NCBI GenBank assembly: GCA_016716905.1 | Contig: JADJUS010000004.1 | Location: 1,419,603-1,483,602 of the forward strand | Direction: 5' to 3' | DNA from: Acidobacteriota bacterium | GTDB lineage: Bacteria > Acidobacteriota > Vicinamibacteria > Vicinamibacterales > SCN-69-37 | Length of the DNA stretch: 64,000 bases | Shown here: piece by piece, positions 1 through 64,000 of the stretch | How positions within the stretch are numbered: position 1 is the first letter of the stretch | Layout of the letters: the number at the start of each line of letters is the position of its first letter | The notes under the pieces: generated by a model | What the model saw: the letters and a program-made list of their open reading frames with translations, nothing else | Databases searched by the model: none | What the model was told of the DNA's origin: nothing | Made by a program: the position numbers and the translations under genes

Positions 1-88
1 GCTCCTCACGGGGAGCCCGTCGATTCGGGATGTGATTCTGTTCCCTCTGATGCGCCCTGTGAAAATTGAGCCAATTGGGCAATAGGCA

Positions 89-1333
89 ATGTCTTTCCCC
101 TGGTTCATCGCCCTCAGGTATCTGACCGCCCGCCGGAAGCAGGCGTTCATCTCGCTGATCTCGCTGGTGTCGATCCTCGGCGTGGGCGTGGGGGTGATGG
201 CGCTGATCATCGCGACGGCGCTGATGACCGGCGTGCAGGGTGAACTGCGGGATCGCATCGTCGGCGCCACAGCCCACATCAATGTCTACAAGACTGCCGA
301 TGGCGGCCTCCTGGATGTGGAGGCCGAGGCGCAGAAGATGCAGGTGGAGGGCGTGGTGGGTGTGGCCCCGGTCGTCGCGGGGCAGGGCATGATCGTGTTC
401 AACGGTCTGCAGGCGCCTCTGCAACTGAAAGGGGTCGACCCCGTACGCGAGGTGCAGGTCACCGATCTGGGGTCATCGATGACCGCAGGCGGCCTCTCGA
501 AGTTTGTCGCCGCCCCTGAGACGGGACCGGAGGATGAGCCCATCTACGACCCGATCCTGCTGGGTCAGGATCTGGCCGACCGCTTGCGCGTGACGGTGGG
601 CGACCACGTGCAGATCATGACGCCGGAAGCTGTGATGACGCCGCTGGCCTTGATGCCGCGGATGCGCCGCTTTCAGGTGGTCGGCATCTTCAAACTGGGG
701 TTCTACCAGTTTGATGCGAACTACGGGCTGATCCCGATGTCTGTGGCGCTCGACTTCCTGAGCCAGCCCGGGCCCGACGCGATGCAACTCAAGGTGGCCG
801 ACCTGGATGCAGCGCCTGCGATCGCCGAGCGCTTACGGAACGCGTTGGGCGATTCGTACGCCACGGAAGACTGGACCGAAACCAACGCGTCGCTGTACTC
901 GGCGCTCCGCCTCGAGAAGGTGGCCATCGCGCTCACCATCGGGCTCATCGTCATGGTGGCCGCGCTCAACATCGTGGCGTCGCTCGTGTTGCTCGTGATG
1001 GAAAAAAGCCGCGACATCGGCATTCTGCGCACGATGGGCGCGCCGGCCTCGGCCATCAGGCGCATCTTTCTGCTGCAGGGCCTGACGATTGGCGCCATCG
1101 GCACCGGCGCGGGCACGCTGATGGGCCTGCTCGTGTGCTGGGTGTCGGAGCACTATCGCTTGTTTGAATTGCCGGGCGACGTGTACCAAATCACGCGCCT
1201 GCGGTTTCAGGTGGTGCCGCTGGATGTGCTCACCATCATGGCCTCGGCGATGGTGATTTGCCTGGTCGCCACGTTGTACCCATCCCGCAAAGCCGCGTCG
1301 CTCGATCCGGCCGAAGCCCTGAGGTATCAGTAG
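89..1333 (+). CDS. Lipoprotein-releasing ABC transporter permease, LolC/LolE (FtsX/MacB-type) family
   Basis: 414-aa ORF. N-terminal FIALRYLTARRKQAFISLIS TM1 signature, a large periplasmic loop, and a C-terminal FtsX-type TM bundle ending DPAEALRY. It is followed directly by an ABC ATPase. Confidence 0.85.
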   Translation: MSFPWFIALRYLTARRKQAFISLISLVSILGVGVGVMALIIATALMTGVQGELRDRIVGATAHINVYKTADGGLLDVEAEAQKMQVEGVVGVAPVVAGQGMIVFNGLQAPLQLKGVDPVREVQVTDLGSSMTAGGLSKFVAAPETGPEDEPIYDPILLGQDLADRLRVTVGDHVQIMTPEAVMTPLALMPRMRRFQVVGIFKLGFYQFDANYGLIPMSVALDFLSQPGPDAMQLKVADLDAAPAIAERLRNALGDSYATEDWTETNASLYSALRLEKVAIALTIGLIVMVAALNIVASLVLLVMEKSRDIGILRTMGAPASAIRRIFLLQGLTIGAIGTGAGTLMGLLVCWVSEHYRLFELPGDVYQITRLRFQVVPLDVLTIMASAMVICLVATLYPSRKAASLDPAEALRYQ

Positions 1334-1335
1334 CC

Positions 1336-2010
1336 ATGGGCGTCATCGAGGCACGTGGCGTCGTCAAGTCGTATCAGACCGCCACGCGGCGTCTTGAAGT
1401 GCTGCGCGGCGTCGATCTGGACGTCAGCCCCGGGGAGATGGTGGCCATTGTCGGGGCCTCGGGCGTCGGGAAGAGTTCGCTGCTGCACGTGTTGGGCGGT
1501 CTGGACGTGTTCGACGCCGGCACGATTCGTCTGGGCGACGCCCAGATCCACGAGATGACCGACGCGGCCCGCGTGGCGTTTCGCAATCGGCACGTCGGCT
1601 TCGTGTTCCAGTTCCACCATCTGTTGCCCGAGTTTACGGCGCTTGAAAACGTTGAGATGCCCCTGCGCATCGCGGGCGCGCCGGCCGCCGAACGGCGTGC
1701 GCGCGCGGAAGAGTTGCTTGAGCGAGTCGGCCTGGCCGACCGGGCGTCGCACCGGCCGTCGGCGCTGTCCGGCGGTGAACAGCAGCGCGTGGCGATCGCC
1801 CGGGCCCTGGTGTCGCGCCCCACGGTGCTGCTGGCTGACGAACCGACCGGCAACCTTGACGAGGCCACCGCGGCCGACCTGCACCGGCTGATTCGCGACA
1901 TGCACGCCGAACACGGCCTGACCTCACTCATCGCCACTCACAATCCGCTGCTCGCGGCGGCCTGTGATCGCATCCTCCGGCTCGAGGCCGGGCGGCTGAG
2001 CCCTGCCTGA
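1336..2010 (+). CDS. lolD: Lipoprotein-releasing system ATP-binding protein LolD (MacB-like ABC ATPase)
   Basis: Walker A GASGVGKSS, ABC signature LSGGEQQRVAIARAL, Walker B LLLADEPTGNLD. I chose the ATG at 1336 (MGVIEARG) just after the permease stop; the track ORF start at 1258 overlaps the upstream gene. Confidence 0.85.
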   Translation: MGVIEARGVVKSYQTATRRLEVLRGVDLDVSPGEMVAIVGASGVGKSSLLHVLGGLDVFDAGTIRLGDAQIHEMTDAARVAFRNRHVGFVFQFHHLLPEFTALENVEMPLRIAGAPAAERRARAEELLERVGLADRASHRPSALSGGEQQRVAIARALVSRPTVLLADEPTGNLDEATAADLHRLIRDMHAEHGLTSLIATHNPLLAAACDRILRLEAGRLSPA

Positions 2011-2017
2011 TCCACCG

Positions 2018-2023
2018 TATAAT
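2018..2023 (+). promoter_or_regulatory. Candidate -10 box (TATAAT) 8 nt upstream of the clpC ATG
   Basis: Perfect TATAAT at 2018-2023. The ATG (MFERY) is at 2032 with no Shine-Dalgarno between them. Only a weak -35 (CTGAGC, 16-nt spacer). Confidence 0.3.
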
Positions 2024-2031
2024 TGAGCCTG

Positions 2032-4437
2032 ATGTTTGAGCGCTATACCGAACGTGCGCGGCGGGTGCTGTTTTTCGCCCGGTACGAAGCCACGCAACTG
2101 GGCAGCAACTCGATCGAGACCGAGCACCTGTTGCTGGGCCTCATCCGGGAAGGCAAGGGCCTGACGAGCCGGATCTTTGCCCGGTCACATCTGTCACTCG
2201 AAAGCATCCGCAAGGAAATCGAAGCCCGCACCACGTTCCGCGAGAAGGTCTCGACGTCGGTGGATATTCCGTTCAGTACCGAGACCAGGCGCGTGCTGCA
2301 GTATTCAGCCGACGAAGCCGACCGGTTGCTGCACACGTACGTCGGCACCGAGCACATCCTGCTGGGCCTGCTTCGCGAGGAGCGCTCCGTCGCGTCCTCG
2401 ATTCTGCATGAAAAGGGCATGCGGCTGGTGAGTGTGCGCGACGACATCGTGCAGTTGCTCAACGAAAAAACCACGCCGGTCCGACCGAAAGAAACGCCCC
2501 TGCTTGCGGAGTTCAGCCGCGACCTCACGGACGCCGCCGCGCGGCATCAACTCGATCCGCTGGTGGGACGCGGGCTCGAACTGGAGCGCGTGCAGCAGGT
2601 GTTGTGCCGCCGCACCAAGAACAACGTCGTCTTGATCGGCGAGCCCGGCGTGGGCAAAACCGCCATCGTCGAAGGGCTGGCGCAGAAGATTGTGGATGGC
2701 GAGGCGCCGCACTTTCTTGCCGACAAGCGCGTGCTGGCCCTGGACTTGTCGTTGATTGTGGCGGGCACCAAATATCGCGGCCAGTTCGAAGAGCGCCTCA
2801 AGGCGATCATGAAGGAACTGATCGACAACCCGAACATCATCGTGTTCATCGACGAGTTGCACACGCTGGTGGGGGCGGGCTCGGCGGAAGGTTCACTGGA
2901 CGCGGCCAACATCCTCAAACCGGCGCTGTCGCGCGGCCAGATTCGCTGCGTGGGCGCCACGACGCCGGCCGAGTACCGCAAATATATAGAGAAAGACCGG
3001 TCGCTTGAACGGCGGTTCCAGGCCGTGAAGGTGGACCCGCCCTCGGAAGAAGAGTCGCTGCAGGTCATGCTCGGCGTGAAGGACCGCTACGAGGCGTTCC
3101 ATCACGTGGAGTACACCCCCGAGGCGCTTGAAGCGGCGGTCTATCAGTCCAGTCGATACATCACCGATCGATTCCTGCCCGACAAGGCCATCGACTTGAT
3201 CGATGAGGCCGGGGCACGCGTGAAGTTGCGCGAAGCCAAGCTGCGCCAGGAAGCCGGCGCGTACACCAAGCAGGTCGTGACGCCGGTGCCGCTGGCCGAG
3301 GCTGAGGAAGACCTGAGCCTGGACGACAACGCGGTCGCGGTGGTGCGCGAATCGTTGATCGTGCATCCGCGTGGCCGCCGCGTGGTGGTGGGGCGCCAGG
3401 AAATTGACGAGGTCGTGTCCAAGTGGACCGGCGTGCCGCTGACGTCGATCAACGAAGACGAAGGCGACAAACTCCTGCGAATGGAGGAGGAACTCCACGG
3501 GCGGGTCATCAGCCAGGAGCGCGCGATTTCGGCGCTGTCTCGCGCCATTCGACGGTCACGCGCGGGTTTGAAGAACCCCAACCGCCCGGTGGGCAGCTTC
3601 GTGTTTCTTGGGCCCACAGGCGTGGGCAAGACGGAACTGGCGCGCGCGTTGGCCAGTTTCCTGTTTGGGTCGGATCAGGCGCTCATTCGTTTCGACATGT
3701 CCGAGTACATGGAGAAACACGCCGTCTCGAAGCTCATCGGGTCGCCGCCCGGCTACGTGGGCCACGAAGAGGGTGGCCAGCTGACCGAAAAGGTGAAGCG
3801 GCATCCGTACTCGGTGGTGCTGCTCGATGAAATTGAGAAGGCGCATCCGGACCTCTTCAACATCCTGCTGCAGGTCTTTGAGGATGGGCACCTGACCGAT
3901 GGGTTGGGCAATCGCATCAACTTCAAGAACACGATCATCATCATGACGTCCAACATCGGGGCCCGCTTCATCCAGAAGAAGGCGTCGATGGGCTTCCAGG
4001 CGCAGGACAGCCGCGAAGTGCAGCGAACGGTCACCGAGATGGTGCTGGGTGAGGTCAAAAAGACCTTTAATCCCGAGTTCATCAACCGTGTCGATGAAAT
4101 CATCGTGTTCGAGCCGTTGTCTGACGATGACCTGAGGCAGATTACGGTGTTGCTGGTGGATGGCCTGAATAAACACCTGGCGCAGCGGCAGTTGTCGATT
4201 TCGCTGGCGCCCGAGGCCGTAGACTGGATTATCGACGTCACCTGCCGCGACCGGACGTACGGCGCGCGGCCGTTGCGGCGGGCGATTCAGCGATACATTG
4301 AGGATCCCCTGTCCGAGGAACTGATTCGGGGTCAGTTGCGGACCGGGCACGTTGAGGTCTACCTTGACCACGGGACGCTGTCGTGGCGGTCCGCGGGTGG
4401 ATCTGAGACCGGCCGCCCGCTGGCGGCGACCGTCTGA
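2032..4437 (+). CDS. clpC: ATP-dependent Clp protease ATP-binding subunit ClpC (class I AAA+ Clp/Hsp100)
   Basis: Two Clp_N repeats ([23 protein letters not shown]) and two AAA modules ([10 protein letters not shown] and [12 protein letters not shown] Walker A motifs). An alternative TTG start lies at 2023. Confidence 0.9.
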
Positions 4438-4454
4438 ACGGAAAGCAAATACTC

Positions 4455-4477
4455 CCGCCCCCGTTTGGGCGGCTTTT
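4455..4477 (+). terminator. GC stem-loop plus T4 tract after clpC
   Basis: CCGCCC-ccgttt-GGGCGG followed by CTTTT, 18 nt after the clpC stop. It lies only 13 nt before the likely bamA start, so it could be an attenuator or stabiliser rather than a full terminator. Confidence 0.35.
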
Positions 4478-4489
4478 GGGCCAGGTGCT

Positions 4490-7189
4490 GTGTTGACCCT
4501 GATCAAGCGTGTGTGTGTGGTGTTCGTCCTGATCGCGCTGACCGGCTTTGTGCCGGCATTGGTGCATGGCGCGGCGGGCCAGACGCCTCCCCCGGTGGCC
4601 CAGCAGGCCCAGCCGCCCGCCCAGCCGCAGGCGCCGGCGCTGCCCCCGACCGATATCGGCCCGGTACTCCGGAGTATCGAACTGAAGCTCGTCCCCGAGA
4701 ACGTGTTCACCACGGTCCCGTCCGAGACCTACCTCTACTACGTGCGCACGGAGGCGTCCCGGCCTCTCACGCGCGGCACGTGGGTGCCCTACAACGCGGC
4801 GACCGAGGCGTCGCTGCTTGCGGACTTCGATCGGCTGTTTGCGACGCCTTTTGTTGACGACATGAGGATCGAGGTCGTGGACAGCGTCTATCCGAACGGT
4901 GTCATCGGCAAGCAGGTGGTGTTCCTGATCGAAGAACGGCGCCGCATCAAGATTGTTGATTACCCTGGCTCAAAGGAAGTGGCCATCGCCGACATCGAGA
5001 GCAAGCTGAAGGAACTGAGCCTCGACCTGAGGCTGGATTCCCCGGTGGATGACGCCGTGGTGCGCCGCGTGGCGGGCGTGGTCAAGACCCTGTATGCCGA
5101 AAAGGGCTATCAGTTTGCCACCGTGACGCCGACGACGAAGCCCGTGGCCGGCGGTCCGAAGCTGGTGCATCTGTCGTTCAACATCGATCAAGGGCCGAAG
5201 GTCAGGATTCGCGAGGTGGTGTTCGACGGCAACAACGAGGTCAGCGACGGCGCCCTGCGCAAGCGGATGAAGGTCAACAAGGCGCGCGGGCTCCTGGGCT
5301 TCATCAGCGGCGGCGGCACCTATCAGGACGCCAAGTTTGCCGAGGATGCGCAAGCGCTTGAGGCGTATTTCCGTGAACAGGGGTACGTGTTCGCGAAGGT
5401 GGGCCAGCCGCAGATTGAGCCGATTGAAGACTCGGCCGACGGCAAGAGCCGGTGGGTGCGACTCCGGATCCCCGTGGACGAGCGGACGCGGTATCGCGTG
5501 AAGTCGGTGTCGGTGGCGGGCAACGAAAACGTACCGACGGCGGCCATTCTCTCCGTGTTCGAGAAGCTCAAGGTGGGCGACTACTACTCGGAGAAGCCCG
5601 TCCGAAAGGGTTACGAAAAGCTTCAGGAGTTTTACGGCAGCGCGGGGTTCTGGGAATTCACCATGGACCCGGAAGTGAAGCCGAACGACTGGAATCTGGA
5701 CACCGGCGAACCGATCCCCGGGTTTCAGGGCACGCCCGAAGTGGACGTGGTCATCAAGATCCAGGAAGGTGTGCGTTACTTCCTCAACCGGCTGACGTTC
5801 CTCGGCAACACCACCACGCGCGACTCGGTCATCCGGCGCGAGATGCGGTTGGTGGAAGGCGGCGTCTTCAACATGGAGTCGCTGAAGTTCAGCGTGCGCC
5901 GGTTGAACCAACTCGGCTACTTCAAGCCGCTCGAGAGCGAAGACTCGGTCAAGATCGAAAAGACTCCGAACGCCGACGGCAAGGTGGACGTGCGGCTGAA
6001 GTTTGAAGAGCAGAACCGCAACCAGTTGAGCTTCGGCGCCGGCATCTCGCAGTTCGAGGGTTTCTTCGGACAGCTGGGCTTCCAGACGTCCAACCTGATG
6101 GGCCGCGGCGAGACACTGTCGATTTCAGCGCAGAAGGGTTCGCAGGCGAAGAACTATCAGATCGCCTTCACCGAGCCGTTCCTGTTCGACCGCCCGATTA
6201 CCGCCGGCATCGACTTGTATTCGCGGGAGGTGAACTATCTCTTCCAGTTCACCCAGGGGTCGACCGGTGCCAACCTCCTCTTCGGGTTCCCGGTAAAGAG
6301 CTGGTCGCGGTTTTATATCGGCTACAGCCTTGAGAATGTGTCGGTCTCGAATATCTCCGACATCTACAAAGACCCGAACGTGCTGGCGGGGAACCCGCTG
6401 CTGAGTGAATCACTGCTCATCAACTCGAACGGCAAACGAGTGATCAGCAAGATTTCGCCCAGCATCATGTACAACACGATCAACGAGCCGATCTTCCCGA
6501 GCAGCGGCACCAAGTACACGGCGGCGTTTGACATCGCGGGTCTGGGCGGCGACACGTCGTTCCTCCGCGGACGACTTGAGGGCACCTGGTATCTGCCGGT
6601 CACGCCCCGGACGTCGTTCGGGTTCCGCTTGCAGGGTGAATACGTCAGGCCGTACGGCGACACCACGACCCTGCCCATTTTCGAAAAGCTTGTGCTCGGC
6701 GGCGAGTACAGCATTCGCGGGTTCGACCTGCGCAGCGTCGGCACGCGTGACGAGCGCTCGGGCCTGGTGCTGGGCGGCAACAAGACGCTGCTGTTCAACG
6801 GCGAATACATGATTCGCGTCGGCGGCCCTGTGCGCCTCGTGTTCTTCTATGACGCCGGTCAGGTGCGCGACATCGGCGAGCGGTTTGTGTGGAAGGAAAC
6901 CGTGTTCGAGACCGTGGCGGCCACGCCGCCCCTGCTGGCAGACCCTGGACAGGAAGTGGAACTGACGCCGGAAGGTTATGTGGCGCCCACGCCCACGCTT
7001 CGGGAGATCGGCAAGAGCTACGCGTTCAAGACGTCGATGGGCAGCGAAATCCGCTTCTTCATGCCGGTGCTCAACGTACCGTTCCGGCTGATCTTTGCGT
7101 ACAACCCGCAGCGTGGCCGGGTGTTCAACAACAACCTGCGGCCGCAGCCGAAGTTCACGTTCCGGTTTGCTGTGGGAACGACGTTCTGA
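4490..7189 (+). CDS. bamA: Outer membrane protein assembly factor BamA
   Basis: Signal-like N-terminus (LIKRVCVVFVLIALTGFVPALVHGAAG), a Pro/Gln-rich linker, POTRA-like repeats, and a C-terminal Omp85 barrel ending FRFAVGTTF. I chose the GTG at 4490 (or TTG at 4493) because the track start at 4352 overlaps clpC. Confidence 0.85.
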   Translation: MLTLIKRVCVVFVLIALTGFVPALVHGAAGQTPPPVAQQAQPPAQPQAPALPPTDIGPVLRSIELKLVPENVFTTVPSETYLYYVRTEASRPLTRGTWVPYNAATEASLLADFDRLFATPFVDDMRIEVVDSVYPNGVIGKQVVFLIEERRRIKIVDYPGSKEVAIADIESKLKELSLDLRLDSPVDDAVVRRVAGVVKTLYAEKGYQFATVTPTTKPVAGGPKLVHLSFNIDQGPKVRIREVVFDGNNEVSDGALRKRMKVNKARGLLGFISGGGTYQDAKFAEDAQALEAYFREQGYVFAKVGQPQIEPIEDSADGKSRWVRLRIPVDERTRYRVKSVSVAGNENVPTAAILSVFEKLKVGDYYSEKPVRKGYEKLQEFYGSAGFWEFTMDPEVKPNDWNLDTGEPIPGFQGTPEVDVVIKIQEGVRYFLNRLTFLGNTTTRDSVIRREMRLVEGGVFNMESLKFSVRRLNQLGYFKPLESEDSVKIEKTPNADGKVDVRLKFEEQNRNQLSFGAGISQFEGFFGQLGFQTSNLMGRGETLSISAQKGSQAKNYQIAFTEPFLFDRPITAGIDLYSREVNYLFQFTQGSTGANLLFGFPVKSWSRFYIGYSLENVSVSNISDIYKDPNVLAGNPLLSESLLINSNGKRVISKISPSIMYNTINEPIFPSSGTKYTAAFDIAGLGGDTSFLRGRLEGTWYLPVTPRTSFGFRLQGEYVRPYGDTTTLPIFEKLVLGGEYSIRGFDLRSVGTRDERSGLVLGGNKTLLFNGEYMIRVGGPVRLVFFYDAGQVRDIGERFVWKETVFETVAATPPLLADPGQEVELTPEGYVAPTPTLREIGKSYAFKTSMGSEIRFFMPVLNVPFRLIFAYNPQRGRVFNNNLRPQPKFTFRFAVGTTF

Positions 7190-7198
7190 GGAAAGAAA

Positions 7199-7246
7199 AG
7201 GACCTCTGAGGTTCAACCTCAGAGGTCCTGGTTACCTCAGAGGTCT
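7199..7246. repeat. ACCTCAGAGGT-core palindromic repeats; probable bidirectional terminator
   Basis: Perfect inverted repeat AGGACCTCTGAGGTT-c-AACCTCAGAGGTCCT (7199-7229) plus a third core copy at 7234-7244, between two convergent stop codons. Confidence 0.6.
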
Positions 7247-7253
7247 TGGACGC

Positions 7254-7706
7254 CTAGAAATGAACGACCGAGACCGTGAACTTCACGGGGGTGGTGACGC
7301 CGCCGACGTCGTAGACGCGCAGGCACAAACGGCCAGGGCCGCCCACCGTGCCGGTCAGGGTGGCAAATTCGAAGGCGCTGTCGTTTGAGATGACCGTCTG
7401 GCACCCAAGGCCGTTCCAGGTGCCCATTGCGAATCCGATGGGCTCAATCACGGGCACCAGGGCGGCCATCGTGGCGGTGGCCGTGCCGGCCGCCAGGGCC
7501 TCGAACGGGAAGGTCACGGCGCCGTTTTGGGCGAGCGTGCCGGTAAATGTCTCGGTAAATGACACCGGATCTTCCGTGGTGTCAGTCGGGGCCACCGGTC
7601 CGGCGTCGTCACAGGCCGCCGCAGTGGCTGCGAGCGTCAGAATAGCGAGGCTTCGGGCCAGGAAAGTTCGGGTCAGGAAAGGGCGTCTGAGCACAGCGGG
7701 GCGCAT
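7254..7706 (-). CDS. Hypothetical lipoprotein (about 150 aa)
   Basis: The ATG at 7706 gives MRPAVLRRPFLTRTFLARSLAILTLAATAAAC, i.e. a signal peptide plus lipobox Cys. I recognised no family. The track ORF extends upstream to 7910. Confidence 0.55.
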   Translation of the reverse strand: MRPAVLRRPFLTRTFLARSLAILTLAATAAACDDAGPVAPTDTTEDPVSFTETFTGTLAQNGAVTFPFEALAAGTATATMAALVPVIEPIGFAMGTWNGLGCQTVISNDSAFEFATLTGTVGGPGRLCLRVYDVGGVTTPVKFTVSVVHF

Positions 7707-7788
7707 GGCGTCTAGTTTACTCGGACTGGCCTCAGCGGCACGTTCTACGTTATCGTTTCTTTTGGAAAGGTGTAGGTATAGACCACTC

Positions 7789-8430
7789 ATGAGTAGACAG
7801 ACGATCACTATGGCCATCTTGGCCGTTTTTGTGGCGGGCAACGCCCTGGCCCAGACAGCCCCTCCCGTACAGAATCCGCCGGTACAGAACCCGCCGGCGA
7901 CAACGGCCAAACCACCGGCTCAGGCGGTTCCGGCGCCCCCCGCGGCTCCGGTGCAGCCGCCGTTCCCGGTTGAATCCAAGATCGGCTTCGTGGACCTTCA
8001 GTCGGTCGTCGCCCAATCGATTCTGGGCAAGGCCGGCTCCCAGCAGTACGAGGCACTTGGCAAGAAGCTGGAAGGCGAACTGACCGGGCTTCAGACCAAG
8101 TTGAAGGATGCCCAGACCCGGCAGCAGACGCAGGCCAACCTCCTGAGCGAAGTGGCCGCTGCCAACCTGGCGAAGGACATCGATCGGCTCACCCGTGAGC
8201 TGACGTTCAAGCAGCAGGAAGCCCAGTCCGAACTGCAGACGCTGCAGCAGGACCTGCTGGGTGATTTCGAGAAGAAGGTCATGCCGATTCTCGAGAGCCT
8301 TGCCAAGGAGCGCAACCTCCACATCGTGTTCAACGTGGAAAACAGCGGCGCGGTCTACGTGTTCCCGGGACTCAACCTCTCGCCGGAACTCGTCAAGCGC
8401 GTCGACGCGCAGTACTCGGCGAAGAAATAA
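7789..8430 (+). CDS. skp: Periplasmic chaperone Skp/OmpH family
   Basis: Signal peptide MSRQTITMAILAVFVAGNALAQ, a Pro-rich linker, then a coiled-coil OmpH-like body (KIGFVDLQSVV...). It sits downstream of bamA as in the canonical cluster. Confidence 0.8.
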   Translation: MSRQTITMAILAVFVAGNALAQTAPPVQNPPVQNPPATTAKPPAQAVPAPPAAPVQPPFPVESKIGFVDLQSVVAQSILGKAGSQQYEALGKKLEGELTGLQTKLKDAQTRQQTQANLLSEVAAANLAKDIDRLTRELTFKQQEAQSELQTLQQDLLGDFEKKVMPILESLAKERNLHIVFNVENSGAVYVFPGLNLSPELVKRVDAQYSAKK

Positions 8431-8498
8431 GGCCCTCAGTCCTATGGGTCGGGTAGTCGGGCGCCGCCCGATTACCCGATTCGATTCCAGGTTCAAGA

Positions 8499-9755
8499 TT
8501 GCCGATGTTTGCCTCCGTCCTAGACCGCCTGTCCTATCGCTATCCTTCAGTGCTGGTTGACGGCGTTCTGTCGCACGAACCTGGCGTGCGGATGGTGGCC
8601 GTCAAAAACGTCACCGTCAACGAAGAATTTTTCCAGGGACATTTCCCAGGCACACCTTTGATGCCGGGCGTGCTGCTCATTGAGTCGCTCGCTCAGGTCG
8701 CCACGCTACTGCTGGCCGACACCCTGCCGGGCCGCGGTGACCGCGTCGCGCTTCGCAGCGTAGACGATGTGAAATTTCGCAAGCAGGTGGTGCCGGGAGA
8801 CCGGCTCGAACTGGATGTGAAGCTTGGCGCGCGGCGAGGGCCATTGGTGCGGGCTGAAGCCATTGCCACGAACAAGGGCCAGGTGGTGGCTGAAGCCCGG
8901 CTCCTGCTGGTGGTGGAGCCGGAGGTGGTGGTGCCGGAAGCCGACATCCACCCGACGGCCGTCATTCATCCTGGCGCCGTCATCGGCGAAGGCACGGTGG
9001 TCGGGCCCTACGCCATCATCGGCCCACGCGTGACCGTGGGCAATCACTGCCGCATTGGCGCCTCGACCGTGATCGACGGATGGACAGATATTGGCGACCA
9101 TACCGAAATCTTTCCCCTCGCCTCGATTGGCCTCGCGCCCCAGGACCTCAAGTTCAAGGGCGAACCCACGCGACTCACGATTGGCACCAACAACGTCTTC
9201 CGTGAGTTCGTCACCATTCACCGGGGCACGGCTGGTGGCGGCGGCGTGACGACGATTGGCGACCACAACCTGTTCATGGCGTACGCCCACGTCGCGCACG
9301 ACTGCCATGTCGGCAACCACACCATCTTCGGCAATGGCGCCACGCTGGGCGGTCACGTGACGGTTGATGACTGGGTGACGATCAGTGCCTTCTCGGGCGT
9401 GCACCAGTTCTGCCGCATCGGCAAGTTTGCGTTCATCGGCGGTTACACCGTGGTCACGCGCAACGCGCTGCCGTATGCCAAGACGGTGGGCAACCGCGCC
9501 CGCATCTATGGCCTGAACTCGATTGGCCTGGAACGCCGGGGCTTCTCGCGCGAACTGATCGGCAAGCTGCGCCGCGCGTATCGGCACCTCATCCAGCACA
9601 ACACCAGCCGCGCCATCGAGTTGATCGAGGGCGACCCCACGCTGGCCGCTCCCGAAGTGGCGTTCCTGGTGGAGTTCATCCGGCACGCCGGGTCGCGTGG
9701 TGTCATTCTCAGGCGGCCCTCCCGCAGGGCTGGCGACGAGACCGGCGGGGAGTAA
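8499..9755 (+). CDS. fabZ-lpxA: Fusion protein: 3-hydroxyacyl-ACP dehydratase FabZ (N-terminal) plus UDP-GlcNAc O-acyltransferase LpxA (C-terminal)
   Basis: Single uninterrupted 418-aa ORF. The N-terminal ~150 aa carry the FabZ hot-dog motifs (YPSVLVDGV, NEEFFQGHFPGTPLMPGVLLIESLAQV). After the PEVVVPE linker comes an LpxA hexapeptide-repeat body (IHPTAVIHPGAVIGEG ... LKFKGEPTRLTIG ... HRGT ... HVAHDCHVGN ... GLERRGFSRE). Confidence 0.85.
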   Translation: MPMFASVLDRLSYRYPSVLVDGVLSHEPGVRMVAVKNVTVNEEFFQGHFPGTPLMPGVLLIESLAQVATLLLADTLPGRGDRVALRSVDDVKFRKQVVPGDRLELDVKLGARRGPLVRAEAIATNKGQVVAEARLLLVVEPEVVVPEADIHPTAVIHPGAVIGEGTVVGPYAIIGPRVTVGNHCRIGASTVIDGWTDIGDHTEIFPLASIGLAPQDLKFKGEPTRLTIGTNNVFREFVTIHRGTAGGGGVTTIGDHNLFMAYAHVAHDCHVGNHTIFGNGATLGGHVTVDDWVTISAFSGVHQFCRIGKFAFIGGYTVVTRNALPYAKTVGNRARIYGLNSIGLERRGFSRELIGKLRRAYRHLIQHNTSRAIELIEGDPTLAAPEVAFLVEFIRHAGSRGVILRRPSRRAGDETGGE

Positions 9756-9767
9756 GATCTCCACCAG

Positions 9768-10595
9768 ATGCCGCTGGGCCTGATCGCCGGGAACGGAACG
9801 TTTCCTTTTTTGATTCTCAGAGCCGCCCGCCAACTGGGCCACGAGGTCGTGGTGGTGGCGGTGGAGGGCGAGGCCTTTCCGGCGCTTGAAGACCTGGGCA
9901 AAGAGCTGGGCGGCGTGCAGCATTCGTGGGTGGCGCTCGGCCATCTCGGCACCTGCATCAAGACGCTGCAGCATGCCGGCGTGACCAAAGCCATCATGGC
10001 CGGCCAGGTCAAACACACGAAGCTGTTTGGCGGTGTGTTGCCGGACCTGACCATGCTGTCGGTCCTGGCGCGGCTCAAGTCGAAGAACACCGACGCGCTG
10101 ATTGCCGCCATCGCCGATGTGCTGCTCAAACACGGCATCACCTTGATGGACTCCACAGAGCTGCTGGCAGGCTTGCTCGCGTCACCCGGTGTGCTCACGA
10201 CCGCGCAGCCGACAGAATCCATGCAGGCGGACTTCACGTTTGGCTACGCGGTGGCCGACGCCGTGGCCGGCCTCGACGTCGGCCAAACCATCGTCGTCAA
10301 AGACCGCGCGGTGGTGGCGGTTGAAGCGATGGAAGGGACCGATGCCGCGATCGAACGAGCAGGGGCGTTGGCGGGCCCAGGCACGCGCGTGGTGAAGGTG
10401 GCCAAGCCGAAACAGGACATGCGCTTCGACGTGCCGGTCGTCGGTGTGGCCACCATTCGTGCCATGCAGGCCGCCGGCGCCGACGCGTTGTCCATTGATG
10501 CCGGCCGGACACTGGTGCTTGATGGCGCGGCGTTTCTTTCGGCCGCAAACGAGGCCGGCGTGGTGGTGGTGGGCCGGCCGCAGGGGACCAAATGA
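9768..10595 (+). CDS. lpxI: UDP-2,3-diacylglucosamine pyrophosphatase LpxI (DUF1009 family)
   Basis: 275 aa. [12 protein letters not shown]-terminus, the [28 protein letters not shown] motif, and [14 protein letters not shown], all typical of LpxI. Lipid A gene context. Confidence 0.8.
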
Positions 10596-11569
10596 GCGCG
10601 GATGTGCGAATCGGGGTTGTGGGTGTGGGGCACCTTGGGCGTCACCACGCGCGTCTGCTGGCAGCGGCCTCCGGCGCGCGCCTGATGGGCGTGGCCGATG
10701 TGTCGGCGGAGCGGCGTGCCGCGGCGGCGTCCGCACAAGGCGTGGAGACGTTTGCCGACTATCGCGAGCTCATCGGCCGCGTTGACGCCGTCAGCATCGC
10801 GGTGCCGACCGTTGATCACTTTCGCGTGGCCCGCGATTTTCTCGAGGCGGGCGTTCACGTGCTCGTCGAGAAACCGATGACGGCTACGCTTGCCGAGGCC
10901 GAGGAGTTGATCGCGCTTGCGGACCGCGTTGGGCGTCGGCTGGCCGTCGGTCATACCGAGCGGTTCAACCCAGCCGTGGCTGCGGCAATTCCTCTGATCT
11001 CGGCGCCGCGGTTTATTGAGGTGCATCGGCTGAGCGGTTTTCCCGACCGCAGTCTCGACATCGACGTGGTCTTCGACGTGATGATTCACGACCTCGATAT
11101 CGTGCTGGCGATCGACCACACCGAAGTCATCGCCGTTGAGGCCGTGGGTGTGCCGGTGCTTTCACACAAGGTGGACATTGCGAACGCGCGTCTGAAGTTC
11201 GCCTCGGGATGCACCGTGAACCTGACGGCGAGTCGCATCAGTCGCGACCGCGTGCGCAAGGTGCGCTTCTTCCAGCCGGACTTGTATGTGTCGGTGGACT
11301 ACGGCGAGCAGGAGCTTGAAGCGTATCGCGTGATCCCGCGGCCGGGTGACCGACCGGCCATTGAAGGCGGCGCGGTGCCGGTGGAAAAAGGCGAGCCCCT
11401 CGGGAGAGAATTGCAGGATTTTGTGGATGCCATACGGGAAGATCGGGCGCCTCGCGTGACCGGCCAGGACGGCTATCGCGCGCTGGTGCTGGCCACGCGC
11501 GTGGCGGCAGCTATCGACGCGAATGACGCGAACGAAAAGGAGACCGGCACTCGCGTGTCGGGGTTGTGA
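10592..11569 (+). CDS. Gfo/Idh/MocA family NAD(P)-dependent oxidoreductase
   Basis: Rossmann N-terminus [14 protein letters not shown] and the EKPM motif ([17 protein letters not shown]). ATGA overlap with lpxI. Confidence 0.8.
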
Positions 11570-12453
11570 GTATGTTGCAGGATCTGGAATCCAAAGCCTC
11601 GTCAGGTGAGTCGTTTTCCCACGAGGAGGCCGAGCGCGTGCTGGCCTGCGCCGACCTCGTCAGTGTTGGCACGCTTGGCGAGCTCGCACGCCGGGCCCGC
11701 CACGGTGAAGTTGTCACCTACGGCCACGTACTTGTGGTGGACGGTGACGCGGTGCCATCGGAACTGGGGGACGCGCGCGAGGTGCGGATCACCACGCGGC
11801 CCGAGTCGGTGGCGGCGGGTTGCGCGCTGGTGCGCGAGGTTGTGGCCGCTTCAGGCGATGTGCCAGTGACGGCATTCTCGGCCGCAGGCCTCCTGGACCT
11901 CGTCGGTGGTGACCACCTGGCTCTGGCTGATGCCGCCCGTGAGTTGCGTGAAGCTGGCCTGATGGGTATCGCGTTTTTTCCAGTGGATCGATTTGACGAA
12001 CCGGCCGAACTGGTGCGGGCCCTCCGGCATGGTGGGCTCGAAGTCACGCGCGCGACCGTGGATCACGCGAGCACCCTGGCGGCACGTCTGGTCTGCATCG
12101 AACGGGTCGCTGCGCTTCAGCGTGAGGTAGGGGGGCTGCTCGCGTTCGCACCGTTACCGCGATTCGACGAGGTCGAAACGCCGTCCACCGGGTACGACGA
12201 TGTGCGGACGATTGCGGTGGCGCGACTGGTGTGCGGCGAGGTGCCGTCCATCCAGGTGGACTGGGTGATGTACGGACCCAAACTCGCGCAGGTGGCCATT
12301 GCCTACGGCGCCAACGACATCGACAATGTGCCCGCGACCGATGCCCTGGGACTGGGTCATCGCAGGAGCCCGCGCACCGACATCGCGCGTCAAATCTCTG
12401 CGGCGTTCGCGACCCCGTCGGCCCGCAACAGCCGATTCGAACGGGTGTCGTGA
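11566..12453 (+). CDS. MqnC/MqnE-like protein lacking the radical SAM CxxxCxxC motif (degenerate paralogue)
   Basis: 295 aa. It is alignable by eye to the radical SAM protein at 14554-15756: LAFAPLPRFDE..TGYDDVRTIAVARLV..SIQVDWVMYGPKLAQVAIAYGANDIDNV versus FTAFIAWSYQPE..TGIDYLRTLALSRLV..NLQSSWVTQGGKVGQLSLAYGANDMGSV. Where the paralogue has NYTNVCVARCKFCAF, this protein has VTYGHVLVVDGDAVPSE. GTGA overlap upstream, and the stop abuts the mqnA start. Confidence 0.65.
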   Translation: MSMLQDLESKASSGESFSHEEAERVLACADLVSVGTLGELARRARHGEVVTYGHVLVVDGDAVPSELGDAREVRITTRPESVAAGCALVREVVAASGDVPVTAFSAAGLLDLVGGDHLALADAARELREAGLMGIAFFPVDRFDEPAELVRALRHGGLEVTRATVDHASTLAARLVCIERVAALQREVGGLLAFAPLPRFDEVETPSTGYDDVRTIAVARLVCGEVPSIQVDWVMYGPKLAQVAIAYGANDIDNVPATDALGLGHRRSPRTDIARQISAAFATPSARNSRFERVS

Positions 12454-13278
12454 GTGTCGAAAATTCGTCTCGGCTCGGTCAACTATCTCAACTGCCGGCC
12501 GCTGGTGCATGGACTTGGCGGTGACGCCGATCCGCTGTTTTCGCTGCGTTTCGACCCGCCCGCCGAGTGCGCTTCGCTCCTGTCATCCGGAGAGATTGAC
12601 CTCGGGTTGATTCCGACAATCGCGTACGCCGATCGGCCCGGCGACCTGGTGGTGCCCGGTGTGTCGATCGCGTCCGAGGGCCCAGTGGCGTCGGTGGCTC
12701 TGTTCACACAGAAGCCCCTGTCCGAGATTCACACCATCGCGCTCGATACCAGTTCCCGCACTTCAGTGGCGTTGACGCGCATCCTGTGTGCGCGACGGTT
12801 CGGCATTGCGCCCACGTTCGTGCGCCACGCCCCGGATCTTGAATCCATGCTGGCCGGCCACGACGCAGCGTTGCTGATTGGCGACCCGGCGTTGTTTGTG
12901 GACCACCGCGCGCTTGGTGCCGAGAAGATCGATCTGGGCCAGGCGTGGACCGACATGACCGGGCTGCCGTTTGTGTGGGCGTTCTGGTCCGGGCGCGCCG
13001 ATTGCCTTCCGCCGCACGCCGTCAGGCGCATGCAGGCGGCGAAAGAGGCGGGCGTGTTGGTGTCCGACGCCTTGGCCGATGCCTACATGGCGGACCGGCC
13101 GCAGTACCAGGCCATCGCGCGCCACTATCTGCGCGAACATATCCTCTTTGACCTGACGGACCGCATGCTCCAGGGACTGCAAACGTACTACCGTGAGGCC
13201 GCGGCCGTGGGCCTGATCGCGTCGCCTGTTGAGCCGCGGTTCTTCGCGTCGGCCGCGTTGGCCACAACGGATCGGTGA
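12454..13278 (+). CDS. mqnA: Chorismate dehydratase MqnA (futalosine pathway)
   Basis: 274 aa. IRLGSVNYLNCRPLVHGL N-terminus and GEIDLGLIP, typical of the MqnA/MqnD (VitK2 biosynthesis) fold. Menaquinone gene context. Confidence 0.75.
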   Translation: MSKIRLGSVNYLNCRPLVHGLGGDADPLFSLRFDPPAECASLLSSGEIDLGLIPTIAYADRPGDLVVPGVSIASEGPVASVALFTQKPLSEIHTIALDTSSRTSVALTRILCARRFGIAPTFVRHAPDLESMLAGHDAALLIGDPALFVDHRALGAEKIDLGQAWTDMTGLPFVWAFWSGRADCLPPHAVRRMQAAKEAGVLVSDALADAYMADRPQYQAIARHYLREHILFDLTDRMLQGLQTYYREAAAVGLIASPVEPRFFASAALATTDR

Positions 13279-14492
13279 TGGCGGCCGACGGTCCTCGCCG
13301 ACCCGCCATCATCTTCATCTTCATCACCGTCGTCCTCGACGTCCTCGCCCTCGGGATCGTCATTCCCGTGTTGCCTCTGCTTGTTGAGGAGTTCCTGGGC
13401 GGAGACACCTCGCGCGCGGCCACGATGTTCGGGTTGTTTGGGACAGCGTGGGCGTTGATGCAGTTTGTGTTCGCGCCTATCCTCGGCGCGTTGTCCGACC
13501 GCTTTGGCCGTCGGCCGGTCATCCTCATTTCATGCGCGGGCCTGGGGCTGGACTACGTCCTGATGGCGCTGGCGCCGAGCCTGTCGTGGCTATTTGTCGG
13601 GCGCGTGATTTCGGGAATCACGGCCGCCAGTTTCTCAACGGCAGGCGCGTACATTGCCGACGTCACGCCTGTGGAGAAGCGGGCCGCCGGATTTGGCATG
13701 ATTGGCGCCGCGTTCGGACTGGGGTTTGTCCTTGGCCCGGCGATGGGCGGCATTCTCGGTGCCGTGGATCCGCGACTACCGTTTTGGGTGGCGGCCGCAC
13801 TGGCGTTGGCCAACGCCGCGTATGGCTACTTCGTGTTGCCCGAGTCTCTGCCGCCTGAAGCGCGGAAAGCGTTTTCGTGGGCACGCGTCAATCCGCTCGG
13901 GTCCTTGCGTCTGCTCCGATCGCACAAGGAGCTGTTCGGCATCGCCACCGTCACGGTGTTTTACCACCTGGCGCACCATGTGTTGCCCAGCGTGTTTGTG
14001 CTGTACGGCGCATACCGGTATGGGTGGGACGCACGCGCCACGGGGCTGACCCTGGCCGTGGTCGGTGTGGTCAGCGTCATTGTGCAGGGCGGCCTCGTGC
14101 GGCCGCTGGTCGCTAAATTCGGTGAGCGGGCGATGCTGCTGACGGGGCTCGCGTGTGGCGCGGTGGGGTTTGTTGTGTATGCGCTGGCTGAGACCGGCAC
14201 CGTGTTCTGGCTCGGCATTCCAGTGTTTGGGCTGATGGGCTTGTATGGGCCGTCAGCACAGGGCTTGATGACTCGCCATGTTCAGCCGTCGGAGCAGGGG
14301 CAGCTACAGGGCATCAACAGCAGCTTCATGGGGCTGACCGGCATCATCGGTCCAGGGCTGTTCACGCTGACGTTTGCGGCGTTCATCGGCCCGTATGCGA
14401 GCTGGCACGTGCCGGGCGCCCCGTTTCTGCTGGCCGCCGTCCTGATGGTTGTTGCGTTCACGATCGGCTGGCGGGTGACGAAGGACGCGTGA
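13275..14492 (+). CDS. MFS transporter (TCR/Tet-like family)
   Basis: 405 aa with about 12 predicted TM helices. MFS motif A GALSDRFGRRPVIL. GTGA overlap with mqnA. Confidence 0.75.
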   Translation: MMAADGPRRPAIIFIFITVVLDVLALGIVIPVLPLLVEEFLGGDTSRAATMFGLFGTAWALMQFVFAPILGALSDRFGRRPVILISCAGLGLDYVLMALAPSLSWLFVGRVISGITAASFSTAGAYIADVTPVEKRAAGFGMIGAAFGLGFVLGPAMGGILGAVDPRLPFWVAAALALANAAYGYFVLPESLPPEARKAFSWARVNPLGSLRLLRSHKELFGIATVTVFYHLAHHVLPSVFVLYGAYRYGWDARATGLTLAVVGVVSVIVQGGLVRPLVAKFGERAMLLTGLACGAVGFVVYALAETGTVFWLGIPVFGLMGLYGPSAQGLMTRHVQPSEQGQLQGINSSFMGLTGIIGPGLFTLTFAAFIGPYASWHVPGAPFLLAAVLMVVAFTIGWRVTKDA

Positions 14493-14553
14493 CGCCGCCG
14501 TGTGTGGGCGAGGCCACGGGCGGCGCGGTTGAAGTAGCATTTGAGAAGGCTTT

Positions 14554-15756
14554 GTGATGACTGTAGCGGCCATTGCTGACAAATTGCGTGCGGGCGGGCG
14601 GCTGACTCGCGACGAGGCGCTGGAGTTTTACCTTCACGCGCCCACATCCCTGCTTGGTGGGCTTGCGGATCAGGCGCGTGCGCGCCGGCATCCGGAAGGG
14701 GTGGTGACGTACATCATCGACCGCAACGTCAACTACACCAACGTCTGTGTGGCGCGCTGCAAGTTCTGCGCGTTTTACCGGCCTGTGGGGTCGTCGGAAG
14801 GCTACACGCTGGGGTTCGACGAGATCTTCAAGAAGATTGAAGAGACCATTTCGCTTGGCGGCGGGCAGCTGTTGCTGCAGGGCGGACACAATCCCGACGT
14901 TCCGCTGGAATGGTACGAAGATCTGTTTCGCCAGGTGAAGAGCCGGTATCCGGAGTTCCGGCTGCACGCGTTGTCTCCACCGGAAGTCATTCACATTTCG
15001 CGGCTGTCGGGGCTGCCGACGGCGGAGGTCATCGATCGCTTGATCGCTGCGGGTCTTGATAGCGTGCCTGGTGGCGGCGCCGAGATTCTGGTGGACCGCG
15101 TGCGCAAGATCCTCAATTGCTACACCAAGGCCACTGCCGACGAGTGGCTGGGTGTCATGCGCGAGGCGCACCGCGCCGGGCTGCGCACCACCGCCACGAT
15201 GATGTACGGCACGGTGGAAACGGTCGAGGAGCGGCTCGAGCATCTGTTCCGCCTGAGGGACCTTCAGGATGAGACCGGCGGGTTCACCGCGTTCATCGCG
15301 TGGAGTTACCAGCCCGAGCACACGGAACTTGGTGGCACCGAGGCGACCGGCATCGACTATCTGCGCACCCTGGCGCTCTCGCGCCTCGTGCTCGACAACT
15401 TCGACAACCTGCAGTCGTCGTGGGTGACGCAAGGTGGCAAGGTCGGCCAGCTGAGCCTGGCGTACGGGGCCAACGACATGGGCTCGGTGATGATCGAGGA
15501 AAACGTCGTACGCGCGGCCGGTGCCGAGTACTGCATGGACGAGTTTGAAGTGGTGCGCAACATCGAGGGCGCCGGCTTCGTGGCCAAGCGTCGCAACATG
15601 CACTATGACGTTCTGGGCGCTCCGGTATTTCGCGAGCGCGACGTGCCGCGGATGCGCGAGCTCGCCGTTGCGCGCGACGATGGGCGCGCGGGCGAAGCAC
15701 CGGACCTGCGCGACTACGAAGCTCGCTCGGCTGCGGGCAAACGCGCTCGACAATGA
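14554..15756 (+). CDS. mqnC: Radical SAM menaquinone biosynthesis enzyme, MqnC type (cyclic dehypoxanthinyl futalosine synthase); MqnE not excluded
   Basis: 400 aa. TYIIDRNVNYTNVCVARCKFCAF cluster motif, and GGGQLLLQGGHNP, GSVMIEENVV typical of the MqnC/MqnE/CofH group. Confidence 0.7.
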   Translation: MMTVAAIADKLRAGGRLTRDEALEFYLHAPTSLLGGLADQARARRHPEGVVTYIIDRNVNYTNVCVARCKFCAFYRPVGSSEGYTLGFDEIFKKIEETISLGGGQLLLQGGHNPDVPLEWYEDLFRQVKSRYPEFRLHALSPPEVIHISRLSGLPTAEVIDRLIAAGLDSVPGGGAEILVDRVRKILNCYTKATADEWLGVMREAHRAGLRTTATMMYGTVETVEERLEHLFRLRDLQDETGGFTAFIAWSYQPEHTELGGTEATGIDYLRTLALSRLVLDNFDNLQSSWVTQGGKVGQLSLAYGANDMGSVMIEENVVRAAGAEYCMDEFEVVRNIEGAGFVAKRRNMHYDVLGAPVFRERDVPRMRELAVARDDGRAGEAPDLRDYEARSAAGKRARQ

Positions 15757-15775
15757 GCTGAGTGGCTCACTGCAA

Positions 15776-17059
15776 ATGACTTCTTATCGCGCGAGTTGGG
15801 TACTGCCGATTAGCGGCCCGCCCCTGCGAGATGCCTGGGTGTCGGTCAGCGACGGCCTTGTGACCGAGGTCGGGACCGGCCGCGCGCCGAGTCCTGTCGT
15901 TGAATTGGGCGACGTCGCCCTGTTGCCAGGACTGGTCAACGCGCACACACACCTCGAATTGAGCTGGATGGCTGGGCTCGTGCCGCCGGCGGGGGCCATG
16001 GACGAGTGGATCAAGACGCTCCTGAGCGTGAGGCGCGCCGGGCCTGCCGGGGGAGACGAAACGGTCGTGACCGCCATGACGCGCGCCGTGGGCGACATCC
16101 TCGACACCGGCACGGCCCTGGTGGGCGACATCTCGAATTCGCTGATGTCGGTGCCCGTCTTCGCGGCGCGGGAACTGGCCTGCGTCGTCTTTCACGAGAT
16201 CCTCGGCTTCAACCCCGCGGACCCGCAGGCAATGGTCCGCGACGCCCAAGAAAGACGTCGGGTGTCATTAAAACGACCTCTGAGGTCGTTTCAGGATAGC
16301 GACTCGCTGAAACGACCTCAGAGGTCGTTTTCAGACACACCCGACGCCTTTTCTGCGGTCGTCGGGCACGCGCCCTACTCGACGGCGCCCGCGCTGTTCG
16401 CAGAAATCGCCGCGCAGCATCAGGGGCCGGCGCCCCTCTCCGTGCACATCGCCGAATCGGCCGAAGAAGTGGAGTTTCTTCACACCGGCCAGGGACCGAT
16501 GCGCACGCTGCTGGAAACACTCGGGGTGTGGACCGGTGCATGGCAGGTGCCACGGTGCGGCCCGCTGGAGTTCCTCAAGCGGCTGGGGTACCTCAAGCCA
16601 GGCACCTTGCTGGTCCACGGCGTCCACTTGACCGTTCGGGAACTCGAGCAGGCCCGCGACGCCGAGGCCGTCATCGTGACGTGCCCGAGAAGCAACACGT
16701 GGGTCGGAGGCGGTGTGCCGCCCATCGCCCGGTTTTATGGTGCGGGCGTGCCCGTGGCCATCGGCACCGACAGCCTCGCGTCCGCCGAGACCCTCAACAT
16801 GTTCGACGAATTGGCAGCGCTCCGACGGCTCGCGCCGGAAGTGGATGCCGCGCAACTGCTCGACAGTGCCACCAGGGTGGGAGCCGAGGCGCTCGGGTTT
16901 GGTCAGCACTACGGCACCATCAGCCCTGGACGTCAGGCCCAGCTGGTGTCCGTCGCGTTACCGGCCGGCGTCCGGGGCCGTCCTGAGGATGTGGAAGAAT
17001 ACTTGGTGAGTGGAGTGTCAGCCGCTGACGTCTCACGGCTGAACGTTCCGTCCCACTAA
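15776..17059 (+). CDS. Amidohydrolase superfamily deaminase (chlorohydrolase/aminodeoxyfutalosine-deaminase-like), carrying an in-frame palindromic-element insert
   Basis: LPGLVNAHTHLELS (HxH), SVHIAES, LLVHGVHL and IGTDS metal-ligand motifs. I chose the ATG at 15776 (MTSYRASWVLPI); the track start at 15521 overlaps mqnC. Confidence 0.7.
   Translation: MTSYRASWVLPISGPPLRDAWVSVSDGLVTEVGTGRAPSPVVELGDVALLPGLVNAHTHLELSWMAGLVPPAGAMDEWIKTLLSVRRAGPAGGDETVVTAMTRAVGDILDTGTALVGDISNSLMSVPVFAARELACVVFHEILGFNPADPQAMVRDAQERRRVSLKRPLRSFQDSDSLKRPQRSFSDTPDAFSAVVGHAPYSTAPALFAEIAAQHQGPAPLSVHIAESAEEVEFLHTGQGPMRTLLETLGVWTGAWQVPRCGPLEFLKRLGYLKPGTLLVHGVHLTVRELEQARDAEAVIVTCPRSNTWVGGGVPPIARFYGAGVPVAIGTDSLASAETLNMFDELAALRRLAPEVDAAQLLDSATRVGAEALGFGQHYGTISPGRQAQLVSVALPAGVRGRPEDVEEYLVSGVSAADVSRLNVPSH
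16248..16354. repeat. Composite nested palindromic element (outer GACGTCGGGTGTC-type arms, inner AAAACGACCTCTGAGGTCGTTTCAG arms) inside a CDS
   Basis: Inner perfect 25-nt arms at 16270-16294 and 16307-16331 with a 12-nt spacer. Outer imperfect arms at 16248-16266 and 16334-16354. Confidence 0.85.
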
Positions 17060-17910
17060 ATGTTTGACCGCCTCCGCACCTACGCCTCGTTCGTCCGCAT
17101 CAGCCACTCGGTATTCGCGTTGCCGTTTGCGCTGGTTGGGGCGCTGCTGGCCACCGAAGTCGAGCCCTGGAGCTGGATGCGCGGCCTGTGGATTGTCGTG
17201 TGTATGGTGACCGCCCGCAGCGCGGCGATGGGGTTCAACCGGCTGGCCGACGTCGCGTATGACGCGCGTAATCCCCGCACGGCCATGCGCGAACTGCCGC
17301 AAGGACGGATGAGCCGCCGCGAAGCGATCGCCTTTGTCGTCGTCTCATCCCTGGCCTTCGTCTACGGGGCCTCGCACCTCGGCTGGATCTGCCTGGCGCT
17401 CTCGCCGGTCGCGCTCGCCATCGTCTTCTGGTATTCGTTCGCCAAGCGCTTCACCTCGTACGCGCAGCTGTTTCTTGGCTGGCCATGGCCGTGGCGCCGG
17501 TGGGTGGATGGCTGGCCGCCGGGGGCAGGGAAGGGTGGGAGCCCTGGCTGCTGGGACTCGCCATCGGCGCGTGGGTCGGCGGCTTCGACGTGCTCTACGC
17601 CTGTCAGGACGTGGACGTGGATCGGCGCGAGGGGTTGCACTCCATTCCCGTGCGGTTCGGCATTGCGCGCGCGCTCAGCATCTCGCGGTTCATGCACGTG
17701 GTGGCGGTGGTGACGCTCGCCGCACTGGGAGTGGTGGCCGATCTGGGCACAGTCTACATGGCGGGCGTTGTGGGTGTGGCCGCGTTGCTCGTCTATGAGC
17801 AGTCGCTCGTGCGTCAGGACGATCTCTCGAAGGTCAAACTGGCCTTCGACCTCAATGGCTGGGTCGGGTTGTTGTATCTGGCCACGACGGCGGCGGATTT
17901 GTTTTTATGA
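17060..17910 (+). pseudogene. UbiA-family aromatic prenyltransferase (MqnP/4-hydroxybenzoate polyprenyltransferase-like) interrupted by an apparent 1-nt deletion near 17479/17480
   Basis: The two track ORFs (17060-17713 and 17485-17910, different frames) together give a complete UbiA protein. Frame 1 runs up to ...YAQLFLG; frame 2 continues LAMAVAPVGGWLA...GGFDVLYACQDVDVDRREGLHSIPVRFG. This could be an assembly error. Confidence 0.7.
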
Positions 17911-18533
17911 CTCCGACGCCTGCCACCTCTCGTCCCCACATCGCCGTGGGCGTCACCGGCGCAAGCGGCGCAATCTACGCCATGCGCACGATTGCCGCCC
18001 TGCTCGAAACCGGGTGCCATCTGGAGATCGTATTTTCCGACTACGGCAAACGTCTGCTGATGGACGAACTCGGCAGCGACGCGAAAGTGGATCGCCTGCA
18101 GGATTTGCTCGAACGCAAGTACGGGCCCGCCGTACAAAAGGGCACGTTTGTGGTGCACAGCAACAAGGACCTTGGCGCCACGCTGGCGAGTGGCAGCCAT
18201 CGCTGCAGTGGCATGGTCATCGTGCCGTGTTCGATGAAGACCCTGGCCGGTGTGGCGCTGGGCCTGTCGCGCAGCCTCATCGAGCGCGCGGCCGACGTGA
18301 TGCTCAAGGAGCAGCGCAAGCTCATCCTCGTGCCGCGTGAAACGCCCATGAGCCTGCCGGCGTTGCGCCATCAGGTGGCTGCCGCCGAAGCCGGCGCGAT
18401 GATCCTGCCTGCGATGCCGGCGTTTTACCAGAAGCCCCAGACCATTGACGACCTCGCCGATTTCATCGCGGGCAAAATCCTCAACGGGTTGGGCTTCGAC
18501 CAGCACCTGTTTGCCCCATGGAAGGGCGAATAG
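17907..18533 (+). CDS. ubiX: Flavin prenyltransferase UbiX family
   Basis: IAVGVTGASGAIYA N-terminus, VPCSMKTLAG, LILVPRETP. ATGA overlap with the prenyltransferase gene. Confidence 0.85.
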   Translation: MTPTPATSRPHIAVGVTGASGAIYAMRTIAALLETGCHLEIVFSDYGKRLLMDELGSDAKVDRLQDLLERKYGPAVQKGTFVVHSNKDLGATLASGSHRCSGMVIVPCSMKTLAGVALGLSRSLIERAADVMLKEQRKLILVPRETPMSLPALRHQVAAAEAGAMILPAMPAFYQKPQTIDDLADFIAGKILNGLGFDQHLFAPWKGE

Positions 18534-19258
18534 TGGTCTCCACGTCGCGTGACCCGGCGCGCATTGCCGGGATGTTTGACCGGATTGCGATCCGCTACGA
18601 CACACTCAACCGGCTCATCAGCCTCGGGATGGACAAGGGCTGGCGCGCCCGTGGTGTTCGCGAACTCCATCTCACGGGCACCGAACGGGTGCTGGACATG
18701 TGCACAGGCACAGCCGACTTCGCGGTGGAAGCCGCCACGTCGGCGACCGGTCACGCTCGGAAGGTGATCGGCATCGACTTCGCAGGCGAGATGCTGCGCA
18801 TTGGCCTGGCCAAGATCCACAAGGCCGGCCTCGCCGATCGCATCCATCTGGTGCGGGGTGACGCCACGAATGTGCCGCTCCCCGATGCCAGCGTTGAAGC
18901 GGCTATGGTGGGGTTCGGTATTCGCAACGTGGTCGATCGTGAGCGTGCGCTGCGCGAGTTCGCTCGTGTGCTCACACCCGGCGGGAGGTTGGCGGTGCTT
19001 GAGCCTGGCGCACCGCGAATTCCCGGCGTCAAGACCCTGCACCTGTGGTATCTCCGGTATCTCCTGCCGTTTGTCGGCCGCCTGCTCTCGAGGCATGGCG
19101 AGGCATACTCCTACCTTCCCGCGTCGGTGGAGCAGTTCCCCACGCCCGAGGCCTTTGCCACGCTGCTGAAAGAAAACGGCTTTGCCTCGGTTCGCACCGT
19201 CCCTTTGACCTTCGGCATCGTCTACCTCTATGTAGCGACCAAGGGGCAGAGCCACTAG
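18518..19258 (+). CDS. ubiE: Demethylmenaquinone/ubiquinone C-methyltransferase (UbiE/MenG)
   Basis: FDRIAIRYDTLNRLISLGMDKGWR, SAM motif VLDMCTGTADFA, and FGIRNV, all characteristic of UbiE/MenG. Confidence 0.85.
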   Translation: MEGRIVVSTSRDPARIAGMFDRIAIRYDTLNRLISLGMDKGWRARGVRELHLTGTERVLDMCTGTADFAVEAATSATGHARKVIGIDFAGEMLRIGLAKIHKAGLADRIHLVRGDATNVPLPDASVEAAMVGFGIRNVVDRERALREFARVLTPGGRLAVLEPGAPRIPGVKTLHLWYLRYLLPFVGRLLSRHGEAYSYLPASVEQFPTPEAFATLLKENGFASVRTVPLTFGIVYLYVATKGQSH

Positions 19259-20128
19259 ATGTATCTGGATTTCGACGACCACCGGCCGGACACGCCCCAT
19301 TTACCGCCCGCCTTCACACGGCTTGAGCGCATGCTGGCGACCGCGGTGGCGTACCTCGTCCTGGTGATTGCGTACCTCGTCATGCCGGCCTCATGGTTCG
19401 CGCCGAACGAGCTGGTCAACATGACGCCGGTTCCACCAAAAGATGATGTGACGTTTGTGATGATGGAGCCGCTGCGCGACATGCCGGCGCCTCCGAAGGT
19501 GACGGCTGAAGCATCAGATATCGATCGACAGGCTGCGACGCGTGACAAGGCGCCCGTGCCCGCGAACCCCGAGCCGTTCTCACGCGGTAATACGCCGGAG
19601 AAGGTGGAAGGCGCTCCGCCGGTGGAGCCGCCCAAGGGCGCGAATGGCGCCACCGCCAACGCGCCGCCGCCCCCTGACGCGCCCGTCGTGTTGCCGCCGA
19701 CGGAGACCGTTGCGCGAACGCCTGGCGAGGGGCTGGCCAACTCGTTGCGCAACCTGCAAAAGTACCTGCGCGACGACAACTTCTCGAACGAAAACGGGGG
19801 CCAGACACAGCAGGACGCCCAAATCAGCTTCGACTCGAAGGGCGTGGACTTCGGATGGTGGCTGCGGCGGTTCGTAGCCCAGGTCAAAGGCAACTGGTTC
19901 ATCCCGCAGGCCGCGATGGTGCTCAAGGGCAAGGTGGTGGTCACGCTCATGATCCACCGCAACGGCACCATCTCTGATGTGACATTGATTCAGTCGTCCG
20001 GCCACACCTCGCTCGACGTCTCGGCGGTCAACGCGTTGCGCGGGTCCAACCCCACCGTCGCCCTCCCGGCCGAGTACCCTGAAGACAAGGTGCTCTTCAC
20101 GGTGACGTTCTACTACAACACGCGCTGA
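19259..20128 (+). CDS. TonB-family protein (N-terminal anchor, Pro-rich spacer, TonB C-terminal domain)
   Basis: TM segment LATAVAYLVLVIAYLV, a Pro-rich middle region, and a C-terminal WWLRRFVAQVKGNWFIP...VVVTLMIHRNGTISDVTLIQSSGHTSLDVSAVNAL domain. Confidence 0.65.
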   Translation: MYLDFDDHRPDTPHLPPAFTRLERMLATAVAYLVLVIAYLVMPASWFAPNELVNMTPVPPKDDVTFVMMEPLRDMPAPPKVTAEASDIDRQAATRDKAPVPANPEPFSRGNTPEKVEGAPPVEPPKGANGATANAPPPPDAPVVLPPTETVARTPGEGLANSLRNLQKYLRDDNFSNENGGQTQQDAQISFDSKGVDFGWWLRRFVAQVKGNWFIPQAAMVLKGKVVVTLMIHRNGTISDVTLIQSSGHTSLDVSAVNALRGSNPTVALPAEYPEDKVLFTVTFYYNTR

Positions 20129-20149
20129 CGCAGGTCGATGACGAGCACG

Positions 20150-20204
20150 CTGGACCCTGGACCCTGGACCCGGACTCTGGACCCTGCACTCTGGACTCTG
20201 GACC
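20150..20204. repeat. Tandem heptanucleotide repeat (CTGGACC/CTGGACT, about 8 units)
   Basis: ctggacc ctggacc ctggacc cggact ctggacc ctgcact ctggact ctggacc, ending 1 nt before the miaA ATG. Confidence 0.85.
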
Positions 20205-20205
20205 G

Positions 20206-21129
20206 ATGAAAGTCGTTGCTGTCGTGGGGCCCACTGCCACCGGCAAGACGGCCCTGGGTGTGGCGCTGGCCGAAGCGATCGACGGCGAAATCGTCTCGTG
20301 TGATTCGACGGCCGTCTACCGAGGCATCGACATCGGCACCGACAAGCCAACGCCGCAGGAGCAGCGCGGTATTCCACACCATCTGATTGACGTCGTGAAT
20401 CCGACCGAGACCTATTCGGCCGCACGGTATGCGATTGATGCCGCAACGGCTGTGCGCGATATCCGGGCGCGCGGACGCTGGCCTATTTTGGTGGGCGGCA
20501 CCGGGTTCTACTACCGCGCGCTGGTGCGCGGTCTGTTTCCAGGGCCGCCGCGCCACGACGAACTGCGTGGGCGCCTCGCTCGTGTGGCGGAACGTCGCGG
20601 AGTGGAGTCGCTCCATCGATGGCTGGGTCGCGTCGACCCGGAGTCGGCGCTGCGGATTCAGCCGCGCGACCAGATGCGGCTCATTCGCGCGCTGGAGGTC
20701 TACCTGCTCACGGGGCAGCCACTGACCGCGCATTTCGCCGCAACGCAGTCCGCGCTGCCTGGGTTCCAGGTGCTCACGCTCGGCGTCGTGGATCCACGGC
20801 CCGATCTGGAGCGACGGGTCGCCGCTCGTGTGGATGCGCAGTTCGGCCGTGGTGTGGTGGCCGAGGTCGAGCGCCTGATCGCATCCGGCGTGCCGGAGTC
20901 TGCCCACGCCTTTAGCGGCCTCGTGTACCGTCAGCTCATCGAGATGCGGCAGGGGGTGCGCGACGAAGCCGCCACGCGGGCGTTGATCGTCCGCGAAAAC
21001 CTGCAATACGCCAGGCGCCAGTTGATGTGGTTCAGGAAGGAACCTGACGTACGATGGTTGCCAGGCCCGGGCACCGACCCGGCGGTGCAGGCCGCAGCGC
21101 TCGCCCAGGTTCAGGCCTTCATCACATGA
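20206..21129 (+). CDS. miaA: tRNA dimethylallyltransferase MiaA
   Basis: P-loop GPTATGKT, DSTAVYRGIDIGTDKP, and IPHHLIDV motifs. Confidence 0.9.
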   Translation: MKVVAVVGPTATGKTALGVALAEAIDGEIVSCDSTAVYRGIDIGTDKPTPQEQRGIPHHLIDVVNPTETYSAARYAIDAATAVRDIRARGRWPILVGGTGFYYRALVRGLFPGPPRHDELRGRLARVAERRGVESLHRWLGRVDPESALRIQPRDQMRLIRALEVYLLTGQPLTAHFAATQSALPGFQVLTLGVVDPRPDLERRVAARVDAQFGRGVVAEVERLIASGVPESAHAFSGLVYRQLIEMRQGVRDEAATRALIVRENLQYARRQLMWFRKEPDVRWLPGPGTDPAVQAAALAQVQAFIT

Positions 21130-22298
21130 TCACACGCGTCATCCTCATCGTCATGGACTCGGTCGGGTGCGGCGAATTGGCCGACGCGGATCTGTACGAC
21201 GATCAGGGCAGCGACACGCTGGGACATATCGCAGACGCTGTGCCGTTGCGTGTGCCGACGCTTCGGTCGCTTGGTCTGGGGCGCGTCGCTCGAATCGGCG
21301 GCAATGCTCCTGCGCCGATTGGCGCAGCGGGACGGATGGCCGAGGCGTCGCCCGGCAAAGACTCCGTCACGGGCCATTGGGAGCTGATGGGCATCGTGCT
21401 CGATCGGCCGTTTCCCACGTTTCCCCAGGGGTTCTCGAAGGAGATCATCGCCGAGTTCGAGCGGCGTATCGGCCGCACGTCGATCGGGAACGTGGTGGCG
21501 TCGGGCACCGAGATTATCGACGCGCTTGGGCCCGAGCACATGCGTACGGGTGCGCCGATCATCTACACGTCGGCCGACAGTGTGTTTCAGATCGCGGCGC
21601 ACGAACGCATCGTGCCGATCGACGAACTGTATCGCTACTGCGATGAAGCGTTTGACCTGGTGGGACGTGGCATGGGTGTGGGGCGTGTCATCGCCAGGCC
21701 GTTCGAGGGCGAGCCTGGCAGCTTCGTGCGGACGTCGAACCGGCGCGACTACGCGCTGGATCCATTCGAGGACACGCTGCTGGATCGCCTTTCCACCGCC
21801 GGCCAACCGGTGGTGGGTATCGGCAAGATCGAAGACTTGTTTGCGGGCCGCGGCCTCACGCGCGCGATTCACACACGTTCAGACGACCACGGTATGGACG
21901 TGGTGATGGAGGAACTGGCGACAACCGATCGCGGCCTGATCTTCGTCAATCTCGTGGATTTCGATACCAAGTACGGGCATCGCAATGACGTGCCTGGATA
22001 CGCGGACAACCTCGAACGCTTCGACGCGCGGCTGGCGCAGCTGCTGCCACAGCTTTTCCCCACGGACCTTCTCATCGTGACCGCCGACCACGGCAACGAC
22101 CCAGCGACCCCGTCCACCGATCACTCGCGCGAACATGTGCCGCTGCTGGTGGCCGGCGCCTCGGTGAAGGCCGGTGTGGACCTGGGCACGCGCACCACGT
22201 TCGCCGATGTGGGCCAGACGCTGGCGGCAATATTCGGGTTGGCGCCCATGGCCGCCGGCACGAGTTTTCTTGGCGAAATACTGCGCCCGTCTCGGTAA
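21126..22298 (+). CDS. deoB: Phosphopentomutase DeoB
   Basis: MITRVILIVMDSVGCGELADA, GKDSVTGHWE, TADHGNDP motifs. ATGA overlap with miaA. The track start at 21054 is rejected. Confidence 0.85.
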   Translation: MITRVILIVMDSVGCGELADADLYDDQGSDTLGHIADAVPLRVPTLRSLGLGRVARIGGNAPAPIGAAGRMAEASPGKDSVTGHWELMGIVLDRPFPTFPQGFSKEIIAEFERRIGRTSIGNVVASGTEIIDALGPEHMRTGAPIIYTSADSVFQIAAHERIVPIDELYRYCDEAFDLVGRGMGVGRVIARPFEGEPGSFVRTSNRRDYALDPFEDTLLDRLSTAGQPVVGIGKIEDLFAGRGLTRAIHTRSDDHGMDVVMEELATTDRGLIFVNLVDFDTKYGHRNDVPGYADNLERFDARLAQLLPQLFPTDLLIVTADHGNDPATPSTDHSREHVPLLVAGASVKAGVDLGTRTTFADVGQTLAAIFGLAPMAAGTSFLGEILRPSR

Positions 22299-22311
22299 GA
22301 TTGCCATTCCC

Positions 22312-23349
22312 ATGTCCACCATTCGCGAACAACTGGAAGCTCTGGAAGATGAAACGCTGGCGCCGCAGGCGGCGCGGAGCCGCGCCAGCAAAGGCCGGCT
22401 TCGCCAGGAAACACCCGATCCCATTCGGCCCAACTTCCAGCGCGACCGCGACCGGGTGATTCACTCCAAGGCGTTCCGGCGGCTGAAACACAAAACCCAG
22501 GTCTTCTTCGCACCAGAGGGCGACCACTACCGCACGCGGCTGACCCACACACTGGAGGTCTCGCAAATCGCGCGCAGTATCGCGAAGGTCCTGCGCCTGA
22601 ATGAAGAACTGACCGAAGCCATTGCGCTCGGCCACGATCTCGGGCACCCACCGTTTGGCCACGCCGGCGAACGGGTGATCGACAAGCTCGTGCCGGGTGG
22701 CTTCAGCCATCACGAGCAGAGCCTGCGGATCGTTGACGTGCTCGAGAACGACCGGCAGGGACTGAATCTGTCGTGGGAGGTTCGTGACGGCATCGCGCGT
22801 CACTCAAAAGGCAAGCACGGGCTGCCCGTCGGCGCGCCACCCGAACATCGTGCCAGCACGATTGAAGGGCAGATTGCGCGCGTGGCCGACATCATCGCCT
22901 ACGTGAACCACGATATTGACGATGCCGTGCGTGCGGGCGTGCTCGACACGCGCGACCTGCCGCAATCAGCCGTCGCGGTGCTTGGCGGCAGTTCGTCGCA
23001 GCGCATCAACTCCATGGTGACCGACGTCGTGACCGAGACGCTTGGCGGCGCCCTCACAGAGATCCGCATGAGCGATCTGGTGCTGCAGGCCACGCTGGAA
23101 CTGCGCGAGTTCCTGTTCCGGGCCGTGTACGAAAATCCTCGGGCCACCGCCGAGTTCGACAAGGCGGCCGGGCTCCTGGGCGGGTTGTGGGACAAACTGC
23201 GGCAGAAGCCCGACCAGTTTCTGGACCAGGCGACGATTGAGTCAGAGGGGCTGGACGCGGCCGCCCGCGACTTTCTCGCCGGCATGACCGATCGCTACGC
23301 CGTGGCGCTCTTCGAGGACCTGTTCGTGCCCCGGTCCTGGAGCGTCTGA
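22312..23349 (+). CDS. dGTP triphosphohydrolase-like HD-domain protein (Dgt family)
   Basis: FQRDRDRVIHSKAFRRLKHKTQVF, RLTHTLEVSQIAR, and HDLGHPPFGH motifs. ATG at 22312. Confidence 0.8.
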   Translation: MSTIREQLEALEDETLAPQAARSRASKGRLRQETPDPIRPNFQRDRDRVIHSKAFRRLKHKTQVFFAPEGDHYRTRLTHTLEVSQIARSIAKVLRLNEELTEAIALGHDLGHPPFGHAGERVIDKLVPGGFSHHEQSLRIVDVLENDRQGLNLSWEVRDGIARHSKGKHGLPVGAPPEHRASTIEGQIARVADIIAYVNHDIDDAVRAGVLDTRDLPQSAVAVLGGSSSQRINSMVTDVVTETLGGALTEIRMSDLVLQATLELREFLFRAVYENPRATAEFDKAAGLLGGLWDKLRQKPDQFLDQATIESEGLDAAARDFLAGMTDRYAVALFEDLFVPRSWSV

Positions 23350-23437
23350 GAGGCCGCCCAGGGGCGGGCCCGTCGACCACGGGGGTCGTGGTAGAATCTT
23401 CGTTTGCACTACCGGCCTGGGCCGGTAGAGGGAAGTC

Positions 23438-24040
23438 ATGCTGCTCGATATCAGCCGGCTGCGGACAGTGGTGGTGGACGTCAACCGCCGGGTTGAGCCC
23501 GAGGCGTTTGCCGACCTGACGGACGATTTCAAGGTGGTCGGCCCCACGGAAATTGCGGGGACGGTCCGGCGCGAGAAGGGCACCCATGTGGTGCTGCATT
23601 CGCGGGTGACGTCGGCCATGGAGGTGACGTGCGGTCGGTGCCTGGAGCCGTTTGTGGTTCCGGTCAGCGCCGACGTCGAAACGCGTTTTGTGCCTCCGGC
23701 GGAGTTTGCGAAGGTGACGGCTGAGACGGCCGCGAAAGCGGGGTTGTTGACCGCCGGCGCCGTGGCAGACGACGAAGACGAAGAAGTTGAACACGATGCC
23801 GAGGGGCATGTGGTGGGGTTGGCGGAGTATCGCGACGAGGCGATTGACCTGGGCGAAGTGATTCGCGAACAGTTGTACCTCGCGCTGCCAATGAAGCCCT
23901 TGTGCCAGGAGTCGTGCAAGGGGTTGTGTGCGGTGTGTGGCGCGAATCGGAATCGCGAGACGTGCCAGTGCCAGCAACAGTGGGAAGATCCACGCATGGC
24001 CGCGCTTGCCGAGTGGAAAAGCCGTAACGAGAAGACCTAA
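23438..24040 (+). CDS. yceD: YceD/DUF177 family protein (large-subunit rRNA accumulation protein)
   Basis: CGRCLEPF and C-terminal LCQESCKGLCAVCGANRN Cys cluster. It sits immediately upstream of rpmF, as in the conserved yceD-rpmF-plsX arrangement. Confidence 0.75.
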   Translation: MLLDISRLRTVVVDVNRRVEPEAFADLTDDFKVVGPTEIAGTVRREKGTHVVLHSRVTSAMEVTCGRCLEPFVVPVSADVETRFVPPAEFAKVTAETAAKAGLLTAGAVADDEDEEVEHDAEGHVVGLAEYRDEAIDLGEVIREQLYLALPMKPLCQESCKGLCAVCGANRNRETCQCQQQWEDPRMAALAEWKSRNEKT

Positions 24041-24052
24041 GGGGTAGAGACC

Positions 24053-24235
24053 GTGCCGAATCCAAAACGACGCCATTCCAAATCACGCACCGCCAAGCGC
24101 CGCACGCATGACACGCTGGTCAAGGTGCAGTCCGGGCGCTGTCCGCAGTGCCAGGAAATGAAACTGCCGCATCAGGTGTGCAAGAACTGCGGCTTCTACA
24201 ACGGCCGTCAGGTTCGCGCGGTCAAGGAAGATTAG
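24053..24235 (+). CDS. rpmF: 50S ribosomal protein L32
   Basis: PNPKRRHSKSRTAKRRTH N-terminus and CPQC...CKNCG zinc ribbon. GTG start. Confidence 0.9.
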   Translation: MPNPKRRHSKSRTAKRRTHDTLVKVQSGRCPQCQEMKLPHQVCKNCGFYNGRQVRAVKED

Positions 24236-24260
24236 TCGCGAGCGCCACCAGGCCCGTCGC

Positions 24261-25265
24261 GTGACTGGTCCGAGAATCGCGGTGGATGCCATGGGGGGCG
24301 ATTTCGCCCCTCGCGAGGTCATCGCCGGAGCCGTCGCGGCGGCGCGTGATACCGGCGTGTCGGTCATCCTGGTTGGCCCCGCCGATCAGGTGTCGGCCGA
24401 GGCCCTTCGTGTGGCCCAGGGCCGCTTGCCGGACTCCCTGTCCATCTTCGACACCCCAGACTTCATCGCGATGGACGCAGCGCCGCGTGAGGCGCTCAGG
24501 CGGATGCCCCGGGCCTCGGTCAAGGTGGCAGCCGAGATGGTCTCGCGCGGGGAGGCAGACGGCGTCTACAGCCTCGGGCACACAGGGGCGACCGTGCTGG
24601 CCGCGCACGCCGCGTTCGGGATGCTGGACGGGGCCGAGCGGCCCGCCATTGCGGTGCTCGTGCCGACGCTGGCCGGGTCGGCGGTGCTGCTCGACACCGG
24701 CGCGACGCTTGATTGCCGGCCCGTGCACCTGCGGTCGTTTGGCCTGATGGGCGCGGCGTATTCGACGATTGCGCTCGGCATCGAGCGGCCCAGGGTCGGG
24801 TTGCTGTCGGTGGGTGAAGAGGCCGGCAAAGGCACCGAATTGGTGCGCGAGGCGCACGGGTTGCTGGCCGCCTCGGGTCTGAACTTCGTCGGCAATCTCG
24901 AGGCCCGCGACTTTTTCAGCGGGCGGGCAGACGTCATTGTGTGTGACGGCTTCACCGGCAACGTGGCCCTGAAGGTGGGTGAGGGCCTGGTGGACGCGAT
25001 GGAAGTGCTGTTGAAGAAGGAACTCGCCAAGTCCCTGGCGGCGCGTTTGGGCGGGCGGCTTGCGAAGGCCGCATTCCTGCGCGTCCGGGATCGCGCGGAT
25101 TCGGCGGAGTATGGCGGTGCGCCCCTGCTGGGGCTCAAGGGGCTCGCGCTGGTCGGGCATGGGCGTTCCGACGCCCGCGCGGTGCGCAACGGCATTGCCA
25201 CCGCGGCGCGATTGGTTGAGGGGCAGTTGGTGCAGCGGTTGCGCGATGCGCTGGTGAATCCATGA
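24261..25265 (+). CDS. plsX: Phosphate acyltransferase PlsX
   Basis: IAVDAMGGDFAP, DGFTGNVALK, and GAPLLGLKG motifs. Confidence 0.9.
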   Translation: MTGPRIAVDAMGGDFAPREVIAGAVAAARDTGVSVILVGPADQVSAEALRVAQGRLPDSLSIFDTPDFIAMDAAPREALRRMPRASVKVAAEMVSRGEADGVYSLGHTGATVLAAHAAFGMLDGAERPAIAVLVPTLAGSAVLLDTGATLDCRPVHLRSFGLMGAAYSTIALGIERPRVGLLSVGEEAGKGTELVREAHGLLAASGLNFVGNLEARDFFSGRADVIVCDGFTGNVALKVGEGLVDAMEVLLKKELAKSLAARLGGRLAKAAFLRVRDRADSAEYGGAPLLGLKGLALVGHGRSDARAVRNGIATAARLVEGQLVQRLRDALVNP

Positions 25266-25313
25266 CCGCATTGCGCGACCCCGCGTACGTGTGGTGAAGT
25301 AGGCGATGCTGTC

Positions 25314-26054
25314 ATGTTGATGTTGACGGGCCGTGTGGCCCTGGTGACCGGGGCGTCACGCGGAATCGGAAAGGCGATCGCCCTGTCGCTCGCGTCGGGC
25401 GGTGCCACGGTCATCGCGGCCGCGCGCGGCACCAATGCGCAGTCCACCGTGGACGCCATCGTGGCCGCTGGCGGTACCGCAGAACTGGCTTCCCTCGACG
25501 TGACCGACCCCGCCAGCGTGGAACTGGTCACGAAGGACGTGCTCGCGCGGCACGGCCGGATCGATGTGCTGGTCAACAATGCCGGTGTCACCCGCGACCA
25601 GTTGTTGCTCCGGATGAAGCGCGAAGACTGGGACGCCGTGATTGGGGCGAACCTGACAGGCGCGTTCACCTGCGTGCAGGCGGTGCTCAAGTCGATGGTC
25701 AAGGCCCGCCACGGCCGCATCATCAGCATTACGTCGGTGGTGGGTGAAGCCGGCAACGCCGGGCAGGCAAATTATGCGGCGTCCAAGGCCGGGCTGATTG
25801 GGTTTACGAAGGCGCTGGCCCAGGAAGTGGCGTCGCGCGGCATCACCGTGAACGCGGTGGCGCCGGGCATGATCGAGACCGACATGACGAAGGCGATTTC
25901 CGAGGGCGCGCATGACGAGTGGGCGAAGAAGATTCCCCTGCAGCGCCTGGGGACGCCCGAGGATGTTGCGGCTGCCGTCCGTTTTCTGGCATCGGACGAG
26001 GCAGCGTATATTACGGGACACGTACTCGCCGTCAACGGCGGGATGCGCATGTAA
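25314..26054 (+). CDS. fabG: 3-oxoacyl-ACP reductase FabG
   Basis: SDR motifs TGASRGIGKAIA, NNAG, and YAASKAG, next to acpP. Confidence 0.9.
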   Translation: MLMLTGRVALVTGASRGIGKAIALSLASGGATVIAAARGTNAQSTVDAIVAAGGTAELASLDVTDPASVELVTKDVLARHGRIDVLVNNAGVTRDQLLLRMKREDWDAVIGANLTGAFTCVQAVLKSMVKARHGRIISITSVVGEAGNAGQANYAASKAGLIGFTKALAQEVASRGITVNAVAPGMIETDMTKAISEGAHDEWAKKIPLQRLGTPEDVAAAVRFLASDEAAYITGHVLAVNGGMRM

Positions 26055-26096
26055 GATGGCGTCGGGCGCAGGTGCGTCGCGACACGAGGAGGATGA

Positions 26097-26336
26097 ATGG
26101 CCGTTGCAGATCAGGTAAAGAAGATCATTGTGGAACAGTTGGGCGTGGATGAGGACGAAGTGACGTCCGATGCGTCGTTTGTGGACGACCTCGGGGCGGA
26201 TTCCCTCGACACCGTCGAGCTGGTCATGGCCTTCGAAGAAGAGTTCAGCATCGAAATCCCCGACGAGGATGCCGAGAAGATCACGCGCGTCAAGGACGCC
26301 GTGAGCTACATCGAAACGCACACGAAGAAAAAGTAG
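26097..26336 (+). CDS. acpP: Acyl carrier protein
   Basis: 79 aa with the [20 protein letters not shown] phosphopantetheine-attachment motif. Confidence 0.95.
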
Positions 26337-26358
26337 CCATCGGCACGTCTCACCCTGG

Positions 26359-26378
26359 CGCAGCCCTTCGGCTGCGCT
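26359..26378 (+). terminator. Stem-loop after acpP (possible attenuator)
   Basis: GCGCAGCC-cttc-GGCTGCGC, an 8-bp stem 23 nt after the acpP stop, followed by tgtgtgtc (no clean T tract). Confidence 0.3.
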
Positions 26379-26404
26379 GTGTGTCAGTGCCTTTGGGAGG
26401 AAAC

Positions 26405-27649
26405 GTGACGAGACGAGTAGTCATCACCGGTGTCGGCCTGATTTCATCCGTGGGAATCGGGAACGATGCGAACTGGGAGGCGATGTGCGCCGGCCGGGGC
26501 GGGATTGGTCCGATCACCCGCTTTGACGCCACAGGATATTCCGTGCGCATTGGCGGCGAAGTCAAAGGGTTCGACCCGCTGAACTTCGTCGAGAAGAAAG
26601 AGGTCAAGAAGATCGACGTCTTCATCCAGTTCGCCATCGCGGCCTCCCAGTTTGCGATGGACGATGCGAAGTTGCAGGTCACGCCGGAGATTGCCGACCA
26701 GACCGGCGTGTTCATTGCGTCGGGCATCGGCGGATTCAGCACGATTCAATCCGAGCATCTCGAACTGGTCAACGGCGGCCCGCGCCGGGTCTCGCCGTTT
26801 TTCATCCCGGCGTCCATCATCAACCTGGCCGCCGGGCACGTCTCGATCCGATTCGGGGCGAAGGGACCGAACCTCGCCACGTGTACGGCGTGCACGGCGT
26901 CCGCTCACTCGATTGGTGAGTCGTTCGAGATCATCCGGCGGGGTGATGCCGACATCATGATCGCCGGTGGCTCCGAGGCCGCCATCACGCCGCTGAGCGT
27001 GGCCGGGTTTGCCTCGATGCGCGCCCTCTCCACCCGCAACGACGAGCCGGACAAGGCGTGCCGGCCCTTCGACAAGGACCGCGACGGCTTCATCATCGGC
27101 GAAGGCGCCGGCATCCTCATCCTCGAGGAACTCGAGACCGCCAAACGCCGTGGCGCGAACATCTATTGCGAGCTGGCCGGGTACGGCCTGTCGTCGGATG
27201 CGTTTCACCTGACGGGCCAGCCGCCAGATGCCGATGGCGCCGTGCGGTCGATGAAGATGGCCATCCGCAAGGCCGGGATCCGCCCCGAGCAGGTGGACTA
27301 CATCAACGCCCACGGCACCTCGACACCGATCAACGATCCCACCGAGACACTCGCCGTGAAGCGCACGTTTGGTGAGCACGCGAAGAAGTTGGCGATCTCG
27401 TCCACGAAGTCCATGACCGGGCACCTGCTTGGCGCGGCCGGTGGCCTGGAAGCTGGCATCACAGCCTTGGCGATCAGGCACCAAATCGCGCCGCCGACCG
27501 CAAACCTCGATTCGCCCGACCCGGCCTGTGACCTTGACTACATCCCGTTCAAGGCCCGGCCCATGACCATCAATTACGCGTTGTCGAATTCGTTCGGGTT
27601 CGGCGGCACCAACGGCACGCTCCTGCTCAAGCGGTACGAAGGCGACTGA
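26405..27649 (+). CDS. fabF: 3-oxoacyl-ACP synthase II FabF
   Basis: RRVVITGVGLISSVG N-terminus, active-site TACTASAHSIG, HGTSTP, and GHLLGAAG. GTG at 26405, or the track ATG at 26381. Confidence 0.9.
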   Translation: MTRRVVITGVGLISSVGIGNDANWEAMCAGRGGIGPITRFDATGYSVRIGGEVKGFDPLNFVEKKEVKKIDVFIQFAIAASQFAMDDAKLQVTPEIADQTGVFIASGIGGFSTIQSEHLELVNGGPRRVSPFFIPASIINLAAGHVSIRFGAKGPNLATCTACTASAHSIGESFEIIRRGDADIMIAGGSEAAITPLSVAGFASMRALSTRNDEPDKACRPFDKDRDGFIIGEGAGILILEELETAKRRGANIYCELAGYGLSSDAFHLTGQPPDADGAVRSMKMAIRKAGIRPEQVDYINAHGTSTPINDPTETLAVKRTFGEHAKKLAISSTKSMTGHLLGAAGGLEAGITALAIRHQIAPPTANLDSPDPACDLDYIPFKARPMTINYALSNSFGFGGTNGTLLLKRYEGD

Positions 27650-27654
27650 CCCAC

Positions 27655-28416
27655 ATGAAGATTGCCGTTTGTATCAAGCAAGTCGTCTCGCGTGAGTGGC
27701 AGGTTCGCATCAACGATCAAAAGACCTGGGTGCGTGACCAGGACGCCGCGTGGGAACTCAACGAACCCGACGCGTACGCGCTCGAGGAGGCCCTGCGCCT
27801 CAAGGAAAAACACGGCGGGGAAGTGGTCGTCATTTCGGCCGGCCCCGCCCGCGTGACGCAGGTCATCCGCGAGGCGCTGGCCCGCGGCGCCGACCGCGCC
27901 ATTCACGTCGAAGGTGACCACCTGGCAACCGCCGACGCCTTCACCGCTGCCGAAGCTCTGGCTGAGGCAGCCAAGACTGAACAGTGTGATCTGATCTTGA
28001 CCGGACTGCAGTCCGACGACCAGGGCTTCGCGCAGGTCGGCGTCATCATGGCCGAGCGTCTGGGGATGTCGCACTCCACGATCATCATGGAAGTGCAGGT
28101 CACCGGCACGACCTTGCGCGTGAAGCGCGAGCTTGAAGGCGGCTGGTTCCAGTGGATGGAGATGCCGCTGCCCGCGGTATTGACGATTCAGAGCGGCATC
28201 AACCAGCTGCGGTACGCCACGCTCAAGGGCATCATGGCGGCGAAGAAGAAAGAGCTCAAGACCATGCCCGCGCCGACGGCGGCGCCTGCCCGCCAGCGCA
28301 TCGTGTCCATCTACGTCCCGGAAAAGACCAAAGCGACTCGCATGATCGACGGCACGCCGGCCGAAGCCGCGGCCGAACTCGTGCGCGTGCTGCGCGACGA
28401 CGCCCGAGTGTTCTGA
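27655..28416 (+). CDS. etfB: Electron transfer flavoprotein beta subunit EtfB
   Basis: MKIAVCIKQV, NEPDAYALEEALRLKE, and DLILTGLQSDD motifs. Confidence 0.9.
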   Translation: MKIAVCIKQVVSREWQVRINDQKTWVRDQDAAWELNEPDAYALEEALRLKEKHGGEVVVISAGPARVTQVIREALARGADRAIHVEGDHLATADAFTAAEALAEAAKTEQCDLILTGLQSDDQGFAQVGVIMAERLGMSHSTIIMEVQVTGTTLRVKRELEGGWFQWMEMPLPAVLTIQSGINQLRYATLKGIMAAKKKELKTMPAPTAAPARQRIVSIYVPEKTKATRMIDGTPAEAAAELVRVLRDDARVF

Positions 28417-28423
28417 TTCGTAG

Positions 28424-28443
28424 GGCGGGGCTTCAGCCCCGCC
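28424..28443. repeat. Intercistronic GC hairpin GGCGGGGC-ttca-GCCCCGCC between etfB and etfA
   Basis: Perfect 8-bp stem with a 4-nt loop, 8 nt after the etfB stop and 12 nt before the etfA ATG. Confidence 0.6.
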
Positions 28444-28454
28444 GTGAGGGAAAC

Positions 28455-29417
28455 ATGATTTTCGTGATCGCGGAACAAAAAGACGGCGCCCTCAACCGCG
28501 CATCATGGGAAGCCGTGGTGGCCGCGCAGCAACTGGGTGGGCCCGTCACGATCGTGCTGCCGGGTGCCTCCGTGAGTGCAGCGGCCGCGGAACTGTCGGC
28601 CGCTGATGTCGCCGGAGTCATCGCACTCGAACACGACGCGTTGGGCACGTACACCCCGGATGGTTTCGTGGCAGCGCTGGCGGCGCTCATTACGGCTGAA
28701 GCGCCCTCGCACGTGGTGTTGCCGCACACCTACCAGACGCGCGATTTTGCGCCCAAGCTGGCCGCGCGCCTGAACGCGCCGCTGGCGGCCGACTGTGTGG
28801 GCCTGAAGCCCGCCACCGACGGAGGCCACACCTACGTGCGCCTGATGTTCCAGGGCAAGGTCAGTGCAGACGTGCAGCTCGTGGGTGACGCGCCCCACGT
28901 CGTCACATTCCAGATCGGCGCGTTCCGCGTAGACGCCGTGGCGAAGGGCAGCGCGCCTGCGCCTGTGCGGCAGGTCGCTGCCACGGTGGACGCGTCGGCC
29001 ATTCGTCAGAAGCCTGAAGCCCCATTTCGGGAAGCGAAGCAGGCCGTGGACCTCACGCAGGCCGCGCGCATCGTTTCTGTCGGCCGCGGCATCAAGGGAC
29101 CCGAACACATCGAACTGGCGAAACAACTTGCCGAAGCTCTGGGCGCGGAGCTGTCGGCCTCGCGTCCGATCTGCGACGCCGGTTGGCTGCCCATGGAACG
29201 ACAGGTCGGCAGTTCCGGCCAGACTGTGGCGCCGAAACTGTACCTCGCCCTCGGCATCTCCGGTGCCATCCAGCATGTGGTTGGCATGAAGGGCTCCCGC
29301 ACCATCGTTGCGATCAACAAAGACGCCGAGGCGCCCATCTTCGAAATCGCCGACTACGGCATCGTCGGCGATCTCTTCGAAGTCGTGCCGGCGATGATCG
29401 CCGCGCTCAAGTCCTAA
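28455..29417 (+). CDS. etfA: Electron transfer flavoprotein alpha subunit EtfA
   Basis: MIFVIAEQKDG start and a C-terminal FAD-binding region (SASRPICDAGW, QVGSSGQTVAPKLYLALGISGAIQH, IVAINKD). The track start at 28152 overlaps etfB. Confidence 0.9.
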   Translation: MIFVIAEQKDGALNRASWEAVVAAQQLGGPVTIVLPGASVSAAAAELSAADVAGVIALEHDALGTYTPDGFVAALAALITAEAPSHVVLPHTYQTRDFAPKLAARLNAPLAADCVGLKPATDGGHTYVRLMFQGKVSADVQLVGDAPHVVTFQIGAFRVDAVAKGSAPAPVRQVAATVDASAIRQKPEAPFREAKQAVDLTQAARIVSVGRGIKGPEHIELAKQLAEALGAELSASRPICDAGWLPMERQVGSSGQTVAPKLYLALGISGAIQHVVGMKGSRTIVAINKDAEAPIFEIADYGIVGDLFEVVPAMIAALKS

Positions 29418-31041
29418 AATCTGTCCAGAGTCCAGAGTCCAGAGTCCAGAGTCCCAAGGTCCAGCGTCCTGGGTCAGGACTGTGAAGCTGCGCGCTGAAT
29501 CTCGATGAGCCCATCGTGAGTGCGTTCGGGATCTGGGGCGCCAGGCGGTGGTGTCCAGACCAGGTCTGCCCCGCCGCGATCAGCAGGCGCGCGACGCCGA
29601 CATGATCCGCACCTGGCTGCGCGTGACCCCGGCCTTCCACAGCCCAGACGAGCGGCGAAGCGGCGAACATGCCGTCCAGCGCATTTACCGGTGCGCCATG
29701 TTCCAGAAGAACCCGCACGGCATCAACGCGCCCGGCCATCGCCGCGCGGTGCAACGGAGTCACCTGGTCCTTGTCCGCTGACTCCACGTCGAATCCACGC
29801 GCCAGCATCGTCTCAAGCACCAGCGCGTCCCCCCGTTCGGCCGCATTGTCCAGTAATCGGTGGTGCGCTGGGCGCAGTTGCTCAGCTAGGGTCGAGTCGA
29901 TTTGCAGCAGGGCGTCGGCGCCGGCCCGGTCGCCGCGTACGCAACAAGCGACGAATCGTTCGAGCGTGGACAACTCGTCTGTGGCGCCGCGGGCCAGCAG
30001 GACCGATCCAACGTCGGGTTTGCCCGAGAGTTCCGCCAGCGTGTGGGGTGTCAGACCGTCGGCGCGCCGCTGAAGGGGATCGGCCCCGTGTTGCAGGAGG
30101 TGCTCGACCATCGTCGTGTCCCATCGACGCGCCGCCACGTGCAGGGGCGCCTCTCCGTCGGCGCCCCACGTGAGGTTGGGATCCGCGCCGTGTTCGAGCA
30201 GCCACCGCGGTCCGTCAGGGTTCGTGGCCCACTGCATCATGTAGACGAGGGGAGGCACGCCTGCCGGAATGCCGTTCAGGTTGGCGCCGAATCGGTGCAA
30301 CAGCTCAAGCGCCGGAATGTTGCCGCCGCCACCGGCAATGTGCACCGTGACGCCGTCGGTGGGGACGGCGCCTGCTTCAAGCAGGACCTCTGCCAGCGGA
30401 AGGTGCCCCACTGCGCAGACGGCCGCCCACAGTGCCGTTCGCGGCAGTTCCGGATGCCAGTTCCAGTGGTATTCCGCATTCGGGTTGGCGCCAAGCGTGC
30501 ACAGGCGGCGCGCGATCGAGACGAGGTCATCCACCTGCGCAATGGCGTCGCGATGGAGGCACGTGTGGCACACGTAGAGCAGCGGTTCCCATTGCTGCGG
30601 TCCGGCGGCCTCGGTGGCCAGTGCGGGCTGTTCGGCGAGGCGCCGCTCGACGCCGGCCACGTCACCCAGTACCAGTGCGGTGTGCAACGAGGCCGACTTG
30701 ATGCCGGGGTGCCGGTCGAGAAGACGGAGCGCTCGCCCGGAGGCGCCGCCCGTGGCGCACCGGACGAACTCATCGACGGCGTCGCGGAACGACATCGTTC
30801 GCGTCTCAACCTCATCGCGCAGGGCGTTCCACGACGCAAAGCCGTGTTCACGGGCGATGACCGATTGCGCGTCGTGAAGCGCGAGGGACGTGCCGTTCTG
30901 CAGCGGCCGACCCGCGAAGGCCGGGAGCGCGGCGAACCGCTCAAGTGCAGACAGGTCACCCTCACGCGCGGCGTGAAGCAGCGACTTGGCGAGTTTCTTC
31001 AGATGATCGAGATTCGGACGATCGGGCAGTTGCGCGGACAT
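29407..31041 (-). CDS. Ankyrin-repeat protein
   Basis: Multiple ANK-like repeats (e.g. TPLHRAAMAGRVDAVRVLLEHGAPVNA, APLHVAARRWDTTMVEHLLQHGADP). ATG at 31041 (MSAQLPDRPNLDHLKKLAK). The last ~20 codons are read from the heptamer repeat, and the ORF overlaps the etfA 3' end by 11 nt, so the true C-terminus is uncertain. Confidence 0.7.
   Translation of the reverse strand: MSAQLPDRPNLDHLKKLAKSLLHAAREGDLSALERFAALPAFAGRPLQNGTSLALHDAQSVIAREHGFASWNALRDEVETRTMSFRDAVDEFVRCATGGASGRALRLLDRHPGIKSASLHTALVLGDVAGVERRLAEQPALATEAAGPQQWEPLLYVCHTCLHRDAIAQVDDLVSIARRLCTLGANPNAEYHWNWHPELPRTALWAAVCAVGHLPLAEVLLEAGAVPTDGVTVHIAGGGGNIPALELLHRFGANLNGIPAGVPPLVYMMQWATNPDGPRWLLEHGADPNLTWGADGEAPLHVAARRWDTTMVEHLLQHGADPLQRRADGLTPHTLAELSGKPDVGSVLLARGATDELSTLERFVACCVRGDRAGADALLQIDSTLAEQLRPAHHRLLDNAAERGDALVLETMLARGFDVESADKDQVTPLHRAAMAGRVDAVRVLLEHGAPVNALDGMFAASPLVWAVEGRGHAQPGADHVGVARLLIAAGQTWSGHHRLAPQIPNALTMGSSRFSAQLHSPDPGRWTLGLWTLDSGLWTDFRT
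29423..29478. repeat. Tandem heptanucleotide repeat (GTCCAGA, about 8 units)
   Basis: gtccaga x4, then gtcccaa ggtccag cgtcctg ggtcagg. It is the reverse complement of the 20150-20204 family and starts 6 nt after the etfA stop. Confidence 0.85.
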
Positions 31042-31220
31042 ACGGCCTCCATGCTTGGGCCCGTGGTTCGCAAACGGGTAGCACGGCGGTGTATGTGCCG
31101 TTGGTCCAATTCGTTGAAAGTGGGCTTGGCCCTTCGCGCGAACCCGCCGGCGCCTTGAAGCGCGCACGGTAACGGTAATCGTGCGTCTGCCTCGCTGTCA
31201 ATTTGTCGTCCTGCGGTGCC

Positions 31221-31249
31221 TTGACGCCTCTAGGCATAATGCATATAGT
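31221..31249 (+). promoter_or_regulatory. Sigma-70-type promoter for padR (TTGACG-17 nt-TATAGT), leaderless geometry
   Basis: -35 TTGACG at 31221-31226, a 17-nt spacer, and -10 TATAGT at 31244-31249. The padR ATG at 31256 is 6 nt downstream of the -10, with no Shine-Dalgarno. Confidence 0.5.
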
Positions 31250-31255
31250 CAGCGC

Positions 31256-31618
31256 ATGCCGCCCACCCGCCAGTCCACCGCCGCGCTGCCGCTGGCACCC
31301 GCCGTGTTCCACATCCTGCTGGCGCTCGCCGATGGCGACGCCCATGGCTACCGCATTCGCGCCGACGTCATCGAGCGCTCCAACGGCGCTATCAAGCTCG
31401 ACCCCGGGTCCCTCTACCGGCTGATTGCACGGCTGTCCGACGACGGGCTGGTCGTGGAGTCCCCAAGCCGTCCGAAGGCGGACGATGACGATGAGCGGCG
31501 GCGGTACTACCGGCTCACGCCGATGGGCAAGCGGTTGCTCGAAGCAGAGACGAATCGAATGGCTGACCTGGTGGCGCTGGCGCGCGCTAAGGCCGGCAGG
31601 CGTGTGCGGTCGGTTTAA
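31256..31618 (+). CDS. PadR family transcriptional regulator
   Basis: LLALADGDAHGYRIRADVIERSNGAIKLDPGSLYRLIARLSDDGLV winged-helix motif and RRYYRLTPMGKRLL. Confidence 0.85.
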   Translation: MPPTRQSTAALPLAPAVFHILLALADGDAHGYRIRADVIERSNGAIKLDPGSLYRLIARLSDDGLVVESPSRPKADDDDERRRYYRLTPMGKRLLEAETNRMADLVALARAKAGRRVRSV

Positions 31619-31627
31619 GACGTCGTC

Positions 31628-34384
31628 ATGGCTGCGGCGCCTTCTCGTCGATTGATCGCCCTGTATGCGTGGACCACGCGCCTCATGCCGGAGTCGCACC
31701 GGTGGAGGTATGCGGATGAGCAGGTGCGCCTGTTCGAACAGGTGTGGATGGAGGAGCGCCCGGACGGGGGCATCGCACAGCTCCGTTGGGCATGTGTGCT
31801 CATCGTGCAATCGGTGCTGGCGGCGATCGGCGCGCGCCTGGACGTGAGTCGGCGCGGTGGCTATGCGCGGAATGTGCACAGACGAGGAGGAGCCGGGATG
31901 GGCAGTGATTTTCGATTCACCCTGCGTTCGGTCAGGGCATCGTCTTGGTACGCCGTCGCAGTGGTCGGTGTCATCGCCGTCACGATGGCGCTCGCGACCA
32001 CCGCGTTTGCGATTGTCGATGGCGTGCTGTTCCAGCCGTTGGCGTTCCAGCAGTCCGATCGCCTGTTCAGGATCGAGCCCGGGTTCACGAACATCGGCCA
32101 GGCCGCCGCGGTTCCGGGTGGCGCGGTGCCAACCTTCGGCGCGAGTCATATCGATTTGCTGAACTGGCAGTCGGCCGTGCCGGAGGTGCCAATGACGGGG
32201 TTCCGTGCGCAGCCGTGGATGGGACTGGGCGCCGGCGTGAACGACTCCACCGCCGGCGTGGCACTCATCCAGCCGAACTTCTTCGACGTGTTCGGCGTGG
32301 CCCCACTCTTCGGAGGATTCTCGGCACAGGACTTTGTTGACGAGCCTCGCCTGCGGCCGGTGCTTGCGAGCTACGACGTGTGGACGTCGCGGTATGAGAG
32401 CGCACCCGACATTGTGGGCCGCGAGATCATCACCGATCGCGCAGGTGGTTACGGCGTACGGATCGTGGGTGTCATGCCGAAAGGCTTCGTGTTTCCCACA
32501 GCCAGGGCAGAGGTCCATTTCCTGTCCCCGCTGGTGAGTCCGGCCGCGGCCAGAAACGACCCGGGGGTGCGTTTCATCAGCGAGGTGGTGGTGCGGCTGC
32601 CCGAGGGGCTGACCCCCGAAGTGCTGAGGGAGCGCCTGGCCCCGGCCTTGTCTGCCACCGCTCGGCAGTTTCCCGCACGTGGACCGAAGCCCGATGGCTG
32701 GTCCGACGCAGGCTGGCGTCGCCAGGGGCCGTTCGACGCGGTGTCCATTTCCACTTTGGCCGAGTCGCTGGGCCGTCGATCGCGGCCGTTGTTCATGGCG
32801 GTGTTCGCCGCCGTGCTGCTGTTGCTGGCCATCGCCGCCGTCAACGTGTCGAGCCTGATGACCGCGCGAGCCCTGGAACGCCAACATGAAATTGGAGTGC
32901 GGCGCTCGCTTGGGGCCGGGCCGTGGGCCATTGCCAGGCTGTGGACGGTGGAGGCGGCCACGCTGCTCACCCTGGGCGGTGTGGCGGGTGTGCTGGCGTC
33001 ACCGCTGTTGCTTGACCTGTTCCTGCGACTGCTGCCGAGCGACGTGGTGCTGCTCAAGCCGGCGCGGCTCGACTGGCGCGTGGCGGGCTTCGTGGCCATG
33101 ACGCTGGCGCTGTTGTCGGCGCTGGTCGCCGTGGCTCCGATCCGTCGTTCGTTGACACGGCGATCGCTCTCGGCCGCCGGCAGCCAGACCAGAGGCGCGA
33201 GCGAACGTGTCCGCACGCCCGGCCGTCGTCTCGTCGTGGCGCTGCAGGTCGGCGTGGCGTTTGTGCTGACTGTGGGCGGGGCATCGCTCGTGGGCTCGCT
33301 GCTGACCGTATACGCGCACGAGTTGCCGATTCGCACCCGCGGCATCGTGGTGCTGAAGGTGATGCTCCAAGGGCCTGGAAACGGCGGCATGGACCTGTCG
33401 CCGGAGCGGGCAGAACGCGAGAGGGCGCTTCGGACTCGCCTGGCGAGTGTGCGGGGTGTGTCCTCGGTGGCGTCCACAGCGGCCCAGGTACTGGCGGGCG
33501 GGGGAAACATGACGTGGTTCCTGCCGCCAGCCGGGACGAAGCATCCGGCGAACATCGATACCTGGCCGGTCACCGAGGGCTTCTACGACACGCTCGCGCC
33601 CGAGGTGATCGAAGGCCGGCTTCCGAGCAATGACGAACTTCGAGCGTCCGCACCGCTCGTCGTTGTCAGCCAGCGGGCCGCGCAGGCCTATTGGCCAGGC
33701 AAGTCGGCGCTCGGCGCCACGCTGACAGACCAGCAGTCGAAAGTGGCATTCACCGTGGTGGGAGTCGTCAAGGATGTGCGCTGGCTTGCGTGGGATATCG
33801 AGACGCCAGTCGTCTACGGGCCCTACGCCGCTGTTGGGCGCGCGCCATGGCTGACGTATTTCCTGCGCACGGACGGCAACACCGGGAGTGTGACCGCAGA
33901 TGCCCTGCGCGCCATCGAGGAGCGTGATCCGCTTGCCGGCGTGTCTCGCGCCGACACGCTGGATTCGGTGTTCAGGGATTCAGTGTCCATCCGCCGCTTT
34001 CAGTCGTGGCTCTTCGGCGGCTTCGCCGCCGCTGCCCTCGTTGTGGTGGGCGTTGGCATCTTCGGGCTGATCGCCATGGCGGCGGCGCGACGGACGAAAG
34101 AGGTGGGCATTCGTTGTGCCCTTGGCGCCACGCCGGGAGCATTGACGACACTCATGGTGCGCGAACAACTGGGCGCCGTTGCCGTCGGACTCCTGGTGGG
34201 CGGCCTCGTCGCCGCCTGGGCGGTGCGGTTCGTGGAGAGTTACCTCTTCGAACTGACCACGGCTGATCCACGCATCTGGCTAAGCGCCACGGTGCTGGTG
34301 CTGCTCACCGCCTGCGCCGGCGCGCTGATCCCCGCCTGGCGCGCGAGCCGGATCGATCCGCTCAAGGCGCTGAGGGTGGAATAG
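31628..34384 (+). CDS. Duplicated FtsX/MacB-type permease without adjacent ATPase (ADOP-type orphan permease) with ~90-aa N-terminal prefix region
   Basis: Two MacB-periplasmic plus FtsX modules; the C-terminal ends are RRTKEVGIRCALGA... and ASRIDPLKALRVE. The canonical permease N-terminus (DFRFTLRSVRASSWYAV) begins at an internal ATG at 31898 that has a strong GAGGAGG Shine-Dalgarno 7 nt upstream, so 31898 is an alternative start. Confidence 0.8.
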   Translation: MAAAPSRRLIALYAWTTRLMPESHRWRYADEQVRLFEQVWMEERPDGGIAQLRWACVLIVQSVLAAIGARLDVSRRGGYARNVHRRGGAGMGSDFRFTLRSVRASSWYAVAVVGVIAVTMALATTAFAIVDGVLFQPLAFQQSDRLFRIEPGFTNIGQAAAVPGGAVPTFGASHIDLLNWQSAVPEVPMTGFRAQPWMGLGAGVNDSTAGVALIQPNFFDVFGVAPLFGGFSAQDFVDEPRLRPVLASYDVWTSRYESAPDIVGREIITDRAGGYGVRIVGVMPKGFVFPTARAEVHFLSPLVSPAAARNDPGVRFISEVVVRLPEGLTPEVLRERLAPALSATARQFPARGPKPDGWSDAGWRRQGPFDAVSISTLAESLGRRSRPLFMAVFAAVLLLLAIAAVNVSSLMTARALERQHEIGVRRSLGAGPWAIARLWTVEAATLLTLGGVAGVLASPLLLDLFLRLLPSDVVLLKPARLDWRVAGFVAMTLALLSALVAVAPIRRSLTRRSLSAAGSQTRGASERVRTPGRRLVVALQVGVAFVLTVGGASLVGSLLTVYAHELPIRTRGIVVLKVMLQGPGNGGMDLSPERAERERALRTRLASVRGVSSVASTAAQVLAGGGNMTWFLPPAGTKHPANIDTWPVTEGFYDTLAPEVIEGRLPSNDELRASAPLVVVSQRAAQAYWPGKSALGATLTDQQSKVAFTVVGVVKDVRWLAWDIETPVVYGPYAAVGRAPWLTYFLRTDGNTGSVTADALRAIEERDPLAGVSRADTLDSVFRDSVSIRRFQSWLFGGFAAAALVVVGVGIFGLIAMAAARRTKEVGIRCALGATPGALTTLMVREQLGAVAVGLLVGGLVAAWAVRFVESYLFELTTADPRIWLSATVLVLLTACAGALIPAWRASRIDPLKALRVE

Positions 34385-34387
34385 AAC

Positions 34388-34526
34388 AGTCCGGGGTCCG
34401 CAGGTCCGGCAGGTCCCAAGGTTCGCGGAGCCGCGCCGTTTGGCGCGGGGCTTCATGTGGAGACAAGATGGCGCGCAGCGCCCACCGCGAACCCACGCAC
34501 CTATCGGACCTGCGGACCCACGGACC
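34388..34526. repeat. Imperfect large inverted repeat whose arms are GGTCCGN heptamer runs
   Basis: The left arm ggtccgcaggtccggcaggtcccaaggttcgcgg and the right arm ccgcgaacccacgcacctatcggacctgcggacccacggaccc share an exact GGTCCGCAGGTCCG/CGGACCTGCGGACC segment. Inner hairpin CCGCGCC-gttt-GGCGCGG at 34431-34448. It fills the gap between the convergent permease and pntB. Confidence 0.75.
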
Positions 34527-35924
34527 CTATGGAGCGCGCAGCGCTCCGAGTATCGCGTCGACGCTCTTCTTCGCGTCGCCGTAGAGCATCTTTGTCTTCG
34601 GCTTGAAGAAGAGCGGGTTCTCGACGCCCGCATACCCCGCGCCCTTGCCACGTTTGAAGACGATGCAGGCCGCCGCTTCCCAGGCGTGAAGCACGGGCAT
34701 GCCGGCAATGGGGCTGGAAGGGTCGTCGAGCGCGCTGGGATTCACGATGTCGTTCGCGCCGATGACGAGCACGACGTCCGTGGTGGGGAAGTCGTCATTG
34801 ATCTCGTCCATCTCGAGGACGATGTCGTAGGGGAGGTTGGCTTCGGCCAGCAGCACGTTCATGTGGCCGGGGAGGCGGCCCGCGACCGGATGGATTGCGA
34901 ATCGCACGGTCTTGCCTGCGGCTCGAAGCACATCCACAATCTCGCGCACCGGATGTTGCGCCTGGGCCACGGCCATGCCGTAGCCCGGCACGATGATCAC
35001 CGAGTCGGCTGCTTTCAAAAGATCCACCACCTCGGCGGCAGTGGTGGCAACCAGCTCGCCCTCGACGACCGCGCCACCCGCAGGTGCCGCACCTTCCTCC
35101 GCGCCGAAGCCCCCGAGGATGACCGAGAGGAACGAGCGGTTCATCGCCTTGCACATGATGTAGCTCAGAATCGCGCCCGAAGAGCCGACGAGCGCGCCCG
35201 TGATGATGAGCAGGTCGTTCGAGAGCATGAAGCCTGCCGCTGACGCCGCCCAGCCCGAGTAGCTGTTGAGCATCGACACCACCACAGGCATGTCGGCGCC
35301 GCCGATAGCCATCACCAGGTGAATGCCGATGACGCCGGCGATCGCCGTCATGATCAGGAGGTGGGGCAGCGCTTCATGCCCGCCACGCAGGTACATCGCG
35401 CCGAGCCAGACGCAGGCGACGATCATGCCGATGTTCAACAAATGGCGACCGGGCAGCATCAACGGCTTGCTGCGGATGACGCCCTGCAGTTTGCCCCAGG
35501 CCACGATCGATCCTGTAAACGTGAGTGAACCGATGAAGACGCCGAGGTAGGTCTCGACGTCGTGAATGGTCCGTTCGACCCCCGTCAGTTCAACGGCAGG
35601 CGCCAGGTGGTTGCTGATGCCCACCAGCACAGCGGCGGCGCCGACGAAGCTGTGCAGGATGGCCACCAACTGCGGCATGGACGTCATCGCCACGCGTGAG
35701 GCCACCAGCGCGCCGATGATGGCGGCGAGCGTGAGCGCCCCCAGCAGCGTGGGGGACGTGATGACGCCGGCATGCAGCGCGACGGCGACCATGGCGATCA
35801 ACATGCCGATGGCGCCGAACTGATTGCCGCGGCGTGCGGTGCTTGGATGGGCGAGCCCCTTCAGGCTCAGGATGAACAGAACTGCGGCGGCGATATACGC
35901 CGTGACCAATAGCGACGTTGTCAT
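34527..35924 (-). CDS. pntB: NAD(P) transhydrogenase subunit beta PntB
   Basis: [24 protein letters not shown] start, a multi-TM domain, and the C-terminal NADP(H) domain ([48 protein letters not shown]). ATG at 35924. Confidence 0.9.
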
Positions 35925-37543
35925 CGGCGGAACATCTTGAGCATGCGGTGGGTGACCAGGAAGCCACCGGAAATATTGAGTGTGGCCAGGAAGATGGCGG
36001 CGACGCCGAGCACGCTCGCCGCAGACGTGAGCCCGCCGCCAATCTGCAGCATGCCGCCCACAACGATGATGCCGCTGATGGCGTTGGTGACGCTCATGAG
36101 CGGCGTGTGCAACGCCGGCGTCACGCTCCAGACGACCTGGTAGCCGATGAAACAGGCCAGCACGAACACAGTGAGGTGGGTCAGGAACGACTGTGGCGCG
36201 CCCAGGCCAACGCCAAAGAGCACGAGTCCCGCAGCCAGTAACGGCCACCAGCCGCCAGACGACGAGGACTCATCGGCGGGAGCGCCATGGCCGCCGCTCT
36301 TGCCATGGCTAGAAGGCTTCTTCGTGGCCGTCGCCTTGGTTGCCTTCGTGGCTACCGCGGCCGAACCAGAGGCCGAAGCAGGAGCGGGAGGAGCGGACTT
36401 GTCCGCCGAAGCTGAAGCCGCAGGCTTCGGGAGCGAAGGCGGAGGTGGCCACATCATCGCCCCGTCCTTCAGCACCGTCATCGGCCGCACGATGTCGTTC
36501 TGTTCGTCGATGGTGAATGCGGCCGCGCCGCCCATCTCTTCGAGCAGGTGCACGATGTTCGTGGCGTAGAGCGTTGAGGCTTGCTGCGACATGCGCGACG
36601 GCAGGTCGGTGTAGCCGATGACCGTCACGCCGTTCACGTCTACAGCCTGGCCGGGTTGCGTCAGTTCGCAGTTGCCCTGCATCTCGGCCGCAAGGTCCAC
36701 CACCACAGACCCGCGCTTCATCGAGTGGACCATGTCGGCGGTGATGAGGATGGGCGCGCGCTTTCCGGGAATCAGCGCCGTCGTGATGATGACGTCCACC
36801 TCTTTGGCCTGCGCCGCGAAGAGGGCCATCTCGGCGGCGATGAATGCCGGGCTCATTTCCTTGGCGTAGCCGCCCTGGCCGCTGCCGTCTTCGTCGAGTT
36901 CCACTTGCAGGAACTCGGCGCCCATGGACGCCACTTGTTCTTTGACGACAGGCCGCGTGTCGAAGGCGCGGACGATCGCTCCGAGCGACCGTGCGGTGCC
37001 GATGGCCGCGAGCCCGGCGACGCCGGCGCCGATGATGAGGACCTTGCAGGGCAGGATCTTGCCGGCCGCCGTCGTCTGGCCGCCAAGAGGACGCTGCAGC
37101 GCGGCGACGGCCTCGATGACCGCGCGATAGCCGGAGAGGTTGCCGGTGGACGAGAGCGCGTCCACTTTCTGCGCGCGCGTGGTGCGCGGCACCTGGTCCA
37201 TCGCGACGGCGCTGATGCTGCGGTCGCCAAGGCGGCGGACCAGGTCGGTGTTTTGTGCGGGATACAGGTAACTGACGAGCGTCTGGCCGCGGCCGAGGCG
37301 CGCGGCTTCCTCATCAAGTGGCGGCCGCACCTTGACGACGACCGGCGCGCTCCACGCAGCGACGGTGTCGCCAATCGTGGCCCCCGCCGCCGCATATGCC
37401 GCATCGTCAAATCCAGCGGCGAACCCGGCGCCTGACTCGACCGTGACGCTGAAGCCTAGTTGTGTGAGTTTGGTGACTGAATCCGGTGTGGCGGCAACCC
37501 GTCGTTCCCCGTGGGCTGTCTCCTTCACGATGCCGACGATCAT
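35921..37543 (-). CDS. pntA: NAD(P) transhydrogenase subunit alpha PntA (dI plus membrane dIIa) with an Ala/Ser/Pro/Lys-rich linker
   Basis: [20 protein letters not shown] and the [21 protein letters not shown] motif. C-terminal 4-TM segment. ATGA overlap with pntB. Confidence 0.9.
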
Positions 37544-37590
37544 TCAGTCATTGTACTCCGGCTCGACTCGACGCCTGGCGATTGCGCGGT

Positions 37591-37785
37591 TCAGTCCAGC
37601 GTCTCCTTGAGCGTTCCGGCTTCCATTCCAGCTTGGGCCGACATCTTTGGTCGCCTCCTGACCACGTGGCCCACCTCGTGTGTGCCGGTGTCTCCAAGGC
37701 CGCCGGCAACCTGCTCGAGGGCGTCGTCGCTGAGTGGTTCCGGGCTCCCCGGCTTCGGGTCCGGCTGTGCCTTCTTGTCGCTCAT
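37591..37785 (-). CDS. Small hypothetical protein (64 aa) with a double-glycine-leader-like motif
   Basis: The ATG at 37785 is preceded by AGGAGG with a 4-nt spacer. Sequence: MSDKKAQPDPKPGSPEPLSDDALEQVAGGLGDTGTHEVGHVVRRRPKMSAQAGMEAGTLKETLD. GC-rich third codon positions in the first half. Confidence 0.5.
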   Translation of the reverse strand: MSDKKAQPDPKPGSPEPLSDDALEQVAGGLGDTGTHEVGHVVRRRPKMSAQAGMEAGTLKETLD

Positions 37786-37822
37786 GTGACCTCCTGCGCT
37801 GGGGGTGTCCGCGTGACGGCCA

Positions 37823-37851
37823 ATGATCAGGCAGGGGCGGCCAGAGGTCAA
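37823..37851 (-). promoter_or_regulatory. Candidate promoter for the small ORF (TTGACC-17 nt-GATCAT on the minus strand)
   Basis: Minus-strand -35 TTGACC (37851-37846), a 17-nt spacer, and -10 GATCAT (37828-37823), about 37 nt upstream of the ATG. Confidence 0.35.
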
Positions 37852-37915
37852 GGAGACATCCGCGAATCGGATCGGCGAGGCGTTGGACCCGCGAGACAGC
37901 GTGACAGTCGATCTG

Positions 37916-37978
37916 CAATCCACAATCAGCAATCACTCCATCCCGATCCTCAATCCTCCATCCTCAACCCTCAATTGG
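37916..37978. repeat. Nine tandem heptamers of CAATCNN/CCTCAAT type
   Basis: caatcca caatcag caatcac tccatcc cgatcct caatcct ccatcct caaccct caattgg. This is the same family as both arms of the 58204-58582 structure. Confidence 0.8.
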
Positions 37979-38021
37979 GGCGCCCATGGAGGGAAGCGCC
38001 TCACAGTAATATGGTGGGCGT

Positions 38022-39893
38022 ATGAACTGGGAGGTCTGGGCGTTCCGTCTGGTGTTTGTCGGGTTTGTCGCCGGGTTTGCGGCCCAGATGGCGACGCGGT
38101 GGCGGTTGATCCAGGCGGCGCCGAACAACTTCACCTTTGACCACCTCGGCACGCGCCTGGACCGCTTCATCGCCGAGGTCGTATTTCAGTCGAAGGTGAT
38201 TTCGGCGCGCAAGGCCGTCGGTATTGCGCACCTCGCAGTGTTCTGGGGCTTTGTCGCGTTCGGCGGCTTCACCACGGTGGAGATGTTACGCGGCCTGGGT
38301 GTGGTGGACCTCACCCATACCACCCTGTTCACGATCTACAAATGGGCCCTGATGCCGTTCGCGTCCGGCGTGCTCATCGGCATTGTCGGTCTCGGCATTC
38401 GCCGCGCGTTTGTGCGGCCCGCCGGTTTGGGTGCGACGGTCTCGAAGGAGTCGCTGCTCATCGCGTCGTTTATCGCCCTGCTGATGATCACGTACTTCGT
38501 GAGCTTCTTCTTCGAGCAAGGCCCGGTCGGACGCGTGAATTGGTGGGTGCACATGCTCATCATTCTGGCGTTCATGGTGCTCGTGCCCAATTCGAAGCAC
38601 CTGCATCTGATCCTGTCTCCGGCGACGGTGTTCCTGAAGTCACCGATTCTAGGCACGGTGCCGAATCTGGATTTCGAGAAAGAGGAAGTGGGCCTGGAGA
38701 CGGTGAAAGACCTGCCTTCCAAAGCCGTGCTCGACGCCTTCACCTGCGTAGAGTGCGGACGATGCCAGGACAATTGCCCCGCGTTCGGTACGGGGAAACG
38801 GCTGAATCCGAAGACGCTGATCCTGCAGAACGAAGATGCGTTGCTGGCGGGGGAGCGCGACAAGAAACTGGTCGATGTCTACGATCAGGACGTGTTGTGG
38901 CAGTGCACCACCTGCGGCGCCTGCGAGCAGGCCTGCCCGGTGGGTGTCGAACACCTGCCGACGATTATCGGAGCCCGGCGAGGCCTCGTCTCCAATGGCG
39001 AAGCGCCCGAGTTCCTGACGCCGCTGTTCACCAATCTTGAACGTCGGCAGAACATCTGGGGCCTCATGTACGACCAGCGCGCGAAGTTCGTGCAGGCGGC
39101 CACGCTCGAGACCTTCGACCCCACCAAACACGAATACCTGATCTGGCTCGGGTGCGCGGGCGCGTTCGAAGCCGACTACCAGAAGTCCATGCGCTCGTTG
39201 TTCGACCTGCTGCGGGCGAAGGGAAAGACGTTCGGCGTGTTGTCCAAGGAACGCTGCACGGGTGATGTCGCAAAGCGCACCGGCAACGAGTACATGTATC
39301 AGGAACTGGCGACGCAGAACATCGCCGACCTGCGGGCATCAGGCGTGAAGAAGATCGTCACGTCCTGCCCACATTGCGTGAAGACGATTGGGCACGACTA
39401 CAAGATGATGGGGTACGAGGTGGAAACCGTCCACTCGGCCTCGCTCGTCGAAGAACTGACGCGCGACGTGATGCTCCAGTGGCGCGAGCGAGAAAACGTG
39501 ACGTATCACGACCCGTGTTATCTCGGACGATACGCCGACGTCCACGCGGAGCCGCGGGCCTTGCTGGAACGATTTGGCGCGTCCATCACCGAGCCGGCGC
39601 GGCACGGCGACAATCCCTTTTGCTGCGGCGCAGGCGGTGGCTTGTTGTTCGAAGAGCACGAGTCAGGCAAACGCATCAGTCAGGAGCGGTTTGAACAACT
39701 GCAGAACACCGGCGCCGGCACCGTGGTGATGGCGTGCCCGTTCTGTTCAATCATGCTCAAGGGCGCGCAGGCGAGCACAAACGCGCCCGTGCAGATGGTG
39801 GACCTGATGACCTGGGTGGACGGCAAGATGAAGGCAGTCAAGCCGCGGTGCGCGCCGGCTGAGGCGGGACAGCCGCAGGCCGAGACACATTGA
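38022..39893 (+). CDS. Membrane-anchored (Fe-S) oxidoreductase, HdrD/GlpC/DsrK-like, with N-terminal multi-TM domain
   Basis: The N-terminal ~200 aa are hydrophobic helices. Then two 4Fe-4S ferredoxin motifs (CVECGRCQDNCP, CTTCGACEQACP) and two CCG-type Cys-rich domains (CPHC, PFCCGAGGG, MACPFCSIML). Confidence 0.75.
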   Translation: MNWEVWAFRLVFVGFVAGFAAQMATRWRLIQAAPNNFTFDHLGTRLDRFIAEVVFQSKVISARKAVGIAHLAVFWGFVAFGGFTTVEMLRGLGVVDLTHTTLFTIYKWALMPFASGVLIGIVGLGIRRAFVRPAGLGATVSKESLLIASFIALLMITYFVSFFFEQGPVGRVNWWVHMLIILAFMVLVPNSKHLHLILSPATVFLKSPILGTVPNLDFEKEEVGLETVKDLPSKAVLDAFTCVECGRCQDNCPAFGTGKRLNPKTLILQNEDALLAGERDKKLVDVYDQDVLWQCTTCGACEQACPVGVEHLPTIIGARRGLVSNGEAPEFLTPLFTNLERRQNIWGLMYDQRAKFVQAATLETFDPTKHEYLIWLGCAGAFEADYQKSMRSLFDLLRAKGKTFGVLSKERCTGDVAKRTGNEYMYQELATQNIADLRASGVKKIVTSCPHCVKTIGHDYKMMGYEVETVHSASLVEELTRDVMLQWRERENVTYHDPCYLGRYADVHAEPRALLERFGASITEPARHGDNPFCCGAGGGLLFEEHESGKRISQERFEQLQNTGAGTVVMACPFCSIMLKGAQASTNAPVQMVDLMTWVDGKMKAVKPRCAPAEAGQPQAETH

Positions 39894-40561
39894 TGGCTGC
39901 CACCGAGTCGTCGTGGCGGCAGTCGCGACTCAAACGCGCCCAGGTGCGCGCGATCGCGTCCGTCGGGTGGCCGGTCATCGAGGGGTTGGGCGGCACCTAC
40001 ACGTGGCGGGTGCTCGGGCAGCAACATCTGGACCGCCTGGACGATGAGGGGGTTGCCCCGATCCATGCGTTCTGGCACGGCCGGGTGCTGGCCGCTACAC
40101 TGTTCTTTCGCGACCGCGGCATCGTGGTGATCACGAGCGAAAACTTCGATGGCGAGTGGATCGCGCGCATCATCGCGAAGTTCGGCTACGGCACCGCCCG
40201 CGGCTCATCGTCGCGCGGTGGCGCGCGGGCGCTGGTGCAACTGCGGCGCGATCTTGCGGCCGGCCGGCCCGTTGCCTTCACCGTGGATGGCCCTCGTGGC
40301 CCTGCGCGGGTCGCACAGCCAGGGGCCCTGTGGCTGGCCGGCGCCACCGGTCATCCCATCCTGCCGTTCCACATCGAGGCCGACCACGCGTGGACCGCGC
40401 GAAGCTGGGACCGCCACCAGATTCCCAAGCCCGGCGCCACGCTCAGCGTGGCGATAGGCGAGCCGATGTATGTGGACGGCACCGATGACGAAGTGGTTGA
40501 GGCCGCGCGGGTGGACCTGGAGTTGCGCCTCCGCGCGCTCGAACAGTCGCTAAAGGCGTAA
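39890..40561 (+). CDS. DUF374 / lysophospholipid acyltransferase-family protein
   Basis: HAFWHGRVL, ITSENFDGEWIARIIAKFGYGTARGSSSRGGARAL, and FTVDGPRGPA motifs, typical of DUF374. Confidence 0.7.
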   Translation: MMAATESSWRQSRLKRAQVRAIASVGWPVIEGLGGTYTWRVLGQQHLDRLDDEGVAPIHAFWHGRVLAATLFFRDRGIVVITSENFDGEWIARIIAKFGYGTARGSSSRGGARALVQLRRDLAAGRPVAFTVDGPRGPARVAQPGALWLAGATGHPILPFHIEADHAWTARSWDRHQIPKPGATLSVAIGEPMYVDGTDDEVVEAARVDLELRLRALEQSLKA

Positions 40562-41476
40562 ATGCTGCTGTTTTCTTCTCCCCGATTTTCCGAACATTCA
40601 CCGCCCCCCGGCCACCCCGAACGAATCGAGCGCGGGCAGGTATTCGAGGCGGTTGCTGAGTCGTTTCGCGCCGGTGGCGGGGCGATCGGGCCGTCGCGGA
40701 TGGCCACGCGCGAGGAACTCGCACGAATCCACACAGCCGCGTACCTCGACACGATCGAGTCGTTGGCCGGACGCGCGGCCACGCTTGATGCCGACACGTT
40801 TACCAGTCCGGAGTCGTGGGACGTCGCGCGTCTGGCTGCCGGCGCGGCCATAGACGCGGCGCGCCACGCCTGGGCGACTGGCGAGGCCGCGATGGCCCTG
40901 GTGCGCCCTCCGGGGCACCACGCCGAACCGGACAAGGCGATGGGCTTTTGTCTCTACAGCAATATCGCGATTGCGGCTGCGGCCCTCCGGGCCGACGGGG
41001 TCGAACGCGTCGCGATCGTGGACTTTGATGTCCACCACGGAAACGGCACCCAGGCCGCCTTCTACGACGACCCGAATGTGTTCTTCGCGTCCAGTCATCA
41101 ATACCCCTACTGGCCCGGCAGCGGAGCCGCGACCGAACGGGGCACGGGTGCAGGAGAGGGCACCACGCTGAACCTGCCTCTGCGCGCTGGTGCGACGGAT
41201 GCGGACGTGCTGAGGGGCTATGAGCAGCACCTCCTGCCGTCGCTGCAGGCCTTCTCGCCTCAGGTGCTGTTGATCTCGGCCGGTTACGATGCGCACCAGT
41301 TCGACCCGCTCGGCGGCCTCCGGATGACCACCGAGGGTTTCCGCTCACTCGTCCGGATACTTGCCAACGTCGGCCGCCGCACCTGCGGTGGCCGGATCAT
41401 GGCCATCACCGAAGGCGGCTACCACCTCGACTCCCTCCGCGCGGGGGTCGAAGTCACGATCGACGAATTGAAGTAA
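40562..41476 (+). CDS. Histone deacetylase-family (class II HDAC/AcuC-like) deacetylase
   Basis: RPPGHHAEPDKAMGFCLYSN, DFDVHHGNGTQ, and the YPYWPGSG and EGGY motifs. Confidence 0.85.
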   Translation: MLLFSSPRFSEHSPPPGHPERIERGQVFEAVAESFRAGGGAIGPSRMATREELARIHTAAYLDTIESLAGRAATLDADTFTSPESWDVARLAAGAAIDAARHAWATGEAAMALVRPPGHHAEPDKAMGFCLYSNIAIAAAALRADGVERVAIVDFDVHHGNGTQAAFYDDPNVFFASSHQYPYWPGSGAATERGTGAGEGTTLNLPLRAGATDADVLRGYEQHLLPSLQAFSPQVLLISAGYDAHQFDPLGGLRMTTEGFRSLVRILANVGRRTCGGRIMAITEGGYHLDSLRAGVEVTIDELK

Positions 41477-41612
41477 GGGGACGGGTGTCGATCTGTGGAA
41501 AATTCCGGAACCGGAAAAGACGTCGGGTATCTTTTTCGTTGCCGGTGAAGCGAAAAAGACACCCGACGTCTTTTCCGATGCGCGAGTTTTCCACAGATCG
41601 ACACCCGTCCCC
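41477..41612. repeat. 136-nt nested palindromic element (outer GGGGACGGGTGTCGATCTGTGGAAAA arms, inner GGAAAAGACGTCGGGT arms)
   Basis: Outer 26-nt perfect arms at 41477-41502 and 41587-41612. Inner 16-nt perfect arms at 41513-41528 and 41561-41576. It starts 1 nt after the HDAC stop and ends 14 nt before the leuS GTG. Confidence 0.85.
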
Positions 41613-41626
41613 CTTAAAATATCGGT

Positions 41627-44158
41627 GTGAGTTACCATCCGCAAGACATCGAGAAGAAGTGGCAGAAGCACTGGGCTGACACCCGGGCGTTTGAGGTCAC
41701 CGAAGACCCGACCAGGCCGAAGTTTTATTGCCTGGAGATGTTCGCGTATCCGTCCGGGCACGCGCATGTCGGCCACGTCCGCAACTACATGATCGGCGAC
41801 ATCATGGCCCGGTCCATGCGGATGCGCGGGTTCAACGTGCTGCATCCCTTCGGGTGGGACGCGTTTGGCCTGCCGGCGGAAAACGCCGCCATCAAGAACA
41901 ACCTGCACCCGGAACAGTGGACGCTCGACAACATCGCCCACATGAAAGGGCAGTTGCAGCGTCTGGGCATCAGCTACTCGTGGGAGCGCGAGTTGGCCAC
42001 CTGCATGCCCGACTACTACCGCTGGAATCAGTGGCTGTTCACACGCATGTTCGAACGTGGGCTTGCCTATCGCCGGCGCTCGAACGTGAACTGGTGCGAA
42101 AGCTGCCAGACCGTGCTCGCCAACGAACAGGTCGTTGATGGCGGCTGCTGGCGTTGCGGCACGCCCGTAACCCAGCGGGAGTTGGAACAGTGGTGCCTGC
42201 GCATCACCGCCTACGCCGATGAACTCCTGAAGGCCGCCGAAGGTCTGACGCAGTGGCCCGAGAAGGTGCTGACGATGCAGCAGAACTGGATCGGGCGCTC
42301 CGAAGGCGCCCGCGTCAGTTTCGCCCCGACCCCAGGACCCCAGGACCCCGGGACTCCGATCGAAGTCTTCACGACCCGCATCGACACCATCTTCGGCGCG
42401 ATGTTCGTGCTGCTCGCGCCAGAGCATCCGCTGGTCGAACAGTTCGCCGCCCAGTCGGCAGACCCAGCGGCCTTCCGTGCGCAGGTCGCGAAGTTCCGCG
42501 GTCAGGATAAAACTGCGCGTATGAGCGGCGAAGTCGAGAAAGAAGGCTTCGATACCGGACGCACGGCGGTGAATCCCTTCACAGGCCAGCCCGTGCCCGT
42601 GTGGGTGGCCAACTTCGTGCTCGGCGAATACGGCACGGGTGCGGTCATGGGTGTGCCCGGCCACGACCAGCGCGACTTCGAGTTCGCCCGCAAGTACAAC
42701 CTCCCCGTGCGCATCGTCGTCCAGCCTGAAGGCGAGTCGCTTGACGCGGACACGATGACTGCCGCCTACGACGGCGACGGCGTGCTCGTGGAGTCGGGGC
42801 AGTGGAACGGCCTGGCGTGGCCCGAGGCGAATCGGAAGATGACCGCCGAAGCGAAGGCGCGCGGCATCGGCGAAGGCACCGTGCAGTATCGGCTGAAGGA
42901 CTGGGGCATTTCACGGCAGCGTTACTGGGGCACGCCGATCCCGATCATTCACTGCCCGTCGTGTGGAATGGTTGCGGTGCCAGACGCAGACCTCCCAGTG
43001 GTGTTGCCCAAGGTCACGGAGTTTACCGGCCGCGGCAGCTCGCCACTCGCGCACGTGCCCGAGTTCGTGAACGTGGCCTGCCCCAAATGCGGCGGCGCAG
43101 CCAGACGCGAGACGGACACGATGGACACGTTCGTGGACTCGTCGTGGTACTTCTATCGCTTCTGCGATCCGCATAACGATCAGTTGCCGTTCGATCCGGC
43201 CAAGGTGGCGTATTGGGGCCCGGTCGATTTCTACAGCGGAGGCGTGGAACACGCCATCCTCCACCTGATCTATTCGCGGTTCTTCAGCCGCGTGTTCCGT
43301 GACATCGGGCTGGTCACCATCGATGAACCGTTCACGCGCCTGCTGACGCAGGGCATGGTGCTGAAAGATGGCGCCGTCATGTCCAAGTCCAAGGGCAACG
43401 TCGTGGATCCCGACGACATGATCGCGTCGTTTGGCGCCGACGCACTGCGCTTGTACGTGATGTTCGTCGCCCCTCCCGAGAAGGAAGTGGAATGGACCGA
43501 TACCGGCCTTGAAGGCGCGTTCCGTTTCCTCAATCGCGTGTGGCGCGTCGTGGTGCATACCTCCGCAGCTGCACAGCAGGCGCCAGCCACTTCGGGTCTG
43601 GTGTTTGACGATGCGGAACGGGCGATGCGGCGGAAGACGCACAGCACCATCCGGCGCGTCACGCAGGACATCAACCCCCGTGTGCATCTGAACACGGCGG
43701 TCGCCGCGTTGATGGAACTGGTGAACGAGCTGTACGCCTTCTGTGAGCTGCGCGGTGCGCGTCCGCTGGGCGTGGATGATGAACCGCCGGCCGTCGTGGA
43801 GAGGCCAGAGACCGCAGCGGTGTTGCGCGAGGCGACCGAGGCTCTGGTCCTCATGTTGTCGCCCTTCACCCCGCACATGTGCGAGGAACTCTGGGAGCAC
43901 CTGGGCCATACGGACGGTGTGGTGGCGGCCGGGTGGCCATCGTGCGACGAGGATGCCGCGCGCGAGGAATCGATTGAATTGCCCGTCCAGGTCAATGGCA
44001 AGGTGCGGGGACGCATCCTGGTGCCGGTGGATTCCACCGTTGAAGCCAATATTGAGGTGGCCCTGGCATCGCCGGGTGTGATGCCCTACCTCCAGGGCAA
44101 AACCATCGTGAAAATTGTCCACACCCCGGGCCGGCCGGTGAGTATCGTGGTCAAATGA
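41627..44158 (+). CDS. leuS: Leucyl-tRNA synthetase
   Basis: [13 protein letters not shown] (HIGH), FTTRIDT of the editing-domain junction, and VMSKSKGN (KMSKS). GTG start. Confidence 0.95.
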
Positions 44159-44727
44159 CAGGACAGACTGTGAGGGTGAAGATGACCACGATGAGACGGG
44201 TGCTGGCCGGGATGATGGCCGTGGCCTGTGTCGCCGCCTCCGGATGCGGATACGCACTCTCGGGCCGGGGGTCGTTCCTGCCCGACTACATCCAGGTGGT
44301 GGGCGTACCGGCGTTCATCAACAATTCATCGGTGTTTGAGATCGATCGCGTCCTGACCGATCGCGTTCGCACGGAGTTTGGCGGACGCGGCAAGTACCGC
44401 GTGCAGCCGGATACCAACAACGTGGATGCGATCCTCATTGGCACCATCACCAGTGTGCGAACGGACGGCTCGTCGTTCACGGCCGACAGCCAGGCGTCCC
44501 GGGTTCGACTCACGGTCACCGCGTCATTCCAGTTTCGGGATGTTCGCGACAATAAGGTCCTCTGGTCCAACCCGTCGATGCGTTACACGGAAGAATATGA
44601 GACCGCCAGTGCCGGCAGCACGGCCGGGGATGCGACGGCGTTTTTCGGACAGAACGCCAATGCCATGGAGCGCATGGCCCAGAACTTCGCTCGTTCCGTC
44701 GTGACCTCCATCCTCGAGGCGTTTTAG
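44155..44727 (+). CDS. lptE: LPS-assembly lipoprotein LptE
   Basis: Lipobox VAASGC followed by [12 protein letters not shown]. It sits in the conserved leuS-lptE-holA order. Internal ATGs at 44182 and 44191 are alternative starts. Confidence 0.7.
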
Positions 44728-44736
44728 GACACACCC

Positions 44737-45786
44737 GTGCCCAATCTTGACGTGGCCGCCCTTCGTAAACATCTGGCGGCCCGGACGCTGAGCCGCGTGT
44801 ACGTCTTCCTCGGCGAAGACGTGAAACTTGTGGATGCGATGGTGGATGCCGTGGAGGCCACCGTGGACGTCGCTGACCGGCCATTTGCCGTAGACCGCGT
44901 GTATGCCGGCGAAAACGGCGGCGCGCCGGTGGACATCGCGGCGTCCTGCCGCAGCCTGCCCATGCTCGGCGATCGCCGCCTCGTCATTGTCATGCGTGCC
45001 GAACGGTTGTTGAAGCCCAAGCGAGCCGGCAAGGCGACCGACGAGGAAGAAGAGGTGGAAGACACGCCCGCGGACGGGGAGAGCGCAGCCACAGACCTCA
45101 CACCGCTGGAAGACTACGTGGCCGCTCCCTCGGAGTTTGCGACGCTGGTGTTTGTGGCGACTGAAATCGATCGGACGCGCCGGTTCACCAAGAAACTGAT
45201 CGAGAAGGCGCAGGTGGTGGAGTTCAAGGGGATCCGCGCCGAGGCACGATCCGGTCCCGCTGGAGCGAATGCCGCGATGGCGCAGGCGCGGACGTTTGTG
45301 CAGGACGAGATGACACGCGAGGGCCGGACCATGGAACCGGCTGCCGTGGCAATGCTCACCAGGCGCTCGGGCGCTGACATCTCCAAGTTGAGAGGCGACA
45401 TCGAGCGGCTGCTGCTCTTTGTGGCCGGGCGGAAGGCCATCACCGTGGCTGACGTGGAGAGTGTGGCGTCCGACGGCGCCACGGTTCAGGACGACTGGGC
45501 CGTGACCAACGCCATCAGCGCCGGTGATGCGGCGCTGGGGTTGAGGGAGTTGGCGCTGCGTTTCGAGCGCGGCGATTCGCCTCACGGCATCGTGGGGCAG
45601 TTGCGGTGGTGGGTGTCGAACCAGTTGGCGTCTGGCGCGCCCGATCGCGTCAAGCCTGCCCTGGATGCGCTGTTGCGCACCGACCTGGCGCTCAAAAGCT
45701 CAGGAGGGGAGGACCAGGTGCTGCTTGAGCGCCTGGTGGTGGAACTGACCGGGCGACCGCTTACGCGGTCGCGGTCTTCTTGGTGA
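44737..45786 (+). CDS. holA: DNA polymerase III delta subunit HolA
   Basis: The VYVFLGEDVKLVD N-terminus and the PMLGDRRLVIV and C-terminal GQLRWW motifs are delta-like. Synteny after lptE. GTG start. The 3' end overlaps the convergent rpsT by 26 nt. Confidence 0.75.
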   Translation: MPNLDVAALRKHLAARTLSRVYVFLGEDVKLVDAMVDAVEATVDVADRPFAVDRVYAGENGGAPVDIAASCRSLPMLGDRRLVIVMRAERLLKPKRAGKATDEEEEVEDTPADGESAATDLTPLEDYVAAPSEFATLVFVATEIDRTRRFTKKLIEKAQVVEFKGIRAEARSGPAGANAAMAQARTFVQDEMTREGRTMEPAAVAMLTRRSGADISKLRGDIERLLLFVAGRKAITVADVESVASDGATVQDDWAVTNAISAGDAALGLRELALRFERGDSPHGIVGQLRWWVSNQLASGAPDRVKPALDALLRTDLALKSSGGEDQVLLERLVVELTGRPLTRSRSSW

Positions 45787-46036
45787 GCTTCTTGACGATC
45801 CGCGACTTGTAACGGCCGGCCGTGTTGTCGTGGATGATCTTCTTCGCCGACATCTTGTCGATCAGCGAGAAGGTCTTGCTGAGCGAGGCCTTGGCGGCTG
45901 CGGTGTCGCCCGAGTCAATGGCCGCGCGGATGGCCTTGAGGCCGCTCCGGAGCTTCGATCGGAGTTCGCGGTTGTGTTCGGTGCGCTTGATGGTCTGGCG
46001 ATTGGCTTTTACCGCCGATTTGTGTCGAGTGGCCAC
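45761..46036 (-). CDS. rpsT: 30S ribosomal protein S20
   Basis: MATRHKSAVKANRQTIKRTEHNRELRSKLR is a typical S20 N-terminus. Confidence 0.9.
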   Translation of the reverse strand: MATRHKSAVKANRQTIKRTEHNRELRSKLRSGLKAIRAAIDSGDTAAAKASLSKTFSLIDKMSAKKIIHDNTAGRYKSRIVKKLTKKTATA

Positions 46037-46110
46037 TGCTGGAAAACCTCACTTATTGGGATCCTGACGTGGACCCGAAACATCGAAGTATACCATTGCT
46101 GGCCCCACTC

Positions 46111-46539
46111 CTAGCCCCACCCGGACCCCTCGCCGCCCTCCTTGGCCTGGCGTAGGCGCCGTTTCTCGCGTTTTCCAGGGGCCACCTCCGGGCCGCGGGT
46201 GCGCTGGGGGCCGGCCAGCCGGGCCATTTCCAGCATGGCCTTCACCTGGGGTGAGGGCTCGGGTGTGACGTCTTCGTAGAGCGCCCTGGCCAGAGCCTTG
46301 GCCATGTGGTGGCTGGCCAGGCCCAGCACGATCACCCGCTGGCGCACTCCGCGGGGCCGCGAAACCTCCACCACGTCGCCGAGCCTGAGCGGCCGCTGCG
46401 CTTTTGCCGGCTGGCCGTTGACCTCCACCTTGCCGCCCTTGCAGGCCCGTTGCGCTTCCGACCGCGTCTTGCACAAACACGCCACGTCCAGCCAGACATC
46501 GAGGCGGCAGGGGGTGCTGATTTCGGGATCGGGGCTCAT
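46111..46539 (-). CDS. S4-domain RNA-binding protein (Hsp15/HslR-like)
   Basis: RLDVWLDVACLCKTRSEAQRACKGGKVEVNGQPAK S4 motif with a basic C-terminal tail. Confidence 0.7.
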   Translation of the reverse strand: MSPDPEISTPCRLDVWLDVACLCKTRSEAQRACKGGKVEVNGQPAKAQRPLRLGDVVEVSRPRGVRQRVIVLGLASHHMAKALARALYEDVTPEPSPQVKAMLEMARLAGPQRTRGPEVAPGKREKRRLRQAKEGGEGSGWG

Positions 46540-46541
46540 AA

Positions 46542-46625
46542 GGGGACGGGTGTCTACCTGTGGAAAACTCCCGGAACAACGTTACCCGAGTTCCCGGAGT
46601 TTTCCACAGGTAGACACCCGTCCCC
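46542..46625. repeat. 84-nt hairpin element, variant arm GGGGACGGGTGTCTACCTGTGGAAAA
   Basis: About a 35-bp stem with one mismatch and a 14-nt loop. The arms differ from the other copies by GAT>TAC on the left and the complementary ATC>GTA on the right. Confidence 0.85.
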
Positions 46626-46651
46626 CTCTCATTCGAGATCCAGGAAGAGAG

Positions 46652-46722
46652 GGGGACGGGTGTCGATCTGTGGAAAACTCGCCGGTTGAAAACGAGTTTC
46701 CCACAGATCGACACCCGTCCCC
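46652..46722. repeat. 71-nt hairpin element, arm GGGGACGGGTGTCGATCTGTGGAAAA
   Basis: 30-bp stem with one mismatch and an 11-nt loop (ccggttgaaaa). It ends 15 nt before the M14 peptidase ATG. Confidence 0.85.
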
Positions 46723-46737
46723 TTTATCATTTGGGTC

Positions 46738-49536
46738 ATGGCCAAGAGACTGCTGCTCGGACTGCTCCTGATCGCAAGTTCTTATGGCGCCACCCCGCAG
46801 GCCCAGACGCGACCGGCGTCAGGAATCACATCTCCGGCGGCCGAGTTTGGCCACGCGTTTGGCGACGACTACTTCCTGGCCACCTACCGGCAGATCGAGG
46901 CGTATTGGCGGAAGCTCGACCGCGAGTCGGACCGGATGGTTCTTGAGGACATCGGCAAGACGGCCGAGGGCCGCTCGCAACTGATGGCCATTGTCACCTC
47001 ACCGGCCAATCACAAGAACCTCGCGCGCTACAAAGAGATCTCGCGTCGCCTGGCGTTGGCCGAAAACCTGACCGATGAACAGGCGCGCGCCCTCGCGAAG
47101 GAAGGCAAGGCCGTGGTCTGGATTGACGGCGGCCTGCACGCCACTGAGACACTCGGCGCACAGCAACTGGGCGAGATGGTCTACCAGATGGTCAGCCGCA
47201 ATGACGAGGAAACGCTGCGGATACTGGACGACGTGATCATTTTGTTTGTGCATGCGAATCCGGACGGCAACGATCTTGTGGCCGACTGGTACATGCGGGC
47301 ATCCGATCCCAACGAGCGCAGCCTGGCGAATCTGCCGCGGCTCTACCAGAAGTACATCGGACACGACAACAACCGCGACTTCTTCGCGTCCACGCAACCC
47401 GAAACCGAGAACATGAACCGCGTGCTCTATCACGAGTGGTTCCCGCAGATTCTCTACAACCACCATCAGAGCGGGCCGGCGGGCACCATTCTGTGGTCAC
47501 CGCCGCTGCGCGATCCGTTCAACTACAACCAGGATCCGCTGCTGGTGCTCGGCCTGCAGACGGTCGGGCTTGCGCTGCACACGCGCCTGGCCGCTGAAGG
47601 CAAGCCGGGCGCGACCATGCGATCGGGTGGTCCGTACGACGGCTGGTGGAACGGCGGCATCCGCAACACCGCCGCGTTCCACAACACCATTGCGATCCTC
47701 ACGGAGATGATCGGCAGCCCCACGCCGATGCGCGTGCCGCTCGTGATGGAGCGGCAGCTGCCCACCAGTGACCTGACGTTTCCCGTGGCGCCGCAGGAAT
47801 GGAGATTCCGACAGTCGATCGACTATTCGGTAGCCTGTAACCGCGGCGTGCTCGACAGCGCATCACGGATGAAGGAAAACTATTTGTACAACCGCTACGT
47901 GATGGGGAAAAACTCGATCCAGCGCGGCAGTGAGGATTCGTGGACGCCGCGGCCTCACCGGTATGCGGATGTCGCGCGCGAATTCGCCTCGAGTCCGGCC
48001 GGGCGAGCGGCTGGTGCCGGCAGAGGTGGCGGACGCGGCGGCGCCTCGCCCGAGGCTGATGCAGCGCTCTGGGCCGCGCTCCGCAAGCCCGAATACCGCG
48101 ACCCGCGCGGTTACATCCTGCCCTCGAACCAGCCGGACTTTCCGACGGCCGTCGAGTTCATCAATGCGCTGCGCGAGGTCGGCATCAAAGTGCATCGCGC
48201 GACATCGTCGTTCACGGTGGCCGGCAAAACGTATCCGCCAGGTTCCCTCGTCGTCATGACCAACCAGGCGTTTCGGCCGCACGTGATCGACATGTTCGAG
48301 CCCCAGGATCATCCCGACAATATTCCGTCTCCGGGCGCGCCGCCCACGCCGCCGTATGACAGCGCAGGATGGACGCTGGCGTACCAGACGGGCATCGAAT
48401 TCGATCGCATCCTCGACGGATTCACCGGGCCGTTTGAAGAAGTCAAAGACTGGAACATCGCGTTTCTCAAGGGGACGATGCCGGCTTCCCTGGCCGGCGG
48501 ATACCTGCTGAGCCGCGAGGTGCTTAATTCATTTGCCGCCGTGAATCAGTTGACCGCCGGAGGCGCCAGTGGCGTGTCAGTCACGACGGGGCCAGTGACG
48601 GTGGACGGCAAAGTGTTTCCTGCAGGCACGTTCCATGTGGCAGAGAGCCAGCGCACGAGATTGGAAGCAGTCCTCGGGCCCCTTGGGATGCACGCGGTGC
48701 CCTTCGGAATGAAGATGAACGTTCTGGCGCCAGTGCGCGCCCCACGCGTCGGACTGTGGGATCAATACGGCGGTTCGATGCCTGCCGGATGGACGCGCTG
48801 GATTCTGGAGCAGTTCACGTTCGACTTCACTCGAGTGTTCGCACCTCGGCTCGACGCGGGCAATCTCAACGCCGACTTCGACGTGCTGGTGTTTGTGTCC
48901 GGCGCCATTCCGGGAACCGGTGCCGGCGGAGGGCGCGCAGGCGGGGCGGGCCGCGGCGGTGCCGCAGGGCCGGCGCCAAACATCCCGGCAGAATACCGCG
49001 ATCAAGTCGGAAGCATCTCGGCCCGCACCATTGCGCAGCTGCGCCAGTTTGTCGAAAACGGCGGTCGCATTGTGGCGATTGGCAGTTCGGCGACCAACCT
49101 CGCGCAACATCTCGGCCTTCCCATTGAAAACCACCTGACCGAGCCTGGAAGCGCGCCCGGCGCGCCGCCGCAAGCGCTGCCACGCACCAAGTACTACGTG
49201 CCCGGATCGGTGCTGGGAGCGCGAGTTGACACGACGAGTCCGCTGGCCGCCGGCATGAAGGAGCGAACCGACTTCTTCTTCGACAACAGTCCTGTCTGGA
49301 GACTGGCTCCCGACGCCGCCTCAAAGGGCGTGATGCCCGTCGCGTGGTTCGATTCGCCGGCGCCCCTGCGCAGCGGCTGGGCATGGGGCCAGGACTATCT
49401 CGACAAGGGCGTCATCGCGATAGACGCGCAGGTGGGCAAGGGGCGTGTGTTCCTCTTTGGCCCCGAAATCCTGATGCGCGCGCAGCCCCGTGGTACGTTC
49501 AAGTTCCTCTTCAACGCGATCTATTGGGGGCAGTGA
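46738..49536 (+). CDS. M14-family zinc carboxypeptidase-like protein with a large C-terminal extension
   Basis: Signal peptide MAKRLLLGLLLIASSYG. HxxE zinc motif in VWIDGGLHATETLG, and ANPDGN. 932 aa. Confidence 0.75.
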   Translation: MAKRLLLGLLLIASSYGATPQAQTRPASGITSPAAEFGHAFGDDYFLATYRQIEAYWRKLDRESDRMVLEDIGKTAEGRSQLMAIVTSPANHKNLARYKEISRRLALAENLTDEQARALAKEGKAVVWIDGGLHATETLGAQQLGEMVYQMVSRNDEETLRILDDVIILFVHANPDGNDLVADWYMRASDPNERSLANLPRLYQKYIGHDNNRDFFASTQPETENMNRVLYHEWFPQILYNHHQSGPAGTILWSPPLRDPFNYNQDPLLVLGLQTVGLALHTRLAAEGKPGATMRSGGPYDGWWNGGIRNTAAFHNTIAILTEMIGSPTPMRVPLVMERQLPTSDLTFPVAPQEWRFRQSIDYSVACNRGVLDSASRMKENYLYNRYVMGKNSIQRGSEDSWTPRPHRYADVAREFASSPAGRAAGAGRGGGRGGASPEADAALWAALRKPEYRDPRGYILPSNQPDFPTAVEFINALREVGIKVHRATSSFTVAGKTYPPGSLVVMTNQAFRPHVIDMFEPQDHPDNIPSPGAPPTPPYDSAGWTLAYQTGIEFDRILDGFTGPFEEVKDWNIAFLKGTMPASLAGGYLLSREVLNSFAAVNQLTAGGASGVSVTTGPVTVDGKVFPAGTFHVAESQRTRLEAVLGPLGMHAVPFGMKMNVLAPVRAPRVGLWDQYGGSMPAGWTRWILEQFTFDFTRVFAPRLDAGNLNADFDVLVFVSGAIPGTGAGGGRAGGAGRGGAAGPAPNIPAEYRDQVGSISARTIAQLRQFVENGGRIVAIGSSATNLAQHLGLPIENHLTEPGSAPGAPPQALPRTKYYVPGSVLGARVDTTSPLAAGMKERTDFFFDNSPVWRLAPDAASKGVMPVAWFDSPAPLRSGWAWGQDYLDKGVIAIDAQVGKGRVFLFGPEILMRAQPRGTFKFLFNAIYWGQ

Positions 49537-50051
49537 TGATTGTCAGGCGAGTCTTTCAGGCGGCCGTGGCCGGCGCGATCTGCGTTGCGTTGGGCGCGTG
49601 CGACCAGCCGAAGCCGCGCACCGACATCGCCGACCTCGGCTTCATCGTCAAGGACATGCACGGCACCGAGGTGAAGCTGTCGGACTATCGGGGCCGGCCG
49701 CTCATCGTGAATTTCTGGTTCGTCAATTGCCCGCCATGCCGCAAGGAAACGCCTGCGTTTGTGGACCTGGTGAAGAAGTACGGCGACAAGGGATTCACCG
49801 TGCTGGGTCTCTCGGTGCAGGATTCGCCGGAGGCGATGCGTGCGTTCGCTGAGGAGTTCAAGGTCAACTATCCGCTGTTCGAAGCTCAGGGCCGCGACGA
49901 CATCACCGAGGCGTATCGTGCGACGTTTGCGTACCCCGTGTCGTGGTTCGTGAGGCGCGACGGCACGGTGTTCCTGAAACACCTGGGCACGGGCACTGCC
50001 GAGTGGTTCGAGACGCAGGTGCTGGCGATCCTGGATGAGAGTGTGCCCTGA
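49536..50051 (+). CDS. TlpA/ResA-like thiol:disulfide oxidoreductase lipoprotein
   Basis: Lipobox VALGAC. Thioredoxin-fold motif LIVNFWFVNCPPCRKETP. The ATG overlaps the upstream stop (TGATG). Confidence 0.8.
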   Translation: MIVRRVFQAAVAGAICVALGACDQPKPRTDIADLGFIVKDMHGTEVKLSDYRGRPLIVNFWFVNCPPCRKETPAFVDLVKKYGDKGFTVLGLSVQDSPEAMRAFAEEFKVNYPLFEAQGRDDITEAYRATFAYPVSWFVRRDGTVFLKHLGTGTAEWFETQVLAILDESVP

Positions 50052-50470
50052 TGACCACACAAACCCTGCTGTCCTCCATCTTCGTCGCCATCGCATTTGC
50101 TGCGTGGCCGCTCATCGGGCGCCAGGCCCTGGTGTCAGGGGCCTGGATGGCGACCGTCGTGATGATTGGTTCGGCCATCTCGGTCACGCTGCTCTCGTCC
50201 ACGCAACTGACTGGATGGCCCTCGACACGTGCCTTGTGGATTCTGGGGGCCGCGGCGATCGTGAACGGCCTGGCGGTGTTTGTCTATTCGGCGAGCGTGG
50301 CCAATCCGGCCGTGCCCGCCGGCCCATTTATCGTGGTGGTCTCAGTGCTGCAGGTGGCAGCCGTGCCATTTCTTGCCTGGGTCATGCCCGACGGCCAGGC
50401 GCCATCCCTGCGGCAGGCTGCGGGGTTTGCATTCGCTGCGGTCGCTGTCTACCTGCTCGCAAAGAACTGA
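50051..50470 (+). CDS. Small integral membrane protein (4 predicted TM helices; DMT/EamA-like half-size)
   Basis: 139 aa, hydrophobic throughout. 1-nt overlap with the upstream stop. Confidence 0.5.
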   Translation: MTTQTLLSSIFVAIAFAAWPLIGRQALVSGAWMATVVMIGSAISVTLLSSTQLTGWPSTRALWILGAAAIVNGLAVFVYSASVANPAVPAGPFIVVVSVLQVAAVPFLAWVMPDGQAPSLRQAAGFAFAAVAVYLLAKN

Positions 50471-50483
50471 ACGGAGTCCTCTG

Positions 50484-51125
50484 TTGTCGCTTCCGGAAGT
50501 CATCCTGTTTTCCACTGCGATGCTCGCCATCGTCAATCCCCTGGGATCGGCGGTGCTGTTTGCGGCGCTGGCAGGGAAATTTGATCCGGGCATTCAGCGG
50601 CGCATGGCGAATTCGAGCGCGCTGGCGGTCCTCATCATCCTGCTGGTCTGCGCGTGGCTCGGCAACTCCATCCTCGGCTTGATGGGGTTGACGACGCCGA
50701 TGTTGCAGGCGGCGGGCGGCATCATCCTGCTCAACTACGGCCTGCGAATGGTGACGGTGGAGGATGTGAAACTGACGCAGAGCGAACGCGACTCTGCCGG
50801 CGACATCAGCGAGGAACACTGGAAGGCGCTGGCCGTGGTACCGCTGGCGATTCCTGGAACCGTGGGCGCCGGCACGATCACCACGGTCATCATTCAGGCG
50901 AGCACGTTTGACAGTGCGCGCGACCTGCTGGTGATCTCTGGCGTGTCCCTGGGCATTGCGCTGTTGATGTGGATCACGTTCCACTCGGCCGGTCCCATCG
51001 CGCGCAGACTCGGCCCGATCGGAATGAACATCATCTCGCGCGTGATGGGCATTCTGGTGACCGCCACCGCCTTCGGCTTGCTGGGCAAGGGGGTCGGCGG
51101 CCTGTTGCCCGGTCTGGCAAAATAG
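50484..51125 (+). CDS. MarC family (UPF0056) integral membrane protein
   Basis: LAIVNPLGSAVLFAAL N-terminal motif and the PLAIPGTVGAGTITT motif typical of MarC. TTG at 50484 is proposed as the start; the track ATG at 50280 overlaps the upstream gene in another frame. Confidence 0.7.
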   Translation: MSLPEVILFSTAMLAIVNPLGSAVLFAALAGKFDPGIQRRMANSSALAVLIILLVCAWLGNSILGLMGLTTPMLQAAGGIILLNYGLRMVTVEDVKLTQSERDSAGDISEEHWKALAVVPLAIPGTVGAGTITTVIIQASTFDSARDLLVISGVSLGIALLMWITFHSAGPIARRLGPIGMNIISRVMGILVTATAFGLLGKGVGGLLPGLAK

Positions 51126-51126
51126 C

Positions 51127-51246
51127 GAGAACGACCTCAGTGCCAAAACGACCTCTGACTGGCAAAACGACCTCTGAGGTAATTACCGACGACAATTGCC
51201 GGTAATTACCTCAGAGGTCGTTTTGGTTTCAGAGGTCGTTTTGTTT
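51127..51246. repeat. Nested palindromic structure made of five AACGACCTC(T/A)G-core copies
   Basis: Perfect 26-nt arms CAAAACGACCTCTGAGGTAATTACCG (51163-51188) and CGGTAATTACCTCAGAGGTCGTTTTG (51200-51225) with an 11-nt spacer. Further half-copies lie outside on both sides. Confidence 0.85.
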
Positions 51247-51330
51247 TGAGCCATTTTCGCCATTTTGATGTACCCAACGGCCCACCGCCGGCGGGTGTCT
51301 GGGTATCGTCGTCGGGGAGGTGTGCCTGGG

Positions 51331-51849
51331 ATGCGCAGTCGGGTTGAGGCGGGATTCACACTCGTCGAGTTGCTGGTGGTGGTGGCCATCATCGGCATTC
51401 TGGCGGCCATTGCGGTGCCCAGCCTGTTGCGCGCGCGAATGTCAGGCAACGAGGTGTCCGCGGTCAGCGCCATGAGAGTCATCAACCTCAGCCAGCTGCA
51501 GTACACGTCGAGTTGTGGCAACGACGGATACGCCGTGTCGTTTCCAGCCCTGGCGGCTATCCCGCCTGGCGCGACACAGGCGTTCATTCCGGGCGAACTG
51601 GCGGCGCCAGTGCCACTCAAGGCGGGCTATACGTTTGCCCTCGCTGCTGGTGTGGGGGCGATAGCCGGCGTCGCCGACTGCAACGGCACGCCGACCCAGA
51701 CGGCCTATTACGCCTCTGCGGTGCCCCAGCTATTTGGTTCTACGGGCGGGTGGTCGTACGCCACCAGCCAGGACAACACAGTCTGGCGCGCCTTCGCGGC
51801 CATCGCGCCGGCGGAGCCGTTCGGAGCGCCGGCCGTTCCGATTGGATGA
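51331..51849 (+). CDS. Type IV pilin / type II secretion pseudopilin-like protein (prepilin-type N-terminal cleavage/methylation domain)
   Basis: MRSRVEAG/FTLVELLVVVAIIGILAAIAVP class III signal. GGGGAGG Shine-Dalgarno 10 nt upstream of the ATG at 51331. Confidence 0.8.
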   Translation: MRSRVEAGFTLVELLVVVAIIGILAAIAVPSLLRARMSGNEVSAVSAMRVINLSQLQYTSSCGNDGYAVSFPALAAIPPGATQAFIPGELAAPVPLKAGYTFALAAGVGAIAGVADCNGTPTQTAYYASAVPQLFGSTGGWSYATSQDNTVWRAFAAIAPAEPFGAPAVPIG

Positions 51850-51856
51850 CACGAGC

Positions 51857-54565
51857 TCATTTGCTTCCCATGGCCTCATTCACGAGCGCGCGTGCGCGTG
51901 CCAGCAGCGCGTCGACGCCTGAAGCGTCTGAGCCTCCGGCCTCGGCGAAGTCCGGGCGGCCGCCGCCTTTCCCGCCGATGAGGGGCGCGAGGTCCTTGAC
52001 CAACTGACCCGCTTTGACGCGGTCGGTGAGGTCTTTCGTCACCGCCACCAGCAGATGCACCTTGCCGTCGTTGTCGGCGGCAATGACGACCACGCCGCGC
52101 TTGAGCCGGTCCCTCAGCGAGTCGGCCAGGCCACGAAGCGCGCCCTTCTCAAGGCCGGTTACCCGCCGAGCCACGAACTGCGCGTCGCCAATCGACTCAA
52201 ACCCCTCGTCGTCGCCCTTGCCACCGCCCCCGATGGCGAGCTTCATCTTGAGCTGCTCGTTCTCACGTGCCAGGCGCTTGGCGTCCGCCTGCAACCGCGC
52301 AACGGCGTCCGGCGCCTGGTCGGCTGGGACGTTCAGCAACTGCAGTGTGCGCGCGAGCACCGCCTGTGTGTGCTGCAGGTGCGCCACCGCGCCTGCGCCG
52401 GTCAGTGCTTCGATGCGTCGAACCCCGGCAGCCACGCCGGACTCTTCGGTGATGACAAACGGGCCGACGTCACCCGTGGCGCTCACATGGGTTCCGCCGC
52501 ACAACTCCGTGCTGAAGCCTTCGATCCCGACTACACGAACCTTGTCGCCGTATTTTTCGCCGAACAGCGCCATGGCGCCGCCCTTGATCGCGTCGTCGGT
52601 GCTCTTCACTTCGGTCCTGACCGGCGTATTGCGGAAGACCTGCGCCGAAACGATGCGCTCCACGGTGGCGCGTTCATCGTCGTGCATCGCCGAGAAATGC
52701 GCGAAGTCGAAGCGAAGGCGGTCGGGCGCCACCAGCGAGCCGGCCTGCCGCACGTGCGTGCCCAGCGTCTGCCGCAGCGCGGCGTGCAACAGGTGCGTGG
52801 CCGTGTGGTTGCGCCTGATCGCGTCGCGGCGATCGCGGTCAACCACCGCGCGCACCTTGTCGCCCTTCTTCAACGAACCAGCCAGCACCACAATCCCATG
52901 CTTGCGCGGGCATCCCGTCGGCGCAGGTTCGACGCTGACGACGTCGGCGGCAAAGCCATCGGGGTTGAGCAGTTGCCCCGTGTCTGACTCCTGACCACCG
53001 GCATGGAGATAAAACGGGGTGCGGTCCAGGTGCACCCAGTACTCACCTCCGGGCGTGGCAGCATCGACTGGTTGATCGGGTTTCTCGGGGCTGTCTGATA
53101 CCGCCAGAATCTCCAGCACTGTCGCCGACGGCTCCTCAAGTGCTTCGTATCCCGTAAACGTCTCGGCGACAGACTTGAGGCGTGCGGTGACCTCCGCCGG
53201 GTACGCCGCCACACTTCCGCCCTTGAACTTGGTATTGGCGCGCGCGCGTTCCCGCTGGCCCTGCATGGCCGCGTCCACGGCCTCGCTGTTGATGGCCAGA
53301 CCCCGCTGCTCGGCCAGGTCCTGTGCGAAGTCCAGCGGCACACCGAGCGAGTCGTAGAGCCGGAACACCTCGTCGCCGGGCACCACCGTGGCTCCCGATG
53401 CCTGCACTCGATCGAGCAGCGCCTCGAGTTTCGGCAACCCCGTCGTCAGCACCACCTCGAACCGTTCTTCCTCGGCTTTCACGGTCCTGATGATCGACTG
53501 CCGCTCGGTGTTCAGGAGCGGGTATGCGTTCCCCATCTCACCGATGACGGAATCAACGAGCGTGTGCAGCGTGGGTCCGGTGAACCCCAGCTTCTTGCCG
53601 TGGCGCATGGCGCGCCGCATGATCTTCCGCAGCACATATCCACGCCATTCATTCGACGGCACCACGCCATCACCGATCAGGAACGTCATTGCCCGCAGGT
53701 GATCGGCGATCACCCGCATCGACACGTCGGGGTGATCGGTCTCGGTGCTTGCGGTGTATGGCCGGCCCGCGCGCGCCGCGATGGCCGCGAGAATGGGCGT
53801 AAAGAGGTCCGTGTCGTAGTTGGAGAGGTGACCCTGGATCACCGCCGCGATACGTTCGAGCCCCATCCCCGTATCAATGGACGGTGCCGGCAGGGGTGTC
53901 AGCGTGCCTGAGCGATCCCGCTCGAACTCCATGAACACGTTGTTCCAGATCTCGACGTAACGCTGACAACTGCACTCGACACCGCGACAGACGGGCTCGG
54001 CACAGGGAATATCAGCGCCACGGAAATAGTGGATCTCCGAGCATCGTCCGCATGGACCGGTGTCGCCCATCTGCCAGAAGTTTTCCTCCAGGCCCAGTTC
54101 GGTGATGCGGCTTGCCGGCACAAAGGCCGTCCAGAGCTCAAATGCCTCGGCGTCGCGCGGAATACCGTCCGTCCCTTTGAAGATCGTGGGGAAGAGCCGG
54201 TCTTCGGGCAGGCCCCAGACCTGGGTCAGCAGATTCCAGGCCAGCGGAATGGCGTCGGCTTTGAAGTAGTCGCCGAACGAAAAGTTGCCCAGCATCTCGA
54301 AGAACGTGTGGTGGCGCAACGACGGCCCGACGTTGTCGAGGTCGTTGTGTTTGCCGCTCACACGCATGCACTTCTGGACGGTCGCGGCCCGCGTGTACGC
54401 ACGCCGGTCCTTGCCCAGAAAGGCATCCTTGAACTGGTTCATTCCGGCGTTGGTGAAGAGCAGCGTCGGATCTTCCACGGGAACGAGCGACGAGGACGAC
54501 ACGACCTGGTGGCCGTGCGAGGCGAAATAATCGAGGAAACTCTGGCGGATTTCTCTGGCGGTCAT
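51857..54565 (-). CDS. alaS: Alanyl-tRNA synthetase
   Basis: 902 aa. MTAREIRQSFLDYFASHGH, FTNAGMNQFK, WNNVFMEFER, and the HxxxH editing motif NHTATHLLH. Confidence 0.95.
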   Translation of the reverse strand: MTAREIRQSFLDYFASHGHQVVSSSSLVPVEDPTLLFTNAGMNQFKDAFLGKDRRAYTRAATVQKCMRVSGKHNDLDNVGPSLRHHTFFEMLGNFSFGDYFKADAIPLAWNLLTQVWGLPEDRLFPTIFKGTDGIPRDAEAFELWTAFVPASRITELGLEENFWQMGDTGPCGRCSEIHYFRGADIPCAEPVCRGVECSCQRYVEIWNNVFMEFERDRSGTLTPLPAPSIDTGMGLERIAAVIQGHLSNYDTDLFTPILAAIAARAGRPYTASTETDHPDVSMRVIADHLRAMTFLIGDGVVPSNEWRGYVLRKIMRRAMRHGKKLGFTGPTLHTLVDSVIGEMGNAYPLLNTERQSIIRTVKAEEERFEVVLTTGLPKLEALLDRVQASGATVVPGDEVFRLYDSLGVPLDFAQDLAEQRGLAINSEAVDAAMQGQRERARANTKFKGGSVAAYPAEVTARLKSVAETFTGYEALEEPSATVLEILAVSDSPEKPDQPVDAATPGGEYWVHLDRTPFYLHAGGQESDTGQLLNPDGFAADVVSVEPAPTGCPRKHGIVVLAGSLKKGDKVRAVVDRDRRDAIRRNHTATHLLHAALRQTLGTHVRQAGSLVAPDRLRFDFAHFSAMHDDERATVERIVSAQVFRNTPVRTEVKSTDDAIKGGAMALFGEKYGDKVRVVGIEGFSTELCGGTHVSATGDVGPFVITEESGVAAGVRRIEALTGAGAVAHLQHTQAVLARTLQLLNVPADQAPDAVARLQADAKRLARENEQLKMKLAIGGGGKGDDEGFESIGDAQFVARRVTGLEKGALRGLADSLRDRLKRGVVVIAADNDGKVHLLVAVTKDLTDRVKAGQLVKDLAPLIGGKGGGRPDFAEAGGSDASGVDALLARARALVNEAMGSK

Positions 54566-54610
54566 GGCGACACGCCATTGTACAAGGTGCGTGGCGGCGG
54601 GGGCCGCTTT

Positions 54611-55066
54611 CTAAGCGTCCAGGTCAGAGCCGCGCGATCTGAGCGCACTGGCGATGAGATCGGCGGAGAAGCCACGGCGCATCAACTGGCCGAAGGTCCG
54701 GCGATGTTCGGCCGGGCTGAGACGGGCCGGCAGGCGCTTGCGCTCAAGGAACCGGCGGATGGACGCCGTCTCGTCGGCCACGGGCAGGCCCGCCAGCACC
54801 TCGCGGATGATGCTGCGGTCCACTCCGCGTTGCTCGAGCTCCCGTTCGATGCGGTGCCGGCCCCGGCCTTTCAGGTTGGACGAGACCCGCACAAACGACT
54901 CGGCCACGCGGCGATCGTTGACGAACCCCTCATGCGCGAGGTCGGCAATGGCTGTTTCGACCTCGGGTTCCGGAAACTCCCGGTCCAGTAACTTCGTACG
55001 CAGTTCGGATGTGGTGTAGTCGCGCCGGGTCAACAGGCGCAACGCCGTCACTCGGGCCCGGCTCAT
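54611..55066 (-). CDS. recX: Recombination regulator RecX
   Basis: 151 aa. ALRLLTRRDYTTSELRTKL and repeated helical RecX modules. It is upstream of alaS, as is common. The track ORF is extended artificially to 55564. Confidence 0.8.
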   Translation of the reverse strand: MSRARVTALRLLTRRDYTTSELRTKLLDREFPEPEVETAIADLAHEGFVNDRRVAESFVRVSSNLKGRGRHRIERELEQRGVDRSIIREVLAGLPVADETASIRRFLERKRLPARLSPAEHRRTFGQLMRRGFSADLIASALRSRGSDLDA

Positions 55067-55076
55067 GGGTGGCTCG

Positions 55077-56171
55077 CTATCGGCTGAACGACCGGCTGCC
55101 CGGTGTGATGCCGCGCAGGCGCATTCTGAACTCTTCCACGTTGGTGACCCAGTTGGCGGCTTCCTCCACCGACACCGCTCCGCTTTGCACGAGCGCGAAG
55201 ATGGATTGGTCGAAGTTCTGCATCCCGTACGCGTGTTCCCCCGACGCGATGGCGCCGGCAATGAGCGACACCTTGTCGATGTCGGCGATGCAGTCACGGA
55301 CGTACGGTGTGGTGACCAGCACTTCGGTGGCCAGGGCGCGGCCCTTGCCGTCGGCACGCGGCAGCAGGCGCTGAGAGATCGTGGCCCGCAGCACGCGCGC
55401 CAGCTGGTTGCGCACTTGCGGCTGCTTGTGTGCCTCAAAGACCGCCACGATACGGTTGACCGTTTCGGGCGCGTCCAGGGTGTGGAGCGTTGAGAGCACA
55501 AGGTGCCCGGTTTCTGCCGCGACCAGGGCGGTTTCGATGGTTTCCGGATCGCGCAACTCGCCAAGCAGGATGACGTCCGGGTCCTGTCGCAACGCGCTCA
55601 AGAGGCCCCTGGGGTACGACTCCACATCCAGCCCCACTTCACGCTGGCTGATCACGGCCATGATGTCTTCATGGATGAACTCGATGGGATCCTCGATGGT
55701 GAGGATGTGCATCGACCGCGTCTTGTTGATCTCAGCCACCAACGCCGCCAGTGTGGTGCTCTTGCCGCTGCCGGTGGCGCCGGTGATGAGCACCAGGCCG
55801 CGGGACTCGTGCACCAACGCCAGCACCGACGCGGGTAGTCCCAGATCTTCCAGCTTCGGCGGGTTGGAGGGTATCAACCGCAGGGAAATGGCCAGCGTCC
55901 CCTTCTGACGAAAGACGCTCGCGCGACAGCGACCCAGTCCCTCGAAGACAAGCGCGGCGTCCACTTCCTGCCTGCGCGTGAGCTTCTCCATCTGGTCGGC
56001 GGTCAGCAACTGCCGGGCCGCGCCTTCGATGTCTTCGTGGCTGACCAACGGAAACGTCGTCAGGCGCTCCAGCGTGCCGTGGACGCGGATCAGCGGAAAT
56101 TGGTGGGCGCGCAGGTGGATGTCAGACGCCTGCCGGGCGACCGCGATGGCAACGAGAGGATCGACGGTCAT
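55077..56171 (-). CDS. pilT: Type IV pilus retraction ATPase PilT
   Basis: ASDIHLRAHQFPLIRVHG, Walker A GATGSGKST, HILTIEDPIEF, GHLVLSTLHT, and AIASGEHAYGMQNFDQS. Confidence 0.9.
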   Translation of the reverse strand: MTVDPLVAIAVARQASDIHLRAHQFPLIRVHGTLERLTTFPLVSHEDIEGAARQLLTADQMEKLTRRQEVDAALVFEGLGRCRASVFRQKGTLAISLRLIPSNPPKLEDLGLPASVLALVHESRGLVLITGATGSGKSTTLAALVAEINKTRSMHILTIEDPIEFIHEDIMAVISQREVGLDVESYPRGLLSALRQDPDVILLGELRDPETIETALVAAETGHLVLSTLHTLDAPETVNRIVAVFEAHKQPQVRNQLARVLRATISQRLLPRADGKGRALATEVLVTTPYVRDCIADIDKVSLIAGAIASGEHAYGMQNFDQSIFALVQSGAVSVEEAANWVTNVEEFRMRLRGITPGSRSFSR

Positions 56172-56182
56172 CAATGGTGTGC

Positions 56183-57127
56183 TCAGCGCGCTGCGGCCAC
56201 AGGCATGTCCACGTAGGTCAGCCACCCGTGACGGTCAGGGACAGCCCCATTAATGTAGTCGAAGAAAGCCTGCTGGATGGCCGTGGCAATGGGGCCCCGT
56301 TTACCGGAACCCACCGCGATCTTGTCGACCGAACGGATGGGGGTGATCTCGGCCGCGGTGCCGCAGAAGAAGACCTCGTCCGCCACGTACAACATTTCGC
56401 GCGGCAGGTCCTGCTCTTTGACCTCAAAGCCCATTTCCCCGGCGATCGTCATGATGGTGTCACGCGTAATTCCCGGCAGCACCGAGGCAGAGAGGGGCGG
56501 CGTGTAGACCACGTCTTTCCGGATCACGAACAGGTTCTGGCCGCTGCCTTCGCTCAGATTGCCGTCGGGATTGAGCGCGATGCCCTCGCTGTAGCCTTCA
56601 ACCATGGCCTCCATCTTGATCAGGCCCGAGTTCGCGTAGTTGGCCACCGACTTGGCCATCGAAGGAAAAGTATTCGGTGCGCTCCGCGTCCAGGAACTCA
56701 CGCGCACGTCCACGCCCGCTTCAAGCGCGTCGGGTCCGAGGTAGGCGCCCCATTCCCAGACCAGAATCAACGCTTCCACGGGGCAGGGCAACGGGTTCAC
56801 GCCGAGCGCGTTGTAGCCGCGGTAGATCAGGGGACGGATGTAACAGGCCGCCAGGCCGTTGGCTTTGATCGTGTCGAGCACCGCGGTGGTCAGTTCGGCC
56901 TGATCGAGGTGATACGACATTCGGTAGATACGCGCCGAATCGTACAGGCGCCGCATGTGGTCGTCGAGGCGGAAGCACGCGGACCCTTTGGGAGTGTTGT
57001 AGCAACGGGCGCCTTCAAACACGCCGGACCCGTAATGAATGATGTGCGACGCCACATGCATCGTGGCATCAGCCCAATCCACCAGCGTGCCGTTCATCCA
57101 TACCTTGCCGGTTCCGCTGAATGCCAT
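56183..57127 (-). CDS. ilvE: Branched-chain amino acid aminotransferase IlvE
   Basis: VWMNGTLVDWADA, HYGSGVFEGARCY, and the GITRDT motif. Confidence 0.9.
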   Translation of the reverse strand: MAFSGTGKVWMNGTLVDWADATMHVASHIIHYGSGVFEGARCYNTPKGSACFRLDDHMRRLYDSARIYRMSYHLDQAELTTAVLDTIKANGLAACYIRPLIYRGYNALGVNPLPCPVEALILVWEWGAYLGPDALEAGVDVRVSSWTRSAPNTFPSMAKSVANYANSGLIKMEAMVEGYSEGIALNPDGNLSEGSGQNLFVIRKDVVYTPPLSASVLPGITRDTIMTIAGEMGFEVKEQDLPREMLYVADEVFFCGTAAEITPIRSVDKIAVGSGKRGPIATAIQQAFFDYINGAVPDRHGWLTYVDMPVAAAR

Positions 57128-57169
57128 GCTGGACTCCTCTATGACTCGGGTTGATTTTATCAGTACGAT

Positions 57170-58174
57170 CTACTGCGTTTCACCACAAAAGGGGCACGAC
57201 GTGCCGCGTGCAGGCAGCGGCTTCCGACACTGCCGACAGAACCGCGCCACTGGCGCATCGCGCGTGCGAAGGCGCGTGGGCGTGGGAGCGGACCGCATCG
57301 GTGCCGGTCGTGATTCCGCGCCTGCGCCGGCAGGGGCGGCGACGGTGGCCACCACCGGCGGCGGACGCCGCACCAGATCACGGCGGGCGCTCAACAGATC
57401 GTTAAGCAAATCGTCTGCCTGTTGATAACGCGTCCCCACGTCGGCCGACAGCGCTTTCATGACGATGTCGTCGATCGCTTTCGGGATGGCAGGATTGCGG
57501 GTGCGCATCGAGGTGACGAGTTCGCCGCGTTTGAGTCTGGGAATGTCGGAAGGGGCCGGCGTGTCGTAGGGCAATGTGCCCGTCAGCATCTGGTAGGCCG
57601 TCACGCCAATCGAATAGAGGTCCGACGCAAACACTGCGCGGCCATCGAACTGTTCGGGCGCCATGTAGGGCGGGCTCCCGATCACGGTGGTCCCGTGCGC
57701 GGCAAGTTCAATCACGCGAGCCGTTCCGAAGTCACCGACCTTGACCAGTCCCTTGTCGGTGACAAACACGTTGGCCGGTCGCAGGTCGCGATGCAGCACG
57801 TTGTGTTTGTGCGCGTGCTCCACTGCATTGCAGATCTGCGCCGTATAGTCGAGCGCGCGCATCATCTCGAGCGGGCCACCCTCGATGATGATCGTCTCCA
57901 GCGTATCGCCCGGGACGTACTCCATGACGATGAAAAACACGTTGTCCTGTTTTTCCGCCGTGATCACGGTGACGATGTTCGGATGCCCGAGCGACGCGAG
58001 CAGGCGCGGCTCTTTCAGGAGTTCGCCGAAGTCCAGATTCTGGCGATGGGGCACCTTGAGTGCCACCCGTTTGTCGATCCAGGTGTCTTCCGCCAGGTAG
58101 ACGGTGGCGAATCCGCCACTCCCGAGGGGCTCGATGACCTTGTACTTGCCGAGCGTCTGGCCGCGAAACACCAT
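57170..58174 (-). CDS. Ser/Thr protein kinase (Hanks type) with C-terminal zinc-ribbon
   Basis: GSGGFATVY, VALK, HRDLRPANV, DFG, and PYMAPE motifs. C-terminal CRQCRKPLPARGTSCPFCG. Confidence 0.85.
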   Translation of the reverse strand: MVFRGQTLGKYKVIEPLGSGGFATVYLAEDTWIDKRVALKVPHRQNLDFGELLKEPRLLASLGHPNIVTVITAEKQDNVFFIVMEYVPGDTLETIIIEGGPLEMMRALDYTAQICNAVEHAHKHNVLHRDLRPANVFVTDKGLVKVGDFGTARVIELAAHGTTVIGSPPYMAPEQFDGRAVFASDLYSIGVTAYQMLTGTLPYDTPAPSDIPRLKRGELVTSMRTRNPAIPKAIDDIVMKALSADVGTRYQQADDLLNDLLSARRDLVRRPPPVVATVAAPAGAGAESRPAPMRSAPTPTRLRTRDAPVARFCRQCRKPLPARGTSCPFCGETQ

Positions 58175-58203
58175 TTCCGAGGTTCAGAATACCACCGCGC
58201 TGT

Positions 58204-58582
58204 CTGCAATAGCGCTATTGAGGATGGGAGCGCCTGGAAATTGAGGGTTGAGGATTGAGCGATTGAGGATCGGGATGTGACGGATTGCAGATGTGGGAGT
58301 GAGGATGGCAATTGTGGGGTTGGGGGATTGAGGAATTGTCGGATTGACGATGGTGCGATTTCGGGATGGACCGTGTCTGAAGTGTGGAGAGTGCGTGGGG
58401 AGCCCGCGTCCCCATCTCGCGATCGCGCCATCGGCAATCTAACGATCCCGCCATCCCTCAATCTAACGATCCCGCCATCCGCAATCTAACGATCCCGCCA
58501 TCCCTCAATTGCCGATCGACAATCAGCCATCAGCCGTCCGTCCCATCCCGATCCTCAATCGCTCAATCCGCAATCCTCAATG
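58204..58582. repeat. About 380-bp imperfect inverted structure of ATTGAGG/CCTCAAT heptamer runs, with an internal 23-24-bp x3 tandem repeat
   Basis: The left arm is rich in ATTGAGG units and the right arm in CCTCAAT/CAATC units. Central hairpin TGGGGA-gcccgcg-TCCCCA at 58396-58414. Tandem CAATCTAACGATCCCGCCATCC(CT/G) x3 at 58435-58505. 14-bp palindrome CAATAGCGCTATTG at 58207-58220. Confidence 0.8.
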
Positions 58583-58602
58583 GAGGCGCAGTACACTGTG
58601 GC

Positions 58603-59334
58603 GTGTCCTGTCCCCGCGTGTACTGGCCCATGGGCGAACCGCACGCTGGCGGCATCGAGCTGTCCGGTGATGAAGCGCATCGGATGCGCCACGTGCTGCG
58701 GGTTGCGCCTGGTGATGCGGTGGCGCTCTTTGATGGCCGAGGCCATGAATGGGCGGGCCGCGTGGGCGCGGTGACACGACAGGGCGTGGCCGTAGTGGAC
58801 CTCCAGCCAATCACGCCGATCCCGGAGGCGCGTGTCCCGATCACGCTGGCGATTGGGGTGCTCAAGGGCGATCAGATGGATGCGGTGGTTCGAGACGCCA
58901 CAATGATTGGCGTGTCAGCCATCCAGCCCCTGCGGACCTTGCATGTGACGGTGCCGCCGAAGGCCTGGCAGAGCGGCGCGGCGCGTGAGCGCTGGCAGCG
59001 TGTGGCGATTGCCTCGGCCACGCAATGCCGAAGGGCCGTGGTGCCCGAGGTATTGCCGGTGACCGATCTCGACGCGTGCCTGCGCGCACCGTCCGCGCTG
59101 CGCCTCATGTGCGCCGAACCGGCCCTCGGAACGCAGGCCGCCGATTGGCGGCCTGCGGCGCCGCCAGAGTCTGTGCTCGTGTTGATTGGTCCCGAGGGCG
59201 GGTGGGCGGCGGTGGAAGTGGAGCAGGCGGTTGCGGCCGGAGCGCGGCTCCTCAGTCTCGGGCCGCGCACCCTGCGCGCCGAAACCGCGCCTGTGGTGGC
59301 TCTGACCCTCGTCTCGTCGGCCTGGGGCTGGTAG
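58603..59334 (+). CDS. rsmE: 16S rRNA (uracil1498-N3)-methyltransferase RsmE
   Basis: PRVYWP...LSGDEAHRMRHVLRV N-terminus, LAIGVLKGDQMD, and LIGPEGGW. I propose the GTG at 58603 as the start (alternatives GTG 58618 and ATG 58630). The track start at 58384 reads through the repeats. Confidence 0.8.
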   Translation: MSCPRVYWPMGEPHAGGIELSGDEAHRMRHVLRVAPGDAVALFDGRGHEWAGRVGAVTRQGVAVVDLQPITPIPEARVPITLAIGVLKGDQMDAVVRDATMIGVSAIQPLRTLHVTVPPKAWQSGAARERWQRVAIASATQCRRAVVPEVLPVTDLDACLRAPSALRLMCAEPALGTQAADWRPAAPPESVLVLIGPEGGWAAVEVEQAVAAGARLLSLGPRTLRAETAPVVALTLVSSAWGW

Positions 59335-59339
59335 CGGCG

Positions 59340-60185
59340 TCAGAGAGACGCGCGGTTCAGCAGCCGGTTCTTCACGACGTGCCAGAGCGCCGGACCTGGA
59401 GGGCCATCCCCGAACTCGCCCAGGAAGAACGTCACGTCGTCGTGCGCCAGTTCATCGGTGCCCGCGTACGCGTGCAGTGCTGTCAGCAGGCGCTCGGCCA
59501 CGTCCTCGCATCTGCCGGCGCTCGCGTTGAGCAAATTCTCGATCCCCAGTCGATCAAACTGATGGTCCTCAGGTGAGGCAGTTTCGAGGACCCCATCGGT
59601 GATGAGCAAGATGCGATCGCCGCGGGCCACGGTGAAGCGATGGCGGGTGAACTCTGGCGTAAATCCGACCCCGAGCGGAATATCGACGAAGGCCGGGCGG
59701 CGCTGCGGGTGTGACGTCTCTGACTGGAGTGACACCCATTGGTGACTCCCGGCGCGATAGAGCCAGCCGACCGGATGCCCGGCATAGCAGACCGTCAGGC
59801 GGCGCCGCGGCGGATAGTACGTCAGGAGCACCGCCGTCGTCATCGCACGTTCAGCCTGCTTGTTCAGACGATCGTTGAATCGCGAGAGGACCTTGCGTTC
59901 GTCAACCACGTCCACGCTGCGCCGAAGATGGTCGTGAATCTCGCGTCCGATCACCGACACCGTCTCTCCGTGTCCTGCGACATCGGCCAGACACACCCGC
60001 GACATCAATCCGGATCCACACACCGACAGGTAGTGAATATCGCCGCCGTGTGCCCCGTCACAGGGACGCGAGTAGAGCACTCCATGCAGGCCGGGCAAGT
60101 CCACAAGAGTGTGGGTGACGCCATTGCCTCCGCGGACTTCGCCGCAGGTAAAGCCTTCGCCCAGACGGATTGATGGTTCGGCCAT
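59340..60185 (-). CDS. PP2C-family (SpoIIE-like) serine phosphatase
   Basis: GGDIHYL, LADVAGHG, YAGHP, and LLITDGVLE motifs, typical of SpoIIE/RsbU-type phosphatases. Confidence 0.75.
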   Translation of the reverse strand: MAEPSIRLGEGFTCGEVRGGNGVTHTLVDLPGLHGVLYSRPCDGAHGGDIHYLSVCGSGLMSRVCLADVAGHGETVSVIGREIHDHLRRSVDVVDERKVLSRFNDRLNKQAERAMTTAVLLTYYPPRRRLTVCYAGHPVGWLYRAGSHQWVSLQSETSHPQRRPAFVDIPLGVGFTPEFTRHRFTVARGDRILLITDGVLETASPEDHQFDRLGIENLLNASAGRCEDVAERLLTALHAYAGTDELAHDDVTFFLGEFGDGPPGPALWHVVKNRLLNRASL

Positions 60186-60216
60186 TTGCGTGGAAGTTCT
60201 CCGGCGGCTCAGCGCG

Positions 60217-61866
60217 TCACCGAGCCGAAGCCGCCGCTTTCACGAACGCCCCAAAATCAGCCAACGTGGAGACAGCAGGGTCGAGCACCACGGCCGCCGG
60301 CTCGCTGGCGGCGGTGAATCGCATCGTCGTTTCGCGCCCGTCGATCGCCATCTGGCGGACGTTCGGGAGCGCGCCCGCGGCCGACACCAGGCCCACGCCG
60401 AGCGACAGCCGGTACGGCTCCGCAGTCTGCGTCTGCCGGACGGTGACCACCACCTCTTTGGCCGTGGCGTCGTAGCGCCACGTGCCGGACAACGCAGGTA
60501 CGCCTGGGCGGTTCAGCCACTGCCGGAAGAACCACGTCAGGTCCTGGCCGGATGTCTGTTCCATGACCCGGCGGAAGTCATCCGTTGAGGCCGTCGCATT
60601 CATGTGTCGCCGGTAGTAGTCGCGGATGCCGCGCCAGAACGTCTCGGTGCCCACCTGCTCGCGCAGCATGTGCAGAATCCACGCACCCTTCTGGTAGACG
60701 AGCGCGTTCGTGGGCTCGCGCACCGCGTCGTCATGGTTGACGTGTACGACCGGCGTATTCGGCAGGCTGGTTTCCATCCTGAGAACGGTGGCCCGGCTGC
60801 GCCGCAGCCCCTCGGCGAATGCATCGCGCCCCTCGGCGTGTTCGGTGTAGAGCAGCGTGAAGTAGGTGGCGAATCCTTCGCTCAGCCAGATGTCGTTCCA
60901 GTCATTCTCGGTGACGGCGTTGCCGAACCACTGGTGCGCCACTTCGTGGACGACCGGGCCGTTGCCGGCCGTGATGCCCTTTTCGCCATAGAAAATGCTG
61001 CTGGCATGTTCGGTGCCGCCGCCCATACCGGCCGCTTCCACGTGCGCGAGCTTTTGGTACGCGTACGGCCCCACGTAGTCTGCGAAGAACTCGAACGACC
61101 GACGCGCGTCCTTGTCGAACAGCGCAAAACCCTTCTCGGCGTCCTGAGGAAACACCCAGTATTCAAGCGGGACGCCGCGAACGAGGCCGGCGTGCCTGAC
61201 GGCAAACCGGGCGATGCCCACACTGTAGAGCCACGAAGAAATCGGCACGTCCTGTCGCCAGTGCGTGCGACGCCGGCCACCTTCGAGGTCTGTCTCTTCA
61301 ACCAGGGCGCCATTGGCGACCACCTGATAATCAGCCCGTGTGGTGATGATGAACTCGCCCGTGGCTTTGTCGGCGACATGGTCGATCATCGGCAGCCACT
61401 GCCGCGCGCGGTTGTACCAATTTTCACTGAAGGCGGTGCGCTCCCCGTGGATGTTGTTGATGAGGCGCAGGCCATCGGCGGGAATGCCGCGATACGTGAT
61501 GGTGAACGTCACATCCTGGCCGGCCGCCACTCCGGCCGGAAGCGTGAGGCGCAGCCGATTCTCGAGATGGGTGAAGGGGACGGGGCCGGCCTGTGACGTC
61601 ACCGTCGCCACGGTCATGCCTTTGCCGTCGGCGCGCGGGGTGGCCAGGTCAAGCGCGATCTCGCGCAGACCCGCCGTGAGCACTCTTAGCGTGGTCGTGG
61701 CTTCGCCCTGGATCTCGTTCGAATCACCGGTCAGCAGCGTGAGACGAAAGACGTAGTGGCGAGCGTCGACGCCGGGCTGGCGTGGGTAGGTGTCTGCGTG
61801 TGCGCCGACAGTTCCCGCAAGGGTCAACGCCAGAGCTATGGGGCCGTGCCATCTCGTGTGTCGCAT
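60217..61866 (-). CDS. M1-family zinc aminopeptidase (secreted)
   Basis: Signal peptide MRHTRWHGPIALALTLAGTVGAHA. GAMEN-like GMGGGTEH, and HEVAHQWFGN...WLSEGFATY zinc motifs. Confidence 0.85.
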   Translation of the reverse strand: MRHTRWHGPIALALTLAGTVGAHADTYPRQPGVDARHYVFRLTLLTGDSNEIQGEATTTLRVLTAGLREIALDLATPRADGKGMTVATVTSQAGPVPFTHLENRLRLTLPAGVAAGQDVTFTITYRGIPADGLRLINNIHGERTAFSENWYNRARQWLPMIDHVADKATGEFIITTRADYQVVANGALVEETDLEGGRRRTHWRQDVPISSWLYSVGIARFAVRHAGLVRGVPLEYWVFPQDAEKGFALFDKDARRSFEFFADYVGPYAYQKLAHVEAAGMGGGTEHASSIFYGEKGITAGNGPVVHEVAHQWFGNAVTENDWNDIWLSEGFATYFTLLYTEHAEGRDAFAEGLRRSRATVLRMETSLPNTPVVHVNHDDAVREPTNALVYQKGAWILHMLREQVGTETFWRGIRDYYRRHMNATASTDDFRRVMEQTSGQDLTWFFRQWLNRPGVPALSGTWRYDATAKEVVVTVRQTQTAEPYRLSLGVGLVSAAGALPNVRQMAIDGRETTMRFTAASEPAAVVLDPAVSTLADFGAFVKAAASAR

Positions 61867-61900
61867 GATCCACCGATCGCAAAAAAAGTGAGGAGTGAAT

Positions 61901-62773
61901 TTAGTCAGGCGCCTGGAGGGGAGCCGTGAACCGAAGGCCGACCCATTCATCTTCAGAGAGACGCGCGTCCAGTTGAGCGCCGAGGTCGGCAAACGCACGC
62001 GTGACGGCCTCTTCTTCTTCGCGCGTCACGCCACTGACGATGAGCGTGGCAGAGGGAACTGCCAACTGCAGCAGGCGGCCGGCCATCCGCACCAGCATTC
62101 CGCCGGTCAGGTTTGCGAGGACGAGCGTGAAGGGCTCGCCGCGCACCGCAGGCTCACGCTCGATGTCGGCCTGACGGATGTCGATTTCGTCGGAGATGTT
62201 GTTGAGTTCCGCGCACTCGCGAGCGGACGTGACGGCGTCGGCATCAAAGTCCACCGCGACCACCGACGCTGCGCCCAGCATCCGCGCGGCAATCGCCAAC
62301 ACTCCCGACCCGGTGCCGACATCAAGCGCACGAGCGCCTGCCATCGACAACTCCTGCAGCAACCGCAGGCACAACCGGGTGGAGGCGTGATGTCCGGTGC
62401 CGAAGCCCATCGAGGGTTGAATGACAATGACACCGGCACGATCGGCCGGCAGGTCCCAGGGCGGCGCCACAGTGAGCCGCCCGACCGTGACCGCGGTCAG
62501 CGACGCCTGACTGCGTTCGGCCCATTGTTCGTCGGGCACGTCCACCGGTTCAGCGCCACAGGCCAGTGCCGCACGCACATGCGTCGCGGCCGAATCGCGG
62601 TCTTCCATCGAGCCAAAAAACACACGGAGGCCTGACGGCACAGACTCGGCTGCGACCGGGCCGAACTCATCCAGTTCGGCCAGTACGCGATCCGGCATCT
62701 CGTCGGCGTCCGCCGCGGGATCGCCTGGCCACGTGACATCGAGGCCGGGATACACGCGGGCGGACTCAGCCAA
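61901..62773 (-). CDS. prmA: Ribosomal protein L11 methyltransferase PrmA
   Basis: [21 protein letters not shown] and the [16 protein letters not shown] motif. It is downstream of dnaJ. Confidence 0.85.
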
Positions 62774-63902
62774 ACAGATCCTTCACTCGTTCAAAAAACG
62801 GCTTGTCATCGTCCGCCCCTTCGGTGGAACGTGCCTCAAGCGTCTCGATCGGCATCGTTTTGCCGAGTTGATCGATCAGCTTCTTCTGTTCCTTGCTGAT
62901 CTTCTTTGGCACGTCCACGACGAGACGCACGTGCAGTGCTCCGCCGCCGCGGCCCGACACATTCGGCATGCCCTTGCCTCGGAACGACACGAGCGTGCCG
63001 TTGGCCGAACCTGCCGAGACGTTGACGTCGACGGGACCGGCCGGGCCATCCACCTTGAAAGAACCGCCCAGAGCCATGGTGGGGAAGGGCACGCGCACTT
63101 CCATGTAGAGATCGTCGCCCTCGCGCATGAATTTGGCGTGCGCCTTCACGTGAATCACCACGTAGAGGTCGCCCGGAGGGCCTCCGGCGGCGCCGTGTTC
63201 ACCCTCGCCGTGCAGCCGCAGCCGCTGGCCGTCAGAGATGCCCGCGGGAATGCGCACGGTGACGCGCCGGTCTTTCACTACACGGCCGGTGCCTCGGCAG
63301 GAAGGGCACGGCTTCGGGATGATCTGGCCGGTGCCACGGCATTGGCTGCAGGGCCGCGAGACCACGAGGAAGCCCTGCTGATATCGCAGTTGGCCGCGTC
63401 CGCCACACTGCTGACACGTCTCCCTGCTGCTGCCGGGCGCCGCGCCGGTGGCGCCACACGGTTCGCACCCTTCTTCGCGTGGAATCTGGATCGGCGTCTC
63501 TGCGCCTTCGAATGATTCCTCGAAGGAGATTTCGAGGTCGAAGCGCAGATCGCTGCCGCGCACGGGGCCGCCGCGGCGCGCGCCGCCTCCACCAAAGCCG
63601 AAAAAGTCTCCCAGGATGTCGGAGAAATCAGAGAACGTTTCGGGGTTGAACCCCTGGCCTCCGCCCTGGCCCGCGCCGTTGACCGCGGCATGTCCGAAGC
63701 GATCGTAACGCGCACGTTTGTCGGCGTCGCTGAGTACCGAGTAGGCCTCGGCGCCTTCCTTGAATTTTTCTTCCGCGTCGGCGTTGCCCTGATTGCGATC
63801 CGGGTGGTACTTCAGCGCGAGTTTCCGATAGGCGCTCTTGATATCGCTCTCGCTGGCATCGCGCGCTACGCCGAGTATCTCGTAATAGTCACGAGCGCTC
63901 AC
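62766..63902 (-). CDS. dnaJ: Molecular chaperone DnaJ
   Basis: J domain DYYEILGV...YHPDRN, a Gly/Phe-rich region, and four CxxCxGxG zinc-finger motifs. GTG start. Confidence 0.95.
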
Positions 63903-64000
63903 GCTTTCGCCACCTTGACCATGGGAGCCCGAAGCAGCTTTGATCCGATGCGGTAGCCGCGCCGCAGTTCCCCGGTGATTTCACCGTCGGGACGCCCGTT
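63899..64000 (-). CDS. grpE: GrpE nucleotide exchange factor, C-terminal 33 codons (5' end outside the window)
   Basis: The minus-frame translation [33 protein letters not shown] matches the GrpE C-terminal beta-domain pattern. GTGA overlap with dnaJ. Confidence 0.7.

Follow-up and report, generated by a model that had tools for sequence, protein, structure and literature searches.

The amidohydrolase gene at 15776..17059 (+ strand) of the 64,000-nucleotide stretch of DNA analysed here (the window) carries one palindrome nested within another in its coding sequence, and the question raised by this locus is how such a structure came to lie in an enzyme gene and how the gene came to accommodate it.

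An intact amidohydrolase gene with a nested palindrome

The gene has an intact frame and encodes a putative aminofutalosine deaminase of 427 aa. Its product matches Pfam Amidohydro_1 (E = 2.7e-29), Foldseek places it with the aminofutalosine deaminase of H. pylori (7LKJ/7LKK) and with Nis0429 (3V7P/4M51) at TM values of at most 0.82, and its neighbours are futalosine-pathway genes; all three agree with the enzyme type proposed in the initial annotation. The UbiA-family gene directly downstream has lost 1 nt in the window relative to the orthologous locus L083. The 427-aa translation runs uninterrupted across the palindromic block (16248-16354), where it includes ...QERRRVSLKRPLRSFQDSDSLKRPQRSFSDTPDAFS..., so that the reading frame is open as had been claimed. 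A pseudogene had been named as the alternative; when this was tested, the frame and all of the invariant catalytic residues of the orthologue alignment were found intact.

The block consists of five parts, all read here on the + strand. The left arm of an outer module, B (AAGAAAGACGTCGGGTGTC, 16248..16266), encodes QERRRVS and is followed by the left REP unit of an inner REPIN, module C (16270..16294), which is itself a palindrome and encodes LKRPLRSF. After the REPIN spacer that forms the apex (16295..16306), the right, inverted REP unit of module C (16307..16331) encodes LKRPQRSF, and the right arm of module B (GACACACCCGACGCCTTTTCT, 16334..16354), which has an AC bulge and one mismatch, encodes SDTPDAFS. 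We re-found both pairs of arms described initially, the inner pair as 25 nt of 100% complementarity 12 nt apart and the flanking, imperfect pair as 15 nt (16251-16265 and 16337-16351) of 93% complementarity, as well as the near identity of the two peptides encoded by the inner arms. Within each inner arm lies a palindrome of 21 nt, AAACGACCTC-W-GAGGTCGTTT; with up to three mismatches allowed, the window contains 4 matches to it against 0.01 expected, and the outer-arm motif likewise has 4 matches against 0.10 expected. Folded as single-stranded DNA, positions 16244-16357 give a predicted energy of -44 kcal/mol (z = -10.6), which none of 200 shuffled sequences equalled. Searches for an intragenic terminator and for a known structured RNA were negative: no Rfam model reached its gathering threshold anywhere in the window and no terminator-like site was called at 16248-16354. 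The identical nested structure is present in three independent metagenome assemblies derived from wastewater (L083-L085) and also in L209, and an NCBI metagenome-assembled genome encodes a protein, MBK9240650.1, identical to the amidohydrolase of the window; the three independent assemblies and the identical protein rule out an assembly artefact.

Mapping onto structure placed the insert in a predicted loop. In the AlphaFold model residues 168-188 form a low-confidence loop (pLDDT <50) that connects the helix at 150-166 to the strand at 191-197, and in the alignment with the solved structure of the aminofutalosine deaminase Nis0429 (3V7P) 19 gap positions stand opposite the insert. From the topology of the (beta/alpha)8-barrel, this connector should lie away from the active-site face, and the enzyme would therefore tolerate the insert, which is presumably expressed and harmless. 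The tryptic peptides predicted to span it are SFQDSDSLK and SFSDTPDAFSAVVGHAPYSTAPALFAEIAAQHQGPAPLSVHIAESAEEVEFLHTGQGPMR.

Gain, turnover and conservation at the insertion site

The initial annotation had described the block as an in-frame insertion, and the alignments of orthologous proteins and of their DNA support this. Orthologues free of the palindrome lack the peptide, and at 44 of 88 orthologous loci the linker measures 51 nt (17 aa) and gives no hairpin signal; 74 of the 88 have no strong hairpin at the linker position, and all 87 linkers that could be measured have lengths divisible by three. The nearest relatives (L081, L086) contain the outer module B alone, so the C doublet is a later, nested gain. 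The 15-nt apex of the B-only form, TTTTTCATCGAAAAA, is represented in the window by ATT, the C doublet and CA (69 nt in total), a net gain of 54 nt that is again divisible by three. The apex was thus replaced and not duplicated; no target-site duplication was seen and no direct repeat stands beside the insert. When flanks were compared all against all, a clean empty site was seen in the amidohydrolase series alone.

The site has been occupied repeatedly. About five unrelated palindrome types are found there in at least 12 species of two separate clades, with no sequence relationship between the palindromes of different species, and in clade I every member except L004 has some palindrome at the site. 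Strong hairpins at the amidohydrolase site numbered 11 of 42, or 8 of 39 after removal of duplicate contigs. The C modules of the L087/L088/L210 clade are decayed and partly deleted. A search for further copies of the L001-, L003-, L016- and L018-type palindromes, in their own 4-21-kb loci and among the metagenome loci, found a single L001-type arm (L151). An apparent frameshift in L007 proved to be an assembly gap, a run of N exactly at the palindrome.

The spacer of the REPIN occurs as only two natural alleles among cluster members, QDSDSL (the window) and QGVADP, and in one sub-lineage it has been swapped wholesale with the arms unchanged: of 20 differences between the gene in the window and that of L083, 12 fall in 16294-16308. 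A simple inversion of the spacer was rejected as the explanation. The reverse complement matches at 12 of 18 positions and the direct sequence at 6 of 18, a weak signal (P ~0.03 for the central 14 nt, a binomial estimate), and since six mismatches remain after inversion the change is a replacement and not a clean flip. A hypermutable spacer was also rejected, as the divergent strain L209 keeps the spacer of the window with one change. The presence or absence of C between L081 and the window and the replacement of the spacer allele are both indirect signs of mobility.

The block is more conserved than the gene that contains it. When the window is compared with L209, divergence is 13.1% in the flanks and 3.5% in the 114-nt linker (P = 5e-4), which corresponds to 4 differences in the linker block where 14.8 were expected and to 1 in the inner 62 nt where 8.6 were expected; for the B-only pair L081/L086 the block is again the less divergent (8.3% vs 19.7%, P = 0.014). 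The sister species L016 and L018 show, over 23 stem pairs, six compensated double changes and two other changes. Judged from these sequence comparisons, conservation above the host gene and compensated stems would not be expected of a purely neutral passenger.

A dispersed REPIN family and its RAYT gene

The copies related to C elsewhere in the window are intergenic. The initial annotation had placed the inner module at two other sites, which held for the cluster of C-type units at 51127..51246, built of repeated AAAACGACCTCTGA with 26-nt perfect inverted arms (51163-51188 and 51200-51225), and only in part for the palindromes at 7199..7246, which by sequence comparison share the core ACCTCWGAGGT with module C and not its flanks. 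The outer module had been matched to the inner arms of the element at 41477-41612, and both arms were recovered there with the outer-arm motif (41516-41573), as an intergenic copy of module B (41512..41577) nested in a family-A palindrome. A palindrome search found a further intergenic cluster of family A, GGGGACGGGTGTCGATCTGTGGAAAA, at 46521..46722. The suggestion that the modules combine with one another was borne out: besides B inside A at 41477-41612, C occurs inside A (L159, L161) and beside an L001-type arm (L151).

A scan of metagenome contigs with ACGACCTCWGAGGTCGT returned at least 120 stretches. Under a strict definition, by exact match to the core, the family comprises 43 non-redundant members, 23 of which are inverted doublets and 20 singles, some of the latter with a decayed partner (L138, L179). 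The identical core of 17-21 nt recurs on many contigs. Homologous genes carry it at one shared position, as seen on six Ser/Thr kinase contigs and in two HutH orthologues. About one in ten members, among the matches listed, lies in verified coding sequence. Copies in frame, with Pfam domains on both sides of the element or spanning it, are found in MetH, DnaE, TrmFO, a helicase, HutH (two orthologues), NagA, a kinase, MutS2 and DUF72. C elements frequently lie inside outer stems of unrelated sequence, and complementary flanks of 6 nt or more beyond the element are present in 33% of members and in 2% of controls. The C consensus, AAAACGACCTCWGAGGTCGTTTT, is without GTAG, which stands directly before C only in L151, where it is part of the L001-type arm; CGTC stands next to the stem in module B (AAAAGACGTCGGGTGTC) and in the L003-type palindrome (AAAACCGTCGGGAGGC), inside the palindrome and on both arms. 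The architecture of the family matches the definition of a REPIN (Bertels & Rainey 2011, PMC3116915), and C is a REPIN family and not an orphan palindrome.

By following the spacing of C groups we located RAYT ORFs that have C doublets on both sides in L094 and L158; L211-L214 share this arrangement, which is thus present in 5-6 assemblies of two species. The ORFs of L094 and L158 match Pfam Y1_Tnp at 44 and 45.7 bits (cut-off 23) and the NCBIfam model NF047646, 'REP-associated tyrosine transposase', with E = 1.4e-21 and a score of 76.9 against a curated cut-off of 80. In L211-L214 the RAYT locus lies between an acyltransferase gene and rho. A screen for the HUH...Y motif among ORFs with third-position GC >0.7 yielded TonB-like proteins only; third-position GC is 0.65-0.67 in the true RAYT ORFs. 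The 64-kb window has no RAYT gene, and the ten small ORFs beside its repeat clusters, considered as transposase candidates, were rejected as an S4-domain protein, ribosomal protein S20, MarC, a pilin-like protein, OmpH, the DNA polymerase III delta subunit, PadR and three unmatched ORFs. The RAYT cluster member MBK9239815.1 and the amidohydrolase MBK9240650.1 have nearby accessions, each on a contig of 1,934,998 nt, and from the matching contigs and neighbouring accessions the genome with the window-identical amidohydrolase appears also to encode a RAYT.

Origin of the insert and its place among known repeats

We consider it probable that a C REPIN mobilised by a RAYT became nested in the older palindrome B and is translated as a tolerated linker. 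Module B would earlier have replaced most of the short helix-to-strand connector of the amidohydrolase. The inner module, two inverted REP units and a spacer with the capacity to fold back into a hairpin when the DNA is single-stranded, would belong to a family mobilised in trans by a single-copy RAYT (a HUH/Y1 enzyme), and would then have landed at the apex of B. As both insertions would have preserved the frame, the composite would be read as a linker of about 38 residues, 21 above the usual 17, and partly disordered. We infer that the RAYT actually moves the C elements, and it may preferentially land at hairpin apices, a preference that would account for the nesting as well as for the serial turnover at one site. 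An extension of this idea, which we regard as possible but on balance doubtful, is that elements of the RAYT type favour any pre-existing hairpin apex, so that one ancestral hit in a permissive connector would seed serial nested insertion and replacement. Selection within the coding sequence would then act on the hairpin and not on the peptide, as the excess conservation and the compensated stems would suggest, and core enzymes would repeatedly acquire new surface loops from selfish palindromes.

The same conservation could be read differently. E. coli REPs are binding sites for gyrase and bent-DNA-binding proteins, and the hairpin might be a functional structure selected for its benefit to the host, with the peptide as a by-product, either as a signal for RNA processing, stability or translation pausing in the futalosine operon or as a DNA site for such proteins. 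The lower divergence of the linker than of its flanks (window/L209, L081/L086), the compensated changes of L016/L018 and the palindromes found throughout clade I apart from L004 fit this explanation. We nevertheless find it distinctly unlikely, as the palindromes are unrelated in sequence between species, 74 of 88 loci do without a strong hairpin, C is decayed and partly deleted in the L087/L088/L210 clade, many other, unrelated genes and intergenic sites contain these modules too, and the insert shows neither an Rfam family nor a terminator-like site; the dynamics of a REPIN family or a recombination tract also predict excess conservation.

Three further explanations concern the origin of the sequence. 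DNA uptake sequences also occur in frame within permissive parts of proteins, and the C core could be a short signal that accumulates by biased DNA uptake or biased gene conversion and not by transposition. We hold this to be very unlikely: the recurrence of the core over many contigs and at the same site in homologous kinase and HutH genes, the conservation of the block above background and a spacer swap with identical arms, which resembles short-patch conversion, are all compatible with it, but the unit is no short motif with an orientation: it is an inverted doublet that has hairpin potential and a spacer that varies, and the same doublets bracket a RAYT gene. Template switching during replication (quasi-palindrome correction) could have formed the palindromes in place, the gene copy possibly being the source of the family, and would account for perfect arms, compensated changes and the lack of a target-site duplication. 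It is highly improbable given that the same B and C sequences lie at many unrelated loci, that C is tied to its own transposase and that a 54-nt block is discretely present or absent among the nearest relatives. There is scarcely any chance of a pseudogene or of an artefact from palindromic reads. The deletion in the downstream UbiA-family gene relative to L083 and the tendency of palindromes to break assemblies, as at the run of N in L007, could be cited for it, but the nested structure recurs in the window, L083-L085, L209 and NCBI MAG proteins, frame and invariant residues are intact and every linker variant is in frame.

The C family resembles published REPIN/RAYT systems (PMC3116915) in the pairing of short palindromic REP units as an inverted doublet around a spacer of lower conservation, with a predicted hairpin, in being dispersed, multi-copy and mostly intergenic, and in its Y1/HUH RAYT at a conserved chromosomal position with family doublets on both sides. 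It differs in that the copy in the window is intragenic, translated and nested in another palindrome, in that unit starts lie about 36-40 nt apart, compared with 71 bp in the Pseudomonas GI REPINs (PMC3116915), and in that C lacks GTAG, the tag that published RAYT-associated REPs typically carry. Our literature search found no published description of such systems in Vicinamibacterales (Acidobacteriota).

The genomes of Opitutus terrae, Thauera, Xanthomonas and Stenotrophomonas are of high GC content. Intragenic REPs tagged GTAG/CGTC have been listed in several non-Rickettsia species, these among them, in frame in known proteins and often as dimers encoding 20-30 aa, with a bias to replication and repair genes (DnaE2, uvrA, recB); in recB, two Xanthomonas species have different REPs at nearly the same position (Di Nocera et al. 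2013, PMC3733652). The initial annotation, which knew of no such in-frame family in high-GC genomes, therefore overstated the novelty. The present case is similar in that DnaE, MutS2 and a helicase carry C and in that the amidohydrolase site has been reused; it differs in its repeat families, in a REPIN nested in a second palindrome within coding sequence, and in some five types at one site in at least 12 species of two clades, with a block conserved above the host gene. Rickettsia palindromic elements, which Ogata and colleagues (2000) reportedly described as translated in-frame insertions in functional genes, share with this block the in-frame insertion in a functional protein gene. They are summarised as in-frame, translated palindromic repeats in functional genes (PMC3733652). 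Lineage and genome type (here ~65% GC, free-living) are unrelated, the sequence families presumably so too, and here a cognate transposase can be identified; the base composition and the lineage of the host make it unlikely that the block belongs to any of RPE-1 to RPE-10. Bacterial MITEs (Correia/NEMIS, RUP) are likewise small, non-coding mobile repeats with inverted ends in or near genes, but here there are neither target-site duplications nor IS-derived terminal inverted repeats, and the associated enzyme is a Y1 and not a DDE transposase.

The translated in-frame REPIN is a known phenomenon, for which this bacterial lineage is a new setting. The range both of REPIN/RAYT systems and of REPs translated into protein loops now extends to the Vicinamibacterales, which are abundant and little-studied Acidobacteriota of soil and wastewater. 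The amidohydrolase site offers a natural series at one position (no insert, B only, B with C, two alleles of the spacer, copies that have decayed, and palindromes of unrelated sequence in sister species) that can be used to study REPIN landing, turnover and the tolerance of an enzyme for such inserts. Inserts of this kind inflate the apparent variation in protein length and break assemblies, and in the annotation of MAGs from this group peptides such as KTTSEVV and KRPLRSF are to be expected in many proteins.

The nested palindrome and its host enzyme

The palindrome block at 16248-16354 lies within a putative aminofutalosine deaminase gene (15776-17059, + strand, 427 aa) whose product is an amidohydrolase by its Pfam match to Amidohydro_1. 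An inverted-repeat search recovered the two perfect 25-nt inner arms reported in the initial annotation (16270-16294 and 16307-16331, 12 nt between them), which we call module C, and also the imperfect flanking pair, module B, found at 16251-16265 and 16337-16351 (15 nt, 93%). Both inner arms are 21-nt palindromes in their own right, AAACGACCTC-W-GAGGTCGTTT. Within the window this pattern (≤3 mismatches) has 4 matches against 0.01 expected, and the outer-arm motif has 4 against 0.10 expected; two of the latter are the arms of the element 41516-41573, which agrees with the tie proposed earlier between the outer module and the element at 41477-41612. The single-stranded DNA fold of 16244-16357 (114 nt) has an energy of -44 kcal/mol (z = -10.6). 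The block is in frame, as had been claimed; no Rfam family matched the insert site and no terminator was called there.

The predicted fold of the host protein resembles the aminofutalosine deaminases 7LKJ/7LKK and 3V7P/4M51 (TM ≤0.82), the neighboring genes belong to the futalosine pathway (MqnA/D-like, radical-SAM, UbiA, UbiX and UbiE), and homologs come from Vicinamibacterales and other Acidobacteriota. Directly 3', the UbiA-family prenyltransferase gene (17060-17910) has a 1-nt deletion at ~17479 relative to the 99%-identical locus L083 (L-numbers denote the related loci and metagenome contigs compared), with CTTGG-CTGG in the window and CTTGGTCTGG in L083, which shifts the frame beyond residue 139. 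Either the sequence is in error here or the futalosine operon contains a genuine pseudogene; the amidohydrolase reading frame is unaffected. The L001 copy of the amidohydrolase gene has a second GC-rich palindrome close to its 5' end (10077-10126, 18-bp stem, GCGGGCGGGTGCGGGCGG...CCGCCCGCCCCCGCCCGC); this one does not alter the length relative to the orthologs.

The linker carrying the block was delimited by a pair of conserved protein anchors and measured in 88 amidohydrolase loci. All measurable lengths are divisible by three, and 44 of the 88 loci have a plain 51-nt (17-aa) linker with no hairpin signal (z ~0), so the insert is absent from many relatives, as the initial annotation had proposed to check; in the alignment with the solved enzyme Nis0429, 19 gap positions face it. 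The nearest relatives, L081 and L086, contain module B alone, AAAAGACGTCGGGTGTCTTTTTC-ATC-GAAAAAGACACCCGATGTCTTTT, and in the window and L083-L085, 69 nt carrying the C doublet stand in place of the 15-nt B apex, a net gain of 54 nt; comparison of these loci with the two B-only loci revealed no target-site duplication. The block is evidently an insertion, with C nested within B. Structural mapping on an AlphaFold model (mean pLDDT 83.7) places it in a low-confidence loop (pLDDT <50 at residues 168-188) between helix 150-166 and strand 191-197, and the (beta/alpha)8-barrel topology suggests that this helix-to-strand connector is on the face away from the active site.

Module C as a REPIN family and its associated transposase

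Module C has the same architecture as a REPIN, an inverted doublet of REP units (PMC3116915). Metagenome contigs were scanned with the 17-nt C core, which gave at least 120 stretches. Because some of the core matches, in contigs of 30-50% GC, are due to chance or to unrelated families, we used a strict definition (extended consensus, contigs of ≥60% GC, duplicates dropped). Among the matches listed, this set has 43 members, including 23 inverted doublets. The two cores of a C doublet start 33-40 nt apart, mostly 36-40. The flanks just outside C are complementary over ≥6 nt in 33% of members versus 2% in mismatched-flank controls, so C typically lies within an outer stem. These contigs are without taxonomy and are tied to the lineage of the window by shared companion repeat families, by the flanks of L099 and L171, which are homologous to window 37543-38021, and by accessions from Acidobacteria metagenome-assembled genomes. 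Longer AT-rich palindromes with the core ACGACCTCAGAGGTCGT at their apex, e.g. AAACTTCCAGTTTTTAC...GTAAAAACTGGAAGTTT, also occur in contigs of 29-32% GC from one or more low-GC organisms (L089, L096, L106, L132, L140, L146, L162 and L177); this could be a search coincidence or a distantly related family.

In three loci two C groups stand ~700 nt apart; in two of these, L094 and L158, a protein of 221-222 aa with the motifs PNHFHFVL, YQGRFRAFPV and RYVEANAVRAGLV is encoded between the groups. The two proteins score 44 and 45.7 bits against Pfam Y1_Tnp (cut-off 23), and the NCBIfam equivalog "REP-associated tyrosine transposase" (RAYT) gives E = 1.4e-21 and 76.9 bits, slightly below its cut-off of 80. 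They share 56% identity, each has C doublets on either side, and four more assemblies have a C-bracketed RAYT between an acyltransferase gene and rho. The last codons of the RAYT and its TGA stop come from the flanking C unit (L094 2806-2822, in the right-hand doublet; L211-L214 3656-3672, ending …CCCCAAAACGACCTCTGA). A GTAC-containing motif (GGGTACAC, GTGTACCC, GGTACC) recurs in or beside many C-doublet spacers (L094, L100, L139, L178, L130, L141 and others), RAYT-flanking ones included, and might serve for recognition or cleavage. MBK9240650.1 is an amidohydrolase identical to that of the window, and since its contig and that of the RAYT cluster member MBK9239815.1 are both 1,934,998 nt long, the window's own genome very probably encodes the C-associated RAYT.

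In-frame and nested copies in other genes

In-frame copies of C encode KTTSEVV, KRPLRSF or NDLRGRF, with Pfam domains flanking or spanning the element, in genes for methionine synthase, TrmFO/GIDA, an MrfA/Hrq1-like helicase, a NagA-like amidohydrolase, a Ser/Thr kinase, MutS2 and a DUF72 protein; two histidine ammonia-lyase orthologs have C at the identical site, and in DNA polymerase III alpha both C and B are in frame. The third reading frame of C contains a TGA if the core reads CTCTGAGG. The range of hosts indicates that in-frame C is general in these genomes. In the DNA polymerase III alpha-like gene of L100/L206 the C doublet (KTTSEVVSTSGYMKRPQRSF) is within the HHH_6 domain, ~250 nt from the B module (KKTSGVFF...KKTPDVFS). 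Six contigs (L157, L147, L133, L203, L185 and L104) encode apparent Ser/Thr kinases, by Pfam match for L157 and from translated DNA for the other five, with a C unit at one common position just ahead of a conserved (R)ALVME segment, e.g. YGLTETTSEVVSRALVME; the shared position may reflect one old insertion that multiplied as the gene family expanded, or several separate insertions.

Modules A (a third palindrome family) and B were found in the same contig set as C, and the combinatorial use of modules suggested earlier extends to B in A (41477-41612), C in A (L159 and L161) and C in B (the host gene); in L151, C adjoins an arm of the palindrome type seen in L001. The intergenic element at 41477-41612, flanked by a 304-aa gene and a gene that probably encodes leucyl-tRNA synthetase, has B (41512-41577) within family-A arms (GGGGACGGGTGTCGATCTGTGGAAAA), nested in the same way as the amidohydrolase block. 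At 46521-46722, bounded by a 932-aa gene and by an S4-domain protein gene that neighbors the gene for ribosomal protein S20, overlapping inverted pairs form a family-A cluster with no adjacent transposase. An inverted repeat at 34394-34519 (35-nt arms, 83%, 56-nt spacer), between convergent genes for a 918-aa permease-like protein and a PntB-like transhydrogenase (minus strand), is unlike families A, B and C.

Site reuse, conservation and interpretation

Across species the amidohydrolase connector holds ~5 unrelated palindrome types: B, C, the L003 type (32-bp stem), the L001 type (22-bp stem) and the related L016 and L018 types. The 1.56 Mb of orthologous loci contain 42 strong hairpins, of which 11 are at this connector (8 of 39 without duplicate contigs). 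An approximate neighbor-joining tree separates the carriers into two clades, one with L002, L003, L001, L087, L088, L086/L007, L081, L083 and the window (its sister L004 has no palindrome) and one with L016 and L018. Palindromes also turn over at other fixed sites: at one orthologous intergenic site L151 has a C doublet where L184 has a B module, and at the HutH site L138 has only C where L159 has both A and C. In L007 (CAZAZR010000076.1), the genome representative nearest to the window, a run of N at ~5700 falls exactly at the palindrome; palindromes of this kind interrupt assemblies built from short reads and can look like frameshifts.

Over 10 kb the window and L083 share 99.1% identity, yet 12 of their 20 within-gene differences are in the 15 nt at 16294-16308, which take in the spacer. 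Cluster members have only two spacer alleles, QDSDSL and QGVADP, and the most divergent, protein P0131, has that of the window. A single sub-lineage thus seems to have had its spacer replaced once, most easily by short-patch conversion from another REPIN copy, and not by hypermutation or a clean flip.

L209 differs from the window by 13.1% in the flanks and by 31% at third codon positions, versus 3.5% in the 114-nt linker (P = 5e-4), with 1 difference in the inner 62 nt where 8.6 are expected; the B-only pair L081/L086 differs by 8.3% in the linker versus 19.7% in the flanks (P = 0.014). Linker and flanks have diverged equally fast between the sister species L016 and L018, yet their 23 stem pairs comprise 15 identical pairs, 6 compensated double changes and 2 other changes. 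The excess conservation and the compensated changes do not fit a purely neutral passenger. They may reflect homogenization with the REPIN family or replicative selection inside it, a recombination tract, or selection on the hairpin itself. That the hairpin benefits the host is a minority possibility, because the palindromes at the site are unrelated in sequence between species, most orthologs have no hairpin there, the C modules of the L087/L088/L210 clade are degraded and partly deleted with the reading frame retained, and the same modules are dispersed among unrelated genes.

In the best-supported reading, an older palindromic repeat (B) sits in a permissive connector of the amidohydrolase, a RAYT-associated REPIN (C) has inserted at its apex, and the composite would be translated as an extra loop of the enzyme, with selection preserving the reading frame and otherwise tolerating the insert.

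In-frame palindromic repeats (RPEs) are known from Rickettsia, and the initial annotation, which knew of no such family in high-GC genomes of this kind, overstated the novelty, as GTAG- and CGTC-tagged REPs are reported in frame in several other bacteria (Di Nocera et al. 2013, PMC3733652). Their in-frame dimers encode 20-30 aa and are biased toward replication and repair genes, and two Xanthomonas species have different REPs at about one recB site (PMC3733652). The basic phenomenon is therefore not new; for Vicinamibacteria, no description was found in the literature searched. New here are the lineage, these particular families with their RAYT, one repeat nested in another within coding sequence, and how deep a natural series exists at a single site.

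Follow-up and report, generated by a model that had tools for sequence, protein, structure and literature searches.

A modular family of palindromic repeats with conserved arms and exchanged centres in uncultured Vicinamibacterales

The palindrome between the HDAC gene and leuS

In the window, that is, the whole 64-kb stretch of DNA that was analysed, the gap between an HDAC (deacetylase) gene and leuS is occupied entirely by a 136-nt near-perfect palindrome (41477-41612), whose 62-nt arms are 90% complementary and enclose 12 nt. As RNA, it is predicted to fold into a single long hairpin of -109 kcal/mol (z = -13.8). Its outer arms, referred to here as module A, had been described from the sequence alone as perfect 26-mers, and this description was confirmed, the arm at 41587-41612 being the reverse complement of that at 41477-41502. 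The 26-mer GGGGACGGGTGTCGATCTGTGGAAAA has six matches in the window at ≤3 mismatches, where shuffled sequences give an expectation of 0.00. An inner hairpin doublet, module B, is placed exactly at the centre of the A hairpin, and on either side 16 nt separate the 26-nt A arm from the 13-nt B core. The sequence-only reading had divided this interior into a second, perfect pair (41513-41528 / 41561-41576) and a third, imperfect pair. Both pairs are real, but the third does not stand as a separate module: comparison across the family revealed that together they make up a single 26-nt B arm with one A/C mismatch, and the element therefore consists of two modules rather than three. Its parts are as follows.

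41474..41476, + strand: HDAC stop codon TAA, its AA being the terminal AR of the element
41475..41614, no strand: whole composite A[B] (B nested in A), including the terminal AA...CT; fills the HDAC-leuS gap
41477..41502, + strand: left arm of module A, GGGGACGGGTGTCGATCTGTGGAAAA, 0 mismatches
41503..41512, no strand: left spacer TTCCGGAACC, of the same length as the right spacer (10/10) but complementary to only about half of it
41513..41538, + strand: left arm of module B, GGAAAAGACGTCGGGTATCTTTTTCG, with the small palindrome AAAGAC..GTCTTT and one A replacing the family G
41539..41550, no strand: apical loop TTGCCGGTGAAG, found in this copy alone
41551..41576, - strand: right arm of module B, CGAAAAAGACACCCGACGTCTTTTCC
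41577..41586, no strand: right spacer GATGCGCGAG
41587..41612, - strand: right arm of module A, perfect reverse complement of the left
41615..41629, + strand: TAAAAT box, 6 nt, and leuS GTG start; the right element boundary lies exactly between ...CCCCCT and TAAAAT

The positions first reported for the stop codon and the leuS start were right, as the TAA directly abuts the element and the leuS GTG, at 41627, follows 14 nt past the right A arm. The family consensus, AR...YT, runs two bases past GGGG...CCCC, which makes the AA of the stop codon itself part of the element, and at the other end the boundary of the insertion falls exactly between ...GTCCCCCT and TAAAAT. The flanking A and T residues had been taken to suggest an A/T-rich target. 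Across the family, however, only positions -2 (A in 113/137 arms) and -1 (R in 122/137) are conserved, and both belong to the element.

Three modules and the sites that they occupy

A scan of one genome per prokaryotic species with the A-arm pattern returned 56 stretches, all from 11 uncultured Acidobacteriota/Vicinamibacterales-type MAG assemblies (Lake Baikal, Antarctica, wastewater, soil), and a metagenome scan returned a further 53, with the window's own species seen among the wastewater contigs. These 11 Vicinamibacterales assemblies and the metagenome contigs contain 92 distinct complete A hairpins. The 31-nt consensus of the A arm, AR-GGGGACGGGTGTC-NNN-CTGTGGRAAACTC, can be written over 137 arms as A-R-GGGGACGGGTGTC-(GAT)-CTGTGG-RAAA-CTC, in which the bracketed triplet is variable, and conservation stops at about position 29-31. 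This consensus is identical across all 11 assemblies, with no species-specific variant. A hairpins fall into the following size classes.

56 nt: shortest copy
~71 nt: variable 11-13 nt loop
~84 nt: additional CTCCNGGAAC stem
~96-139 nt (classes of ~97-111 and 122-139 nt): B or C unit at the centre

One case of A inside A (L051) and partial tandem forms are also present. Module B is GGAAAAGACGTCGGGTGTCTTTTT...AAAAAGACACCCGACGTCTTTTCC, and module C is GAAAACGACCTCTGAGGT(C/A)GTTTTC, occurring as a single unit or an inverted doublet; each of the two was found both standalone and nested. The arms of B and C contain small internal palindromes (AAAGAC..GTCTTT and AAAACGACCTC.GAGGTCGTTTT), and since each arm is thus itself a small palindrome, the B and C doublets resemble REPINs. 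No such palindrome is present within the A arm. A GGAAAA-stem-loop-stem-TTTTCC layout is common to B, C, and the inner part of A. Loops and spacers differ copy by copy, each being unique, while the arms are invariant.

Within the window, the combinations are A[B] at 41477, plain A at 46542 and 46652, B[C] at 16248, and C clusters at 51126-51250 and 7186-7250. The copies beyond the HDAC-leuS gap are listed below.

7186..7250, no strand: C-like units GGACCTCTGAGGT / ACCTCAGAGGTCC, directly after the stop of a bamA-like gene
16248..16354, no strand: B[C], B arms around a C doublet, translated in-frame within an amidohydrolase gene
46540..46627, no strand: A hairpin of the 84-nt type with a compensated TAC/GTA arm variant, flanked by CTCAT at 46535-46539 and CTCAT at 46628-46632
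46650..46724, no strand: A hairpin of the 71-nt basic type, ending 15 nt before the ATG of an M14 peptidase gene
51126..51250, no strand: C-unit cluster, a C doublet nested between further C half-units, directly after the stop of a MarC-family gene and ending in T runs

The recurrence of the outer module at 46542-46722, as two A hairpins, and the use of the inner module as the outer arms of the intragenic element at 16248-16354, in-frame in the amidohydrolase gene, had both been recognised in the sequence-only reading and hold. So does its broader picture of a dispersed, modular, non-coding palindromic family, given that A, B, and C all occur alone and nested and that the search beyond the window located the modules in other assemblies and metagenome contigs. 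Two of its proposals did not survive. The lone half-site placed at 44727-44742 differs at 2 of 13 nt; 4.3 such matches are expected per window and two were seen beyond the true arms, so it is attributable to chance. Furthermore, nothing marks 41477-41612 as the founding copy. It is a derived composite, because an A hairpin with a C centre lies at the same site in a sister species.

No Rfam family matched anywhere in the window at the gathering threshold, and at E ≤ 10 the 41477-41612 locus drew only generic long-hairpin miRNA models, all sub-threshold. Viral contigs and plasmids did not contain the family, and a literature search on the arm sequences and on Vicinamibacter/Vicinamibacteria repeats retrieved no description of these sequences or of any such repeat family. 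The A/B/C elements are a previously undescribed, lineage-specific repeat family of an uncultured Vicinamibacterales sub-clade (Acidobacteriota), belonging to a known kind of repeat.

The HDAC-leuS junction was sampled without bias through HDAC homologues. The site is occupied in the window, L043, L041, L050, L104, and L116, and in a close relative (93% amino-acid identity) it holds an A hairpin whose centre is a short C. The junction is empty in three relatives at a greater distance: the HDAC TGA overlaps the leuS GTG in L119, and the gap measures 23 nt in L120 and 4 nt in L121, both of which display TAGAAT, 6 nt, and then the leuS GTG. Other sites are polymorphic as well. L021 is an empty site where four other species carry an element, and the gap between the S4-domain and M14-peptidase genes holds one or two hairpins depending on the genome, with differing insertion points. 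The hairpin at 46540-46627 is absent from L009, L095, L103, and L078, the last of which is 98.5% identical to the window over 41633-46625. With modules present outside the window and real presence/absence polymorphism among relatives, the family is neither confined to this stretch nor fixed at orthologous positions in all related genomes. The 63 element clusters of the genome scan correspond to 27 chromosomal sites, 12 of which are common to 2-6 species; this sharing of sites among several species suggests that mobility is slow or largely past.

Several apparent same-species differences at the HDAC-leuS junction were set aside. L002/L125 is an N-gapped scaffold, and L005/L130 and L131 are fold-back assemblies that continue into the reverse complement of the left flank, so these variants are unusable as evidence of polymorphism; the difference between L076 and L082 is likewise an N gap. 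Such contigs are compatible with the idea that the palindrome itself arose by fold-back mis-assembly. However, 8 of 10 independent contigs of the same species contain the 136-nt element in identical form, correctly flanked to the left and right, these contigs coming from different samples and assemblers, and orthologous copies are present in many MAGs, which makes an artefact hardly credible.

In 59 complete copies, the flanks matched no more often than at random, whatever the boundary offset and for every length tested (k = 2-9), providing no sign of a general target-site duplication. A direct repeat accompanies only one of the 59, the hairpin at 46540-46627, which is flanked by CTCAT/CTCAT (46535/46628, 5 bp) where the empty sites of L009, L095, and L103 have a single CTCAT. 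A 5-bp direct repeat at this one clear recent insertion points to a DDE-type rather than an HUH mechanism. The family could on this basis consist of classical TIR-type MITEs derived from a DDE transposon, possibly Tn3-like, with the A arms as the ends of a lost or unsampled autonomous element that makes a 5-bp duplication. The arms would then be true ~31-nt terminal inverted repeats that start GGGG and have GGAAAA near position 21-26, an outline that presumably resembles Tn3-family ends. The A elements also share with TIR-type MITEs (Correia/NEMIS, ERIC, RUP, Nezha) and Tn3-derived TIMEs the possession of TIRs, a small size (<500 bp), the lack of coding capacity, a location near genes, and strong RNA hairpins. 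The ends of Tn3-derived TIMEs, however, are 38-40 bp long, start GGGG, carry an inner TAAG-type motif, and generate a 5-bp duplication. Measured against this Tn3 end definition, the A arm has GGGG but no TAAG-type inner motif, its conservation ends at ~29-31 nt, and the 5-bp repeat is seen in 1/59 copies, the other 58 showing no direct repeat at any offset or length. In contrast to TIR-type MITEs, moreover, the family displays no parental IS at the sampled loci and no TA/AT-rich target, and its arms are conserved rather than decaying. No long element with such ends and no transposase gene between or beside the arms was found at the sampled loci, plasmids gave no match, and DDE insertion is not characterised by the exact centring seen in nested units. 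We consider this origin improbable.

No RAYT/IS200-type gene or other transposase that could mobilise the elements was found in the window or in the ~0.9 Mb of element-bearing DNA. A regular-expression search for RAYT/Y1 genes (HUH...Y..NP) yielded none in the 64-kb window and the element-bearing loci, tblastn with 11 RAYT/TIRYT proteins (PMC3733652 supplement) gave no accepted match in the window and 109 element-bearing loci, and Pfam annotation of 50 of 52 candidate window ORFs identified only housekeeping functions, with no transposase and no integrase. Three kinds of candidate were rejected. A weak RAYT/TIRYT match in L032 (E = 8e-4) lies within a 449-aa host ORF that carries an in-frame element; the ORFs between close hairpins in L011, L065, L107, and L113 are host genes (beta-propeller protein, thioredoxin-like protein, LpxK); and lone arms that might have been IS ends (L013, L016, L054, L056, L057, L036) are hairpins cut by the end of a contig. 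RAYTs are normally flanked by their own repeats. That no Y1/HUH or other transposase adjoins any copy in this material is an observation that speaks against mobilisation in trans.

Constraint on the arms, exchange of the centres, and copies inside genes

At shared sites, the two 29-nt arms of orthologous copies are 53-58/58 identical, compared with 79-91% for the 120-nt, mostly coding flanks, whereas the interiors are unalignable or of a different type. Arms better preserved than flanks run counter to the pattern of selfish MITE copies in free decay, and since loops and spacers are unique to each copy, arm invariance is not explained by recent copying. The 92 hairpins contain 49 compensatory double changes, in which the identical position is changed on both arms. 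At arm positions 14-16, 16 of the 26 elements with a non-consensus triplet have the same variant on both arms, and 11 different compensated variants occur. The frequency of such changes indicates that arm pairing matters in vivo and that the hairpin is real, as DNA or RNA. The A arms are under constraint at the sequence level. Purifying selection on each copy, i.e., a host function, fits the combination of invariant arms with unique loops and spacers at least as well as ongoing transposition does.

The very stable fold and the compensatory changes, along with the position of the element immediately upstream of leuS, could also be expected of a structured non-coding RNA gene or a riboswitch-like leuS leader. 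This explanation is very unlikely, as the miRNA-model matches stayed below the Rfam threshold, dozens of loci with no relation to one another have the same hairpin, which can point either way and can lie within coding sequence, its fold is simply a perfect hairpin that shows neither conserved loops nor conserved junctions, and it is absent before leuS in relatives.

The centres behave differently from the arms. In the window, the hairpin at the HDAC-leuS site has B as its centre; in L043/L116 and L041/L114 a C unit takes that place. In the A hairpin of L050, neither a B nor a C centre is recognisable, and an additional right arm, degenerate in sequence, comes after it. Other shared sites similarly have B at the centre in one species, C in another, and neither in others. 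In all 26 composites, the nested B or C unit lies ≤2 nt from the centre, and in 16 it lies exactly there. The family is unusual in having three modules that interlock, in centring its nested units exactly, and in conserving its arms above the coding level across species.

Copies inside genes add to this picture. The A arm is free of stop codons in all six frames, and 67 of the 92 hairpins are stop-free in at least four frames, compared with ~15% of shuffles. Gene-context calls were limited to Pfam-verified cases, as ORF and GC3 heuristics are too noisy for A copies; the verified in-frame copies lie mostly in inter-domain linkers. The in-frame copies are as follows.

Amidohydrolase: B[C] copy at window 16248-16354, 107 nt
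UvrC: L037 and L042, same codon position in two species, 84 nt
MutS2 (mutS2): L062, 138 nt
MetH (metH): L101, 87 nt
GT4 glycosyltransferase: L027, 75 nt
LpxK (lpxK): L039, 56 nt
449-aa ORF: L032, 135 nt

In L018, a single copy joins MeaB and an epimerase in one frame. All three reading frames are used by the in-frame copies, which places the conservation at the nucleotide level. The family is of an ordinary, junk-like repeat kind, yet its arms are unusually conserved, its centres swappable, and its copies in-frame in essential genes.

These properties invite the explanation that the family is a cis element with a function for the host, in which the A arms are recognised, as a sequence-specific binding site or as a hairpin, by a host factor (for example a nucleoid or topology protein, an RNase, or a termination factor) and are maintained by purifying selection, the elements being essentially immobile and the rare copies and swaps resulting from recombination or template switching. 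Arms more conserved than the neighbouring coding DNA across species, one arm consensus in all 11 assemblies, invariant arms around loops unique to each copy, the sharing of 12 of 27 sites by 2-6 species, and the negative transposase searches in the window and element-bearing loci all agree with it. The bipartite arm, with two conserved blocks around a free but compensated triplet, is what might be expected of a protein contacting two grooves of a duplex stem, and the GGAAAA...TTTTCC layout is terminator-like, with B and C positioned at gene 3' ends. However, copies occur in every context, co-directional, divergent, and in-frame in uvrC, mutS2, metH, lpxK, and a glycosyltransferase gene in three frames, a range that a single cis function can hardly explain. 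At one site, the number of copies varies between close relatives, empty sites in relatives have no replacement structure, and no canonical terminator was detected. A host cis element fits the conservation data at least as well as mobility does, and the intragenic copies and site polymorphism poorly. We regard it as possible but somewhat doubtful.

Proposed mechanism, local role, and relation to known repeats

The explanation that we favour on balance, and consider probable by a modest measure, combines a repeat of the REP/MITE/RPE kind, an ancestral insertion with an exchanged centre, hairpin DNA mobilised in trans, and a local role as a transcript boundary. In an ancestor of the sub-clade, an A-type hairpin was inserted where the HDAC stop meets the leuS start region. 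Since then, its A arms have been held almost invariant. Its centre was exchanged, giving C in the sister species and the B doublet here. Single-stranded hairpin DNA may have been the form in which the copies spread, acted on in trans by an enzyme whose gene lies elsewhere in the genome, for which an HUH/Y1 enzyme of the RAYT/TIRYT type would be the leading candidate. An HUH enzyme comes first because target duplication is not general and because Acidobacteria carry TIR-associated Y1 transposases. Centres could have been swapped at the hairpin tip or through microhomology of shared A/T tracts, and the arms may be kept through recognition by a trans-acting protein rather than through recent copying.

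At the HDAC-leuS locus, the hairpin of -109 kcal/mol would most likely set a transcript boundary between leuS and the HDAC operon, working either like a terminator or in RNA processing or stabilisation. Standalone B (7/10) and C (8/11) units lie 2-116 nt after a gene 3' end, 13 of these 15 within 50 nt, and the stems of B, C, and inner A are followed only by UUUU(C), a U tract of 4-5 nt. Consensus scans for sigma-70 promoters and terminators returned nothing at 41200-41900 or 46300-46950, and as they located no canonical terminator or promoter, we put this local role forward as a hypothesis only. The TAAAAT/TAGAAT box 6 nt before the leuS GTG, present at occupied sites and at two empty ones, suggests a leaderless or very short-leader mRNA.

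A further reading holds that A, B, and C are interchangeable modules retained by the host and moved or exchanged by a mechanism acting on the tip that a DNA hairpin exposes once extruded. This would explain the exact centring, the differing centres at the same site, and the better preservation of arms than of coding DNA even inside genes. Were it true, palindromes would spread independently of a transposase, or by a novel enzyme, and could possibly form a multi-copy terminator or insulator code read by one protein. We consider it unlikely.

Among known systems, the REP/REPIN/BIME repeats of Proteobacteria share many features with A/B/C: short GC-rich hairpins in tens to hundreds of copies, inverted doublets, module mosaics, long vertical persistence at orthologous sites, the absence of target duplication, and, for B and C, a location after gene 3' ends. 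The A arm differs from a REP in being a 31-nt non-palindromic unit, a self-palindromic arm being confined to B and C. The arm consensus AR-GGGGACGGG... (137 arms) contains no GTAG and no CGTC end tag, although B has CGTC internally. Lacking both a self-palindromic sequence and a GTAG tag, the A arm falls outside the canonical REPs. In addition, no RAYT adjoins any copy in the window and 109 loci, the host belongs to the Acidobacteriota, and many copies are intragenic, the 41477-41612 element itself being extragenic.

Nesting has precedents. In Anabaena variabilis, Thermomicrobium roseum, and Halothiobacillus neapolitanus, REP dimers occupy the middle of longer palindromes that are conserved (Di Nocera et al. 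2013, PMC3733652), and the same study described intragenic REPs and acidobacterial Y1 transposases (TIRYT) flanked by long TIRs that start GGGG, with the motif GGGGWSAS (PMC3733652). The start of the A arm, GGGGACGG, matches this motif at 7 of 8 positions, an imperfect likeness. Unlike nested REP dimers and TIRYT elements, however, the outer A palindrome also stands alone in many copies and two inner families compete for one centre, and no TIRYT gene flanked by A arms was found at the searched loci.

In-frame Rickettsia palindromic elements (RPEs) and terminator-like SPRITE repeats (PMC10969869) provide two further comparisons. RPEs resemble A/B/C in being palindromes of ~70-150 nt that are both intergenic and in-frame in housekeeping genes, at the same positions in related species, stop-free, and with no known transposase. 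The likeness is one of behaviour, with no sequence relationship expected: the host of A/B/C is a free-living GC-rich acidobacterium, its copies use three frames rather than one conserved peptide, modular nesting has not been described for RPEs, and the 41477-41612 element is intergenic. SPRITE, a dispersed repeat that mimics an intrinsic terminator, shares with B, C, and inner A the order of A-tract, GC stem, and T-tract, and B and C share its location after gene ends. In contrast to SPRITE, the U tract measures only 4-5 nt, no terminator was called, the units are symmetric (bidirectional), and they nest in another repeat. As for integron attC sites, no GTTRRRY/RYYYAAC cores are present at the ends of 41477-41612, and no integrase is encoded in the window.

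Small palindromic repeats (REP, ERIC, RPE, MITE) are common, and how they spread and persist is mostly unsettled. The A/B/C family offers a clean natural experiment in this regard, with the same sites across about ten species, frozen arms, exchanged centres, and empty sites. Its hosts are free-living Acidobacteria abundant in soil and wastewater, in which in-frame copies occur in DNA-repair and envelope genes. On the practical side, the elements break or fold back metagenome assemblies of the clade and can create false gene fusions and wrong start or stop calls.

A hairpins within genes and between divergent genes

A hairpins, the outer palindromic modules with 31-nt arms, were also found in-frame within housekeeping genes of other stretches (designated by L numbers), with inter-domain linkers as their main location. 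The A hairpin length was divisible by three in five of the six single-hairpin intragenic cases, and these intragenic hairpins were translated in all three reading frames. At one such site (L018), the A element linked MeaB and a methylmalonyl-CoA-epimerase-like domain into one open frame.

In-frame A hairpins
L037 1289-1372, UvrC
L042 6001-6084, UvrC
L062 4864-5001, MutS2
L101 775-861, MetH
L027 5814-5888, GT4
L039 1801-1856, LpxK
L032 1449-1583
L018 5629-5745, MeaB/epimerase-like junction

The gap between the divergent S4-domain and M14 peptidase genes (window 46480-46740) constituted a hot spot for hairpins. Across the window copy and its orthologues (L009, L033, L041, L047, L072, L078, L095, L100, L103, and L109), the gap carried one or two hairpins, with differing subtypes and insertion points, and contained a short GAGATCGGGGAAGAGAG motif that also adjoined copies at another locus. 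Reshaping of the S4-domain gene N-terminus at this hot spot is possible.

Partial copies and assembly at the palindrome

Partial tandem copies, in which a full hairpin was adjoined by a repeat of one arm and the interior, occurred as left-arm duplications (L030, L049, two sites in L059, L060, L035, L028, and L055) and as right-arm duplications (L018, L019, L020, L039, and L050), with the arm and interior in L035 repeated up to three times at a period of 93 nt. Replication slippage and aborted copying at the hairpin are both possible origins of these forms. Many metagenome contigs stopped inside a copy of the element; assemblers folded back through the palindrome, so that a contig ran on into the reverse complement of its left flank, or left N gaps within it (L005/L130, L131, L002/L125, and L076), representing a practical hazard in the binning and annotation of this Vicinamibacterales clade.

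The leuS start region

In HDAC-leuS junctions with and without the hairpin alike, the leuS GTG was preceded at 6 nt by a TAAAAT/TAGAAT box, and the leuS mRNA may be leaderless or near-leaderless. Only 2 nt separated the element end from the leuS ATG in L050, and the upstream gene and leuS overlapped in L119.

TAAAAT/TAGAAT box and leuS GTG
window 41615-41629
L120 about 2127-2141 (empty site)
L121 about 1984-1999 (empty site)

Other features of the window

Two clusters of C units, an inner module of the family, lay directly 3' of stop codons and closed in T runs; the clusters include C nested between additional C half-units. They look like repeated bidirectional terminators.

C-unit clusters
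window 51126-51250, after a MarC-family gene
window 7186-7250, after a bamA-like gene

Arrays of 7-nt units (e.g., CTGGACC/GTCCAGA, CAATCCT, GATTGAG) are a separate intergenic repeat class within the same lineage as A, B, and C. The array at 58240-58581, upstream of an RNA methyltransferase gene, built a large imperfect inverted repeat and a 23/47-nt tandem array.

Arrays of 7-nt units
window 20145-20204
window 29423-29454
window 37916-37975
window 58240-58581
L120 1049-1201

Additionally, FabA/FabZ-like, hexapeptide, and LpxA C-terminal domains shared one stop-to-stop frame (window 8457-9752), which may represent a fabZ-lpxA fusion or two genes sharing a frame.

Follow-up and report, generated by a model that had tools for sequence, protein, structure and literature searches.

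Long palindromic repeats with matching arm changes, probably REPIN-like in their working, in Vicinamibacterales and related Acidobacteriota

The 64-kb stretch of DNA analysed here as a whole (hereafter the window) contains a pair of adjacent hairpins, A and B, in a divergent intergenic region. On one side lies the gene of an S4-domain protein (46111..46539, minus strand), whose ATG directly adjoins element A, and on the other an M14 peptidase gene (46738..49536, plus strand), whose ATG is located 13 nt beyond element B. Both gene assignments had been proposed by an earlier sequence-only reading of this DNA and were borne out by Pfam; its claim of two neighbouring hairpins of one family at 46542-46722 was likewise upheld by our reading of the sequence and by a repeat finder. 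In one NCBI assembly the S4 ORF runs through both hairpins and reaches 184 aa. Hairpins A and B, together with a third copy in the window, form almost perfect palindromes whose arm reads A-R-GGGGACGGGTGTC-GAT-CTGTGGAAAACTC, in which A carries TAC for GAT. Six matches to the arm pattern GGGACGGGTGTCNNNCTGTGGAAA lie in the 64-kb window, with 0.00 expected.

Hairpin A (46540..46627, no strand assigned) represents the TAC/GTA variant and consists of two 32-nt arms (46540-46571 and 46596-46627), an extra stem CGGAAC/GTTCC(C) (46572-46577 and 46590-46595) and a 12-nt loop (46578-46589). The TAC triplet of its left arm (46555..46557, plus strand; family majority GAT) is matched by GTA in its right arm (46610..46612, plus strand; family majority ATC). 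This had been described as a compensatory change of three nucleotides. Compensation in both arms is confirmed; the change is double rather than triple, since GAT and TAC differ by G>T and T>C around the same central A/T, that is, by two substitutions per arm. Hairpin B (46650..46724, no strand assigned) is of the majority GAT/ATC type, with arms at 46650-46681 and 46693-46724, the two triplets at 46665-46667 and 46707-46709, and an 11-nt loop (46682-46692). Its arms are 97% complementary, the right arm having a single A>G difference (GTGGGAAA).

Several dimensions of the pair required adjustment. The conserved ends (A-R-GGGG ... CCCC-Y-T) extend 2 nt further outward than the limits given before, and the spacer between A and B measures 22 nt (46628..46649, no strand assigned) instead of 26 nt. 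The spacer had been taken for an inverted repeat in itself; according to the repeat finder, the signal comes chiefly from pairing between A's right arm and B's left arm, to which some 4-5 nt are added. The reported 11-nt loop of B is correct, while the 14 nt reported for A are 12 nt above an extra stem of 5-6 bp. The predicted folding energy of the A-B region is -140.8 kcal/mol as RNA (z = -14.2) and -84.1 kcal/mol as DNA (z = -14.9).

The spacer is a direct repeat of positions 46522-46539, and its homologous sequence in the related locus L005 contains the S4 start codon. Moreover, the repeat finder reports that the flank and left arm of A directly repeat the flank and left arm of B (49 nt, 80% identical, 110-nt spacing). 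From these two observations, A and its flank seem to have arisen by tandem duplication of B and its flank and to have diverged later. Hairpin B is present at this site in all seven related genomes compared. Hairpin A occurs here in the window, L101, L031 and L040 only, and is lacking in L005, L047 and L183.

The third copy (41475..41614, no strand assigned), also of the GAT/ATC type, is located between a histone-deacetylase-family (HDAC) gene and leuS, and the TAA stop of the former overlaps the first two bases of the element. Its interior, earlier given as 84 nt, measures 76 nt, and nested within it is a hairpin belonging to a separate repeat family, which we call family 3 (GGAAAAGACGTCGGGTRTCTTTTTCG; 41512..41577, no strand assigned). 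Nesting of the same type was found in L010, L029, L030, L031, L054, L060 and L070. Interiors are modular and were classified into four types: (i) a loop of 10-12 nt, (ii) an additional stem of 5-7 bp with a loop of 12-14 nt, (iii) a nested hairpin of family 2 (GAAAACGACCTCTGAGGT...), and (iv) one of family 3 (GGAAAAGACGTCGGGTGTCTTTTTC). Stand-alone copies of families 2 and 3 are likewise present in the window, and the two families nest in one another.

To delimit the family we scanned two kinds of collections. A genome-collection scan, using an arm query in which the triplet was left free, returned 71 loci, nearly all of them from about ten Vicinamibacterales/Acidobacteria MAGs; an arm profile applied to this set resolved about 170 arms and 68 paired hairpins. 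A metagenome scan anchored on the inner stem only (CTGTGGAAAACTC, 10-40 nt, GAGTTTTCCACAG) added at least 120 loci. Altogether, the two scans correspond to at least about 190 loci in Vicinamibacterales, other acidobacterial genomes and soil metagenomes. Each copy is a near-perfect palindrome of 75-140 bp with arms of about 30 nt that follow A-R-GGGG(A/T)C-N6-(T/C)C-GAT-CTGTGGAAAACTC. At their ends the elements have A-R-GGGG(A/T)C ... G(T/A)CCCC-Y-T, outside of which only a slight A/T richness was observed; an apparently conserved flank motif, CCCCGATC, was produced by orthologous loci and vanished after de-duplication. In the outer stem, which was not anchored in the scans, at least 15 subtypes were distinguished (for example ACGGGTGTC, TCGTACCTC, ACGGGTCTC and ACGGGGGTC), and the subtype matches between the two arms in 121 of 130 hairpins. 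The arm subtype is constant across separate copies of one locus (11/11), and each genome has its own, even at an orthologous site, for instance GGGAGTC in L183 and GGGGTCGTACC in L145.

Agreement between the arms was analysed in a non-redundant set of 130 hairpins. In 115 of them both arms have an identical central triplet, namely GAT in 88 and one of 16 other triplets in 27 (GAC, TAC, GGT, TCC, AAT, GAA, ACC, TCT, ACG, CAG, ACT, AGT, TCG, CAC, AAG and GAG). In nearly all of the 15 asymmetric hairpins, GAT stands opposite a one-step neighbour. For covariation, 117 distinct arm pairs were aligned with their loops replaced by TTTT, which keeps the register exact. The proportion of pairing cells was 96.8% in this alignment versus 86.9% in shuffles, and double-change cells numbered 320 versus 98; many loci being mutually orthologous, the cells are not independent, and counts of distinct pair types and triplets are the safer measure. 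Changes on both sides were found in 20 of the 32 stem pairs, and the covariation score was 0.256 versus 0.080. None of the 500 shuffles equalled any observed pairing or covariation value, and all values collapsed when the partner was slid by 1-3 columns. The sequence-only reading had stated beforehand that its interpretation would fall if arm differences proved uncorrelated with more copies; the correlation held, as shown by the triplets (115/130) and the shuffles (0/500). The genome scan fixed 19 positions of one arm and the metagenome scan 13 positions in both arms. Since anchored positions are partly invariant by construction, these conclusions draw on the partner arm and on positions 4-15 and 24-29, which were left free. 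Compensated arms are a known kind of phenomenon, already reported for REPIN hairpins, in which 'compensatory changes on either side' are common and tandem clusters include flanks (Bertels & Rainey 2011, PMC3116915).

The variant triplet of A can be placed within this spectrum. The commonest variant is GAC/GTC, and hairpins with GAT in one arm and GAC in the other exist. The interior closest to that of A belongs to a hairpin at the same locus in L040 (2176-2263), which has GAC in both arms and matches at 21 of 24 positions by eye. The simplest path to TAC/GTA would lead from GAT through GAC to TAC by two successive paired changes, each with a one-arm intermediate. L101, whose flanks are 98% identical to those of the window, holds an identical copy of hairpin A. 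TAC, shared with L101, is an inherited allele and not an event private to the window; it would now travel with the hairpin as a whole.

Comparison of 31 pairs of orthologous sites revealed 95% identity in the arms, 78% in the flanks and 47% in the interiors, and the arms are far better conserved than adjacent coding DNA. The arms are under constraint or are homogenised while the loops vary freely. One and the same site can have a short, an extra-stem or a nested interior in different genomes. Local arrays of arms in the arrangements + + - and + - - were also observed, and their extra arms share the variant triplet (three copies of ACC in L014, three of GAC in L025 and four of TCT in L033). The site occupied by an element in L145 is empty in the window (45757-45778), L005, L031 and L040, and a related site is filled in L104 and empty in L167. 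These filled and empty pairs are too diverged (~74% identity) for an insertion target to be defined. Direct sight of an insertion or excision event was obtained at no site.

Closer relatives provide a view of more recent changes. The M14 gene is identical over 2799/2799 nt in L199 (GCA_963853495.1) and L200, as is hairpin B. At the position of A, L200 has a different hairpin with the centre G-GAT-T and the interior GGGGAC..., which is 83/85 identical to A of L031, and its spacer fits better when inverted (19/24 versus 14/24). In L199, a solo arm and a duplicated spacer are all that is found at the A site. At the HDAC/leuS site, three contigs with an identical HDAC protein have the hairpin as in the window; the fourth contig, L196, has the same arms with a family-2 left interior and an assembly gap. 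Whole hairpins, or their interiors, are therefore swapped as units on a strain time scale. For L200, whose contig starts inside hairpin A, and for L196, an assembly chimera at the repeat may be an alternative explanation. Conversion by donor copies was considered as a source of new loops and rejected, as non-orthologous sites share no loops in this sample.

The elements are interspersed and extragenic. Three copies lie in the 64-kb window, and the elements are sited in intergenic gaps, as delimited by our GC3-based gene calls; short gaps are filled by them. About 40 of the 111 ends that face the 3' end of a gene overlap its stop codon, in the form T/AA or T/AG followed by GGGG, and start codons cluster 0-15 nt from the elements. 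Among 107 gene contexts, 61 are tandem, 25 convergent and 21 divergent. This placement bears on the possibility that an RNA hairpin is under selection, for instance as an mRNA 3' stabiliser, terminator, attenuator or translation modulator near stop or start codons, the paired changes then preserving the RNA fold. Elements between co-directional genes (61/107) lie within transcription units, roughly a third of the gene-3'-facing ends coincide with a stop codon, start codons are close by, and the predicted RNA fold is highly stable. In E. coli, REPs near stop codons affect translation. In a smaller set of 28 elements between co-directional genes, the sense strand has 7 G·U versus 1 A·C mismatches.

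However, the larger set of 53 elements oriented by the sense strand contains 9 G·U versus 6 A·C mismatches, which is no convincing bias, and mismatches over all 130 hairpins comprise 21 G·U, 17 A·C and 24 others. Variable pairs switch among Watson-Crick types with G·U-type states nearly absent. For instance, pair 12/57 is UA in 65 cases, CG in 33, GC in 17, AU in 2 and GU in none. Changes on both sides far exceed G·U states, and most variable pairs are devoid of any G·U. Both strands fold equally, and all gene contexts are occupied, including divergent promoter regions such as the S4/M14 locus. Rfam 15 yielded no match at gathering score and only sub-threshold, miRNA-precursor-like matches on both strands. 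Neither of the two window loci contains an intrinsic terminator (GC-rich stem with a T-run), and a promoter consensus scan found nothing. We therefore regard selection on an RNA hairpin as unlikely. The sequence-only reading had left it open whether the paired structure is propagated or selected in DNA or RNA, or arises by hairpin-templated copying. Its paired structure stands, and the choice narrows to the DNA level on account of the few G·U states, the absence of strand bias, the arrays sharing variant triplets and the exchange of hairpins as wholes. What is conserved, we conclude, is a palindrome of DNA that folds equally well on either strand.

Our preferred interpretation, to which we assign a probability of about 0.6, is that A and B belong to a non-coding palindromic repeat, abundant in Vicinamibacterales and related Acidobacteriota, that acts at the DNA level and works like a REPIN or a MITE-type element. 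The unit copied and kept would be the entire palindrome. Two routes may keep its arms complementary. Propagation may use a single-stranded DNA hairpin as its substrate, the enzyme probably being a HUH tyrosine transposase of RAYT/TIRYT type, which leaves the target unduplicated. Alternatively or additionally, intrastrand template switching or repair might carry a change over from one arm into its partner (quasipalindrome correction). The family is a new acidobacterial member of the REP/REPIN/MITE-like class, REPIN-like in its working and not a proven REPIN; we call it 'like a REPIN' because two classical REP tests and one DDE-MITE test gave negative results.

Among 132 hairpins, no excess of target-site duplications was detected at offsets 0-4 and lengths 2-9. 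Single arms are not self-complementary (z = 0.0, -1.2, 0.4 and -0.7 versus shuffles) and contain no GTAG tag; GACG/CGTC is found in the ACGGG subtypes and not in the GGGGTCGTACC subtype. The queries in the search for transposase genes were nine RAYT/TIRYT sequences from the literature and the E. coli protein TnpA_REP, which was checked with 4ER8. No transposase was found beside any copy by tblastn and phmmer over 1.3 Mb of flanking DNA, in which the sole match was an unrelated IS200 TnpA in L133; RAYTs are single-copy genes. In a profile search of a large protein database, the best 120 of 8000 matches were all near the Terriglobia queries, and homologues of Vicinamibacterales were not distinguishable. 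Five arm pairs located 350-2500 nt apart enclose ordinary genes and no transposase, in what is a limited sample. The RAYT-like gene of A. capsulatum adjoins four tandem REPs of its own.

Three known systems share parts of this picture. Like the REPINs of the REPIN/RAYT system in Pseudomonas and Enterobacteria (PMC3116915), the elements are extragenic and present in high copy number; they consist of two conserved inverted units with a less conserved spacer that form one long hairpin. Further common features are the compensatory changes, tandem clusters that include flanks, lack of target duplication, and vertically inherited sequence types that are specific to lineages. In contrast to REPINs, the arms are not small palindromes with a GTAG tag, no RAYT was found near the copies, the conserved part holds a DnaA-box consensus, and the modular interiors have other hairpin families nested in them. 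The second system are the RAYT-like TIRYT genes, which lie between terminal inverted repeats (TIRs) that are long and in many cases share GGGGWSAS, and include one Acidobacteria-specific group (Di Nocera et al. 2013, PMC3733652). A family of TIR repeats is described for Koribacter (PMC3733652). The elements described here resemble these TIRs as long, non-REP-like inverted repeats that occur as dimers and clusters, with ends GGGG(A/T)C comparable to GGGGWSAS (PMC3733652). However, only six of the eight motif positions match, no TIRYT gene was seen between such arms, and the TIRYT cases described are from Terriglobia, not Vicinamibacteria. Finally, E. coli BIMEs are likewise intergenic mosaics of palindromic units and linkers, with species-specific units at conserved positions; they differ in sequence and are arrays of small REPs instead of a single long hairpin. 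Some E. coli BIME classes contain a site for a host protein (IHF). That site lies in the linker, whereas the putative DnaA site of our elements lies in the stem.

The DnaA-box motif is the only unusual feature of the family, and we treat it as a putative site, a lead rather than a result. The consensus of the DnaA box is TTWTNCACA, and the inner stem TTTTCCACA fits it perfectly in five of the six arms in the window. The consensus scan places these matches in the left arm of A (46559..46567, minus strand) and at 46600-46608(+), 46669-46677(-), 41494-41502(-) and 41587-41595(+); in B, the one remaining arm has TTTCCCACA here. All five consensus matches of the 64-kb window are thus located inside the three hairpins, versus 1.0 match expected in the window. 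The inner-stem scan also caught oriC regions in L135 and L140, which comprise dnaA, an AT-rich stretch and 9-10 boxes of the form CCTGTGGAAAAC/GTTTTCCACAGG; L138 has the same box arrangement. The box words in the oriC regions of L135 and L140 are the same as in the hairpins and have the same flanks. In two hairpins the box is reversed within the arm (L145 5949-6066, orthologous to the S4/M14 site, and L161 3277-3380).

These observations would suit DnaA-binding elements recruited by the host, with the hundreds of duplex copies titrating or positioning DnaA and a single-stranded hairpin recruiting DnaA, DnaB and primase in the manner of an A-site. Selection for binding would keep the arm sequence, and the need for a double-stranded box would keep the complementarity. 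We hold this to be quite unlikely. The enrichment of matches within the hairpins, the words shared with oriC and the retention of the box in reversed orientation count in its favour, as does the conservation of the arms over the flanks (95% versus 78%); better conservation of arms than of neighbouring coding DNA also fits a host function. At box position 22, moreover, 15 one-arm A>G changes and never a compensated G-C pair were found. There is also a precedent in an established system, the ABC primosome, whose defined substrate, the A-site, is a hairpin of single-stranded DNA that carries a DnaA box within the stem (Masai & Arai; PMC6127211). However, the A-site is a single plasmid/phage-vector site whose activity has been shown biochemically, whereas the present case concerns a chromosomal repeat family and a resemblance in sequence. 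Both scans were anchored on the box region, so its conservation is not an independent measurement. In addition, the free positions 24-25, within the box, are no better conserved than positions 26-28 outside it, the nested families 2 and 3 have no box, and the motif was noticed after the fact. In the most elaborate form of this proposal, which we consider distinctly improbable, genome-wide palindromes with two putative DnaA boxes each would be more than selfish repeats and be used at the DNA level by the cell or by the element itself. The stem box of the extruded hairpin would recruit DnaA and load the replicative helicase and primase, as an ABC-primosome-type site for restart or second-strand synthesis, and the hundreds of duplex copies would buffer free DnaA.

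It is highly improbable that the elements are miniature derivatives of DDE transposons, such as TIME/MIC elements of the Tn3 family or another IS-derived MITE, whose arms would match as transposase-binding ends. Tn3-family ends are 38 bp long, begin with GGGG and contain GGAAAA. The arms of our elements begin with GGGG(A/T)C, form long terminal inverted repeats and are present in high copy number, and subtype GGGGTCTGACCCCGATCTGTGGAAAACTC (L113 and L126) presumably resembles the Tn3 end GGGGTCTGACGCTCAGTGGAACGAAAACTC. On the other hand, the Tn3 family makes 5-bp target duplications, and none were detected in the 132 hairpins. The inner TAAG motif is absent, no transposase gene lies between any arm pair of this limited sample, and identity of binding sites leaves unexplained the joint change of free positions into 16 triplets. 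Integron attC sites were dismissed, as the ends are A-R-GGGG...CCCC-Y-T and not RYYYAAC ... GTTRRRY and the elements occupy tandem, convergent and divergent contexts of housekeeping genes instead of same-orientation cassettes; CRISPR was considered and rejected as well.

The repeats have several practical consequences. They break assemblies, as the contigs L017, L021, L062 and L200 end inside hairpins, and they mislead gene callers, as in the public assembly that reads the S4 gene through both hairpins. They also create hypervariable intergenic alleles, the only differences between contigs whose flanking genes are identical, which are useful for strain typing. The family also constitutes a clean natural data set on the upkeep of long DNA palindromes: independent paired changes are numerous, intermediates changed in one arm are visible, the loops evolve fast at a fixed length, and the arms exceed the adjoining coding DNA in conservation. 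If the putative DnaA boxes were functional, selection on the box would explain why arms exceed neighbouring genes in conservation, and the requirement for a double-stranded box would explain the strict Watson-Crick matching. A dispersed repeat family would then be connected with the control of replication, or with its priming, in a major soil phylum that has received little study.

The window contains palindromic repeats of three families that are nested in one another in variable order, giving a mosaic-like arrangement. Family 2 (AAAACGACCTCTGAGGT...) is represented by hairpins at 16270-16331 and 51163-51225, both with perfect arms of 25-26 nt and loops of 11-12 nt, and by additional units spread over 51120-51250. 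The family is built on AAAACGACCTC-T-GAGGTCGTTTT, a basic unit that forms a small palindrome in itself and is therefore REP-like. Family 3 (AAAGACGTCGGGTGTC ... GACACCCGACGTCTTT) is seen at two places in the window: the copy at 16252-16350 surrounds a family-2 hairpin, and the copy at 41512-41577 sits within a hairpin of family 1, the main palindromic repeat family. Among the loci recovered from other genomes and metagenomes and the comparison contigs (L-numbers), family-2 hairpins are nested within family-1 hairpins at nine (L003, L011, L018, L032, L039, L040, L042, L043 and L056). Two further inverted repeats were observed in the window. One, at 34394-34519, has 35-nt arms that are 83% complementary and 56 nt apart, with a sequence unrelated to families 1, 2 and 3. 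The other, at 58240-58581, has two inverted arms of 87 nt each, 76% complementary and separated by 168 nt; they consist of short, degenerate tandem units that resemble GATTGAGG in one arm and CCTCAATC in the other.

Pairwise comparisons of loci show that the hairpin loops keep their length but change in sequence much faster than the DNA around them. Between the window (46682-46692) and L101, 4 of the 11 loop bases are different, whereas the flanks are 97.8% identical; between L106 and L147, the 13-14-nt loop is entirely different although the flanks are 95% identical. Within the sample, no loop sequence was found in common with other sites.

Whole structures also vary at a single position. At the site of hairpin A, between the S4-domain and M14 peptidase genes, three structures occur among contigs with a nucleotide-identical M14 gene (L200 1-110 and L199 1000-1200, compared with window 46540-46649): the TAC hairpin, a G-GAT-T hairpin whose spacer is inverted, and a solo arm whose spacer is duplicated. 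Because the sequence of L200 starts within the hairpin, its structure there may be an assembly artefact. The S4 protein as publicly annotated in L199 (639-1193; GCA_963853495.1, CAWKWW010000007.1) has 184 aa, and its reading frame runs through both hairpins, neither of which has a stop codon in that frame. At L145, an in-frame GTG within the DnaA-box word, the inner stem of the family-1 arm, could serve as the S4 start. The true N-terminus of the S4 gene is uncertain and varies from strain to strain.

Origin-of-replication regions were also recovered, in L135 (1560-1820), L140 (about 1620-2000) and L138 (620-930), since the pair of boxes at their centre is identical to the inner stem of the hairpins. 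Each combines an AT-rich stretch with 9-10 DnaA boxes in two converging arrays; dnaA adjoins the region in L135 and L140, as does recF in L135. A recurrent locus, TAGTAGGGGCTGTGGGAACTGTGGAAAACTC-19 nt-GAGTTTTCCACAGTTTCCATAGCCC, was found in L073, L076, L096, L102, L108, L119, L165 and L180, and in three of these (L073, L096 and L165) an ORF about 30% identical to the AAA+ part of DnaA is located nearby. The locus may represent an origin of another taxon or a site regulated there by DnaA.

L133 contains an ordinary IS200-type TnpA gene (746-1210) with its own end hairpins and, about 300 nt downstream, four DnaA-box-like words in a symmetric arrangement (1510-1620); both are unrelated to the hairpin family. 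In Acidobacterium capsulatum (L193, CP001472.1), the RAYT-like gene aca645 (RAYT, REP-associated tyrosine transposase) has immediately upstream of it a tandem array (1248-1491) of four REP-like palindromes, CCCACATCTCGCAGAGATGTGGG, repeated every 72 nt.

The arm pattern also matched three non-acidobacterial MAGs. In two Nitrospira MAGs (L026 and L067), the arms are single, diverged and without a partner. In the third, a Planctomycetota MAG (L034), the arm is perfect and sits at one end of a 4-kb contig, suggesting that this contig is acidobacterial and was wrongly binned.

Across many loci, where an element end faces the 3' end of a gene, it overlaps the stop codon in roughly one third of cases, in the form T|AA or T|AG followed by GGGG (for example, 41474-41476 in the window). 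At the opposite end, a start codon is often only 0-15 nt away, which leaves no space for a Shine-Dalgarno sequence. This placement may reflect either target choice or selection.
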